Source of the DNA: Macrostomum lignano
Lineage: Eukaryota
NCBI GenBank assembly: GCA_002269645.1
Contig: NIVC01000027.1
Location: 434,001-498,000 of the forward strand
Length of the DNA stretch: 64,000 nt
Direction of reading: 5' to 3'
Position 1 is the stretch's first letter. Each line of letters opens with the position of its first letter. Positions 1-64,000 of this stretch are shown piece after piece. The translations under genes and the position numbers were made by a program. Below the pieces are notes generated by a model. It was given only the letters and a program-made list of their open reading frames with translations. It made no database searches and was not told where the DNA came from.

Positions 1-441
1 CCCGGCACTAATTAGAATTGAAAATAATGCTTGAGCCAAGTTGCCAAGTTACCAGTATAAGAAGAGAATGATTGGCAACTAAATATTTATAGCTACCAGC
101 CACCCCAGATATTTCATTCGTCAGTGCGCCGAACTGCGCAATTCCAGAGCCTGTACAGTACATAATGAACCTCACCTGCACCGGTTATAACCTGGGTAGA
201 AATTCTCTGTCGCTTAGCAATATGATATATATTGCAATATATGGCTACAGAGCCAAGCCCAATGCAAGACTTTAACACAGTTTTGTTGCCATCCACAAAA
301 GCATGAAAAACTTTTTTAAGTTTTGCAATTTTCGCCTTACAAAAACAAGGATTGGACAAAGACGTCTGTTGTCTTTGTTTTTGACGGTGAGAAAGGCTCG
401 GTTATTGTGCGTGTGCGTGTAAGCATGTTTACTTGTCATAG

Positions 442-1146
442 CTGAGATAACAGGTATCTAATCTAGGAAATCACCTGAGATAACAGGTATCTATTCTAGG
501 AAATCACCCCTGAGATCACATGGTATCTAATCTAGGAAATCACCTGAGATCTCAGGGCATCTATTCTAGGAAATCACCTTGAGATAACAGGTATCTATTC
601 TAGGAAATCACCCTGAGATCTCAGGGTATCTATTCTAGGAAATCACCTTGAGATCTCAGGGTATCTATTCTAGGAAATCCCCCTAAAGATCTCAGGGTAT
701 CTATTCTAGGAAATCACCTTGAGATCTCAGGGTATCTATTCTAGGAAATCCCCCTAAAGATCTCAGGGTATTTATTCTAGGAAATCACCTGAGATCACAG
801 GGTATCTATTCTAGGAAATCACCCTGAGATCACAGGCATCTATTCTAGGAAATCACACTGAGATCACAGGGTATCTATTCTAGGAAATCACACTGAGATC
901 ACAGGGTATCTATTCTAGGAAATCACCCTGAGATCACAGGCATCTATTCTAGGAAATCACACTGAGATCACAGGGTATCTATTCTAGGAAATCACCCTGA
1001 GATCACAGGCATCTATTCTAGGAAATCACACTGAGATCACAGGGTATCTATTCTAGGAAATCACCTGAGATCTCAGGGTATTTATTCTAGGAAATCACCT
1101 GAGATCACAGGCATCTATTCTAGGAAATCACCTGAGATCACAGGGT
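442..1146. repeat. Minisatellite, ~30-33 bp unit CTGAGATCACAGGGTATCTATTCTAGGAAATCAC
   Basis: More than 20 tandem copies read directly; no unique spacers. Confidence 0.95.
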
Positions 1147-1626
1147 ATATACGAGCTATCTCTGTGATCTCACAAAATTTTCTCTAGAGAACAGAAGTTT
1201 GCGACTGCTCCTAATCACACGAGTTGTCTATGGCACAAAATCATCCGATTGCTGAAACTTTTCGGATGACCCCATGGATGAATAAAACCATGGATTGCTC
1301 GTCTGCCTTAAATTTGGGGATGCAACTTTGTCCCGCGAAGCCATCGTTCGCACCGATTGGTTACTGCAGATCCCTTAGTTGTCTATGGTAAAAACGTAAG
1401 CTGCAGTGCTTATGCACGGAAAGTCCTATACACGGTTTTATTCATACATGGATGACCCTTTTATATGGCTACGATTTGGACCTTTAAAGCAAGACTAACA
1501 TTTTCTTGTCATTCAATACAGCATGAAATTTTGCCTTTCAAAAACACGGATTGGACAAAGACTTCTGCTATCTTTGCTATTGATGGTGAGACAGGTGTTT
1601 ATGCGTGTGTGAGCTTGCTCAGTACC

Positions 1627-2766
1627 AGAGATCACAGGGTGTTTATTTTAGGAAAGCATCTGAGATCACAGGGTGTTTATTTTAGGAAATCATCTGAGAT
1701 CACAGGGTGTTTATTTTAGGAAATCATCTGAGATCACAGGTATCTACTCTAGGAAATCACCCTGAGATCACAGGTATCTACTCTAGAAAATCACCCTGAG
1801 ATCACAGGTACCTACTCTAGGAAATCACCTGAGATCACAGGTACCTACTCTAGGAAATCACCTGAGATCACAGGTACCTACTCTAGGAAATCACCTGAGA
1901 TCACAGGTATCTACTCTAGGAAATCACCTGAGATAACAGGTATCTACTCTAGGAAATCACCTGAGATCACAGGTATCTACTCTAGGAAATCACCTGAGAT
2001 CACAGGTATCTACTCTAAGAAATCACCTGAGATCACAGGTATCTACTCTAAGAAATCACCTGAGATCACAGGTATCTACTCTAGGAAATCACACTGAGAT
2101 CACAGGTATCTACTCTAGGAAATCACTCTGAGATTTCGTGGTATCTATTCTAGGAAATCACCCTAAGATCTCAGGGTATTTATTCTAGGAAATCACCTGA
2201 CTCACCCCTGAGATCACAGGGTCTCTATTCTAGGAAATCACTCTGAGATCACAGGGTATCTATTCTAGGAAATCACCTGAGATCGCAGGGTATCTATTCT
2301 AGGAAATCACTCTGAGATCACAGGGTATCTATTCTAGGAAATCACCCTGAGATCACAGGGTATCTATTCTAGGAAATCACCCTGAGATCGCAGCGTATCT
2401 ATTCTAGGAAATCACCCTGAGATCGCAGGGTATCTATTCTAGGAAATCACACCTGAGATCACAGGGTCCCTATTCTAAGAAATCACACCTGAGATCACAG
2501 GGTCCCTATTCTAGGAAATCACCTGAGATCACAGGGTAGCTATTCTAGGGACAGGGTATCTATTTTAGGAAATCACCTGGAGATCGCAGGGTATCTATTC
2601 TAGGAAATCACCCCTGAGATCACAGGGTATCTATTCTAGGAAATCACACCTGAGATCACAGGGTCCCTATTCTAGGAAATCACCCCTGAGATCACAGGGT
2701 ATCTATTCTAGAAAATCACTCTGAGATCACAGCTATCTATTCTAGGAAATCACCCTGTGATCACAG
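1627..2766. repeat. Second array of the same ~30-33 bp minisatellite
   Basis: Same unit as 442-1146 with variant blocks (GGTATCTACTCTAGG); ends ~45 bp before the glycosyltransferase exon. Confidence 0.95.
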
Positions 2767-2809
2767 GCCATCCAAACCCCAGCTAACGAACTCTAAACCG
2801 CTCACTCAG

Positions 2810-5800
2810 GTGCTAGTGATCGCAGCGCTGCTCATCGCGATGGAGCAAAGCGGCGGCATACAGCAGCTCTACCTCGCCATCTCAGGCTTAGGCCAGTCAG
2901 ACTCAACTATCCCGAAATTTCTGCACTTTGCCAGCAGGTCTGAGCTGCTGCCGGCCGCGTTGGCGCCGCTGATGAACAGCTGCATCGCACTGAATCCCGG
3001 ATGGACTGTGCACCTCTGGACTGAGGCCGATGTTCGCCTGTTGCTGCTCAAAGAGTGGCCGGAGCTGCTCAAACTCTACTCATCTGGCACTGTTAGTCAG
3101 GCTGAGAGGCTGGCTATGGCCAAGTATCCTGTGCTGCATCGGTTCGGGGGTGAGTCTGGCTGGTGTTGAGAGTGATAGATTGGATGTTCGGAGTGACAGA
3201 TAAAGGTGTGACAGATATTAGAAGAGTGAAAGATAGAAAAAGAGTGACAGGCTATCGAGGAAAGACAGATATTCGAGGAGTGAAAAATCGTGGTATTTGC
3301 AGAGTGACAGACTTAAACCAATGGAGAGTGCAAGATATTTTAGTAGTGACAGATATTCGGTGAATGACAGATAGTTTAAGAGTAACAGATAGTTTAAGAG
3401 TGACAGATAGTTTAAGAGTGACAGATATTCGGTGAATGACAGATAGTTTAAGAGTAACAGATAGTTTAAGAGTGACAGATAGTTTAAGAGTGACAGATAT
3501 TCGGTGAATGACAGATAGTTTAAGAGTAACAGATAGTTTAAGAGTGACAGATAGTTTAAGATTGACAGATAGTTTAAGAGTGACAGATAGTTTAAGATTG
3601 ACAGATAGTTTAAGAGTGACAGATAGTTTAAGAGTGACAGATAGTTTAAGAGTGACAGATAGTTTAAGAGTGACAGATAGTTTGAGAGTGACAGATAGTT
3701 TAAGAGTGACAGATTGTTTGAGAGTGACAGAATAGACGGGAGTGACAGATAGTTGGGGAGTGACAAATAGTCGGGTGTGACAGATAATCGGGGAGTGACA
3801 GATAATCGGGGAGTGACAGATAATCGGGGAGTGACAGATAATCGGGGAGTGACAGATAATCGGGGAGTGACAGATAATCGAGGAGTGGCAAATTTTGTTA
3901 TTCGCAGAGTGGCAGATTAAGTTGCCACAGACTTTCATAAAGTGAAGGCCATGCAGACGGATGTACTGAGAGGCGGAATCAGTTGTTAAGATCCAGGCCG
4001 AAGAAAATCCACTAATTTACAGCTCAAACAAGCAAGGAAGTCACGGAGAGACCGCGCAAAGATGGGATCTGATCAGACCAGATTCCCAGTGCTCGTTATC
4101 TCAATCATGCAGTAGCTCGAGGCTTTAGCAGCCCCTGTGTCAACTCGGACTCAAATTGAAAATATCGCGGCCAATAAAATTTGTTTTACTGCAGCGACCT
4201 TCGCTACGGATCGGATCACGCCAAGGGCTTCTAAATTCCGCAAAAACTGGATTGGATGCTTTATTGGAATCTAAGATCTCTGAACACCTCTGAGATCAGT
4301 GGGTATCTTTTCCTACAAATACCTATGAGATTATGGGTATCTTTTCCTACAAATACCTTTGAGATTATGGGTATCTTTTCCTGCAAATACCCATGAGATT
4401 ATGGGTATCTTTTCCTGCAAATACCCATGAGATTATGGGTATTCTCTTTTTCTACAAATACCTATGAGATTATGGGCATCTATTCCTACAAATACCTATG
4501 AGATTATAAGTATCTTTTCCTACAAATACCTCTGAGATTATGGGTACCTTTTCCTACAAATACCTATGAGATTATGGGTATCTTTTCCTACAAATACCTT
4601 TGAGATTATGGGTATCGTCTCCTACGAATACATCTGAGATTATGGGTATTTTTTCCTACAAATTATTATTATCATATTCATAAGATAGTTTCAGAATATT
4701 TTCATATTTATTAATTTACGAAAATTTAGTCTTCCAGTCCGCTGGTAAAGATGCTGGGAAATCCTGAATTAAAAAATAAATAATTTATGCAAACAGACAG
4801 GCGTGGAATGAATAACAAATCGATAGAAGATGCATGCTCAAAATTATTGTTTTCATTTCAAAATGAACTGGCGGTTTTCAGAGGCTTACATGTGCAGAAT
4901 CTTTGATGAAATGAGGAGTTTGAAACGAAATAGATAGATGGGTTGGAGAAGGGTACATGGATAAGGTTAAAGTGGGGTACATAGATACGGTTGAAGTCGG
5001 GTAGATAGGTAGGGTTTGGGTTGGGGTAGTTAGATGGGTTTGTAGTGGGGTAGATACTGTAGATGGGTTAGGAGTGGGGTAGTTAGATGGGGTTAGAGTG
5101 GGGTAGTTAGATGGGGTTAAAGTGGGGTAGTTAGATGGGGTTGGAGTGGGGTAGTTAGATGGAGTTGGAGTGGGGTAGTTAGATGGGGTTGGAGTGGGGT
5201 AGTTAGATGGGGTTGGAGTGGGGTAGTTAGATGGGGTTGGAGTGGGGTAGTTAGATGGGGTTGGAGCGGGGTAGTTAGATGGGGTTGGAGCGGGGTAGTT
5301 AGATGGGGTTGGAGTGGGGTAGTTAGATGGGGTTGGAGTGGGGTAGTTAGATGGAGTTGGAGTGGGGTAGTTAGATGGGGTTGGAGTGGGGTAGTTAGAT
5401 AGGGTTGGAGTGGGGGTAGTTAGATGGGGTTGGAGTGGGGTAGTTAGATGGGGTTGGAGTGGGGTAGTTAGATGGAGTTGGAGCGGGGTAGTTAGATGGA
5501 GTTGGAGTGGGGTAGTTAGATGGGGTTGGAGTGGGTTAGTTAGATGGGGTTGGAGTGGGGTAGTTAGATGGGGTTGGAGTGGGTAGTTAGATGGGGTTGG
5601 AGCGGGGTAGTTAGATAGGGTTGGAGCGGGGTAGTTAGATGGGGTTGGAGTGGGGTAGTTAGATGGGGTTGGAGTGGGGTAGTTAGATGGGGTTGGAGTG
5701 GGGTAGTTAGATGGGGTTGGAGCGGGGTAGTTAGATGGGTTGGAGTGGGAGTAGTTAGCGTTGGATTGGGGCAGATAGATGCGTGCTATAATTTAGCTGT

Positions 5801-7240
5801 ATCAGATAGATAGCAGACAAATTTGCAGATAGTAGTCATGGCTGTACATCCATGGCAGAATCCCCAAATCAGCCTCTTCCCATCACACCTCGCAGGTGTC
5901 TTCTTGGACACTACAGTGGAGTGCCTGAAGCCACTCGACATCGCACTGGAAGCTGCAAACTCCGTCACCTTCTTGGCGTTGGAACGACCAGAGAACCATC
6001 GCATCCTTGAGAATGCTCAGTTCAAACTGAGCCCGGCGGCTATGGGAGCTGCGCCGGGAAGTGCCTGGTTCCGACACGCCATCGACGTTATGCAGAGAAG
6101 GGAGTCCATTGGACAAGGTAATAATAGAGAGACAGGAAGAGGAGACTTGGCAGAGCAATTAAAGCGTTTAACGAGCCTGACTGTAGCGCCGTCGCCCTCG
6201 TGGTTCGATTTCTAGTGCACGGTTGCATTAATTAATTTCGAGCTTCTGCCACGAAATTGTCAAGGGTTGTCTAAATTAAGGTGATATTAAAAATAACTCG
6301 CATATGTATTTATCTAGATCTAGTCCCAGTACCCTCGTAAGTTGAAAGCCTGACGAAGTAAATGGCAACATCCGACCCAGTAGCTAAAGCAACATTAATC
6401 TAGATCAATTCTCTCGCAAGGCACAGTGTTTAAACCAGGCAGAGACGTAGCACGCCCTGTCTTCAAGATTTTAAATCGAGACGGAATAAGCAAAATGGTT
6501 TCGTTGTTAAGGCGTGAGATACTTGCTTCAATTGCGGGGATAATTAAAATTGGATCTCGTGTCAACAATGAATGATCAAGTTAAGTTCCGGAGCTTCACT
6601 ACGGTCTCCATTCTCGGCCCTGAAGCCGACATCCACTTTATTATCTGCACTTATGGAGATGCGAAGGATACCAACTCACACACTGTGAAATACGAGTACA
6701 ATATTATTGTTAGCGTTTACCAAGCCTGCTCTACCAACAATTGCAGATCTCAGCTTAGACGGGAGCTTCCCAACCGAATGTCACCTGCTGTGGCAGAGAA
6801 AGCAACAACAGAGAAAGCAGCCAGGAGCAGACAGGTACCAACCGGAGCGAAGCGTGTACCTGCTGCCGTGGGAGTATTTCTCATCTACGCTGAGAAACCC
6901 GGACGTAATGCTCGGCCTCTGCCAGCAACTCCGTCGATGGCCAGAACTAAGAGCTGTCTACACTACTCGAAGCGAAGCCTGCTCAAGTATAGTCTCCAAT
7001 GTAACTGGCGAACCCAACGCTACGGCAATCAGAGCCGGATTGCAACCAAATGAGTACACGGTTGGACTGCAACATCACGGCCTGATTCAATCTGCTTCCG
7101 TGCGACTGATTGCTGCACAAGGCCGGTGGAAAAATCAACTGCTGTTTAATGTCACTTCAGTGTGGCCAGCAGTTCGGAGATACGAGAAGGCCAGCAAGAC
7201 AGGTGTTTACTGGAGAACTGTAGAAGTTTACCGGCTCTAA
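2810..7240 (+). CDS. GT32 / Gly_transf_sug (DXD-type, OCH1/SUR1-like) glycosyltransferase; 5' exon(s) not identified
   Basis: Exons 2810-3149, 5896-6117 and 6747-7240 join in frame with GT-AG sites (1056 nt, 352 codons). Motifs: hydrophobic segment, TIPKFLHF, WTVHLWTE, RLAMAKYPVLHRFGG|VFLDTTVECLKPLD, VYLLPWEYFS. The exon 3 acceptor could alternatively be a nearby AG. Confidence 0.8.
3170..3890. repeat. Intronic minisatellite, 18-bp unit AGAGTGACAGATAGTTTA (variant GGGGAGTGACAGATAATC)
   Basis: Tandem copies start ~20 bp after the donor at 3150; they explain the repetitive ORFs at 3218-3938. Confidence 0.95.
4290..4652. repeat. Intronic minisatellite, ~31 bp GAGATTATGGGTATCTTTTCCTACAAATACCT
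   Basis: About 11 copies; the unit resembles the 442-2766 unit. Confidence 0.9.
5030..5760. repeat. G-rich intronic minisatellite, 24-bp unit GGGGTAGTTAGATGGGGTTGGAGT
   Basis: About 29 tandem copies read directly. Confidence 0.95.
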
Positions 7241-7267
7241 TGCTCCTGAGCAGTGTACAGCGTATAT

Positions 7268-8940
7268 AGCATGAGGTTGGTTCTACAGACAGCATGAGGG
7301 AGCTTCTAGAGACAGCATGGGGGAGATTCTACAGACAGCATGGGGGAGATTCTAGAAACAGCATGAGGGAGATTCTAGAGACAGCATGAGGGATATTCTT
7401 GAGACAGCATGAGTGAGATTCTACAGACAGCATGGGGGAGATTCTAGAGACAGCATGAGGGAGATTCTAGAGACAGCATGAGGGAGATTCTAGAGACAGC
7501 ATGAAGGATATTCTACAGACAGCATGGGGGAGATTCTAGAGACAGCATGAGGGATATTCTTGAGACAGCATGAGTGAGATTCTACAGACAGCATGGGGGA
7601 GATTCTAGAGACAGCATGAGGGAGATTCTAGAGACAGCATGAGGGAGATTCTAGAGACAGCATAGGGGAGATTCTAGAGACAGCATGAGGGAGATTCTAG
7701 AGACAGCATAGGGGAGATTCTAGAGACAGCATGAGGGAGATTCTAGAGACAGCATGAGGGAGATTCTAGAGACAGCATAGGGGAGATTCTAGAGACAGCC
7801 ATGAGGGAGATTCTACAGACAGCATGGGGGAGATTCTAGAGACAGCATGAGGGATATTCTAGAGACAGCATAGGGGAGATTCTACAGACAGCATGAGGGA
7901 GCTTCTAGAGACAGCATGGGGGAGATTCTAGAGACAGCATGAGGGAGATTCTAGAGACAGCATGAGGGAGATTCTTGAGACAGCATGGGGGAGATTCTAC
8001 AGACAGCATGGGGGAGATTCTAGAAACAGCATGAGGGAGATTCTAGAGACAGCATGAGGGATATTCTTGAGACAGCATGAGTGAGATTCTACAGACAGCA
8101 TGGGGGAAATTCTAGAGACAGCATAGGGGAGATTCTAGAGACAGCATGAGGGAGATTCTACAGACAGCATGGGGGAGATTCTAGAGACAGCATGAGGGAT
8201 ATTCTTGAGACAGCATGAGTGAGATTCTACAGACAGCATGGGGGAGATTCTAGAGACAGCATAGGGGAGATTCTAGAGACAGCATGAGGGAGATTCTACA
8301 GACAGCATGGGGGAGATTCTAGAGACAACATGAGGGAGATTCTAGAGACAGCATAGGGGAGATTCTAGAGACAGCATGAGGGAGATTCTAGAGACAGCAT
8401 GAGGGAGATTCTAGAGACAGCATAGGGGAGATTCTAGAGACAGCCATGAGGGAGATTCTAGAGACAGCATAGGGGACATTCTAGAGACAGCATGAGGGAG
8501 ATTCTAGAGACAGCATAGGGGAGATTCTAGAGACAGCATAGGGGAGATTCTAGAGACAGCCATGAGGGAGATTCTAGAGACAGCATAGGGGAGATTCTAG
8601 AGACAGCCATGAGGGAGATTCTAGAGACAGCATAGGGGAGATTCTAGAGACAGCATGAGGGAGATTCTAGAGACAGCATAGGGGAGATTCTAGAGACAGC
8701 CATGAGGGAGATTCTAGAGACAGCATAGGGGACATTCTAGAGACAGCATGAGGGAGATTCTAGAGACAGCATGAGGGAGATTCTAGAGACAGCATAGGGG
8801 AGATTCTAGAGACAGCATGAGGGAGATTCTAGAGACAGCATGAGGGAGATTCTAGAGACAGCATAGGAGAGATTCTAGAGACAGCATGAGGGAGATTCTA
8901 GAGACAGCATGAGGGAGATTCTAGAGACAGCATGAGGGAA
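7268..8940. repeat. Minisatellite, 23-bp unit GACAGCATGAGGGAGATTCTAGA
   Basis: About 70 copies starting ~30 bp after the glycosyltransferase stop codon. Confidence 0.95.
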
Positions 8941-9762
8941 CGAGGAACAATAATTCCTTTAAAATATAACCAATTTTTTCATAGTTTTGCTCCTATAACT
9001 GGTGTACTGCACATTCCCAATCCTGCCTAAGATTATATGATCTAATAATATAGATAACGGTAGCTAGTTAAAAAATAACTTTAAAGGCGCAAACCAACGG
9101 TTTTCTGATTAGATTCCTGTGAGAATTTTCCAACATTCATATAATTGTAAAAACCGATAAAATGATGCATACTTATCGTCGTATTATATATTTATAATAT
9201 AATATTTACAGCTTAAAAAGGCCTATAAAATAGCAACAAAGCATGCAAGGTTCATATTTTTTCTTTGCCATTTTTTTCTCCAAAAGTCAGTCAGTCTGTA
9301 AAGAAATACATTGAACTGATAGAAACGTCTTGTCTTTAGGCAATTGCCGTCATAGATAATTTGCATTAATTACGCAGACTGGAAGAAGATTTTAGAGCAT
9401 TGGAATTCAGTATCAAACAAAATTGCGCGAGACTCACTTTTCTACTACGTACGAAAAAATTTATTTACCTTTTTAACAAATATAAAAAAGATTCTCGAGA
9501 AGCAGCTAAGCTAACACACATAGACTTTCCTAGATATGCCTATTCTTTCCATCCAATAAGCGACATTGTCACACAACCAGCGAGAGACATTTATTGCCCA
9601 TTCCGCCGACTCCCCTGAGCAGGCACACAAGCCCACTGATAAGTTCGCAGACAATTTCTTAGATTTCATTCTTTCTCTAGAGTACTGGTGTGCTGGGAGC
9701 CCCACACCTTTGAAAGGGGGCTTAGCGACCCCTTGACCCCGCTTTCTTCTGACTTTGCCATA

Positions 9763-10575
9763 GACATTTTCAGCGGGCCGTGAAACCAACTGAATGCATT
9801 GGAGTAAATGGGATTGTACCATAGACAGTCTCAGCGGGTGGTGAAACCGACTGAATGCATTGGAGTAAATGGGATTGTACCATAGACAGTCTCAGCGGGT
9901 GGTGAAACCAACTGAATGCATTGGAGTAAATGGGATTTTACCATAGACAGTCTCAGCGGGTGGTGAAACCAACTGAATGCATTGGAGTAAATGGGATTTT
10001 ACCATAGACAGTCTCAGCGGGTGGTGAAACCAACTGAATGCATTGGAGTAAATGGGATTTTACCATAGACAGTCTCAGCGGGTGGTGAAACCGACTGAAT
10101 GCATTGGAGTAAATGGGATTTTACCATAGACAGTCTCAGCGGGTGGTGAAACCAACTGAATGCATTGGAGTAAATGGGATTTTACCATAGACAGTCTCAG
10201 CGGGTGGTGAAACCGACTGAATGCATTAGAGTAAACGGGATTTTACCATAGACAGTCTCAGCGGGTGGTGAAACCGACTGAATGCATTGGAGTAAATGGG
10301 ATTGTACCATAGACAGTCTCAGCGGGTGGTGAAACCAACTGAATGCATTGGAGTAAATGGTATTTTACCATAGACAGTCTCAGCGGGTGGTGAAACCAAC
10401 TGAATGCATTGGAGTAAATGGGATTTTACCATAGACAGTCTCAGCGGGTGGTGAAACCAACTGAATGCATTGGAGTAAATGGTATTTTACCATAGACAGT
10501 CTCAGCGGGTGGTGAAACCAACTGAATGCATTGGAGTAAATGGGATTTACCATAGACAGTCTCAGCGGGTGGTGA
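9763..10575. repeat. Tandem repeat, 61-bp unit GTGAAACCAACTGAATGCATTGGAGTAAATGGGATTTTACCATAGACAGTCTCAGCGGGTG
   Basis: About 13 near-identical head-to-tail copies (period 61, e.g. 9781 to 9842). Confidence 0.95.
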
Positions 10576-10963
10576 AACAGGGTTGCATGGGCCGAAACGA
10601 GCTAACGCCCATCAATATTGGTATAATTCGGTGTTTAGAGCTTTATTATTTCTCAGACTGGTAGAGCGCACTGATGTTAATCAGTTCGTTTAACAATTGG
10701 ATGCTTGTGTGCTTGTGCTAAATGCTTGCGTTTTATTCGAGTTTCTTAAGTCAGAAATTTTATGACCGAATCTATTTTATTATTTTATAGACTTTCAACT
10801 TTGAACGCCTGTTTACAAACTTAGCATGAAAAAAGCAATACCAGTAGAAATATTTGAAAGTGTTAAGCACTTAAGTTGACAAAAAAATTTACAATTACAA
10901 ATTTGAGTCAAATATTAAGCCATATGATTAAGAAGACCTAAAATGCGTTGTAACATCGCTAAG

Positions 10964-11380
10964 CTACTTCTTTTTCTTATCCTTCTTCTTGTTCTTCTTT
11001 TTGTCTTTCTTCTTGTTCTTCTTTTTCTTTTTTGCATCGCTTGACGAGTCTGAAGACGAACTGGAACTTGACGAGGACGTCGAAGAGGTTGAAGACTTTC
11101 TCGACCGTTTCCTGTTCTTCTCTTTCTTCTTTTTTAACTTCTTTTTATTGTCGTCTTTTTTCTTTGCCTTTCGCTTCTTTTTCAGCTTCTCTGCCGCTTC
11201 TTTAGGCCGGACAGGAGACCTGGATCGGTCGCGTTTCTGTAAGGACGAGCCGGGTTCATCCTCGGATGACGTGCTGCTCACGTCCAGAGCCATCTCAGCT
11301 CCATTAACAATGTTTCTGCACTGGAACGAGTAGTGACCGTGGAAGCCGCACTTGTGACACCGGCCTCCAAGATCTTCCAT
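10964..11380 (-). CDS. SREK1IP1: SREK1-interacting protein 1 (zinc knuckle + Lys/Ser-rich tail), 138 aa
   Basis: CHKCGFHGHYSFQC knuckle followed by LDVSSTSSED, matching the SREK1IP1 N-terminus (CKKCGYPGHLTFEC...LDVSSTSSED); poly-Lys/Ser tail. Confidence 0.85.
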   Translation of the reverse strand: MEDLGGRCHKCGFHGHYSFQCRNIVNGAEMALDVSSTSSEDEPGSSLQKRDRSRSPVRPKEAAEKLKKKRKAKKKDDNKKKLKKKKEKNRKRSRKSSTSSTSSSSSSSSSDSSSDAKKKKKNKKKDKKKNKKKDKKKK

Positions 11381-12556
11381 GTCCTAACTGACACAAACCT
11401 GCATAAAAATTGATGAAATAAGTTAGTAAAGAATATCCAGAGCTGTAACAGTTGACTTGATCTGCGCTAGAATGAGTATCATTGGCAATAGTGCGGCCTA
11501 TTGATCTCCAATTTCCCGCTAACTAGCCTACTTAATTAGTAGAAAGTGTTAGTAGGGTAGTATTTTAGGAAGGGGAATTAGTAGCGAAGCAGATATGCTT
11601 TTTGCCTACTGTCAGTAGTTTAGGTTTGGGAAAGTAATTAGAGCAGGGGAAAATCGCTAGCTTTCGGGATTATAGAGCAATTGGGGCTTGGAAAAGCAGA
11701 TCGTTTCGTTCGCTCGCGGACTTGCGTGGTCTCAAGTAGGAATAGGTAAGAGGCGGGGAAATATTGGGAGATACGTAAAACTGTTGGTGGTAGTCGATGC
11801 CTAAAACAGTACACTACCAGGTAGTCAATGCCTAAAACTCTCGCACAGTAACCATTGCATGCTATTCTATTTTTTGAAGTATAAACTTTTGTTAAATAAT
11901 TTGGTTTTCCTGAGTTCTTCCTTTGTCTCTAAACTAATAGGATTAGGGAAACAGGAAGCCTGGTGGCAGCGATTTTACCAAAATCTAAAACCAGTAAATC
12001 CACTAGTAAATCCCCAGCAGTAGAAACCAGTAGCCTAACCGCGAGGTACCACGCGTGTCCAAAAGTTAAGCGCCATCGCAATGAATATTGGACGACTCTG
12101 CCTTGCAATAGGCACGTTCGAGTCGTTACAAAGTCGCAAGAGTCTTTTTAACCTATAGCCACTAGAGAGTTTTTATAGCGATTCTTGTCACGGGATCGCG
12201 CACGTTTGGGGCATCATGTCACGGTATTCGACACTTTTTTCCTCTAATATAGTGTAAAAAATGAACAGTTAGAAAACAATTACAGAAAACTTCCATTACA
12301 TATTTAGAGAACAGTTTAACACGGTTTTACTTGGAGCAACTTTGCAACTAGAAAACTGTTAAATGACTCGAATTATACAAAAAGCAGAAAGTCGCACAAG
12401 CAATAATGGGTGCATTCAGCTTGCATTCAGCAACGAAGAAACAAAAATAAACTCAACAAGATGACAAGCAAATATGCTGCAGACACTTGAAAAACATACG
12501 TTAAAAATTTACTATAAGTCTGCAAGATGGTTAGGAACTTTTTATTCCGACGGACA

Positions 12557-13185
12557 GGTGAGAACAGACGTGTGAGAACAGACAGGTCTAGAGACAGGTG
12601 AGAACAGATAGGTCTAGAAACAGGTGAGAACAGATAGGTCTAGAAACAGGTGAGAACAGATAGGTCTAGAGACAGGTGAGAACAGACATGTGAGAACAGA
12701 CATGTGAGAACAGACAGGTGAGAACAGACAGGTCTAGAGACAGGTGAGATGAGAACAGACAAGTCTAGAGACAGGTGAGGTGAGACCAGAGAAGTCTAGA
12801 GACAAGTGAGATGAGAACAGACAAGTCTAGAGACAGGTGAGGTGAGACCAGAGAAGTCTAGAGACAGGTGAGGTGAGAACAGACAAGTCTAGAGACAGGG
12901 TGAGGTGAGAACAGACAGATTTAGAGACAGGTGAGATGAGAACAGACAAGTCTAGAGACAGGGTGAGGTGAGACCAGAGAAGTCTAGAGACAGGTGAGGT
13001 GAGAACAGACAAGTCTAGAGACAGGGTGAGGTGAGAACAGACAGATTTAGAGACAGGTGAGATGAGAACAGACAAGTCTAGAGACAAGTGAGGTGAGACC
13101 AGACAAGTCTAGAGACAGGTGAGGTGAGAACAGACAAATCTAGAGACAGTTGAGGTGAGAACAGACAGATCTAGAGACAGGTGAG
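12557..13185. repeat. Minisatellite, ~22-32 bp units GTGAGAACAGACAAGTCTAGAGACAGGTGAG
   Basis: Tandem copies directly downstream of the MRPL50 stop; they explain ORF 12827-13087. Confidence 0.9.
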
Positions 13186-13220
13186 TACAGAGTTGAGAGC
13201 AGCAGACTTCATCAAGACAA

Positions 13221-13994
13221 TCAGCTCTTATTAACCATATCGGACAGACTGCCGGGATTCCTGCCAACCCCAGTCCACCTTGGCGACCTCAGCGGCGGAG
13301 CAATCTTGCTGCGGTACTTGGCCCTGGCCCAGGGCTGCGTAACCAGAGTGTCCCTGCCTGGATAAGCGTCGACACCATCAAAGAACTCGGGATTATCTGT
13401 AAACCTCAGCGGATCAATCTGCACGTGAACATTCGGTGGCAGGTCGTCAGACATGGCCAGCCGTTTCAACGGATCTTTAGGCAACTCGGCCGGTTGCAAG
13501 AAATAATCCACTGCATCGCCTACAGTGGCGATCTCGGACAGCAACGAGTTCGGAATTGGCCGATTCAACCGCCGGACACAGTCGGACAAGAACAGAAATT
13601 TCTTAGACGGATCCGAGCTCAAACTGATGGATCGTTCCGCTCCCGACTCGGCCACCAGCCCGGCAGACTTGGCCGACTCCAACACAGCCGCTGTCACCGA
13701 ATCTGACGACATTGCCGTAGCAACCAGAGCGGCAGTTTCTTTAACGGATTTACGAAATTCGCTGTCGTAACGTTGAACAGCGTCTAATAGTCGATTTGAC
13801 GGTTCGGCGCTGTCGGAGTCTTCAGTAGACTGTTGATCTTTGTCGGACTGCTGGGACGCCGAAGTGGCCGCATCAAGGAGACGCTTGAAGCTGGGATAGA
13901 CGGTCTTCTGCTCCGGTGTGTCCAGGATGCCGTAGGCTCTCCGGTGATGCCGCTGTAGCAGCGACGGTAGAAGAAGGCGATGCAGCCGATTCAT
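13221..13994 (-). CDS. MRPL50: Mitochondrial large ribosomal subunit protein mL50, 257 aa
   Basis: Arg/Leu-rich presequence-like N-terminus; the core KKFLFLSDC...RPIPNSLLSEIATVGDAVDYF...LPPNVHVQ fits the mL50 family pattern (recognised from memory, no search run). Confidence 0.7.
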   Translation of the reverse strand: MNRLHRLLLPSLLQRHHRRAYGILDTPEQKTVYPSFKRLLDAATSASQQSDKDQQSTEDSDSAEPSNRLLDAVQRYDSEFRKSVKETAALVATAMSSDSVTAAVLESAKSAGLVAESGAERSISLSSDPSKKFLFLSDCVRRLNRPIPNSLLSEIATVGDAVDYFLQPAELPKDPLKRLAMSDDLPPNVHVQIDPLRFTDNPEFFDGVDAYPGRDTLVTQPWARAKYRSKIAPPLRSPRWTGVGRNPGSLSDMVNKS

Positions 13995-14179
13995 CTGGAC
14001 GAGCTGGCAGCAGAGGGAGAGACGGCTGGCCAGAAATGGGCCGTTTTATTTCACATTGAGTTACAGCATAATCTCGTAAGCTGGACGAAGGAAAAAATGT
14101 TTTTATCAAAACTCAGCCTACACTTGATTGCCCCCTATAGTTTATATGACAGATATGGAAATCCGTAGCATTTTTTAAC

Positions 14180-14360
14180 CCTGGTGCACTTTAAGTGACA
14201 TTTTCACACAACCGGTGAGAGGCACTACTGCCCATTCCACCGACTACCTAGCTTCCTTTTTCGTTAGGCATGTACACTTTACTGTGCCTTAAGGGTTGGT
14301 CCTCAAGGGCTTAAATTGCACGAGCAGAGCCAAGCCGAGATTCCAATTCAGCCCCAAAAC
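14180..14360 (+). mobile_element. Dispersed non-coding repeat family (unclassified), fullest copy
   Basis: The core GAGGCA(C/T)TACTGCCCATTCC(A/G)CCGACT recurs at ~9590-9633, ~18487-18600 and split at ~37720-37772 / ~40017-40220; the GCCAAGCC(G/A)AGATTCCAATTCAG tail is shared with ~40190-40217. Confidence 0.7.
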
Positions 14361-15274
14361 TAAAAATAAAACTTGGCGTCCCGGGGAATGAGTTCGTCCC
14401 GAATCGGGGATACCGACTGAGTCCGACCCCTTGGCCCGGCCTCCAATCTAAAGCTGGATAGGTGATACCCTTGTGGCTTGCAGCCCTATAAGAGGGTTTT
14501 TCAGTTTACCTCTTGATAGGAGTCTCGCCCTTGGAAACAAGCCTTCCAGCCAAATTCCAAAATTCCTAACCATTGCTTTTCCGTGGACCTCTGGGGTTTT
14601 CCCGCTCTCGGACCGCTCTAAGTAGCAAACTTAAGCTTTTTAAACCATTTTTCGGGCGCACTCCCAAGGACTTGTCTGCTGGGTGGTGGCCTGGGTGGAC
14701 TCGGTCCTAGCACCGTCCCTGATTCCACTGTTGGGTTGGCGGTGCCTTAGTCCATAGGCTTGGGTTAGTAAGTAGTTCACACCCAGCCCTAGCCAAGACG
14801 TTAGGGTCTAACCAACTTTCTAATTCTAAGGTCCTGACTTTCTAATCGTCAGACGTGTACACTTCCTGTGCCTCGGGGGTTGGCTTTCGCACGGATCGAA
14901 GCACCCCCGACTCTATTAAAAAATAAATAACACAAACTCGCAAGTTTAAAATAATAAAAATGTTGTAAGTAATTTATTAATTAATCAATCTATTGGTGTA
15001 CAAACCTGGTACAGAGAGTAAACAAGAGCAGCACCGAGTATACGTGATAGAGAAGAAGAAAAACAGTAAAACAAAAAACACAAGGAACACTAGCTTAGCT
15101 CATAGCGGAGATTCGCTCGATAAAAACACAGCTGGTGATTGGTACATCGAGATGAACAATAGAATACTGAGAAAAGGGAACAGATAATTCCCTTCTAATC
15201 GAAAAATACTGTTGTGTGTGTCTTTTTTCTGTAAGTATCGCAATACAGTAAATTCCGTATCTTGTTAAGCACAT

Positions 15275-16290
15275 GAGGGAATAAATTCTCCCAGATCCTT
15301 AAGTGGGGGAATAAATTCTCTCAGATCCTTAACTGAGGGAATAAATTCTCCCAGATCCTTAAGTGAGGGAATAAATTCTCCCAGATCCTAATCAAGGGAG
15401 GGAATAAATTCTCCCAGATCCTAATCAAGGGAGGGAATAAATTCTCCCAGATCCTAATCAAGTGAGGGAATAAATTCTCCCAGATCCTATCTAAGTGAGG
15501 GAATAAATTCTCCCAGATCCTTTCTAAGTGAGGGAATAAATTCTCCCAGACCCTTAAGTAAGGAAATTAATTCTCCCAGATCCTTGAGTGAGGGAATAAA
15601 TTCTCTTAGATCCTTAAGTGGGGGAATAAATTCTCTTAGATCCTTAAGTGAGGGAATAGATTTTCCCAGGTCGTTAAGTGAGGGAATAAATACTCCCAGG
15701 TCCTTAAGTAAGGGAATAAATTCTCCCAGATCCTTAAGTGAGGGAATAAATTCTCCCAGATCCTAATCAAGTGAGGGAATAAATTCTCCCAGATCCTTAA
15801 GTGAGGGAATAAATTCTCTCAGATCCTTAAGTGAGGGAATAAATTCTCCCAGATCCTTAAGTGAGGGAATAAATTCTCCCAGATCCTTAAGTGAGGGAAT
15901 AAATTCTCCCAGATCCTTAAGTGAGGGAATAAATTCTCCCAGATCCTAATCAAGGGAGGGAATAAATTCTCCCAGATCCTAATCAAGTGAGGGAATAAAT
16001 TCTCCCAGATCCTAATCAAGGGAGGGAATAAATTCTCCTAGATCCTTAAGTTAGGGAATAAATTCTCCCAGATCCTAATCAAGCGAGGGAATAAATTATC
16101 CCAGATCCTATCTAAGTGAGGGAATAAATTCTTCCAGACCCTTAAGTGAGGGAATAAATTCTCCCAGATCCTTAAGTGAGGGAATAGATTTTCCCAGGTC
16201 CTTAAGTGAGGGAATAAATACTCCCAGGTCCTTAAGTGAGGGAATAAATACTCCCAGGTCCTTAAGTGAGGGAATAAATTCTCCCTGATC
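15275..16290. repeat. Minisatellite, 30-34 bp unit GAGGGAATAAATTCTCCCAGATCCTTAAGT
   Basis: About 32 copies read directly. Confidence 0.95.
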
Positions 16291-16639
16291 ATTATTTGAG
16301 ATAATAAAAATGGAATAAAAAATCTCTATTTTACTGTATGCACTGAAGCCATAATTTCATGAATTCAAAACATTAGCAATTATAGATAGGAAAAAAATTT
16401 GACATCTTGAATAGGTAAGTATCCCATAAAGCCAATAGACTGATTGTGGCAGTTGAGATAATTGGCACAATTTTCAAGAAAAAAAACAACACGTATTATC
16501 ATAAAAACTTCAGAAATCATACGAATAAAATATCTTGAATATCTAGAAACTTTCTAGCACGAGAATAATCTTCAGGGAGGCTTTTAAGGCCACAAAATAA
16601 ACATATCTTCAGATGTAAGACGGAGTCTTCAGGGAAGCT

Positions 16640-17050
16640 TCAGGCATGAAACAAAATACTCAGGAAAATTTCATTCATTACATGGAAAACCCTCGGGAAC
16701 ACTTCAGGCATCACATGGAAAACCCTCAGGAACAGTTCAGGCATCATAGAACTCAGAAAAACTTCAGGCATTGCACGGAAAATCCTCAGGAACACTTCAG
16801 GCATCATAGAACTCAGGAAAGGTTCAGGTATCACACAGAAAACTCTCAGGAACACTTCAGGCATCATAGAACTCAGGAAAGGTTCAGGCATCACACGGAA
16901 AACCCTCAGGAACACTTCAGGCATCATAGAACTCAGGAAAGGTTCAGGCATCACACGGAAAACCCTCAGGAACACTTTAGGCATCATAGAACTCAGGAAA
17001 GCTTCAGGAATCACACGGAAAACCCTCAGGAACACTTCAGGCATCATAGC
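16640..17050. repeat. Tandem repeat, 60-bp higher-order unit (CTCAGGAA/TTCAGGCATCA sub-repeats)
   Basis: About 7 copies immediately 3' of the spinster stop; they explain ORFs 16640-17122. Confidence 0.9.
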
Positions 17051-17092
17051 AACCTTCATTCTGTGATCTCATTTTCTAAATTATCAAACTCC

Positions 17093-20000
17093 TTAAGCCA
17101 CAGTTGCTGCAGCAGCCACTAGCCGCTCAGACTCGCCCTCATTCCCAGTCTCCCCATCGTCCTCATCATCCAGACACCTATTGTTAGCAGCGGCAATCAG
17201 GGCGGCCTCCTCGATCTTGGCCACGCGTCGGCAGTCTTCCGGATAGCGAATAGCGCAGGCCATAAACGCTGCAGACCCGGCGACGAGCACGAACAGCCCC
17301 AGGTACATGGCCCGTCGCAAAGCAATGAACTGCCGATAATAGCTGTCAGACCCACCGGCACGAAACCAGTCGGTTAGTAGGCCCAACAGGTAGGGCGATG
17401 TGGCGTCGCCAAGCAGGTGAGAGCTGAGCAGACTCAAGCCAGTTGCCGTAGCTCTCAAGCTCGGCAGGCAGACTCGCATGCACATATCGGTGACCAGGGC
17501 CCAGTTGGTGAAGAGGGCCAACTCAGTTAAGAAGATGAAGGCGTAGCCAAGGACCAGGTAGGACCGGACGGTGAGCAGGGTGGCCATTAGGAACGGAACC
17601 GAGAGCATCAGGCCGCCAGCGCAGACCAGCGGATCCGCTCTGGCGGTTCTTCGGCGAAGTCGGCGGGCGAGCTCGGTGCCGCCGATCACACCGAAGATGC
17701 CGGCCAAGCACGTCAAGACGCCGAACACCAGCGTGGTGCTGCCCGCTTCTGATTGGCTGCCGTCTGGGTGGGGGGAGGGGTGTTGGTGTCTGATTCTTAT
17801 TTGCTGCCGTCTGTGGTGCGGGAAGGGGTGTTGGTGCCCGCTTCTGATTGGCTGCCGTTTGGGGTGGGTGAAGAGGTGTTTGTGTCCGATTCTTATTGAC
17901 TGTCGTCTGGGGTGGGGAGGGGTGGGTGTCCAATTCTTATTGGCTGCCGTCTGGGGTGGGGGAGGCAATTAGGAATGTTAAGGACAATCCTTTTCAATGA
18001 AGTTTCTCACCTCTACTGAGCACAGACAGTCTAAGCATCTCAGGTGTCCACAGAGCCAGCGCTCCAGTCACAAAGGACACCGAACTCAATCCCAGCGTTG
18101 TGAGCACAAAAGTGCTAATCTTTGACAGGGCTCGCAGATCGTCCAACCATCTGGATGGATTGATAGCCGCCGCAGCGGCCGCCGCCGTGGCCGCGGGTCC
18201 TTCGGACTGGCCTCGCCGCGGCTCCCGAAAGCAGACGGCCAGCAAGATGACGCAGAGCAGGCCCAGAGGTGGAGTGACTCGCAGAGCCCAGTTCCAACCA
18301 TCAGTGGCGTCTGATACCAGCTGGCCAATCACGAATCCGACGCCTGTGCCGAAGGGCACCTGGGGTTTTGTTTGGGGGCTTTTTTGAAGGCCGATTATGC
18401 AGGGTGATTTGCAATGTTAGAAATTGGCTTTGGGGCTTTTTAAAGGGGCCCATTTTGAGCAACCAATCTTATTAAAGACATGAGAGACAACCGGCAAGAG
18501 GCATTACTGCCCATTCCGCCGACTCCCCTGAGCAGGCACACACAAGCGCGCGGATACGTACGCAGTCATACGCAAAGGCACACATCTCTGTATGACCAGC
18601 ACTACTTTCTGCACTTTCTGCAGTTTAAACTGGCACAATATTCTATGCAAATTTCACATCAAAGCTACAGAGCTTCCTGTTTAGCTGGTGACGCTAATCT
18701 GAACACGCGTGTTTTATAATTACAGGTTGGCAGCATTCGGCACGCCATAATGAACTTCATTTTTAAATATTCAGATTTAATCAAAGGCAATATTTTATTT
18801 GCTGCGATACAAGATTTAGCGAGCGTCACTTAAGGATTAGGGAAGGGGTCGATGAGAGATCAGGGAAAGGGGTCACTGAGGGATCAGGGAAAGGGGTCAC
18901 TGAGGGATCAGGGAAAGGGGTCACTGAGGGATCAGAGAAAGGGGTCACTGAGGGATCAGAGAATTGGGTCATTGAGGGATCAGAGAAAGGGGTCACTGAG
19001 GGATCAGGGAAAGGGGTCACTGAGGGATCAGGGAAAGGGGTCACTGAGGGATCAGGGAAAGGGGTCACTGAGGGATCAGGGAAAGGGATCACTGAGGGAT
19101 CAGGGAAAGGGATCACTGAGGGATCAGGGAAGGGATCACTGAGGGATCAGAGAAAGGGGGTCACTGAAGGATCAGGGAAAGGGGTCACTGAGGGATCAGA
19201 GAAAGGGGTCACTGAGGGATCAGAGAAAGGGGTCACTGAGGGATCAGGGAAAGGGGTCACTGAGGGATCAGGGAAAGAGGTCAGTGAGGGATCAGGGAAA
19301 GGGGTCACTAAGGATCACGGAAAGGGGTCACTGAGGGATCAGGGACAGGGGTCACTGAAGGATCAGTGGAGGGGGTCACTGAAGGATCAGTGGAGGGTCT
19401 CACTGAGGGATCAGAGAAAGGGGGTCACTGAAGGATCAGGGGTGTAGTAGCCAGACAATCTGCATCACTAACCAGCTTCACAAGCGATCGCACAAACCTG
19501 CAGATTAAACAGGATCAACGCCCAAGTCCTGGCATCGTGAGCAAACAGGTCGGCAATGATGGGCGCAGACACGGTGGCATAGGAAGCCTCGCCGACACCC
19601 ACCAGACTGCGGGAGACCAGCAGCAGGCCGAACATGCTGTTTGGCACAAATGATGAAGCTAAAGTGATGCCAGACCAGAGACAGACTCCCAGCAGCATGA
19701 TGCCTTTTCGGCTGAATAGCAAACGACCTGGTTGACCGCGGTCGCCTAGATAACCAAATATCTGCAGTTTAAAGGGCATTTTACTGATTGACAGTTTTTC
19801 TGTTTAATTCCTATTTAATCCCGTTTAGGAATGCATTTAAAGATTTTCATTGTGAGTATTTTTTTAGAATCAATTAAGATTTTTAAGAATTCGCTTTGAT
19901 AGTTTTTTAAAACCAGTTTGCTATTTCTTGGAATCCATTTAGAGGTTTTCCTAAAACCGTCTGGAGGTTTCTTAGAACTTGTTGAAATTTTCTTGTGTTG

Positions 20001-23000
20001 TAACCCGGGTCGGCTTGGGTGCCCAGTCCCGAGTACAATATATATTATATGTGATATAACAGGCGTTGTGACGCTCTGTCTGTACTTTTATGAATACGAC
20101 GAGCAGGCGTGGCGACGCTCTGCGATAATAATTTGATCCCTCTGGTGTTGTGACACTCAGAGTTCACGCTGCGGCTCGAGGTGTGGTGACACTCTCGAGT
20201 GCTTCTATTCTCTATACCGTAGGGCGTACGCAATATATGGTAAACGGTACCGTACTACAGAAGCTATATGGTCTCCCGGCGTTATGACGCTCTGGCAAGA
20301 ATTCGGCCTAGCAAGCTTCCCGGAAAGAAAGGACTCAAACAGCAGGCGGCTTACCAGTGGCCAGATGACTGTTCACCGTTTATTATTCGCAGGTCTCAAG
20401 CGCAGTTTCCGACTTCTTCTTAATTCTCCAAGACTCTTCTCAATTAGGCTATTGTGTTTCTTTTATCGAAGTAGCTAATGTTGCTGTTTCTTTTATCAGG
20501 TCTCGCGCTTGCACTCTCGGAGCACACCAAAACACAAAAAGCACGCAGGTGGTGGGCAAGAGCCAGAGTCGCACCATAAATAGCACCCAAACCCTGGGGC
20601 AGACGGCCCCACCGGCTAAGCTCACCAAAACAAACCACGCCGGCCCAGCCAATCAAAACCCCGCCTAAGGGGGGAGGAGCTGCACCCGCGCCAAAGCTGG
20701 CCCGGCCGCAGCCAACCAGCCCTGAGCACGGGGCAGGGGCACGGCTGGGGAGGGGCACGCGCAAAGCCCGGCCGGGGCCAGACCCTGCCACGCCCGCCAA
20801 CCCCCCCAACCAGCCCCAAAGTGCAACGCGCCCTGCCAACTGACAAGGGCGCATGCACTACACCCTCCCCTCCTACAAAAAAAACAGGGCGGAGCTCGAA
20901 CCACGGCGACTGGGATTCCAAATTTTTTAAATAACAAAGCAAAAAAAATCAAAAACAACAAAAAAAATTGGGAACAAACTAATGCAACAGGGAAAAGCAA
21001 AAAAAAGGTTGCCGCAAGAGAAATATGAAAAAGGTACTAGTATTCTGCACGCGAGTTCGTCAGGAGCAACCACGGGGCACGGAATAGGCCTTCAAAGCTG
21101 GCGGCACAGAAAACCATCGCAGGCGGCCGGCAGGACGAGCAGATGGCCGGGCGGGACGCGCAAGTTGCCGACAGGACACGCAGGTGGCCAGCAGGAAGCG
21201 CAGATGGCCGGGCGGGAAGCGCAGGTTGCCGACAGGACGCGCAGATGGCCGGGCAGGAAGCGCAGGTTGCCGACAGGACGCGCAGATGGCCGACAGGGCA
21301 CGCAGGTTGCCGACAGGACGCGCAGATGGCCGACAGGGCACGCAGGTGGCCGGCAAGACGCGAAGGCGGCCGGGCGAGGCGCGCAGATGGCCGGGCGGGA
21401 AGCGCACGTGGCCGCCGCAGAAGCCGGCAGGAAGCGCAGGTGGCCGCCGCAGAAGCCGGCAGGAAGCGCAGGTGGCCGCCGCAGAAGCCGGCAGGAAGCG
21501 CACGTGGCCGCCGCAGAAGCCGGCACGAAGCGCACGTGGCCGCCGCAGAAGCCGGCAGGAAGCGCACGTGGCCGCCGCACAGCTGCTGAGCCATTCCCCC
21601 AGGAAGCTTGACCCCACTAGCATGCAAATAAACCCATACAGTACGAGCGTAACAACATACATACAAGTAAGCAGAAAATACAGTATGAATCGGAACTGGG
21701 CACCCTAGCGAACCCGAAGTCCAGGGAGACCGACGCAGCTTTTCAGGACCTCGAGCAGCCTGCCGGGCCGGCGCAAACCGAACAGCGGGATGAGCTCGTG
21801 ACAGAGCTGTCGGACGAAACAATCAAAACTCTGCCTAGACCAGTAACGGCGGCCTGCTCTCTGACGCTTTACCGGAGCGATATCTCTGCGGATGAAGAAC
21901 AACGCCTGCAGCAGGACCATTGACAGTGCGCTCCTCGGTTCTCGCTGCGAGTCTCGAAACAGCCGTCTCATAACCGTGAGCACTGACACGATTCCGTCCG
22001 ACTGTCCAGCCAAAATATGCTTCATCAAACGATGGCGGAGCTGACGCGCAGCTGCCGATAACGACAGCTTTTCATCATCCCATATTGCTCCCGACGCGCG
22101 ATGTGAGACAACCTCCTTGCTTTCCGGTACATCGATCTCCATAGCTTCTGACTCACTACTTCCGGAGGAGCCATCCGATGCCAGCAACTCGTCTTCTTCT
22201 TCTGTGTCGATGCTACACTCATCCGACTCCTCGCTCTCATCGTCGTCCGAGATTAGAATGTAGCCATCCGCTTCGTAATCGTTCCTCTGTCCCTGTCTCC
22301 CCTGCCTGAGACCAGCTTCCTTGCGCTGAGCTTCTTCAACTTCTCGCCTTTGCTGTACTCCCTCTTCGATGTCCGCCGGCATTCTTACACCAGTAGGAGG
22401 TATGAACGTCATTGCGAAGGTTACAGCCTCGTCATACGGGATTGATTTATCGCCCAACTGGTCGTACATCGCTCGGCGATATGGACACGATAGAATTCTA
22501 CCAGCAGTCTCAATTTCTTGGAAACGGCGTCCTGCGAGTTCCTTGTCCGGGTGCTTGTCCGGGTGCCAGAAGAGCGCTAGCTGTCGATAGACTCGCCTGA
22601 TCTCGGCACGTTCGGCTGTGTGTCCGACTTGGAGGACAGCGTACAAATCCATCTGCAAAGCAACGTACTCAAACCTGCGACACACTGTCCCTGACTCCAG
22701 ATTCTACTCCTGCTCCCCTCTTGCCAGAGCGTCATCTCCTCGGACCGTGGCCCGCGGTACCCTGCATCGTAAAGTCCCAGCGCAAATTCGAGTTGTCACC
22801 GGATGCCAGTCCGAATACCCTCCACCGATGCATAGATTTTGTAGGCAAAATTTGATTCTCGTCAAAACTTCGATGAAGATGCGATTAAAATGACTTAATG
22901 ACGCATTAACGAATTTCTTGAATGACGCATTGGCGAACTGCTCGTACTCATGATGAATGATGCATTGATGAAGTACTCGTATTTATGATGAATGACGCAT

Positions 23001-26000
23001 TCGCGAAATATTTTTCTGGCTTTTAACGATAATCGCATATGAAACTGATGAGACTTCACGATGACGAGTAACCCATTAGAATGTCACTGGCTGGCCGTAG
23101 CGATCCGGCGGCCGTCGCAACCTTCCGGACCTTCGAGGCTCAGGTGCAGCTTCCACCGGGTTATGAGTAGGCTGCGGGTCGTCAACCAACTCCATCTGCT
23201 CTTCCAGCACCTCGGCGACTTCCTCGGCGTCCTGTGGCGGCATCAGTTGAGGCCGAGTCCAAGTCTCGCATTCCGCCTCTGTCTCCGAGTCCGTCTCGTC
23301 GACCACCTCCGGCGGTGCCGCGGTCCTAACTGGTGTTTCCAGGGCGGCCGGTCGAGCGAACTTCCGGAGGTTGTTGAAGTGGACGAACTTCGACTTTTTA
23401 CGATTTGACGGGTTTTCCACTTTGAAGAGCACCTCGGATCTTCTTTCGAGCACCTTCACTGGGCCGAGCCAGCTTACGTGAAACTTTGCGGCTTCGTCTG
23501 GTTTCAGGGCGGGGCTGTAGACGAAGACATGGTCACCCTCCTGAATATCGGATCCTCGGGTTCTTTTATCGTACTGGTCCTTCTGTCGCCGCTGATAAGT
23601 ATTCAACTGCTGTCGAGCAGCGCGATGAGCTGTCTGCAATTTGTCTTCTAGCTCCTTGACGAAATTTACATGCGAATCGACAGGCTGTGGCGGCTGGTCA
23701 GTCAAGTCTATCGGTAGGCGCATCTCCGTGCCATAGATCATGTAGTGGGGAGTATAACCCGTTGCTCGATGCACGCTTGATCGGTACGCCATTAACGCAG
23801 AGCTGACGAATTCTTCCCAGTCGTTTCGTCCTGAGTCCTCTAGGCAGCACTTGAGGATGGATTTTAAACTTTTATTGAAGTTTTCTACTTGTCCATTTCC
23901 GCTCGGATGATAAGCTGTTGTTCTGATCCTGCACATTTCGCGCATCACTTGCGATTCGAAGTTTCTTCCTTGGTCGCTGTGCAAAGTACTCGGACACCCA
24001 TGTTGGCTAATCCATCGATTGAAAAGCGCCCTTGCCACCGTCCTTGCCTTCTGGTTGCGAAGCGGGTACGCGTCAGGCCACTTCGTAAACGAATCTTGGA
24101 CTGTCAGGAGATAAATGTTTCCAGCCTTACTCCGCGGTAGCGGCCCGACAATGTCCATCATGACGCAATCGAATGGTGCTGCGAATGTCAACGGTTGCAG
24201 GGGTGCTCGGTTTCGCTTTCCCGGCTTTGACTTGCAGCAGGTGGCACAACCGCGAATATATTCTTCAATGGCACGAGACAATCCTGGACGCCAGTAGCGC
24301 TGAAGCACTTTAAATTTTGTCTTCGCAAAGCCCATGTGGCCACCTCCCACTCCCTCGTGTAGGGTTTTCAAGATACGATCCAATGCCTTTCGTGGCAGCA
24401 CCATTTGATACTCATCGCGCCTGTCTTTGTTTCTCACAAGGAGCACGTTCTCTTGCAGCACCAGGTCGTCTTTTCGAGTCCAGACGGCTCTAGCCAGTGG
24501 ACTCCAAGCTGTCTCGCTTTTATCTGGAACTGGGTTTGAGCCAAGCGCTTCCTTTACTGTTCTCAAATCGTCGTCTTGATCCTGCTCGCTTGCCAGATTG
24601 CCGGCTGAGAATCGTTCAAATTCGACTGCATTTAGTCCTTCTGGATGCTGCGCACATGCCGGGCATGTCTCCGCTCCGAAATGTCTCCGTACTGGCTTCC
24701 TCGACATTGCGTCCGCGTTGCCATGCGATCGACCTGGTCTGTGAACGATGCGGTACTGAAATGGAGCCAACTTCTCCAACCAGCGAGCAACCTGTCCCTC
24801 GGCGTCACTGAAGTTTTTTAACCATTGCAGGCTGCTGTGGTCCGTTCGCAGACAGAACGCTTTTCCAAGCAGATAGTATCTGAACTTCATGATGAAAGTC
24901 ACAACCGCTAGTAGTTCTAAACGAGTCGTACAATAGTTGCGTTCGGCTTGATTTAGTGTCTTGGACCCATAGGCGATCACTCGTTCTGCTCCATCTGGCT
25001 GGACTTGAGAAAGTACCGCTCCTATGCCCATCTTCGAACTGCCATCAGTATCGAGGATAAACTCTCCGGCATCCGGGGAGAAATCCGGATGAGCCATAAC
25101 CTCTGAACTTGTCATTCGTTCCTTCAATGTTTCGAACGCCAGCTGCTGTTCCGTTTTCCATTCAAACTTTGCGTCTTTTGTTGTCAATCGAGTTAGAGGC
25201 GCTGCTATTGCGGCGAAATCTTTAATAAACTTTCTGTAATAGCCACACAGGCCCAAGAATGAATGCAGCTCCGTCGAGGATCGCGGTGTTGGCCAGTTCT
25301 TCACTTCTTGAACTTTCTCCTCATCGGTACTGATGCCAGCAGCCGACAGCGTGTGACCGAGAAATTTCACTTGCTTTTGCAAAAAGTGACACTTCTGGGG
25401 CTTCAGGCACAAATTTGCTTGCCGCAACTTGCTGAATATTTCCTCCAGTCTTCTCAGGTGTTCATCCACGTCGGTTGACCAAACCAGTAGATCGTCGATG
25501 TAGACGAGACAGGTTTTCCACATCTGCTTGTCCAGAACGGCTGCCATCAACCTGGTGAATGTTGCTGGGCTGTTCACTAAGCCGAACGGCATAACCTTCC
25601 ATCGAAATTGTCCGCGATGCGGCACTGCAAACGCCGTCTTGTCCTGATCCTGAGGTCTCACCCCTACTTGCCAAAACCCGCTGTGAAGGTCCATTGTCGA
25701 GAAGATCTTGGCGCCGTGTACTGCCTCCAGCGCATCATCGACCCTCGGCATCGGCACTGCATCCTTGACGGTGACCTCATTCAACTTCCGATAATCGACG
25801 CACATCCTCATTTCCCCTGATTTCTTCTTTACGCACACCAAAGGAAAGCACCATGGTGACTGTGCTTCTTCGATCTGCCCCTTTTCCAGCAACTCGTTGA
25901 CTTGACGATCTACTTCTGGCTGTAAGTGGGGAGGCAGACGACGCGGTGGGATCTTGATTGGGCGCGCATTCTCGGTGTTAATTTCATGCTCCACCACGGT

Positions 26001-29000
26001 AGTTAACTTGCTTGAAATCTGCTTGGTCGTGAACACATCGCTGTAACTCCGGACAAGGATTCTAAATTCTTCGTCTTCTTTCGTCGACAGTCCACAGTCG
26101 CCGTACGAGTTTGGTAGCAAGTCTGCTTCCGAAGGGCTGTTGCTGCCTTGGACCTTCGGCTCTTCCTGTGGATCGTCTCCTGACTCTACGGCTAAGAGCT
26201 TGATGGTGTTCAACGGTTCGGTGGATTCTAGGGGGCAGAACCACCCGAGCGTACAACCTTGGCGAATTCTGACTGGCTCTTCCGTGATATTGATGAGTCG
26301 AGTCGGCAGACGGCTGCCGCTATTTGGGATCACTAAGGCCTTAGCAAGCCAGCGGCCAGCTGCCAAATCGTTCGCTCCGAGATTCTCAGTTAGACCGACA
26401 CACCCTCTGTTCCGTCGTCCTTTGCTCTCCAGCCTTGCTGACAGAACTGCTTGATGACCTGGCGGTATTGTGCTGGACCTTGTCGCCAAAATTCTGCAAA
26501 CGATCGGGCGCTCAGCTTGCCATCGGAACGGGATTGCAGTGTCCTGCACTGAAAAGACAGCTGTCTTGTAGTCGATAACGCAACTGTTGTCCCTGCAGAA
26601 GTCGGATCCCAATACCAGTTGGTACTTCACTCCGCTGACTACCAAGGCTGGAGTATCTATTACTTTATCAGCGATTGACAGTCGCAACAGGACTGTTCTC
26701 TCGATTTCGATCGGGCTGCCGTTTGCTAAGCTAACATAGCCTTCAGCACCGGCCAAATCTCTGACGCTCTGTTTCGGCATACTTTGGTAAGCTTCCCGTG
26801 AGATAATGGTGCAGGAAGCTCCCGAGTCCACTAGCGCGTTCACCCTCCGCCCTGCGATTGAGGCCGTAACATATATCGACGCAGGATTGATTTGAATTGA
26901 CTGAGGTGCGTTGACGGTGATTGGGCGCTGCGACTGTGCAAAACCGGCTAGTTGATGGTGAGGTGCAGTACCGGACGCTGGAGGCTGATGAGGCACTGTA
27001 ACGGACACTGGATGCTGATGAGACTCAGTACCGGACACTGTAGGCTGATGAGGCGCAGTACCGGACACTGGAGGCTGATGAGGCACTGTACCGGACACTG
27101 GATGCTGATGAGACACAGTACCGGACACTGGAGGCTGATGAGACGCTGTACCGGACACTGGATGCTGATGAGGCACTGTACCGGACACTGGAGGCTGATG
27201 AGGCGCAGTACCGGACACTGGATGCTGATGAGGCGCAGTACCGGACGCTGGAGGCTGATGAGGCGCAGTACCGGACACTGGATGCTGATGAGGCGCAGTA
27301 CCGGACACTGAATGCTGATGAGGCGCAGTACCGGACACTGGAGGCTGATGAGGCGCAGTACCGGACACTGGAGGCTGATGAGGCACTGTACCGGACACTG
27401 GATGCTGATGAGATGAAGTACCGGACACTGGATGCTGATGAGGCGCAGTACCGGACACTGGATGCTGATGAGGCGCAGTACCGGACACTGGATGCTGATG
27501 AGCCGCAGTACCGGACGCTGGATGCTGATGAGATGAAGTACCGGACACTGGATGCTGATGAGGCGCAGTACCCGACACTGGATGCTGATGAGGCGCAGTA
27601 CCGGACACTGGATGCTGATGAGCCGCAGTACCGGACGCTGGAGGCTGATGAGGCACTGTAACGGACACTGGATGCTGATGAGACTCAGTACCGGACACTG
27701 TAGGCTGATGAGGCGCAGTACCGGACACTGGAGGCTGATGAGGCACTGTACCGGACACTGGATGCTGATGAGACACAGTACCGGACACTGGAGGCTGATG
27801 AGACGCTGTACCGGACGCTGGAGGCTGATGAGGCGCAGTACCGGACACTGGAGGCTGATGAGGCGCAGTACCGGACACTGGATGCTGATGAGGCGCAGTA
27901 CCGGACACTGGAGGCTGATGAGATGAAGTACCGGACACTGGATGCTGATGAGGCGCAGTACCGGGCGTTTGATGATGATGAGATGAGATGACGACTTGTT
28001 CGGAGGCTGACGAATTGCAGGGGCTCACTTGCCTCCAGCTGGTGGGCCCCTCTTGCCTTTTCCCGGCTTTGGGCACTGGAATGAGAGATGGCCTATCTCC
28101 CCGCAGTTGTAGCACTTGACACCGCTACGCTGCTTCGAGCTGGACGGAGCCGCCTGCTTGGATTGTTGCTTGTCTTGAAGGCCGGGTTCGGGCGGCTCCT
28201 GCTGGCCCTGCTGCATCTGCTCCATCCGTCGGATCTTTTCTTCCATTTCCTTTACTTTTTGACGCAGTTGCCGTAGCTCCTCGTCTTTGCCGGTGTCACC
28301 TGTCGACGTTTCGGTGGCAAAGGCATTCAGCCCAGCCCTGGGTCTGGCTTTGGACTGGGTCGAAGACGCCTTCTGGGCTGCTTCAAGTTGTCTTACTGTT
28401 CGAATGGCATCGGTGAGGTTGGCCGTCTGCTGCAGGTACAGTCTTTCTCGGACAGTGTCGGTTACTCGAACACCTTTTAGAAATCTGTCTTTCGCCAGCT
28501 CTGTCCTGGTGTCGGCATCCGCGGTGGGGAAGGCATTGCGCACCAACTCCAGCAGCTCGTCCCCGTAGGTCTCCACAGACTCCTTGTCTAGCTGATCTCG
28601 ATTCGATAATTCAAAACGGTAGTCCTGGGCTGTTCTGTTCATGGTGAACCGCGCCAGCAGTGCATCCGTGAATTCCCCGTACTCGATGTCGTCTGCCAAG
28701 TCCAGCTTATCAACGGCAGCGTAGGCTGTTGTGAGGTCGAGTAGGCCGATCAGGTGCGGCCGCCTGGCTTCTTCTTCTATACCGACAGCCTCGCAGTACT
28801 CGTTGAAACTCTGCAGCCATAGGCTGAAATTCATCGTTGGTATGTACTTGGGCGGCTTCGAGAGTCGTGGCGCTGCTCGGTCGGCGTTGGCTCTGAGGCG
28901 CGCAGCCAGCGCATCGATCAGTTGGTCCATAGCTTGATCACCCATGGCCGAAGTCACTGAATACCGTTGCTACTCTTTACTCTGAGGTGGTGATAGCTAT

Positions 29001-31730
29001 CAATCTCTGATAACCAATCAGTTGTCTGTCACCGTGATCAATGTCTTTTGCGGTAGGGCAATAGCCGCAGGCGATAAGCAAAAGTCGTTTTAATAAGAAA
29101 AACGCTCACAATATGACAGCAATTTTCATAGAAAGCAACTGAGCCGACTTTCAATCTTTGGGGACAGGGTCCCTGTTCGGGCGCCAATTTGTTGTAACCC
29201 GGGTCGGCTTGGGTGCCCAGTCCCGAGTACAATATATATTATATGTGATATAACAGGCGTTGTGACGCTCTGTCTGTACTTTTATGAATACGACGAGCAG
29301 GCGTGGCGACGCTCTGCGATAATAATTTGATCCCTCTGGTGTTGTGACACTCAGAGTTCACGCTGCGGCTCGAGGTGTGGTGACACTCTCGAGTGCTTCT
29401 ATTCTCTATACCGTAGGGCGTACGCAATATATGGTAAACGGTACCGTACTACAGAAGCTATATGGTCTCCCGGCGTTATGACGCTCTGGCAAGAATTCGG
29501 CCTAGCAAGCTTCCCGGAAAGAAAGGACTCAAACAGCAGGCGGCTTACCAGTGGCCAGATGACTGTTCACCGTTTATTATTCGCAGGTCTCAAGCGCAGT
29601 TTCCGACTTCTTCTTAATTCTCCAAGACTCTTCTCAATTAGGCTATTGTGTTTCTTTTATCGAAGTAGCTAATGTTGCTGTTTCTTTTATCAGGTCTCGC
29701 GCTTGCACTCTCGGAGCACACCAAAACACAAAAAGCACGCAGGTGGTGGGCAAGAGCCAGAGTCGCACCATAAATAGCACCCAAACCCTGGGGCAGACGG
29801 CCCCACCGGCTAAGCTCACCAAAACAAACCACGCCGGCCCAGCCAATCAAAACCCCGCCTAAGGGGGGAGGAGCTGCACCCGCGCCAAAGCTGGCCCGGC
29901 CGCAGCCAACCAGCCCTGAGCACGGGGCAGGGGCACGGCTGGGGAGGGGCACGCGCAAAGCCCGGCCGGGGCCAGACCCTGCCACGCCCGCCAACCCCCC
30001 CAACCAGCCCCAAAGTGCAACGCGCCCTGCCAACTGACAAGGGCGCATGCACTACACTTGGAATCATCCAGGTTTCTTAGAATCAGTTAATAGGTATTTT
30101 TAGAATTTGTTTGGATTTCTTAGAATCTGTCACGAGATTTATCAAAATCTGTTAAGAGTGACTCTGCTTAATTCTTTCTTAAAATCTGCGTAACGATTTC
30201 TTAGAATTTGTTCAAATGTTTCTTAGAATCCGTTAAGAGGTTTCTTAGAATCCGTTAAGAGGTTTCTTAGAATCCGTTAAGAGGTTTCTTAGAATCCGTT
30301 AAGAGGTTTCTTAGAATCCGTTAAGAGGTTTCTTAGAATCCGTTAAGAGGTTTCTTAGAATCCGTTAAGAGGTTTCTTAGAATCCGTTAAGAGGTTTCTT
30401 AGAATCCGTTAAGAGGTTTCTTAGAATCCGTTAAGAGGTTTCTTAGAATCCGTTAAGAGGTTTCTTAGAATCCGTTAAGAGGTTTTTTTAGAATCCGTTA
30501 AGAGATTTCTTAGAATCCGTTAAGAGGTTTCTTAGAATCCGTTAAGAGGTTTTTTAGAATCCGTTAAGAGGTTTTTTAGAATCCGTTAAGAGGTTCCTTA
30601 GAATCCGTTAAGAGCTTTCTTAGAATCCGTTAAGAGGTTTCTTAGAATCCGTTAAGAGGTTTCTTAGAATCCGTTAAGAGGTTTCTTAGAATCCGTTAAG
30701 AGGTTTCTTAGAATCCGTTAAGAGGTTTTTTTAGAATCCGTTAATAGGTTTCTTAGAATCCGTTAATAGGTTTCTTAGAATCCGTTAAGAGATTTCTTAG
30801 AATCCGTTAAGAGGTTTTTTAGAATCCGTTAAGAGGTTTCTTAGAATCCGTTAAGAGGTTTCTTAGAATCCGTTAAGAGGTTTCTTAGAATCCGTTAAGA
30901 GGTTTCTTAGAATCCGTTAAGAGGTTTCTTAGAATCCGTTAAGAGGTTTCTTAGAATCCGTTAAGAGGTTTCTTAGAATCCGTTAAGAGGTTTCTTAGAA
31001 TCCGCTAATAGGTATTTTTAGAATTCGTTTGGATTTCTTAGAATCTGTCACGAGATTTCTCAAAATCTGTTAAGAGTGACTCTGCTCAATGCTTTCTTAA
31101 AATCTGCGTAACGATTTCTTAGAATTTGTTCAAATGTTTCTTAGAATCCGTTAAGAGGTTTCTTAGAATCAGTTTAGAGGTTTTATAAACCCAAATTTTT
31201 GTTCATCATTGTGATTGATAAAAAGATTTAATAAAATTAACTAATACAACAATTTTAGTTTCCCAGAAATAGAAAGTACAATGCTAGAAGAAAGCTTCAG
31301 AACTTTAAAGGTAAGCAGAGCTAAGCAGAGTACAGCTAAAAGAAAAAAAATTCAACAACACACTCACCGGACACAGCATCATATAAGACAGGATGAAGCA
31401 AGTCTGCAGCAGTCCAGAATCTTTGAAATCAACTTTAAAACTGCTTTTAATTCTGTGCAAGACAGCTGCCACTGTGCTTCGATCGGCATAATTTAACAAA
31501 TTCACAAGGCAGAGCAACCCGGCTGAGACGTATGCAGAGCCGCCGCTGCATCTACGGTGATGCCGCTCAGTAACTAGCGGTGCCTCATCTTCATCCGAAG
31601 CTAATGTTGATGAAGAAGATGAGGCATTTGCACCAGCATCTGACTGAGTCTGGGATGCCAGAGCTACGTAACGTCTGTGAGAGCCGCTTTGCGCCCTGGA
31701 GTCATCCAGCAGACTTGAACTGCTGGCCAT
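17093..31730 (-). CDS. SPNS1: Spinster-family MFS lysosomal transporter, 543 aa
   Basis: Exons 31730-31368, 19761-19498, 18359-18011 and 17748-17093 join in frame with GT-AG sites (1632 nt). Motifs: LLNYADRSTVAAVL, FGYLGDR, RSLVGVGEASYATVSAPIIADLF, WNWALRVTPPLG, RATATGLSLLSSHLLGDATSPYLLG. The SPNS paralog assignment is approximate. Confidence 0.9.
17749..17960. repeat. Diverged ~45-50 bp repeat in spinster intron 3
   Basis: About 4-5 copies of CAGACGGCAGCCAAT(A/C)AGAA...CACC on the minus strand; the last copy includes the real acceptor. Confidence 0.75.
18835..19440. repeat. Minisatellite, 24-bp unit GGGATCAGGGAAAGGGGTCACTGA, spinster intron 2
   Basis: About 25 copies read directly. Confidence 0.95.
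19996..20862 (-). repeat. 3' LTR (867 bp)
   Basis: No difference from 29190-30056 found by eye, and the ORF-track peptides are identical. On the minus strand: TATTTAT at 20582-20576 and AATAAA at 20384-20379; CCAAT box at ~20651-20655. Confidence 0.95.
20863..20874 (-). other. Polypurine tract AGGAGGGGAGGG
   Basis: Purine run abutting the TG start of the 3' LTR on the minus strand. Confidence 0.85.
21115..21580. repeat. GC-rich tandem repeats (~20/40-bp units) in the element's 3' UTR
   Basis: GCCGACAGGACGCGCAGATG and GCCGCCGCAGAAGCCGGCAGGAAGCGCA units; they generate many overlapping repetitive ORFs. Confidence 0.85.
21705..22652 (-). CDS. J-domain (DnaJ/Hsp40 type C) protein carried by the retrotransposon, 315 aa
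   Basis: MDLYAVLQV...EIRRVYRQLALFWHPDKHPDKELAGRRFQEIETAGRILSCPYRRAMYDQLG is a complete J domain with HPD. An acidic tract and a helical C-terminal region follow. The ORF is intronless and lies between pol and the 3' LTR. Confidence 0.9.
   Translation of the reverse strand: MDLYAVLQVGHTAERAEIRRVYRQLALFWHPDKHPDKELAGRRFQEIETAGRILSCPYRRAMYDQLGDKSIPYDEAVTFAMTFIPPTGVRMPADIEEGVQQRREVEEAQRKEAGLRQGRQGQRNDYEADGYILISDDDESEESDECSIDTEEEDELLASDGSSGSSESEAMEIDVPESKEVVSHRASGAIWDDEKLSLSAAARQLRHRLMKHILAGQSDGIVSVLTVMRRLFRDSQREPRSALSMVLLQALFFIRRDIAPVKRQRAGRRYWSRQSFDCFVRQLCHELIPLFGLRRPGRLLEVLKSCVGLPGLRVR
23076..28115 (-). CDS. pol: Pol polyprotein (repeat spacer, aspartic protease, RT, RNase H, integrase)
   Basis: PR LVDSGAS; RT LVYIDDLLV; RNase H LDTDGS...NYCTTRLELLAV; IN H-H-C-C (LHEGVGGGH...CATC), MDIVGP...HSDQGRNF...QVENFN; C-terminal WLGP motif. 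The ORF is in the -1 frame relative to gag. Confidence 0.95.
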   Translation of the reverse strand: MLQLRGDRPSLIPVPKAGKRQEGPTSWRQVSPCNSSASEQVVISSHHHQTPGTAPHQHPVSGTSSHQPPVSGTAPHQHPVSGTAPHQPPVSGTAPHQPPASGTASHQPPVSGTVSHQHPVSGTVPHQPPVSGTAPHQPTVSGTESHQHPVSVTVPHQPPASGTAAHQHPVSGTAPHQHPVSGTAPHQHPVSGTSSHQHPASGTAAHQHPVSGTAPHQHPVSGTAPHQHPVSGTSSHQHPVSGTVPHQPPVSGTAPHQPPVSGTAPHQHSVSGTAPHQHPVSGTAPHQPPASGTAPHQHPVSGTAPHQPPVSGTVPHQHPVSGTASHQPPVSGTVSHQHPVSGTVPHQPPVSGTAPHQPTVSGTESHQHPVSVTVPHQPPASGTAPHHQLAGFAQSQRPITVNAPQSIQINPASIYVTASIAGRRVNALVDSGASCTIISREAYQSMPKQSVRDLAGAEGYVSLANGSPIEIERTVLLRLSIADKVIDTPALVVSGVKYQLVLGSDFCRDNSCVIDYKTAVFSVQDTAIPFRWQAERPIVCRILATRSSTIPPGHQAVLSARLESKGRRNRGCVGLTENLGANDLAAGRWLAKALVIPNSGSRLPTRLINITEEPVRIRQGCTLGWFCPLESTEPLNTIKLLAVESGDDPQEEPKVQGSNSPSEADLLPNSYGDCGLSTKEDEEFRILVRSYSDVFTTKQISSKLTTVVEHEINTENARPIKIPPRRLPPHLQPEVDRQVNELLEKGQIEEAQSPWCFPLVCVKKKSGEMRMCVDYRKLNEVTVKDAVPMPRVDDALEAVHGAKIFSTMDLHSGFWQVGVRPQDQDKTAFAVPHRGQFRWKVMPFGLVNSPATFTRLMAAVLDKQMWKTCLVYIDDLLVWSTDVDEHLRRLEEIFSKLRQANLCLKPQKCHFLQKQVKFLGHTLSAAGISTDEEKVQEVKNWPTPRSSTELHSFLGLCGYYRKFIKDFAAIAAPLTRLTTKDAKFEWKTEQQLAFETLKERMTSSEVMAHPDFSPDAGEFILDTDGSSKMGIGAVLSQVQPDGAERVIAYGSKTLNQAERNYCTTRLELLAVVTFIMKFRYYLLGKAFCLRTDHSSLQWLKNFSDAEGQVARWLEKLAPFQYRIVHRPGRSHGNADAMSRKPVRRHFGAETCPACAQHPEGLNAVEFERFSAGNLASEQDQDDDLRTVKEALGSNPVPDKSETAWSPLARAVWTRKDDLVLQENVLLVRNKDRRDEYQMVLPRKALDRILKTLHEGVGGGHMGFAKTKFKVLQRYWRPGLSRAIEEYIRGCATCCKSKPGKRNRAPLQPLTFAAPFDCVMMDIVGPLPRSKAGNIYLLTVQDSFTKWPDAYPLRNQKARTVARALFNRWISQHGCPSTLHSDQGRNFESQVMREMCRIRTTAYHPSGNGQVENFNKSLKSILKCCLEDSGRNDWEEFVSSALMAYRSSVHRATGYTPHYMIYGTEMRLPIDLTDQPPQPVDSHVNFVKELEDKLQTAHRAARQQLNTYQRRQKDQYDKRTRGSDIQEGDHVFVYSPALKPDEAAKFHVSWLGPVKVLERRSEVLFKVENPSNRKKSKFVHFNNLRKFARPAALETPVRTAAPPEVVDETDSETEAECETWTRPQLMPPQDAEEVAEVLEEQMELVDDPQPTHNPVEAAPEPRRSGRLRRPPDRYGQPVTF
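26953..27970. repeat. Coding 27-bp tandem repeat (~37 x 9-aa HQ[H/P]PVSGT[A/V/S][P/S])
   Basis: Read directly in the DNA and in the 1679-aa ORF, upstream of the protease. Confidence 0.95.
28025..28945 (-). CDS. gag: Gag (capsid-like region + CCHC zinc knuckle)
   Basis: First ATG at 28945 (the ORF track starts at GTG 28957); helical capsid-like region with a RDQ..ESV..Y motif; CYNCGEIGHLSFQC knuckle; TGA at 28027-28025. Confidence 0.9.
   Translation of the reverse strand: MGDQAMDQLIDALAARLRANADRAAPRLSKPPKYIPTMNFSLWLQSFNEYCEAVGIEEEARRPHLIGLLDLTTAYAAVDKLDLADDIEYGEFTDALLARFTMNRTAQDYRFELSNRDQLDKESVETYGDELLELVRNAFPTADADTRTELAKDRFLKGVRVTDTVRERLYLQQTANLTDAIRTVRQLEAAQKASSTQSKARPRAGLNAFATETSTGDTGKDEELRQLRQKVKEMEEKIRRMEQMQQGQQEPPEPGLQDKQQSKQAAPSSSKQRSGVKCYNCGEIGHLSFQCPKPGKGKRGPPAGGK
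29169..29186 (-). other. Primer binding site for tRNA-Lys(UUU)
   Basis: TGGCGCCCGAACAGGGAC lies 3 nt after the 5' LTR; this is the canonical 18-nt tRNA-Lys3 PBS (as in HIV-1). Confidence 0.92.
29190..30056 (-). repeat. 5' LTR (867 bp)
   Basis: Direct repeat of 19996-20862; followed by the PBS on the minus strand. Confidence 0.95.
30220..31010. repeat. Minisatellite, 22-bp unit TTAGAATCCGTTAAGAGGTTTC, spinster intron 1
   Basis: About 36 copies; degenerate relatives also occur at ~19860-19995 on the other side of the retrotransposon. Confidence 0.95.
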
Positions 31731-31849
31731 GACGCTGATGAAAATGATTCAATACAACAGATACAGATATAGATAGAAACAGGTGCGAGTGCCCTGCCCA
31801 CACACACACAGGGTCTGCTACTGAACAGGTTCTAGAGGTTCTATAGATC

Positions 31850-32745
31850 CTTTTATCCAGGTGATAATAATCTATAATTAGAGATCCCATTATCCAGGTG
31901 ATTTTAATAGTCTATAATTAGAGATCCCATTAACCAGGTGATAATAATCTATAATTAGAGATCCCATTAACCAGGTGATAATAATCTATAATTAGAGATC
32001 CCATTAACCAGGTGATAATAATCTATAATTAGAGATCCCATTAACCATGTGATAATAGTCTATAATTAGAAATCCCCATTATCCAGGTGATAATAGTCTA
32101 TAATTAGAGATCCCCATTATCCAGGTGATAATAATCTATAATTAGAGATCCCATTATCCAGGTGATAATAATCTATAATTAGAGATCCCATTAACCAGGT
32201 GATAATAATCTATAATTAGAGATCCCATTAACCATGTGATAATAATCTATAATTAGAGATCCCTTTATCCAGGTGATAATAATCTATAATTAGAGATCCC
32301 TTTATCCATGTGATAATAATCTATAATTAGAGATCCCTTTATCCAGGTGATAATAATCTATAATTAGAGATCCCTTTATCCAGGTGATAATAATCTATAA
32401 TTAGAGATCCCTTTATCCAGGTGATAATAATCTATAATTAGAGATCCCATTATCCAGGTGATAATAATTTATATTTAAAGATCCCCTTATCCAAGTGATG
32501 ATAATCTATAATTAGAGATCCCATTATCCAGGTGATAATAATCAGAGGTCCCATTAACCAGGTGATAATAATCTATAATTAGAGATCCCATTAACCAGGT
32601 GATATAATAATTTATAATTAGAGATCCCTTTATCCAGGTGATAATAATCTATAATTAGAGATCCCTTTATCCAGGTGATAATAATCTATAATTAGATATC
32701 CCATTAACCAGGTGATATAATAATTTATAATTAGAGATCCCACTA
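31850..32745. repeat. Minisatellite, ~37-bp unit ATAATTAGAGATCCCATTAACCAGGTGATAATAATCT
   Basis: About 24 copies between the 767-aa ORF and the spinster ATG. Confidence 0.95.
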
Positions 32746-33488
32746 TTCAGATGACAATATCTGTAATTAAAACTGACACTATCAAAATTAAAAGAAACTA
32801 CAAGCAAAATGTTTAACAAAACTTCAAACCAGTGCAACTTGTTTATTGACTTTTAACTTGCCAGCTGCAGGCTAATAATATAAAAACTGGGTTTAAATTA
32901 AGGTAATAAAGGCATACAGACAATACAGTGAGATTGTACATAACCATAACAGGTTCATTATCAAGGATCACTTAAAAGTAAGAGGTTGGGAACTTTATTT
33001 CTTGGAAAACTTTTAGAAATTTTACGTTACTCATAATTATCATAGCCATTGATTACGATTATGGAAGATTCTATAAAATGAGCCTTCAAAAACTTTTCCA
33101 AGAAATCCAAGAAGACAATAATTAAATTTATGGCAGATTGCAAATCAAGTTGCAGTAGAATGCAAGTTGAAATTGCACACAGGTGACACATCAATTGGAA
33201 TATAAAAATTCATTTTTAAAAAATAAACAATTTTGGTTGAACACTTTACACAGGCGCAAACTGCGAAATACAGGCAAAAATGCAATTAAGATTGTTGATA
33301 AATATTTTACCAAGAAAATAATTAAACTTAAATGCCAAATGGACTTTTGTTATAGGCTTAGGATACCTAATATTATAGAAAAACTTGCTTAATGGTAAAC
33401 AGCGGGAGCAACTATTGCCACTTTAATATACACCAATGCCTCGTCATCTAATTAGAGCTGCTTGGATACCATTGAGTGGAAACTTTAG

Positions 33489-35783
33489 TCAGCGATGCTG
33501 AGGCATAACGGAAGGTCGACGAAGTCCAGAAGGTCGCGCGGCGCCGCCTGCGGCTGATGGGCAGGGCAGGCGACTCAAGCGACTCTTTGGTTCTGCAGCT
33601 GCGCCTGCCGGAGCGACTGGAGGACGAAAATTGACCACTGGGCCTCGAAGCCGGGACTGCGGTTGCGGCTGGGAAAGAGCCGACTGATGAGGCGGAGGCA
33701 TCGACAGGCGAAGAGGCTGGGAAAGCACCGACTGGCGAGGCTGGGGAAGCGTTTGACTACGAGGAGGAAGCATCGATCGTTGAGACGCTGGCTGATGAAG
33801 CTGAGAAGCTGGCTGCTGAAGCTGGGAAACTCGTTGATGAAGCTGAGAAGCTGGCTGATGAAGCTGAGAAGCTGGCTGATGAAGCTGAGAAACTCGTTGA
33901 TGAAGTTGCGAAGCCGGCTGATGCAGCTGGGAAGCCGGTTTATAAAGCTGAGAAGCTGGTTGATGAAGTTGAGTAGCTGGTTGATGAAGCCGAGACGCTG
34001 AGTCTACAAACTTGGTTTCCGAATCTGCTTGCTTAACGGACGATTTTTCAGGCTCTGATCTTAAGCCCTCATTATGGGCTTTTTTAGACTCTTCGGGCTG
34101 TTCGATCTCAACCGGTGGGTTTTCGGACACGACTTTAAGTACCTCGCGTTGGGCAACTGTGGCTTCGGGCTCTGCTTTCAAGGAACCAGTCTCGATTTGT
34201 TGGTCTTCAAGCTCTGTTTCAAAACAATCCGGCTGAGAGTTAGTCGTCAATACTTCATATTCTTCTTGCGACACTTCAGGCTTTTCTATTGACTCTTCAG
34301 GCCTAACTGTTGAATCCTCAGGCTTAGCTGGTGAGTCTTCAGGCTTAGCTGATGAGACTTCAGGCTTAGCTGATGAGATTTCAGGCTTAGCTGATGAGAC
34401 TTCAAGCTTGGCTGTTGAATCTTCAGGCTTAGCTGATGAGACTTCAGGCTTAGCTGATGAGATTTCGGGCTTAGCTGATGAGACTTCAAGCTTGGCTGTT
34501 GAATCTTCAGGCTTAGCTGATGACACTTCAGGCTTAGCTGGTGAGATTTCAGGCTTAGCTGATGAGACTTCAAGCTTGGCTGTTGAATTTTCAGGCTTAG
34601 TTGATGAGACTTCAGGCTTGGCTGTTGAGTCATCAAGCTCAGCGGTTAAGACTTCAGGCTTATCTGCTGAGAGTTCAGGCTTGGTTGTTGATTCTTCAGG
34701 CTTGGTTGTTGATTCTTCAGGCTTGGTTGTTGATTCTTCAGGCTTGGCTGTTGAGACTTCAGGCTCACCTGATGAGACTTCAGACTTGGCTGTTGAGTCT
34801 TCAGGCTCATCTGATGAGACTTCAGGCTTAGTTCTCAAAACTTCAGGAAAATTCCCAGAAACTGTATGGCCAAGTTCAGGTCCATCAGGTTCTGTTGCCA
34901 AGACTTCAGACTGAGCTAAGGACTGTTCAAGTGGACAATCTGAGTCTTCAACTGCCATTTTCAAGACTGAATGCTGTTGCGCTGGCGATCGCAAAAATGT
35001 GGCATCAAGATTCGATAAACGCGACGGCAATGGCAAAGCAGGAGAAGCAATTATCGATTGCGACCGCTGCTGCGGCACCAGGGTTCTGTCCGCATCGTCA
35101 AATTCGGATATTGCAATCTCTTCATTATCCAGAAGCTCCTGCGGCGGCGGCGGCAAAGGCGGAGACATTGTGCCCACATCGGAGCTGACCGCATCATCCT
35201 CATTCTCGCATCTGGACTCATCATCGATTTCAACTTCAACTAGACGCGACATAGGCGGAGGAGACAGCGAAGATCTCGCCGTGGCGTAGGACGACCGACT
35301 GGAAGCCGACTGGCGAGTTGCTGGAATCGGCAAGGAGTTCAGCGGCGACAGCAAGTCTTTGTTCTCAGAACTGACAATCGGAGATTTCTTATCCTGATCG
35401 TTGGATTCAACTAAACAGAATGTTCGATTCAGGTCTTGTTCCGGTTTATCTAGAAGCCAACTGGGAGGTGGCGAATTCACCTGACTGTCGTTGAGTTCGT
35501 AGGTGCCTCTCCTGCGATGCTTCTGTTGTTGCGGCTGCTTGTTGGCAAAGCTCACCCGATTCCTGACAACCCGATTGTTGGCGCAATCTCTGCTAGCCAG
35601 AGGGTCTAACAGCAAATTATCAACAGCATTAGTATTGCAGTCCGCACTGGTGCAGCTGTCTGCAACATTATCGATTAGAGAAGCAACAAGATTTGCTTCG
35701 AGAAAGATTTCCAATCGCTCGTCCATGGACAGATGACCAGCAGGGCTGGCACTGGAGCTGTCATTTGTACCATTGGATGCCAT
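33489..35783 (-). CDS. Uncharacterised low-complexity protein (~764 aa) with 7-aa AKPEVSS and LHQPASQ repeats
   Basis: 2.3-kb open frame with a long non-repetitive N-terminal half; ATG at 35783 preceded by the acceptor TGTGTCCAG; no family recognised. Confidence 0.7.
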   Translation of the reverse strand: MASNGTNDSSSASPAGHLSMDERLEIFLEANLVASLIDNVADSCTSADCNTNAVDNLLLDPLASRDCANNRVVRNRVSFANKQPQQQKHRRRGTYELNDSQVNSPPPSWLLDKPEQDLNRTFCLVESNDQDKKSPIVSSENKDLLSPLNSLPIPATRQSASSRSSYATARSSLSPPPMSRLVEVEIDDESRCENEDDAVSSDVGTMSPPLPPPPQELLDNEEIAISEFDDADRTLVPQQRSQSIIASPALPLPSRLSNLDATFLRSPAQQHSVLKMAVEDSDCPLEQSLAQSEVLATEPDGPELGHTVSGNFPEVLRTKPEVSSDEPEDSTAKSEVSSGEPEVSTAKPEESTTKPEESTTKPEESTTKPELSADKPEVLTAELDDSTAKPEVSSTKPENSTAKLEVSSAKPEISPAKPEVSSAKPEDSTAKLEVSSAKPEISSAKPEVSSAKPEDSTAKLEVSSAKPEISSAKPEVSSAKPEDSPAKPEDSTVRPEESIEKPEVSQEEYEVLTTNSQPDCFETELEDQQIETGSLKAEPEATVAQREVLKVVSENPPVEIEQPEESKKAHNEGLRSEPEKSSVKQADSETKFVDSASRLHQPATQLHQPASQLYKPASQLHQPASQLHQRVSQLHQPASQLHQPASQLHQRVSQLQQPASQLHQPASQRSMLPPRSQTLPQPRQSVLSQPLRLSMPPPHQSALSQPQPQSRLRGPVVNFRPPVAPAGAAAEPKSRLSRLPCPSAAGGAARPSGLRRPSVMPQHR

Positions 35784-37766
35784 TCTGGACACAGCAAAAT
35801 ATCGATTAGCAGCTTGATTAATAACTTTTTAAAATGTCCAAAAATTATAAACCTCAGCAGTAACAACTGGATTAATTGAAACAAAATAATTTTTTTGAAT
35901 TATAAACTAAATTAAGTTTTAACTGCAATATATCTATTCCTTTTGAGAAAGAATTCTTGTTTCTAACAAGAATTTATTTCATTCTTCATAATGGGTATTA
36001 TTTTCATTTTACGTAACCTATTAAGTACTAAATAAACAGAAAATATATTAAGTTTTATTAGGCAAAAGAAAATATGAATAATACTTAAACTTTTCAAATA
36101 ATTCCAATTACTTATTCCTTATTACTCTTCCTAGATTTAAATGTATTGAGCATGTCATATAAGCTACCAAAGTTATTTTAGTTATGATAGTAAAGTAGCT
36201 TATATATATATTTCATATAAAGTTTAAAATTAAATTGGCCATGCAACTTTGTTTGGAATGAAAATACCATGTTTTACCATTTGTTTACTTTGTTTACCAC
36301 TTTGTTTACCATTTACTTACCCAAAAAACAGAAAAAAGTTATATAGTCAAAGAACATTGTATTATATAATAAACCTTATATGAATATTAAAGTAAACAAT
36401 ATATTCAATGTTATATAACAAGTAAATTAATCCCAATTGGAGCCAATTCCTATTTTCATAGATTTTGGCATATTATATTTGGAAAAAGCATGTTGGCACT
36501 TTGTACGTTTTGGAAAAATATATTTAAGTCACAGGACAAAAGAAATCAAGTATAGGAATATACATGCATACTTTTGGCCAACCTAGCCAATCCAGCCATT
36601 GTAATTTATAGTAGACCAATAGTAAGTTGAGAAAATGTCTATTAGTATATAGATATAGTACTAAATTAGATGACGGGACATTTAGGCTTATTAAGACAAT
36701 TATAATTGCCATAGTTTGGAAGGCAACATATACACTTTTAGGATTTCTTGCCATATAGCAAGGTCTTACTATTCTTCAACATACATTAGGTTATATCCCG
36801 GCATACATAGCACAGTAGATACATTGTGTCAAATGACAATTTTTTGTATTGGTACACAAACCTAGCGTACAAATGAGGTCTTGTCATTTTTTCCATTGTA
36901 TATGTATATATAGAAAAATTAGGAAATCTATATATATATAGATTTTAGAAAAAATATATAGATATAGATTTTATATATTTATAAACTTTAAGCTTATGTA
37001 CAAATCTATTTGCTATGGATTTCTGAACCACTCAACCAAATGATACCAAATTTTGTACCTATTTTTAAAAACATTAGGCCTAGCCTATAGAAAATGTCTT
37101 CAAAGCCATCAAAGGCTATGTACCATTGAAATTTCCTAAATTCAAGTCTTCCTACTTAAAACTAGGCCTACTAAAAAGTATATTTATATTTTTCTTTTAT
37201 CTTTCAGTGTTGCTCCACTTTTACTAATCAGTTTGAAATTTGAAAAAACCAATCTTAACTATTTCAATGCAATTATATAAAATTTTGAATCTGAAAGTGA
37301 TTCCTAAATGGTGATGTGCACTTTTGAAGCTAGCCTACTTTTTTTAGCAAGACAATTACCCTAACTTTTATTTCCTTTTCTTTTTTATCTAGCCTTAGTA
37401 TAAATAGGTTTTAAAATTAAATAACTTTTTGCTATTAAAGTTTGCTCCATATGATGCAATTGACTTGAAATTTGACACAATTTTTCATTGACTTGTTCTT
37501 AATCTAACTAAATTAAATTTATATAAAGTCTTAACTCTATAAATAACTCAATAAATTTTATTATATTTGAAGTGTTGGGGGTTATTGCTCACTATTGACT
37601 GCCTAGCTATTAAACCTTGACTCACTTTGTGGGCTGCTTACCATGCTAAGCGTGCACCCTATTCATGTGTATATCAATGCCTATACATAACATTTTTTAT
37701 TAGAGGCAAGGGGGTTATATGCACCCTGGCGCACTTTAAATGACATAACATACAACTGACAAGAGG

Positions 37767-40016
37767 CATTGCCCAAAATTTCTCCTCATGGCAATGACCC
37801 ATGGCAATGGCCGGCCATTGCCTAGAATTCCAATTCCAATGCAACCAATTAATTCAAGCCAGTTTTTATCCAGCATCTTGCAAAGCATATTTTGCATCAG
37901 TCAATTCAAAATGTTTATTTTAAGATGTAAATAATTAAACTGGCACAGGAATTGCAAAATCGACAGTACAAAAAGCACAGTGTCAGTGTATCATGTAAAC
38001 TTTTGTCGGTGATGAACATCATACTGGTCGTTAAAGTCACTAAATAAAAAATATTAAACTAGACTGTCATTCTTATTCTTTCAGTAATTCTACGAGTACA
38101 ATTTGCTGATTCCTGTAGAAGTAAAGATTGCATGCCTAATTAAAGGAACATCCGTGAAAGGTGCAATTGTTGAAGGCAAACTTCGTACCAACAGAATAGG
38201 CAGCTTCAGTGCTAACACTAACCTCCGTCGATACTGCAGTCTCACCGACGATCTCAACAGCATCAGCATGTTCGGGTGGCCCAGCTTCTTGCTCTAGATC
38301 ATGACGATTCAATGCCACCTGAACAGACTCACTCGTCTTTTGAAGCGACCGGTTGCGACGCTTGGCTAGGTACCTCCTAGTCGTTCGCTCGCTCAGCTGT
38401 CCAGTAATGCTCATTATATTGCTCATGCTGTGCCCTGCCGCCTCGAGATCGCATATTCGCGTGACCCTGTTTTAGAGTGCAAATTTATATAGTTGGATTC
38501 ATGAGTAATTGGTAACATAACATGTATCATAACATAATTAAAGTTACTATTATTAATTTATCAGTCTTACCGAATGCAATGATTTGTGTAGGTCTTCGCA
38601 AGTCCCGCCTTCATACTCAATTTTCTCATGAAGCCACTCAGATAATTCTCTCCACGGTTCTGCTTCGAGGAGAAAACAGGGCCTCCATCGTTGCGGCTGG
38701 CCAAAGGACGAGGAAACAGATTGTTGTCTTTCGTTGTAACTGGAAGCAGCTTGAGGTATTTCTCCACCTTTTCCACGTCGTAAATTCTGGCCTGCTTGTT
38801 GTCCGGCTGCTTCTTGGCCTTCTCTGGATCTGCTGACTTATTTTTCGAGGGCAACGGAGGCAGACAGTAGAACGGCTTTCCATCAGAGTCGACGTGCAAT
38901 TGAAGTGAGCTTCTATCCTTCAAGAACTTGAGGTGCTCCTGGCCTCGCTCGCCAAAGCTGTATATGATGTAGAATAAGAATTTGTCCTGCTCAACTTCAG
39001 CTGTGCTGCCTTGGAAGTAGATCATCAGCTTCCTCATGTCCCCCTCCTCGATTGGCTCAAACTGCTGCGTCCTCCCACCACTCTGGTGAAAGTCTCGAAC
39101 CTTCACACGCAGCATGCTATTTGCAGAAGAAAAGTCTTCTCCATTGATGATGTCAACGGTTAGCTTCTCAATCATCCACAAATAGTGCTGCAGTCCAGCC
39201 CTGATGCACACCAGCGATGCGGGCAAGTAAGGTTTGCCGTCAATCTTCTTCAGTTTAAAGTAGAAGTAGCGAATGTATTGGTTGAGCACCGAATTCGGAA
39301 TGGTTTGTAAATTGCGCTGAAGATTTTCCTCTGTGAGGAATGTCTTGAACCGCTGTCCATGGCTGATCATCTGCTTCCTGCTGTCTGCTGGTAGGCTGTC
39401 AATCTCGGCGATGTCCATGGCGCTGATATCTACGCCACCTTCCTGCAGGAGCGGCAGATGCTCATTGGGCTCGGGCTCCTTTTGAATGAATTCGAGAAAT
39501 CTAGCGAACTCATTGTCCCTTCTGTCATTGTAAGAAGCCTCCGAAACAAAATTCAATTTGTCCTTAGTCACGTTGCCCAGCTCACTGCAGGGCAAATGCT
39601 TCCAATTAATGAGCGGTGCCTCCATCTCTGCAGCCGTCCGCTTTTCTCTATCTGAGATTTGACCTCTAGACATGCAAATATTTATATTTGTAATTAATTT
39701 AGGGGTGGGTGCAGAGTAAGGGGTGGGTGACTTCAGGTGCGCGACTTAAAGGTGAGACATAGGCGAGGTGGAGGTAACCTTAGGCCTATCTCAAATCCCC
39801 TTAGAAGCATCGACTGATAAGAATTCAAGATAGTGTCCATAAAGTGCATAGATTACGTAAGAGTTTTGAAATTTTAAGCAATGGAGGGTTCATCGGAAGT
39901 CAGAGTTTAAGGCAATGGCCTTTGACACAAGCCATGGTAGCCGCAGAGTGGCGGTAGCCGCGAGTGTCAATTAGGCCATTGCCTTTAACTCTGACTTCCG
40001 ATGAACCCTCCATTGC
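37767..40016 (-). mobile_element. Crypton-type (tyrosine recombinase) DNA transposon, apparently complete
   Basis: Contains a spliced YR gene, interrupts a copy of the dispersed repeat, has a 6-bp direct repeat CATTGC at 37767-37772 and 40011-40016, and has terminal GCAATG/CATTGC motif clusters. Confidence 0.75.
38136..39673 (-). CDS. Crypton / DUF3504-like tyrosine recombinase, 477 aa, 1 intron
   Basis: Exons 39673-38571 and 38466-38136 (GT-AG intron of 104 bp; 1434 nt in frame). Motifs: YLPASLVCIRAGLQHYL, FGERGQE (R), YTNHCIR (HxxR), IMSITGQ, RRY (Tyr nucleophile). Confidence 0.88.
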
Positions 40017-40018
40017 TT
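39876..40018. repeat. Long inverted repeat / hairpin (~53-bp arms, ~35-nt loop)
   Basis: AAGCAATGGAGGGTTCATCGGAAGTCAGAGTTTAAGGCAATGGCCT matches the reverse complement of the 39973-40018 arm with 1 mismatch; TTGACAC/GTGTCAA extends the stem. Confidence 0.93.
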
Positions 40019-42895
40019 CCCATTCCACCAACTCCCCTGAGCAAGCATACAAGTGCATGGATATGTACATAGGTACTCACTCATATAGGGATGTATAGTG
40101 GCCCTAACTTTATTTTATTGTTAGGCATATATATTTCATTGCGCCTTAGGGGGAGGGTTGGCTTTCAAGGCCATTAATTGCAAGAGTAGAGCCAAGCCAA
40201 GATTCCAATTCAGTCCCAAATTAATGTGATTGCACTTGGAATCAAGCCTGGGTTACTGGAATACTAGAGCTTATGCTAGACTGCTAGGCTATGGCCCTCT
40301 TGCATACATAACATACTTTCTATTTTAACTTTTATTGATAACTCAAATATCATTTTATACCATTTTGTATTTATATAACTAAATCTAGCCTTTCTTTGTT
40401 GTGAATTTTTACTTAGCAAATAGATCAGTTTGCTGCATTATCATTCAAACTAAAATAAATTGTCTGTGTCGCATCAATATTTACCATATCATAGGCCTAG
40501 GCCTATGCAAATTAGAGTTTAAAGGATTTTTGTAACAAATTCTAATCTAACTTAATTAGATTTTGACTATTTTCTATTTTTTATGACTTAATATTTTAAG
40601 GACCTTGTCCTAGGCCATAATACTTCTTTTTTAAGGATTTATTATAAAATAAAAAACTAACATAAACATAAAATTGACTACTTAAGCCTACTTAGGTTAA
40701 GATTAGGACAACGTATATTGCATTGTTAGGGACTTAATTAAATTGTTAAATGTGATTTGATTAAATTTGATTAAATATTTGATTAAGTAAACCTTACTTG
40801 GACATTGCTTCATATAATGCCTTATAGATAGATACCTCAGACTTAGTTTTACTTTTAGTACTTAGTGTTACTTAGTGTCACTTATCAGTTTGGATACAAA
40901 ATACAGATGGAAACCTCCTAAGTGCCTGGCAAGTTAAAAAAGAGTAAGTTAAAATATTTGATAGGCTAACTTAAAATATATGAATACCAAATCCCCAGCC
41001 AGTAAAAACTTGAGTCCCAATCCCAAATGTATATGGTTTTGAATCCTTCAATCACGAAAGACATATGAATTTACGTCAGTTCTTATCCACCTCAGCTTAG
41101 AGTTAGGGCAAGCCCCTTTAGCCACGCAAGTACAGCAAGCAAGATGCCAGTCTCGTAAGTCTCAACCAGCGATTCTGCGAAAAAGATATTAATTTAAAAT
41201 TATAACGCGTTATAACAAATAATACATATTTTTATCGCTCAACAGGTTAAATATGCAAACAGACACCAAAATCATAATTTTCAAATATACTTAAAAATTA
41301 CATTTTTGAAACAATAGTTTTTCTTTTTGAAGATATCTTTAGCGTGGTGGAAACTATGCAGATTTTTAACTTATCTTTTTGTTCAGCTTAATTTAAGTTG
41401 CTGTCCTTAGCATGCTACTCTAATTGGAATGGTGCTTCACTGCTTTACCTTTTGAATAGCTAATATGTTACTAATGTGTAACTATTATGTAAGTTAAAAA
41501 GAACTTCATATTTACATAATACTTTAGGAAATAAATATTTCTCTCACCGATAGAAAACGGCGGTTAAGCTAACTTGAACTGATTAGCGTTAGCAACTGTT
41601 ATTTTATTATTGATTTTCCAATAAAATTTAATTAATTAAAGTTATTATTTTCAAATTTAACTATTTGAAAAAGCAAAGGCAAAGCAAAACGTTCTACTAA
41701 AAATATCTCACAAGTACGTTTAACGGTTCTTAACTCAGAAATTTATCAAGAGCTATTCCACTGTGGCATGTACTTTTTAGAAACAAAAACTTGTCTCTAT
41801 GTCTATGTGATTATAATAAAAAAAGAATAATAATAAAGAGTAAAGAGTAAAGAGTAATAAAGAGAGAATAAAGAATAATAAAGAGCTATTTTACTACTAA
41901 AACTAGTATACGTAACATTTTAAGTAGGACACAACCATTCGACTTTAAATGGGATTGTAAATATGTAAATAATTGCAAGTATTACAGTTTACTATTTACA
42001 GGCTTGTTCACACATCCACCTAATAAATGATTCTGAACTATTTGAGAACACATAGCTTGTTACAAGTTTTTCGTGGTTTTGCACAGCAGACGTTTAATTT
42101 GACGGTTAATTTCATGGCGCTTTCAAAAAGTAACAGAGTTTGATGACCCTAAATAAGAGGCAAGCGCGTGGAGGCAACACCCTTAAATGGACACTCGCCC
42201 CTCTACCACCAAGTTGGATGTTCATGGTGGGCTGTAGCTGTTTAATATACAACGCTGTTTAATGTTAATGTTTCATTCTGGCTTACTATAAAATTTACCA
42301 TCTCTCTGCATCTGCATTATCTATTTAATTATCTTCATTATCTAAGCACTACTACACCCGTAATAATTTATTTTGCTTGACATCTTAATCCGGTTGGATT
42401 CCTCTTTCTGAGACATTTAATTCACACTTATTGGTGCGATTCAATTTTGTACAGCAGATATTCAATTGTTATTGATTTTTTTACAGTTTCTTTGCCTTAA
42501 CATGTACGGTACCAATTTATTTTTTTCATTTACGAACTCCTAAACAGCTTTAAAGAATTTCCTGTTTTTTGTTGCGCCTCCACTGCTATTGGGAAGAGGG
42601 TGAATCAACGCGCATTTTTAAATACGAAAGGTCGGGAGTTCGATTCTCTCGAAGGTATAACAATTAATTTGATAAAATATGACACAAATTTTCCACCCTT
42701 TGTGTGTACAAACCGAATAACAATAGAAAGGTGAAGTTTGGAGAGAAGTTGCTGCAAAATGATTTGGAGCCAAGGCCTTCATTTTCATCAAAACAGTTGC
42801 AAGAAATAATTTTTTGAGCAAAAATCTCCCTTCAGAAGGCCATTATAGGCCTTTTTTCGATTAAGACTACAAAACACGATATTTAGCACAAAAAT

Positions 42896-43157
42896 TGATG
42901 TGTGTCGAGATTAAGATGACGAGCGGTGCAAGGTTATCGTTTATATTTGATGGTATAATCAGGAATCTTGAACGCATAGTTCTGGGCGGGGTCTTGAGGG
43001 GGAGAAGGGCTGAAACCGAGAGGAGCTCTGCGAAAGAAAGAGTATACTGCCATAGACTAACTAAACAGCAACAAAACGAAAGTTGAGCGAGCTTAAGTCA
43101 CATAGACAGAAAAACAATAATGCACTAAAGCTATAGGCTGAGCTCTGATGCACAACA
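42896..43157 (-). repeat. 3' LTR of the Mag-type element (262 bp)
   Basis: Identical to 47195-47456 by direct comparison. Confidence 0.95.
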
Positions 43158-43336
43158 TGTCCCCCTTACGGAACGAAGGGCGTGGGGCCGATATTCACGC
43201 ATACGCGCGTGAGCAACAATCATAGAAAGAACTATTCAAACTATCATATGTGGGAAACGACTATGCCAGAGCGTTATGTTAGGTATATGATTAAGTAGAG
43301 CAGTTTTTGTTATCTGAAGAATTGTCAGTGAGTCAA

Positions 43337-46300
43337 TCATGGTGAGAAGCGATCAGGCGCGCGGCATGCACGGGTGCTACGGCGGGGCAACGCAGCCCCA
43401 TGCTCCTGGGTTGGACCCTCCTGTCCCGTAGCAGGGTCTTCGTCTCTTGAGTCCTCGTCGACGTTCGGAACTGGAGCGTCGGTTTCATAGCTATCCTCCT
43501 CGTCGGTGGCGAATGGATCGGCCGCGGGCGCCAGTTGGTTTGTACTGGCCAGGTGCAATCCATTTTTAGCCAGAATCCATGCGGTGTTGCGCCCTGACGT
43601 CATTAGAAATGTGGCTGAGTTGGTGCTTGCGGAGGCGGTAGGCCGATACATGACGCCGTCACCTTGCTCAAAGTGCGTCACCACCGGTACTCTGAGCTTT
43701 TTGCCGAACAGTATCTCGGCCGGGCATTGCCCCCGCGACGATGCTGAGTTCCGATGGTGGAGCAGCACTTTCTGCAGAAAATGGCTGAATTCCATGTGCG
43801 TAATTCTCTCTGACCACGCGCGCAGTGCAGCTTTGACGGTCTGTACAGCGCGTTCGGCCGCTCCGTTTGCCTGTGGATAATAAGCTGGCGATTCAAGTTT
43901 ATGGACACCATTGGCCCGTAGCCAAGAGTAGAGGGGATCACCGATGAACTCTGGTGCATTATCGGACACTACCAGCTCGGCCACTCCAAAGCGTGCGAAC
44001 ACTGCGCGCAAACACTGCATAACTGATTCGCCAGTTCTATTCCGACAGGGGAATGCCTCTATCCAGCCAGAAAATGTGTCAACGATGACTAGAATGTTAC
44101 CGGCGTCCTTCACATAGGCCCAGTCCATATGGATACGTTGAAACGGGTACGAAGCTGCCGGCCAGTGGTCTCTGTCATTTCCCAAGCGAGGTCGCAAGTG
44201 GCAACAGCCTGGGCAGCGCTGGACAAACTGGGTTACATCCTGCTGCATGCCAGGCCACCAGCAGGACGCTGAGAGCAGGTTGTACGAAGCTTGTGCACCT
44301 GAATGGGTGTCATGAACGGCCTCAAACGCTGCCTTGCGCAGCCGCGGTGGTATAAACACGCGTCTCTGCATATAGAGAAGCCCGTTCTCCAGCGTTAGTG
44401 TCTCCGCAACCTTCTTGAAGGATGCCTCTGCCTGACTGCAACTCCTCCAATTGCCGGAGCGTACACGCTCCAAGATGCGTTGAGCGAACGCGTCAGTACT
44501 CAGTTCGGCTGCAACCCTATCTGCGTCAATCACCGGTGCCTCAAAAGCCACAGCATTAATAGCTTCAAACGTCTCCTTGTCGTCCGAGGTGCAGTCGTCA
44601 AAGCGCAGTCTAGAAATTGCGTCAGCATGGGGAATGCTGCTCCCTCGCGCGTAACGGATGTCAAAGTCGAACTGCATTAAGTACATGGCCCAGCGGCCAA
44701 TCCTCGCTGACGTATTTAGCGGAATCCCGCTTCCATAGAGGCGCAGTAGCGGCTGATGATCTGTCTGAATCACGAACTTGCGACCGTGTAGGAAATGCTT
44801 GAGTCGGGAGACGGCCCAGAAGATTGCAAGTGCTTCGCGTTCGATGTTTGAATAGTTGCTTTCAGCGGCCGAAAGGGTACGGGAGACGTATATTACCGGA
44901 TGACCCTCCTGCGTTGCCACGGCGGCGAGTGCACCTTTGGACGCATCTGTCGTCAGAATCAGCTCTTTAGTCAGACTGTATGGCTGCACGACCGGCGCGG
45001 ATGCAATCTCCGCTTTCAGATTATTGAAGGCTCGGGAACACTCGTCTGACCAGGTGAACGGAATGCCAGCCTTTCGCAGTCTGTTAAGCGGAGCAGTTTT
45101 GCCTGCAAAGTTCGGAATCAATCGTCCGAAGAAATTGACTAGACCTAGAAACTGGGAGAGCTCCGTCTTGTTTTTCGGTACGCATACATGGCGAATCTTC
45201 TCTACGAGACGCTCGTCTGGCTGGATTCCGGCGGCGGAAATCCGGAAGCCTAGAAATGACACAGAGTCAGAGTAGTTGATGCACTTGGATTCGTTTATAG
45301 TCACTCGCTTCTCGGTGAGGCGCTTCCTGACTGCCGCTAGTCGCTTCTCCAAGACGACTGCGTCCGGTGCGTGTACGAGAATATCATCTTGGTAGATGAG
45401 TAGACCTTTAATATCACCCAAAATGGACTCCATTGTGCGTTGGAAGATGAAGGAAGCGTTTTTCATCCCCATTTGAAGCCTATTGACGCGGTAGAGCCCC
45501 CGGGATGTGTTTATTACGGATAAATCCCGAGCGGAATCATCCAGTTCGATCTGCCAATAGGCAGAACGCAAATCCACAGTAGCGAATGTCTTTGAATTCT
45601 TGAGCCGTGAGAACATCGTCTCGACGTTTGGAATGGGGTAGGAATCTGATTGGATTTTTGCGTTGACGTGTACGCTATAGTCGGCACACATTCTTAATGA
45701 GCCATCCTTCTTCTTCACCCACACGACGGGCGACGCGTTGTTGACAGGGCCCTCAATGGGCTCGATGACGCCCAACATTTGCAATCGATCCAGCTCCGCG
45801 TTGATCTTGGCCTCCAGTGCGATTGGTACGGGCCGAGCCCTACAAAACTGTGGCCTGGCTCCGTCCACGAGCTCCATTTTGGCTTTCACGCCCTTAATTG
45901 TCGGCAGAGGTTCCACAGCCTGCTGGATGTAAGATGGCAAGGCCGTAGCGTGAAAGAGTTTATCTGACTGCAGTAGATCACGGCCGATAAGACCATGAGC
46001 CTTGCTTGAGGCAACAACCATAAGCTCTGCTGGGTGCAAACGTCCTCGGAGCTGCACAGCGGTGCACAATTTGCCCAGTGTACGCATGACGTGACCATCA
46101 AAGGCCTCAAGGCGGCGAAAGCATTTTTGCAGGTGCGGGCGACCCAGCGAAATCCACTGCGCACTTGAAATCACTGAGACAGACGCCCCAGTATCAACCT
46201 GCATCCTCAGGCTTCTGCCATCGACGACCACCGTTTCGATAGTCTCGCTGATAGCGTGCACAGAACTTGCGTCGGTGAGGTGCATGATGGATCCCGGTGA

Positions 46301-47194
46301 ATGAGCTGGCTCTTCGCCCTCGTCACCTTGGTCTGCCGTCGTGTGGTGCAGCGAACGAGTAGCTCCAGATCTGCAGACGTTGCTAAAATGATTCTTTTTT
46401 CCGCACTTCATACAGGTTTTTCCGTAGGCCGGACATTTACCTTCGAGGTGGGACCTACCGCAATAACGACAGGTGGAATTAGTTCGCCGGGCACTATCGT
46501 GTTGAGCCGATTCCATCCTGGGTACGGAACGCTGCTTGGTGAAGTGTAGCGAGACTTCTTCAGCGCCGATATGGCTGGGAGAGGATGCACCAATGGCACA
46601 TGGCATAGCAGAAGCAATTCCACTGCTCGGGAGCTCCTTCTGACTAGAGACAAAGTTTGTCACCTGCTCCAAATTGCGGATGAAATTTACGATTTCCGTT
46701 GTTGAAAGCTCCTGTAACTGCATGGCCTCTAGCACGCGTAGCTGCTCCTGACTGTCTCGAAGTCCAGCGATCAGCGCCATTCGAATCAACTCTTCCGATG
46801 GGCTTTGGCTCGAGCGTAGAGAGTCGAATTTGCAATCGATTGCGGCATGACGAAGTCGGCTCACAAAGTCGCCAATGGACTCGCTAGGCGCTTGACGAAC
46901 GTTGAAGAACCACGCCCTCTCCGCCACGGTCAGTTTCTCTCTGGGTCGTAGGTAGTCCAGGAGTGTTTTCTCAATGTCCGCAAACGACAGGTCGGCTACA
47001 AGTCGTGGAGACACAAGATCTTGCAATTTTTCAAGTGCAGTCAGACCGCAGCAAGCTAGGAAATTGTCAGCGATGCATTTCTTTTCTGCAGTGTCAGTCC
47101 ATCCTTTCGCTCTGGCCAACGCTTGGAAGGCAGTCAGCCATGTTTGCGCCCTCTCCGGCTTTTCGAGCGGCAGGTTGCCGAGTTGCGACGCCAT
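43337..47194 (-). CDS. Single Gag-Pol ORF, 1285 aa
   Basis: Two knuckles (CRYCGRSH...C, CMKCGKKNHFSNVC); PR VDTGAS; RT YQDDIL; RNase H TTDAS...NYSNIEREALA; IN HHCC and DDE (HMDWA, SDNA, AERAV); no stops. Confidence 0.95.
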   Translation of the reverse strand: MASQLGNLPLEKPERAQTWLTAFQALARAKGWTDTAEKKCIADNFLACCGLTALEKLQDLVSPRLVADLSFADIEKTLLDYLRPREKLTVAERAWFFNVRQAPSESIGDFVSRLRHAAIDCKFDSLRSSQSPSEELIRMALIAGLRDSQEQLRVLEAMQLQELSTTEIVNFIRNLEQVTNFVSSQKELPSSGIASAMPCAIGASSPSHIGAEEVSLHFTKQRSVPRMESAQHDSARRTNSTCRYCGRSHLEGKCPAYGKTCMKCGKKNHFSNVCRSGATRSLHHTTADQGDEGEEPAHSPGSIMHLTDASSVHAISETIETVVVDGRSLRMQVDTGASVSVISSAQWISLGRPHLQKCFRRLEAFDGHVMRTLGKLCTAVQLRGRLHPAELMVVASSKAHGLIGRDLLQSDKLFHATALPSYIQQAVEPLPTIKGVKAKMELVDGARPQFCRARPVPIALEAKINAELDRLQMLGVIEPIEGPVNNASPVVWVKKKDGSLRMCADYSVHVNAKIQSDSYPIPNVETMFSRLKNSKTFATVDLRSAYWQIELDDSARDLSVINTSRGLYRVNRLQMGMKNASFIFQRTMESILGDIKGLLIYQDDILVHAPDAVVLEKRLAAVRKRLTEKRVTINESKCINYSDSVSFLGFRISAAGIQPDERLVEKIRHVCVPKNKTELSQFLGLVNFFGRLIPNFAGKTAPLNRLRKAGIPFTWSDECSRAFNNLKAEIASAPVVQPYSLTKELILTTDASKGALAAVATQEGHPVIYVSRTLSAAESNYSNIEREALAIFWAVSRLKHFLHGRKFVIQTDHQPLLRLYGSGIPLNTSARIGRWAMYLMQFDFDIRYARGSSIPHADAISRLRFDDCTSDDKETFEAINAVAFEAPVIDADRVAAELSTDAFAQRILERVRSGNWRSCSQAEASFKKVAETLTLENGLLYMQRRVFIPPRLRKAAFEAVHDTHSGAQASYNLLSASCWWPGMQQDVTQFVQRCPGCCHLRPRLGNDRDHWPAASYPFQRIHMDWAYVKDAGNILVIVDTFSGWIEAFPCRNRTGESVMQCLRAVFARFGVAELVVSDNAPEFIGDPLYSWLRANGVHKLESPAYYPQANGAAERAVQTVKAALRAWSERITHMEFSHFLQKVLLHHRNSASSRGQCPAEILFGKKLRVPVVTHFEQGDGVMYRPTASASTNSATFLMTSGRNTAWILAKNGLHLASTNQLAPAADPFATDEEDSYETDAPVPNVDEDSRDEDPATGQEGPTQEHGAALPRRSTRACRAPDRFSP

Positions 47195-47456
47195 TGATGT
47201 GTGTCGAGATTAAGATGACGAGCGGTGCAAGGTTATCGTTTATATTTGATGGTATAATCAGGAATCTTGAACGCATAGTTCTGGGCGGGGTCTTGAGGGG
47301 GAGAAGGGCTGAAACCGAGAGGAGCTCTGCGAAAGAAAGAGTATACTGCCATAGACTAACTAAACAGCAACAAAACGAAAGTTGAGCGAGCTTAAGTCAC
47401 ATAGACAGAAAAACAATAATGCACTAAAGCTATAGGCTGAGCTCTGATGCACAACA
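47195..47456 (-). repeat. 5' LTR of the Mag-type element (262 bp)
   Basis: Identical to 42896-43157; directly followed by ATGGCG. Confidence 0.95.
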
Positions 47457-47983
47457 AAAATAACACTCTACTACTGAGTTTTCAAAGTAGTCAAATGTGT
47501 ATATTGCAGTATTCTTTTATTCTTATACCATTTTGTTTATTTTAAACTTACCAATTCCATTTGCGATTTTTATTGTTTCTACATCGATTTTTCGGATACA
47601 TTTATGCAGTGCTTATCCGTAAAATATATTTTGCTATTTTTAAGGCTACCTATTTTAACTAAAGTCTACAAACTCATTATCAATACCAGAATACACTGCA
47701 TCAAAACTTAAATCACACCGAGAATTACCCAGACTTTAATTCGCTTACTTCTGCTTCGGGCATTTATACGCTTTCTCTTATAGCAAAGTATAGTACTTAG
47801 AATCAGTGAACTTATCGTTTTTATACTTAGTTTACTGAGTTAATCGTCCCTATTGACTAACAAATCAGCTGCATATTATCGATCGCTGAATTCTTAAATT
47901 TATTAAGACCAGAAGTTACAATTTCATTTTGCTCATTACAGCACTGAAAGTTTAAAAAGATAATACGAGTTTTCTGAGACGTC

Positions 47984-56779
<8,796 letters not shown>

Positions 56780-58670
56780 TCATATAATACATTTAAAGAC
56801 TCCTATATATTTTACTTGCTAATAAATTTCATATATTTTTCAATTTTATCTACGAATAACATTTTGCTGTCAGTGCCAAAATGCTCACTTTGCACTGCAT
56901 GCATGTACGTTTGTAGTATAAATAAAGTTTTTAGTTCATAACTACGAGTTATGAGTCGTTAGTTGTCGTTACCAGTATTTTACATTACGTGACAATAATT
57001 TTTGATATTCAGTGTTGAAATTTTGAAAGATGTGGACTATTAATCCGAGTATCACGGGCTTTACTTGTATGTACATCTAAAAATAAGCCTTCAAATTTAC
57101 CAAGAAACGATTTTGCGCGGTTTGTATCCTGCTATCCACCGTATAATTTATATAATTTCTTTTTATAATGGAGTTTTTTTTAGAGATTGATATTTTAAAC
57201 AACTTTTTTTGATTTTTTACTTTCTCTAGGAGTATTTGAATGCATAGTACATTTTACGTGCAGAGGGCGGCCGTATAGTGCAGGTCTCCGATGTGCCAAG
57301 CGGTCCAGGCTCGATTCCAAATACAGTCTCATCAATTTATTTTTGGTTCTCTTAGTGAAATTAACGCCCTAAGGGCCAACCCACAATGCATATTGAATTG
57401 TACATGTCTATAACGATTAGCGTAAAATACCGTCATTTTTGCAAAAAAATGAAATTTTTCGTGTGATTTTTTTCTAAAGCCCTATATACACGTCAATTGA
57501 GATTTTCTTCAAAGAAAAAGTGCTCCAATCAAATTAAAAGATGTTCAACAACTATTCTATTGCTTTTCGCTTAGGTAAATTCATTGGCTTCGATAATGCT
57601 TTCGTTTTTGTTGGCGGCAAAAATGACGGTAAAGAAAAACCGTCAAGTTTGACACGATATCTTCATTTTTGCCAATAACTTTACTATGATTTTATCGCCA
57701 ATGTATTTTGTATGGAATTACAAAATTTTTAGGGAAATCTAAGCCTGCCTATCTTGCATTGATAACTGAAAAAATGAAATGAAAATAATATCTCAGTTTC
57801 TAATAAAATAATACTTACTAAATAAAGATTTTTTCATACATGTGCGCTTAAAATTTTTCCAAAAAAGAATCGCTAAATCTTTGAAACAATTTTTGTTTCG
57901 AAAATTCTGATAAAATTACAAAAAATATGAATGCAGCTACTAAAAGTATACTAGTTGCGAGTGTTTTATTGTCAGCTAGTAAGCAACACTGCAACACAAA
58001 ATTAGTCTCAATATACTAAATCTGACGTGTTGTTTATATGTGTGTAGTGTGTTCGATAACGATCCTCCCAAAGACCTAAAATACTGCCAAGTCAGCGTTT
58101 CTATATCTAAAGCTGAGAGGGTTTAACGCGTATGATCTCTTCCTAGCCGCCTGCAATTCAAATTCGGGACTTATCTACATGTATATATATATTATACTGT
58201 ATATATTATATAAACTCAAACCTAATATTAGAATAGTGTCCCAGTGAAAAAAGTCTGCACTAAAACAGGCGGAAAAAATAATTTAATTAGGACCTTAAGG
58301 TGTCAGGCAAATACCGTACTATGATTTATCTAACATATTTATTATATTGACACTAGCTAGAGCGCACAACCGCGACCCACTGTATTAACCCATTGTTCTG
58401 TAGCATTACAAGCGCAGCCCCCGCAAGTTACAAGCCAACAGCCCCCCTCCCGGCTCCCGGGGCAATTCGCGTTCAATACACAACACAGTTTTGAACACTG
58501 AAGCAAGCCATCAAATCCAACGGCGGGCGGGAAGTCCAGCAGCGAATAAAACTTAAAACGTCTAAAAACGCTCAACATTTCGACCAATACTATCTGCTTC
58601 TAAAAAGGAACTCATCCAATCGCAAGGCAGCGGGCTGAATAACAAGCTTTCATTCAAAATATATATATAT

Positions 58671-60956
58671 GAAGTCAACAAATTCAACCCAAATTTGCCA
58701 AGCCGGATCAGCAGATTAGTGGCTAAATTTCTACAGGCTACTAGACAGCACTGATACATGTATGATGCAGAAAGAATTGTTTAAGTAAGTCAATCGGCTT
58801 CCAAGATATACAAAGGCGGAGAAATAGTCATCTTATAGTGTATTTAGATAGGAGAAAGTCAACGAATTCAACCCAAATTTGCCAAGCCGGATCAGCAGAT
58901 TAGCGGCTAAATTTCTACAGGCTACTAGACAGCACTGATACATGTATGATGCAGAAAGAATTGTTTCAGTAAGTCAATCGGCTTCCAAGATATACAAAGG
59001 CGGAGAAATAGCCATCTTATAGTGTATTTAGATAGGAGAAAGTCAACGAATTCAACCCAAATTTGCCAAGCCGGATCAGCAGATTAGCGGCTAAATTTCT
59101 ACAGGCTACTAGACAGCACTGATACATGTATGATGCAGAAAGAATTGTTTCAGTAAGTCAATCGGCTTCCAAGATATACAAAGGCGGAGAAATAGCCATC
59201 TTATAGTGTATTTAGATAGGAGAAAGTCAACGAATTCAACCCAAATTTGCCAAGCCGGATCAGCAGATTAGCGGCTAAATTTCTACAGGCTACTAGACAG
59301 CACTGATACATGTATGATGCAGAAAGAATTGTTTCAGTAAGTCAATCGGCTTCCAAGATATACAAAGGCGGAGAAATAGCCATCTTATAGTGTATTTAGA
59401 TAGGAGAAAGTCAACGAATTCAACCCAAATTTGCCAAGCCGGATCAGCAGATTAGCGGCTAAATTTCTACAGGCTACTAGACAGCACTGATACATGTATG
59501 ATGCAGAAAGAATTGTTTCAGTAAGTCAATCGGCTTCCAAGATATACAAAGGCGGAGAAATAGCCATCTTATAGTGTATTTAGATAGGAGAAAGTCAACG
59601 AATTCAACCCAAATTTGCCAAGCCGGATCAGCAGATTAGCGGCTAAATTTCTACAGGCTACTAGACAGCACTGATACATGTATGATGCAGAAAGAATTGT
59701 TTCAGTAAGTCAATCGGCTTCCAAGATATACAAAGGCGGAGAAATAGCCATCTTATAGTGTATTTAGATAGGAGAAAGTCAACGAATTCAACCCAAATTT
59801 GCCAAGCCGGATCAGCAGATTAGCGGCTAAATTTCTACAGGCTACTAGACAGCACTGATACATGTATGATGCAGAAAGAATTGTTTCAGTAAGTCAATCG
59901 GCTTCCAAGATATACAAAGGCGGAGAAATAGCCATCTTATAGTGTATTTAGATAGGAGAAAGTCAACGAATTCAACCCAAATTTGCCAAGCCGGATCAGC
60001 AGATTAGCGGCTAAATTTCTACAGGCTACTAGACAGCACTGATACATGTATGATGCAGAAAGAATTGTTTCAGTAAGTCAATCGGCTTCCAAGATATACA
60101 AAGGCGGAGAAATAGCCATCTTATAGTGTATTAAGATAGGAGAAAGTCAACGAATTCAACCCAAATTTGCCAAGCCGGATCAGCAGATTAGCGGCTAAAT
60201 TTCTACAGGCTACTAGACAGCACTGATACATGTATGATGCAGAAAGAATTGTTTAAGTAAGTCAATCGGCTTCCAAGATATACAAAGGCGGAGAAAGAGC
60301 CATCTTATAGTGTATTTAGATAGGAGAAAGTCAACGAATTCAACCCAAATTTGCCAAGCCGGATCAGCAGATTAGCGGCTAAATTTCTACAGGCTACTAG
60401 ACAGCACTGATACATGTATGATGCAGAAAGAATTGTTTAAGTAAGTCAATCGGCTTCCAAGATATACAAAGGCGGAGAAATAGTCATCTTATAGTGTATT
60501 TAGATAGGAGAAAGTCAACGAATTCAACCCAAATTTGCCAAGCCGGATCAGCAGATTAGCGGCTAAATTTCTACAGGCTACTAGACAGCACTGATACATG
60601 TATGATGCAGAAAGAATTGTTTCAGTAAGTCAATCGGCTTCCAAGATATACAAAGGCGGAGAAATAGCCATCTTATAGTGTATTTAGATAGGAGAAAGTC
60701 AACGAATTCAACCCAAATTTGCCAAGCCGGATCAGCAGATTAGCGGCTAAATTTCTACAGGCTACTAGACAGCACTGATACATGTATGATGCAGAAAGAA
60801 TTGTTTAAGTAAGTCAATCGGCTTCCAAGATATACAAAGGCGGAGAAATAGCCATCTTATAGTGTATTTAGATAGGAGAAAGTCAACGAATTCAACCCAA
60901 ATTTGCCAAGCCGGATCAGCAGATTAGCGGCTAAATTTCTACAGGCTACTAGACAG
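58671..60956. repeat. Satellite, 184-bp unit, ~12.4 highly homogeneous copies
   Basis: AATTCAACCC recurs at 58681, 58865, 59049 and 59233 (period 184). Confidence 0.97.
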
Positions 60957-61132
60957 CAGTGGCGCAGCCGGGGGGCCTGCCCCTTCCTTGAAATTTACCT
61001 TCCTGAAAAAATCGCTCTACCTTCTGAACTCCCCAAGAAAAAACCCGCCCTCCTATACCCGCTAACCTGGGTGCTGAATGGGCCCAGAAGAGTGAAAAAG
61101 CTGAATGAAAAAAGTTTCTGGCTTTGCCACTG
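60957..61132. mobile_element. hAT-type MITE (176 bp)
   Basis: TIRs CAGTGGCGCAGCCGG / CAGTGGCAAAGCCAG (12/15 match) and an exact 8-bp TSD CTAGACAG at 60949-60956 and 61133-61140. Confidence 0.88.
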
Positions 61133-62876
61133 CTAGACAGGCTATATTTAGATAGGTGGCGTTAGCTATTCACTGTATTTTTACCGGTGGACTGCCCACG
61201 TATAGAAAATTATTTTCTATTGTGAATCGGTTAGGGTGGGTTTGAAAAGCAAGACACAACGCAGGGGCCTTTAAAAGCAAGATAAATATCTTTTCTAAGC
61301 GGAGGGCCACAACTGGTAGCTGCTACAGTAAAAAGAAATTTTACTTTGCTTTCTGAGTCAGTTTTCAATAGCTATCGAGATATCATTGTCTATAGCTAGC
61401 AATAACCAGCAGCTATAATACAGTCCTTACTTAAAGACGCTATAGTACTAGTCGCTTTGATATTATACATTACATTTTATTCCGTCTTTCTACCGTCCTT
61501 CTATTTCTAGCCTACCGGTCGGCTTGAGCTTTTCTAAAGCTATGATTTTGCTTCTAAAGCTATAAGAAAGCAATGTGATCAAAGAAGCTTTTCTGGCAAA
61601 CCGTTATAATCAAAGTACATACTGTTTTAGTTTTGTTTTTCAGAGCATGAAAACGATATTGACAGAATTATGTCCTGTATCAAATGCTTACAGAGTGTTT
61701 GTGTTATTGTTATTGAAATAATTTACGGAGAGTTGCTTCTGGCCGGGTATTTATGGATCATAAGAACATTGGAAAAGTTAAGTGATACATTAATTGAGAG
61801 AGCTGCAGTTGATGTATTGCGGGGGATCTTCACAGTAGCCCCGATCCATAGCTTTTGAGACGAGCGTACAAGTCATTAAATTGTCAAATTTAATATCTAA
61901 TGAATCGGGCACTTCTATAAAATATCTCCCCAATTCCTGCTTCTCTGGGCAATTGGGGCGCAAGGTTAGTAATTTGAGTAAGCTTTTCACGGTTAGTTCT
62001 CATGGCTTGTTAGTAACCAACCAGGAATATCATGGCAACAGGAATTATTTATAATTAGTATGTATTCTTAAAAATATTAATTTTTGTATTACAAGTTAGT
62101 AATATTAATGATGTTAATGTTTACGAAGCACTGTTGTATTTTTAGGAGCTTAGTATATTAAGGAAATGTTAGTAGTAGCGAACGGCAAGAGTGCCCTTCC
62201 TAGACAGTGAATAGTTGTTTGCGTGGGGCCAATCCGTTTTTCAGACTCTTGGGTCGGTCTCGGATTCTAGACTAAAGTCTAAAAAAGCAGATACACGACC
62301 CTACCCAGACCATATAAAATTCTAGATAGCTATCTAAGTGAAGGATTTCATACTCGTACGTGGCATCCGAAGTTATACCAAACTGAACTGCTTCGAGCTT
62401 GGCTAAACTTCTCTCCCGGTCTGAACAAAAGCTTTCTTCCTCTTACTTTGCTCTCCCCATTACTTCTCTTTCCAATGGCTAGCTGGACAGTGCGTAGCTA
62501 GCTATAGCTATTTAATTTTTTTCTAACCCTTTCCAAGCCATTATATGCAGAAAAGACCCAGACCTGAAAAGTGGAACGCTTTCATAAGACCTAAATTTCA
62601 CAACGCCTAAATTTCATATCGCCGCATTAATTTCACAACGCCTAAAATATCTGCTGCCTCCTTCATCAGATCGGCTAAATTTCAAATTTCAGTTATAGGT
62701 CTCAAGACTTCCTTGCCCAGTCACATGCACCAACCTACAATCAGTATGAGTGCCTGATTATTAATTAGATAGCTAGCTAGCTAAACTATAAGCGGCTTTG
62801 AGTAGTTATGCATTGGCTTGTTAAAATAAGTGAATAATTTAAGTTAGCACAGTGCAGTGATACAACATTTCGCTGA

Positions 62877-64000
62877 TTACTTGACCTGAAAAGCGAGTAG
62901 TTGATGCTCTAGTTTGTTCCTAGTACCTGACAGATCGCTTTCCTCAAACCAGATCCGCTCAGATCTTCGTATTGACGTCGAAATCTTTGGGTCTTGTAGT
63001 TGACATACTTCATGGCGTTGAAGCCACGAAACATCTTCGACTTCAGGAAAGTGAAAGTGCGGCATTCCACGAGCTCGCCAGTCTGCCAGGCTCAGAGATA
63101 GGTAGGCAACCTTCAGCTCGTGCCCACTGTCGATGCTTCGCAGCTCGCTGACTTTTCCTAGGTAGAATTTCCAGGAATTGCCGATCGTTGCAACTGCCGC
63201 GAGAACCCAAGCGCCCGGATTAATTTCTGGAAGCTTCATAGTTCGAATCACGCCACTGCTAGCGTCTGTTCCAGCCGAGTCACAGCTAGTGTCCGTTGCA
63301 CTTGGCCCTGCGGCAGAACCTAAGCTGGCGCACTGTACAGACAACAGCGGCATGTAATGATGCTCTGGAATGTGAGCCACCAGTAGAGGACCACCGGTCG
63401 GCTTCGTCTGCAATGGTTCAATAACTACAGATGGCTTTGGTGTGGCATGCAAGTTCTTGACTTTTTCCAACGCAGTGGGTTGGAAAATATGAATTTCACG
63501 CTTCAATATATAGCTAGTAGACAGCACTACAATATTGTCGACGTAGGAAGATGGCTTGCGCATGTTGTCCAGGTAGGTAATCAGATCCATCCCAGATTCG
63601 TTGAAGTCTGAAATAGAAACCTTCAAAAATTCTGGGTTCATTAGTTCGGTGCACGCCAAAGTGCGGAGTCTTATAGAGTTTTCAACAATGCCTTCCTGGG
63701 AAAGCAGTTGGCAAATAGAGTCAAAAAAGCAACTGCCATCAGCAGCAGCATCACCCAAGATGCACCCTAGCCTCTCGCCAATCAAGCGCAGTTTAGATTT
63801 TGCATTCTGCAATTCAGCCACTGGATTGAGACTTCTAATCTGGGCCATCTTCTGTAGCTGCCGCTGCTGTGCTGCTGTGGCCTTGTTTTTTCGCTTCAGC
63901 TGGCGCTCCTTGGCATTTTGATCGCGCCGATCGTCGATTTCTCGCTTCTGGATTTCTCTTTGACGGAGAACTTCCAGAAACTTCGGGCTGGTCAATTCAG
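62877..64000 (-). CDS. 5'-truncated ORF with an OTU cysteine-protease domain, an upstream coiled coil and a C-terminal Tudor/SH3-like region
   Basis: The frame is open to the window edge (GAA precedes the TTG at 63995). OTU motifs ADGSCFFDSI (D-x-x-C) and HHYMPL (His). Confidence 0.75.
   Translation of the reverse strand, partial: ELTSPKFLEVLRQREIQKREIDDRRDQNAKERQLKRKNKATAAQQRQLQKMAQIRSLNPVAELQNAKSKLRLIGERLGCILGDAAADGSCFFDSICQLLSQEGIVENSIRLRTLACTELMNPEFLKVSISDFNESGMDLITYLDNMRKPSSYVDNIVVLSTSYILKREIHIFQPTALEKVKNLHATPKPSVVIEPLQTKPTGGPLLVAHIPEHHYMPLLSVQCASLGSAAGPSATDTSCDSAGTDASSGVIRTMKLPEINPGAWVLAAVATIGNSWKFYLGKVSELRSIDSGHELKVAYLSLSLADWRARGMPHFHFPEVEDVSWLQRHEVCQLQDPKISTSIRRSERIWFEESDLSGTRNKLEHQLLAFQVK

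Follow-up and report, generated by a model that had tools for sequence, protein, structure and literature searches.

A Ty3/gypsy retrotransposon clade of Macrostomum lignano encodes a J-domain protein between pol and the 3' LTR

In gypsy elements, env is made by splicing, and the primer-binding site (PBS) of Osvaldo is that of tRNA-Lys. Polyomavirus T antigen carries a J domain, and DNAJ1/2 act with SUVH1/3. LTR retrotransposons with other cargo in the third open reading frame (ORF3) have been described: bdelloid rotifer elements contain DEDDy and GDSL ORF3s (PMC5408684), such non-env ORF3s being family-specific and typically expressed from a spliced message, and plant aORFs are likewise non-env cargo of LTR elements (PMC7264820). 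In C. elegans, Cer1 exports its genomic RNA via the spliced accessory protein CERV (PMC10309623). Viral class C J-domain proteins (JDPs) exist (PMC10939069), and in the host proteins SILENZIO (PMC8616336) and DNAJC9/Djc9/Dnj4 a J domain is tied to chromatin readers or histones, bringing Hsp70 to chromatin. The accessory proteins that we found described are mostly env products, nucleases, esterases and RNA exporters.

Here we analysed a stretch of 64,000 nt from Macrostomum lignano (GCA_002269645.1 NIVC01000027.1:434001-498000), hereafter the window. It contains, on the minus strand, a young Ty3/gypsy (Metaviridae) LTR retrotransposon with a TG...CA LTR pair, a PBS, a polypurine tract, a target-site duplication (TSD), and gag followed by pol in the order protease (PR), RT, RNase H (RH) and integrase (IN). 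The 5' LTR (29190..30056, minus strand) and the 3' LTR (19996..20862, minus strand) are identical in sequence; the exact repeat covers 868 nt (19996-20863 and 29190-30057), within which the LTR proper is 867 nt long. The 4-bp TSD lies at 19992..19995 with its partner copy at 30057-30060, and the polypurine tract at 20863..20874 (minus strand). The 18-nt PBS (29169..29186, minus strand) is the exact complement of the 3' end of tRNA-Lys(TTT) plus CCA, and the matching tRNA is encoded by a host gene (L130); a tRNA pattern search gave eight sites. The tRNA-Lys PBS, together with the clades listed for M. lignano in PMC12801592, hints that the RT clade is possibly Gmr1/Osvaldo. Gag (28025..28945, minus strand) has 306 aa with a CCHC zinc knuckle, and the pol frame (23076..28124, minus strand), open for 1682 codons, comprises a repeat region, PR, RT, RNase H and IN, the integrase core of the window copy having a short in-frame deletion relative to sister copies. 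The last part of gag is shared with the pol frame, and a candidate heptamer, GGGAAAA (28058..28064, minus strand), lies in this overlap, so that pol is presumably expressed by a -1 frameshift. Upstream of the protease lies a tandem repeat of 34 copies of 30 nt (26959..27982, in frame with pol), which adds about 340 codons rich in Pro, His, Gln and Ser between the gag overlap and the protease, and GC-rich tandem repeats occupy the 3' untranslated region (21118..21579). The element is inserted in a 22-nt minisatellite array (19859-19977 and 30197-31183), and the window is rich in tandem arrays.

The env position of this element is occupied by an intronless ORF of 315 aa, ORF3 (21705-22652, minus strand), which starts 423 nt past the pol stop (23076). 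Its residues 2-64 (22461..22649, minus strand) match the Pfam family DnaJ (PF00226) with an E-value of 5.5e-18 and a score of 65.3 bits against a cut-off of 27.8, and the HPD motif is present at residues 30-32 (22557-22565). In the AlphaFold model, the helices of the J fold span residues 3-6, 15-28, 37-54 and 57-66, with pLDDT 91-95 over residues 1-60, and the top Foldseek matches are J domains, several of them superposing at an rmsd of about 1 Å over 63-68 columns. The J domain is followed by a conserved helical extension (about residues 66-100) and an acidic linker (together 22068..22457, minus strand; net charge -25), of which residues 122-196 are modelled with pLDDT under 50, and then by a basic five-helix domain (residues 196-315; 21708..22067, minus strand; net charge +17, pI 11.9) with the conserved motifs R..L...G, Q.L.F..RD and GRR.W. 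ORF3 contains no transmembrane (TM) segment, the highest 19-residue Kyte-Doolittle mean being 1.33, and no N-glycosylation sequon. With its N-terminus formed by the J domain, it is not an errantivirus-type Env glycoprotein, as the initial annotation had argued. It is also not a class A/B JDP (DNAJA/DNAJB), having no Pfam match to a G/F region or β-sandwich and an all-helical model. The initial annotation was thus right about an intact, intronless J-domain ORF of 315 aa in the env slot, about apparently identical LTRs, about the acidic tract and about a C-terminal region of no recognised family (no Pfam family above cut-off); of the span that it gave, 21705..22654, the start holds, and the end moves to 22652, the two extra nucleotides being the AG before the ATG.

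Homologues of ORF3 sit after pol in six further families (B, C, D, E, F and G), with representatives of B, C, D, F and G 23-34% identical to family A, to which the window element belongs. Full-length open copies make up 3 of 5 in B, 15 of 15 in C, 17 of 17 in D and 10 of 10 (essentially full-length) in G. In families B, C and D, the sequence 3' of ORF3 recurs upstream of gag, and ORF3 is therefore inside LTR pairs, which are 98.4-99.5% identical. These proteins share a layout in which an HPD J domain leads through an acidic linker to a basic five-helix domain: HPD is retained in A, A2, B, C, D, D2 and F, in two of the three E copies read and in 5/5 homologues from outside the assembly that include the N-terminus, while all eight proteins tested for charge have a negative linker (-14 to -52) and a positive C-terminal domain (+6 to +17), in which R, L, G, Q, RD, R and W are invariant. 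On this layout, additional modules are found in some families. Between the J and helical domains, the ORF3 of family D contains a chromodomain (Pfam E 1.4e-12) whose best solved matches are Swi6/HP1 (E 1.6e-10); it is limited to families D and D2 and absent from the window's family A. Its third aromatic cage position, as we take these positions to be, is non-aromatic in L033 and P0015. A TatD-like domain has been appended in families E (E 1.6e-7) and G (E 9e-5). Family E (L036-L038) combines J(HPD), helical and TatD-like parts, and in one locus (L129) the TatD-like part alone is left after pol. The ORF3 of family G (558 aa; L127:3179-4852, G000:C647) has a degenerate J domain without HPD, followed by helical and TatD-like domains, the latter without several metal-ligand positions. 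Because the family G ORF is open without HPD, Hsp70 stimulation is not the sole selected function, and this loss implies that the helical domain would have a function of its own. One family-F element (L125:3222-4961) is truncated by an insertion encoding a different, apparently Penelope-like RT, and 8 of the 21 family-A copies (L012-L016, L018-L020) have a Trp codon at the position of the window's ORF3 stop, giving a frame of at least 361 codons.

Compared with the described systems, ORF3 resembles the rotifer and plant cargo as an extra, family-specific ORF between pol and the 3' LTR, but in the flatworm the cargo joins an Hsp70 co-chaperone module to a basic domain with no significant match. 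With env elements of the Errantivirus and Osvaldo types it shares the third-ORF position, an acceptor adjoining the start codon and the tRNA-Lys PBS, whereas its product is a soluble J protein without TM segment or sequon. Like CERV, whose mRNA is spliced (PMC10309623), it is a non-env accessory protein of a Ty3/gypsy element; it differs in its J domain, none being mentioned for CERV in the abstract of that paper, and no search suggested homology. The parasite-encoded N-terminal HPD J domain with a separate targeting region recalls T antigen and viral class C JDPs, from which ORF3 is set apart by its LTR retrotransposon host and by a partner domain that is unrelated in the fold searches run. 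Likewise, the host chromatin J proteins named above are comparable, but here the adaptor is encoded by the element, and homology beyond the J domain was not detected. Family D, finally, is a gypsy element with a chromodomain as chromoviruses are, except that the chromodomain lies inside ORF3 and not at the integrase C-terminus; the window element itself is not a chromovirus, its pol having no chromodomain in Pfam.

In the 764-Mb host assembly, family A is represented by 21 full-length ORF3 matches of at least 99% identity, 20 of them without an internal stop, and pol lies directly upstream of ORF3 at 28 of the 30 loci fetched. Among nine copies with flanks read, including that of the window, there are five distinct 4-bp TSDs, two copies have no TSD and the same flanks as each other, and the other two likewise show no TSD. 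The copy counts exceed the real insertions because the assembly is redundant, as it is described in PMC12801592. When the 150 best RT hits were inspected, an ORF3 hit was found within 5 kb downstream in 26/29 at 95% identity or more, in 49/59 at 59-80% and in 4/62 at 51-57%, a count that predates family G, 18 of the 24 contigs at 57% being matches of the family G search by eye. In an RT-RNase H tree of 384 columns, from which long-branch rows and near-duplicates were omitted, the ORF3 carriers fall together in a single clade (98/96), apart from 17 other rows and joined by L133 and P0048, which are placed there by their RT-RNase H sequence; an earlier 162-column tree including long-branch rows gave the same group (90/88).

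Selection on ORF3 was estimated by NG86 on codon-aligned pairs. For the whole ORF3, dN/dS is 0.16 for A/A2, 0.24, 0.14 and 0.19 for pairs of B, 0.25 for C and 0.22 for D, ratios that are rough because several dS values are near saturation. The J domain gives 0.07-0.16 in three pairs, dS being saturated in two others, the C-terminal domain 0.19-0.28 and the chromodomain of family D 0.16, with integrase controls at 0.08-0.26. Within family A, variation amounts to 8 nonsynonymous and 4 synonymous codons, too little and too young to inform on selection. Between A and A2 (L034), dS is 0.19 in pol and 1.4 in ORF3, with DNA similarity restarting about 6 nt before the ATG, which suggests that ORF3 cassettes may be exchanged by recombination. 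The initial annotation had named a single copy, or disruption or neutral drift in sister copies, as fatal to its reading; instead, ORF3 is multi-copy and present in seven families counting A, it lies with RT within LTR pairs in B, C and D besides A, and it is under purifying selection. These data indicate that a single gypsy clade has long carried ORF3 as an accessory gene, whose frame has stayed open and which evolves under purifying selection; it is almost certainly functional cargo.

The C-terminal domain was also used as a profile against 1.84 billion representatives, yielding ten hits. Seven are true homologues, of which four are Logan proteins, two are JGI proteins and one is a gene model of M. 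lignano; the remaining three are repetitive proteins judged spurious. In this search the domain was found in element-type proteins only. For two outside proteins, the best match in the M. lignano assembly has no more than 46% and 56% identity, and they thus come from other lineages. The JGI ORF3 P0014 and the JGI pol P0045, which belongs to the same clade, are each recorded on a 7008-nt contig, suggesting the same pol-ORF3 linkage. A metagenome scan gave 80 loci that match the J domain only, none matching the C-terminal profile, and scans of viral contigs for ORF3 homologues were empty. Compared with host J domains, that of the element shows 39-52% identity, and the nearest named sequences are DNAJB2/B6/B8-like (39-47%). 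The tree of element and host J domains proposed in the initial annotation, built on 68 columns, did not resolve the donor; 9 of 15 element J domains group in one starred clade, and a single origin is possible. Database proteins that are nearly identical bear the name M. lignano. In UniRef, fused gene models bear automatic 'J domain-containing protein' labels; such gene models in the M. lignano genome include transposon cargo.

We folded the C-terminal domain alone with AlphaFold and obtained five helices with pLDDT 88 and pTM 0.81. It has no significant match in PDB, VIA, BFVD, Pfam or Atlas, and Foldseek found nothing at E ≤ 0.001 in PDB or BFVD, which does not make the fold new. The best VIA match (Z 8.0, AppA SCHIC / B12-binding cap bundles) is in the range common for helical bundles, and a PDB profile search returned designed helical proteins only. 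The structure prediction and fold search envisaged by the initial annotation thus provided a model and no significant match. The domain may resemble the SRI (Set2-Rpb1 interacting) domain; SRI is absent from Pfam matches at E ≤ 10 and from the fold and profile matches listed. DnaJ-X (PF14308) reached an Atlas feature score of 0.76, lead level only, with no Pfam match and no Atlas match using the homologue P0014. Both leads are unsupported by Pfam, Atlas or fold searches, and a DNAJC9-type histone-binding domain is not among the Pfam or fold-search matches listed.

A 3' splice-acceptor-like sequence, a pyrimidine-rich tract plus CAG (22653..22666, minus strand), abuts the ORF3 ATG. An AG stands right before the start codon in 6/10 lineages against a background of 0.073 per position (naive binomial P 2.5e-5, which ignores kinship among lineages), and a YAG or TAAG ends within -16 to +1 of the start in 10/10. 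This acceptor pattern suggests that ORF3 is likely translated from an env-style spliced subgenomic mRNA. Family E has TG after the acceptor, and the A of its ATG would have to come from an exon further upstream. Contigs of four runs, taken by guess to be RNA, show no joint to the ORF3 acceptor when compared with 20864-30056; contigs lose rare forms, and the missing joint does not count against splicing. In one run, a contig leaves out 136 nt of the 5' LTR (window 29399-29534, GT..AG, element strand), possibly a small intron in the leader. No run recorded as RNA is among the matches listed. In supplement 2 of PMC12801592, row 695 lists a cluster annotated 'DnaJ domain, score 65.2' that is mildly heat-induced (log2FC 1.2); its score is close to the 65.3 of ORF3, which was obtained with a newer Pfam version, and this may be coincidence. 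Six gene ids looked for are absent from that supplement, whose id scheme is a different one.

How would such a protein serve the element? ORF3 may be expressed through a spliced subgenomic RNA, the route taken by env and by other ORF3s, and act as a soluble class C JDP whose HPD would trigger ATP hydrolysis by host Hsp70; recruitment of Hsp70 by ORF3 in the HPD-bearing families is probable. The basic helical domain, with the chromodomain or TatD-like domain in some families, would dock ORF3 on the chromatin or nucleic acid of the element, and the Hsp70 thus delivered might strip or remodel a repressive complex so that the element stays transcribed. Precedents are SILENZIO, a J-domain protein acting with HSP70 on TE chromatin, and VANC21, a TE-encoded anti-silencing protein (both PMC8616336). 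As judged from sequence, the anatomy of ORF3 fits a role on chromatin or nucleic acid better than one in the folding of virus-like particles (VLPs): its C-terminal domain is basic, family D has a chromodomain, and families E and G have a TatD-like domain. We put forward, tentatively and with somewhat less than even confidence, an Hsp70 adaptor that may act on the chromatin or nucleic acid of the very element encoding it and so relieve silencing. In a fuller form, which we consider doubtful, the helical domain and swappable chromodomain or TatD-like modules would constitute a transposon system that brings Hsp70 to the element's heterochromatin and dismantles silencing. Counted against a role on chromatin are the restriction of the chromodomain to D and D2, its non-aromatic third cage position in L033 and P0015, the dispensability of HPD in G, the basic domain, which suits RNA binding equally, and the lack of an informative fold match.

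RNA is indeed the target in the rather unlikely alternative of a Rev/CERV-like adaptor, in which the Arg-rich helical domain would bind unspliced genomic RNA and Hsp70 would remodel the ribonucleoprotein for export or hand-over to Gag. The basic domain with its conserved GRR.W loop, the probable spliced expression of ORF3, the CERV precedent in Cer1 and the TatD-like domain of E and G, a nucleic-acid-processing fold, are all in line with it, but it leaves the HP1-type chromodomain of family D unexplained, and RNA binding is itself a prediction. Host chaperones assist viral assembly, and ORF3 might instead, as in the first option of the initial annotation, recruit Hsp70 to help fold Gag or Gag-Pol, assemble VLPs or uncoat them, a role for which the intact HPD J domain would serve and the repeat of about 340 codons in pol might create a need. 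We regard this as unlikely, since the parts with which class A/B J proteins bind clients, a G/F region or β-sandwich domain, are missing from ORF3, the added chromodomain and TatD-like domain suggest nucleic acid or chromatin, and L128, a relative outside the clade, has no ORF3 match in the fetched stretch.

Small-RNA loading depends on Hsp70/90, and ORF3 could be a decoy: by drawing Hsp70 away or firing it to no purpose, it would deprive Piwi/Argonaute loading of the chaperone or set HSF1 free. The use of the heat-shock response via HSEs by other M. lignano LTR families (PMC12801592) would fit such a decoy, which, however, needs no conserved basic helical domain, the domain with dN/dS 0.19-0.28 here; moreover, the LTR of the window element is without a canonical three-unit HSE. 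A decoy is accordingly quite improbable, and the earlier idea that ORF3 blocks Piwi loading has no direct support. Barely credible is the passive capture of a functionless host DnaJ retrocopy, for which the intronless ORF and the resemblance to host J domains speak. Against it, the ORF is open across families with synonymous sites near saturation and dN/dS 0.14-0.25, none of ten host genes fetched shares the region beyond the J domain, and the profile search found the C-terminal domain only in proteins of element type. One-off passive capture is refuted as far as sequence can refute it.

We found no J-protein-encoding retrotransposon in the literature covered, Repbase, Dfam, GyDB, subscription journals and bioRxiv supplements being outside its scope. 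'DnaJ' and 'chaperone' have no mention in PMC5408684, PMC6338049 and PMC6431247, and DnaJ has none in PMC13524379, PMC12786077 and PMC8775202. The catalogue of 137 LTR families of M. lignano in PMC12801592 does not mention DnaJ, Hsp40, J domain or chaperone in its main text, and in its five supplements DnaJ appears only as a transcript-cluster annotation in file 2; the element family is probably catalogued there by RT, without ORF3. Non-env ORF3 cargo is already known in kind; by the literature covered, J-domain cargo in an LTR retrotransposon is new. With an Hsp70 co-chaperone gene that is under selection across a whole clade, the activity of the transposon becomes linked with proteostasis and chromatin remodelling. 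If the Hsp70-targeting system is true, it would be the mirror image of plant host J-protein silencers and an animal LTR-retrotransposon anti-silencing factor working through a chaperone. RNAi works in M. lignano, and because the families are young and multi-copy in a tractable model, localisation, interactome and knockdown are directly testable, with natural variants (HPD lost, chromodomain gained, TatD-like domain gained) as built-in contrasts. In addition, M. lignano is a model of stem cells and regeneration with transgenesis (PMC12801592).

The window holds several other features. A second, unrelated gypsy element (43337-47194, minus strand) has a single gag-pol ORF of 1285 aa (PR, RT, RH and IN) and is placed far from the J clade, at the end of a long branch. 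At 49636-55900 (plus strand) there are exons of a NACHT/NWD1-like STAND NTPase gene, and a 323-aa ORF at 62877-63848 (minus strand) has an OTU-like cysteine protease domain (E 1.4e-6). A 368-aa ORF at 38567-39673 (minus strand) has a weak QRICH1 match (E 0.0014) and resembles a fragment of a Crypton-type tyrosine recombinase.

Follow-up and report, generated by a model that had tools for sequence, protein, structure and literature searches.

A retrotransposon inside a transporter gene

The window (the whole 64,000-nt stretch of Macrostomum lignano DNA that was analysed) holds a Ty3/gypsy LTR retrotransposon of 10,061 bp, running from 30056 to 19996 on the minus strand, the strand of every element feature given below. 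It is placed in that class by its direct LTRs with TG...CA ends, a target-site duplication, a PBS, a polypurine tract, a zinc knuckle in gag and a pol with the order PR-RT-RNase H-IN. The 5' LTR (29190..30056) and the 3' LTR (19996..20862) are each 867 bp long and 100% identical to one another, and the target-site duplication CAAG is found at 19992..19995 with its second copy at 30060-30057. The PBS (29169..29186), which I take to be of the tRNA-Lys type, lies 3 nt past the LTR, and the polypurine tract occupies 20863..20874. Gag (28025..28945) encodes 306 aa with the zinc knuckle, and pol (23076..28124) lies in the -1 frame relative to it, a slippery-type heptamer, G GGA AAA (-1), standing near the end of gag at 28064-28058. 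The domain order of pol comes from Pfam, and in its frame the DSG motif of the protease can be read. A 30-nt tandem array (26950-27990) follows the gag stop and precedes the protease; it is open in the pol frame and is read there as 10-residue repeats.

The element is young, a recent insertion. Despite its identical LTRs, the copy may be integration-defective, to judge from its predicted integrase, in which the catalytic D and E (about 23985-23890) are separated by 29 residues instead of 35. The spacing is 35 residues in the second gypsy-type element of the window, which is also intact (42894-47456, minus strand) and has LTRs of 264 bp, identical to each other, and one gag-pol ORF of 1285 aa with its ATG directly after the 5' LTR.

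A motif scan of the 5' LTR found a TATA-like TATTTA at 29776-29771, and AATAAA lies at 29578-29573. A 17-nt motif with the core TGACGC or TGACAC occurs five times in the U5 part of the LTR (29256-29488, and likewise in the 3' LTR copy), and GC-rich tandem repeats with several frames open fill 21100-21600, between the stop of the third reading frame and the polypurine tract. An Rfam scan of the element gave a single sub-threshold chance match.

The insertion lies in sense orientation within intron 1 (19762..31367, minus strand) of a host gene for a spinster-like MFS transporter (MFS_1 match), whose four inferred exons, when joined, leave a frame of 548 aa open. The gene is one of four co-oriented host genes (35783-10964, minus strand), the others being a low-complexity ORF, mitochondrial L50 and a zinc-knuckle protein, and each of the four has a CAG 0-18 nt ahead of its ATG. 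The layout looks operon-like, as yet unproven. The host introns of the window are rich in minisatellites and have the look of an invertebrate animal; such introns are typical of Macrostomum. Elsewhere in the window there are an NWD1-like NACHT gene on the plus strand (47984-56780; eight inferred exons, 2174 aa open) and two minus-strand ORFs, one at 38567-39673 with a weak QRICH1-domain match and one at 62877-63848 for an OTU-protease, both possibly transposon-derived.

A J-domain protein in the position of env

Downstream of pol lies a third reading frame, ORF3 (21705..22652), whose 315-aa product consists of a J domain at residues 2-64 with its HPD intact, a coiled and acidic linker, and a basic helical C-terminal domain at about 200-307. 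The product is a J-domain (Hsp70 co-chaperone-type) protein and not an env. Pfam recognizes the DnaJ domain with an E value of 5.5e-18, the model has the J fold when compared with DNAJB8 (Z 11.7, rmsd 1.2 over 67 residues), and the best-ranked structural matches among those listed are J domains. The five helices of the C-terminal domain are modelled mostly at pLDDT 70-90 and the acidic linker at low confidence; a single-sequence model was poor (pLDDT 49). The first-pass annotation had spoken of an env-style arrangement, and this is apt as regards position only. A signal peptide or other membrane segment was sought in ORF3 and not found (maximal 19-residue hydropathy 1.33), there are 0 N-glycosylation sequons, and both are likewise absent from all four homologs described below (hydropathy 0.94-1.56). 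An env is rejected on these grounds, a J domain being found instead.

The C-terminal domain is harder to place. It has no match in Pfam at the curated cut-offs, finds only de novo helical bundles among PDB sequences, and has a weak lead (0.75) in the Atlas to DnaJ-X. Structure comparison, made with the domain as it stands within the whole-protein model and not folded alone, gives generic helical matches up to Z 7.6. The last 130 residues of ORF3 contain 25 Arg/Lys vs 10 Asp/Glu. An LxCxE motif occurs in one of the five family proteins only.

That family was assembled by a deep search, which found four relatives similar along the whole family (P0007-P0010; E 4e-57 to 1e-21, 30-52% identity in the alignment). 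The J domain with HPD is present in three of the four, P0007 being without the N-terminal part, and the C-terminal domain keeps 19 invariant columns across the five family proteins. A word-index search with the J ORF alone returned only four generic J proteins among 3827 candidates, and a C-terminal profile search for longer proteins recovered, among 8000 scored candidates, only three of its own input proteins, with no new members and no pol fusions. A further protein, P0006, is the gene model of a near-identical copy and joins the end of pol to exactly the ORF3 Met. It looks like the choice of an ab initio predictor, and because the donor it implies is weak (score 2.7), it is not taken as evidence of expression.

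The conservation of its predicted protein suggests that ORF3 is a conserved, probably selected accessory gene. Where the first-pass annotation had a deliberately expressed accessory gene, the conserved accessory ORF stands (four homologs, 30-52%), and the expression itself is what I infer in the sections below.

A reading frame that almost certainly needs its own message

The spacer between pol and ORF3 (22653..23075) is 423 nt long and contains nine ATGs and two stops in the frame shared by pol and J. The last of these ATGs, at 22735, starts an ORF in another frame that extends across the J start. Since there are nine upstream ATGs and two in-frame stops, it is unlikely that ribosomes reach ORF3 by scanning or readthrough, and arrival from pol by readthrough or reinitiation was rejected on the same grounds. 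ORF3 almost certainly needs its own mRNA. Given the nine ATGs and the overlapping ORF from 22735, any efficient message for J has to start, or have its splice junction, in roughly the last 83 nt ahead of the ORF.

The spacer also contains, at 22895-23023, four degenerate repeats of the form AATGCRTCATT with a ATGACGCAT-type core, where 0.09 would be expected. They could represent bZIP-type sites belonging to an internal promoter, or else a decayed minisatellite.

A candidate acceptor that abuts the start codon

The candidate 3' splice acceptor, TTGCTTTGCAG, occupies 22653..22663, and its AG (22654-22653) abuts the ORF3 ATG (22652-22650). The first-pass annotation had pointed to this junction, TTGCTTTGCAG|ATG on the minus strand, and the sequence bears it out from 22663 to 22650. 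It had also described a pyrimidine tract before the CAG, which is right insofar as 7 of 10 nucleotides are pyrimidines; two Gs interrupt the tract.

Splice models were trained on ten host introns, themselves inferred in the window from GT-AG ends and continuity of frame, and acceptors were scored in three ways, by a pooled model, by a position-specific model and by pyrimidine count. Set against the host acceptors, each left out in turn, the acceptor at 22653 comes above one of ten with the pooled model and above five of ten with the position-specific one. Among the 28 AGs of the spacer it is third by the pooled model, first by the position-specific model and first, with ties, by pyrimidine count; in the sense strand of the element, with its 749 AGs, the corresponding places are 55th, 10th and 61st (again with ties). 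There is a second AG 15 nt upstream of it, and none of the ten host acceptors has another AG within 20 nt. As an acceptor, TTGCTTTGCAG is of only moderate strength.

Twelve AGs lie past the last upstream ATG (22735), and 22653 is the first of these with all three models, its place under the pooled model having been taken from the listing, where both better-scoring sites lie upstream of 22735. The abutting AG is thus supported as the best acceptor that gives an mRNA without upstream ATGs, and this start-codon constraint is a stronger argument for the acceptor than is its score. The runner-up among the twelve is another CAG, at 22675, 22 nt upstream of 22653, whose use would give the same protein. 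A micro-intron of 22 nt from a donor-like CAG|GTTTGA at 22674 (score 9.3) was considered and rejected, as it falls below the smallest host intron of the window, 73 nt.

How often would such a site arise by chance? CAG stands directly ahead of 33 of the 1827 ATGs on both strands of the window (1.8%), and [C/T]TNCAG|ATG occurs at four of them, the other three opening ORFs of 1, 3 and 9 aa. Calculated for a fixed position from the base composition of the spacer, the chance is 0.013 for CAG and 0.0018 for YTNCAG. The motif [T/C]TNCAG is also matched by six of the ten host cis acceptors.

The relatives of ORF3 bear on the same junction. P0008 and P0010 start at a Met aligned with that of ORF3. In P0009 (31% identity) the aligned Met is directly preceded by a 14-residue extension that ends S-Y-S-L-L-Q, which would fit the reading of a YTN-CAR|ATG site. 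An L-Q|M reading is found at 6 of the 1827 window ATGs and is expected at about 0.3% by composition. Among the 150 matches listed, four have a Met at query position 1 together with an extension, and these are P0006, P0009 and a pair of generic J proteins that have no Q there. The argument is post hoc and comes from one independent protein, in which a Gln codon CAG is indistinguishable from CAA. The acceptor does exist as a motif, and with all splicing routes taken together I consider it fairly likely to be used.

A candidate donor within the LTR

An acceptor before the ORF and a donor in the 5' region are what a spliced ORF3 message calls for, and both are found, at the level of motifs only. 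The donor is very probably not the one first suggested. The first-pass annotation had offered GTGAGC at about 29109, between the PBS and gag. The sequence is there (ATT|GTGAGC, 29104..29112), but as a donor it is weak and unsupported: its score of -0.7 is under those of all ten host donors (3.2-9.4), places it 14th of the 45 GTs of the leader and is equalled or exceeded at 2896 of the 6559 GTs of the window, and it is without the G at -1 that eight of ten host donors have. An exon ending there would moreover keep the ATG at 29129, which opens an out-of-frame ORF of 31 codons across the J start.

The best candidate is CTG|GTAAGC (29543..29551), with its GT at 29548, which is within the LTR and some 25 nt downstream of AATAAA. 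Its score of 6.7 is within the host range of 3.2-9.4, it is first of the 45 leader GTs and tied for first among the 416 GTs up to J, and it matches seven of nine consensus positions; 144 of the 6559 GTs in the window score at least 6.7. If transcription starts near 29745, an assumption that puts the start about 30 nt past the TATA-like box, then exon 1 up to this donor is about 197 nt long and free of ATGs. Given a start further upstream, the ATG at 29771 would precede the donor.

The leader contains another site of note, a CAG at 28982, 36 nt ahead of the gag ATG, that is second of the 749 AGs by the pooled model and fourth of the 39 leader AGs by the position-specific model. A splice from 29548 to 28982 would yield a gag-pol message without the PBS. 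The copy of the LTR donor within the 3' LTR, at 20354, lies 592 nt upstream of the acceptor of host exon 2 (19762), and read-through RNA could splice from it into the host transporter gene.

How ORF3 might be expressed

Taking as given the anatomy of the element, its motifs, the constraints set by ATGs and stops, and the protein family, I propose the following with regard to splicing, choice of donor, start of transcription and role of the protein. Unspliced RNA from the 5' LTR would serve as genome and as gag-pol message. A fraction of this RNA would be cis-spliced from 29548, in the LTR, to 22653, or else to the CAG 22 nt upstream with the protein unchanged. The splice would take out U5, the PBS, gag, pol and all upstream ATGs, leaving the J start codon first, and the resulting mRNA would not be reverse-transcribable. 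By analogy with foamy virus and HIV-1, the LTR donor might also hold back polyadenylation at the 5' LTR. The J protein, through its HPD, would most likely recruit host Hsp70 to the element RNP or capsid, bound via the basic C-terminal domain; bringing Hsp70 to one or the other is the likeliest role if J-protein biology is a guide. A cis-spliced mRNA from the LTR to ORF3 is the best reading of the sequence features, and I would put it at nearly, but not quite, an even chance.

Its main rival is that ORF3 receives a spliced leader (SL) by trans-splicing at 22653. The RNA would be operon-like, with ORF3 as a downstream gene, or would come from an internal promoter located in the 3' end of pol or the spacer. 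The site fits [T/C]TNCAG, the top trans-splice acceptor motif of M. lignano (PMC8629364), and flatworm SLs end in ATG (PMC12582326), which at zero offset would be in frame. But YTNCAG does not discriminate between the two kinds of splicing, since it is also present in six of the ten host cis acceptors. A CAG lies 0-18 nt ahead of the ATG in four of five host genes, directly abutting it in one; this is a weak point, for a CAG is found within 20 nt ahead of 613 of 1826 random window ATGs. The four AATGCRTCATT repeats of the spacer, against 0.09 expected, count in favour of this rival. Trans-splicing is favoured where there is no upstream cis donor (PMC8629364), yet RNA driven by the LTR has a good one at 29548, a difficulty that an internal promoter would sidestep. 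The two routes can coexist, as they do in Cer1, whose spliced mRNA occurs with and without SL1. I regard trans-splicing as rather unlikely. It is unlikely, too, that the CAG is incidental, ORF3 being either expressed unspliced from an internal promoter that starts about 80 nt or less from the ATG or hardly expressed at all in this copy. The moderate score, the competing upstream AG and the 1.8% of ATGs that have CAG|ATG by chance all agree with this, and foamy viruses do have internal promoters (PMC3694450), but inspection by eye shows no TATA-like box within those final 83 nt, the L-Q|M of P0009 would then be a coincidence of about 0.3%, and the ORF3 family is conserved.

Three further accounts keep the splice but take it from elsewhere. 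A donor in gag (ACA|GTAAGA, 28396, phase 0), or one in pol, might join 22653 to give a fusion of the kind seen in CERV, Gag(1-183)-J in the former case. The Cer1 protein does have N-terminal peptides in common with Gag, and donor 28396 has a score of 5.8, fits GTRAG and would join J in phase. The LTR donor outscores it, though, and ORF3, P0008, P0009 and P0010 all retain the Met at J position 1, which argues for independent initiation; I think such a fusion very unlikely. Nor is it at all probable that the acceptor serves mainly as an exon trap for the spinster-like gene. The element is inserted in sense in intron 1, the host donor (CCG|GTGAGT) is strong, and if host exon 1 (phase 0) is spliced to J, the product is an in-frame chimera of 436 aa, open to its end in the 3' LTR; such splicing would, however, face competition from the many AGs of the 10-kb insert and from the poly(A) signal of the 5' LTR, and it would account for a side effect of one insertion, not for the existence of the site. 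Least probable of all is cis-splicing from 29109, the route of the first-pass annotation. Its GTGAG is a GTRAG donor core, and its place, between PBS and gag, is that of the orthoretroviral donor; against it stand the score of -0.7, the missing G at -1 and the out-of-frame ATG at 29129 that overlaps J. Cis-splicing from 29548 is the reading I prefer.

Relation to known elements

ORF3s are typically expressed from spliced messages, and LTR retrotransposons of bdelloid rotifers carry captured extra ORF3s other than env (PMC5408684). The element described here resembles these in having a captured non-env ORF3 and, as I propose, a spliced message, and differs in its cargo, the word "DnaJ" being absent from the main text of that paper, as it is from those of PMC12801592, PMC13524379 and PMC6338049. 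In Drosophila gypsy, env is likewise a third ORF in equal position with a spliced transcript (PMC8096092), but its start codon is supplied by the exon on the gag side and the product is a membrane glycoprotein, whereas here the ATG is downstream of the acceptor. Cer1 of C. elegans makes a spliced accessory mRNA, cerv, with and without SL1 (PMC3315495, PMC10309623). CERV is a five-exon protein that shares peptides with Gag, whereas ORF3 begins at a conserved start Met of its own and encodes a J domain, and none of the searches made here related ORF3 to CERV.

The position of the donor recalls foamy viruses, in which U1 binds to a donor within the LTR and this donor represses polyadenylation at the 5' LTR; a downstream donor has that effect in HIV-1 (PMC3694450). 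As in foamy viruses, the candidate donor is within the LTR, beside the poly(A) signal and present in both LTRs. The foamy donor, however, is upstream of the poly(A) signal (PMC3694450), whereas the one here, if it has such a role, lies some 25 nt downstream of it, level with the expected cleavage site or slightly beyond.

Among Ty3/gypsy elements, those of the Osvaldo lineage (PMC3286476) are similar in their size of about 10 kb, long LTRs, mostly 4-bp TSDs and a tRNA-Lys-type PBS (the label for the present element being my assumption); the LTR here, at 867 bp, is just under the 997-2055 bp of the mosquito set in that paper. M. lignano has 40 Gmr1/Osvaldo families, and the main text that reports them makes no mention of a J-domain ORF (PMC12801592). 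The LTR of Mlig-id38, given in supplement 5 of the same paper, is a different sequence of 337 bp. Published M. lignano families include some that bear HSEs, and heat-shock control like theirs was considered and set aside, as a motif scan of the LTR found neither a canonical HSE nor any HSE-type motif.

The nearest parallels for the protein are viral. Baculovirus BJDP and giant-virus DnaJ also put an N-terminal J domain for host Hsp70 on a mobile element, and polyomavirus T antigen and pestivirus Jiv are further viral proteins with J domains. The structural matches of ORF3 to viral J proteins all have E > 0.001, and the J domain seems to account for them; for the C-terminal domain there is no clear match. 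The literature searched, outside which lie subscription papers, repeat databases and some supplements, contains no description of an LTR retrotransposon with a J domain.

A spliced third ORF is to be expected in elements of this kind, so the acceptor by itself is ordinary; what is unusual is the J-domain cargo. One may go further and imagine a family of animal Ty3/gypsy elements with its own Hsp70 co-chaperone, a J domain joined to an undescribed basic helical domain, in the position of env. Its expression would be either by SL trans-splicing, as for an operon gene of the host, at an acceptor fused to the start codon, or from a donor embedded in the LTR that controls 5' LTR polyadenylation as well, and the protein would direct Hsp70 to assemble, remodel or export the RNP. 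Taken whole, this is a speculation that I hold tentatively and think rather unlikely. The more modest view is that the acceptor would mark the J-domain ORF as an accessory gene with an expression of its own. J proteins are known from DNA viruses; if the present case is confirmed, then a retroelement, too, carries its own means of engaging the host Hsp70 system.
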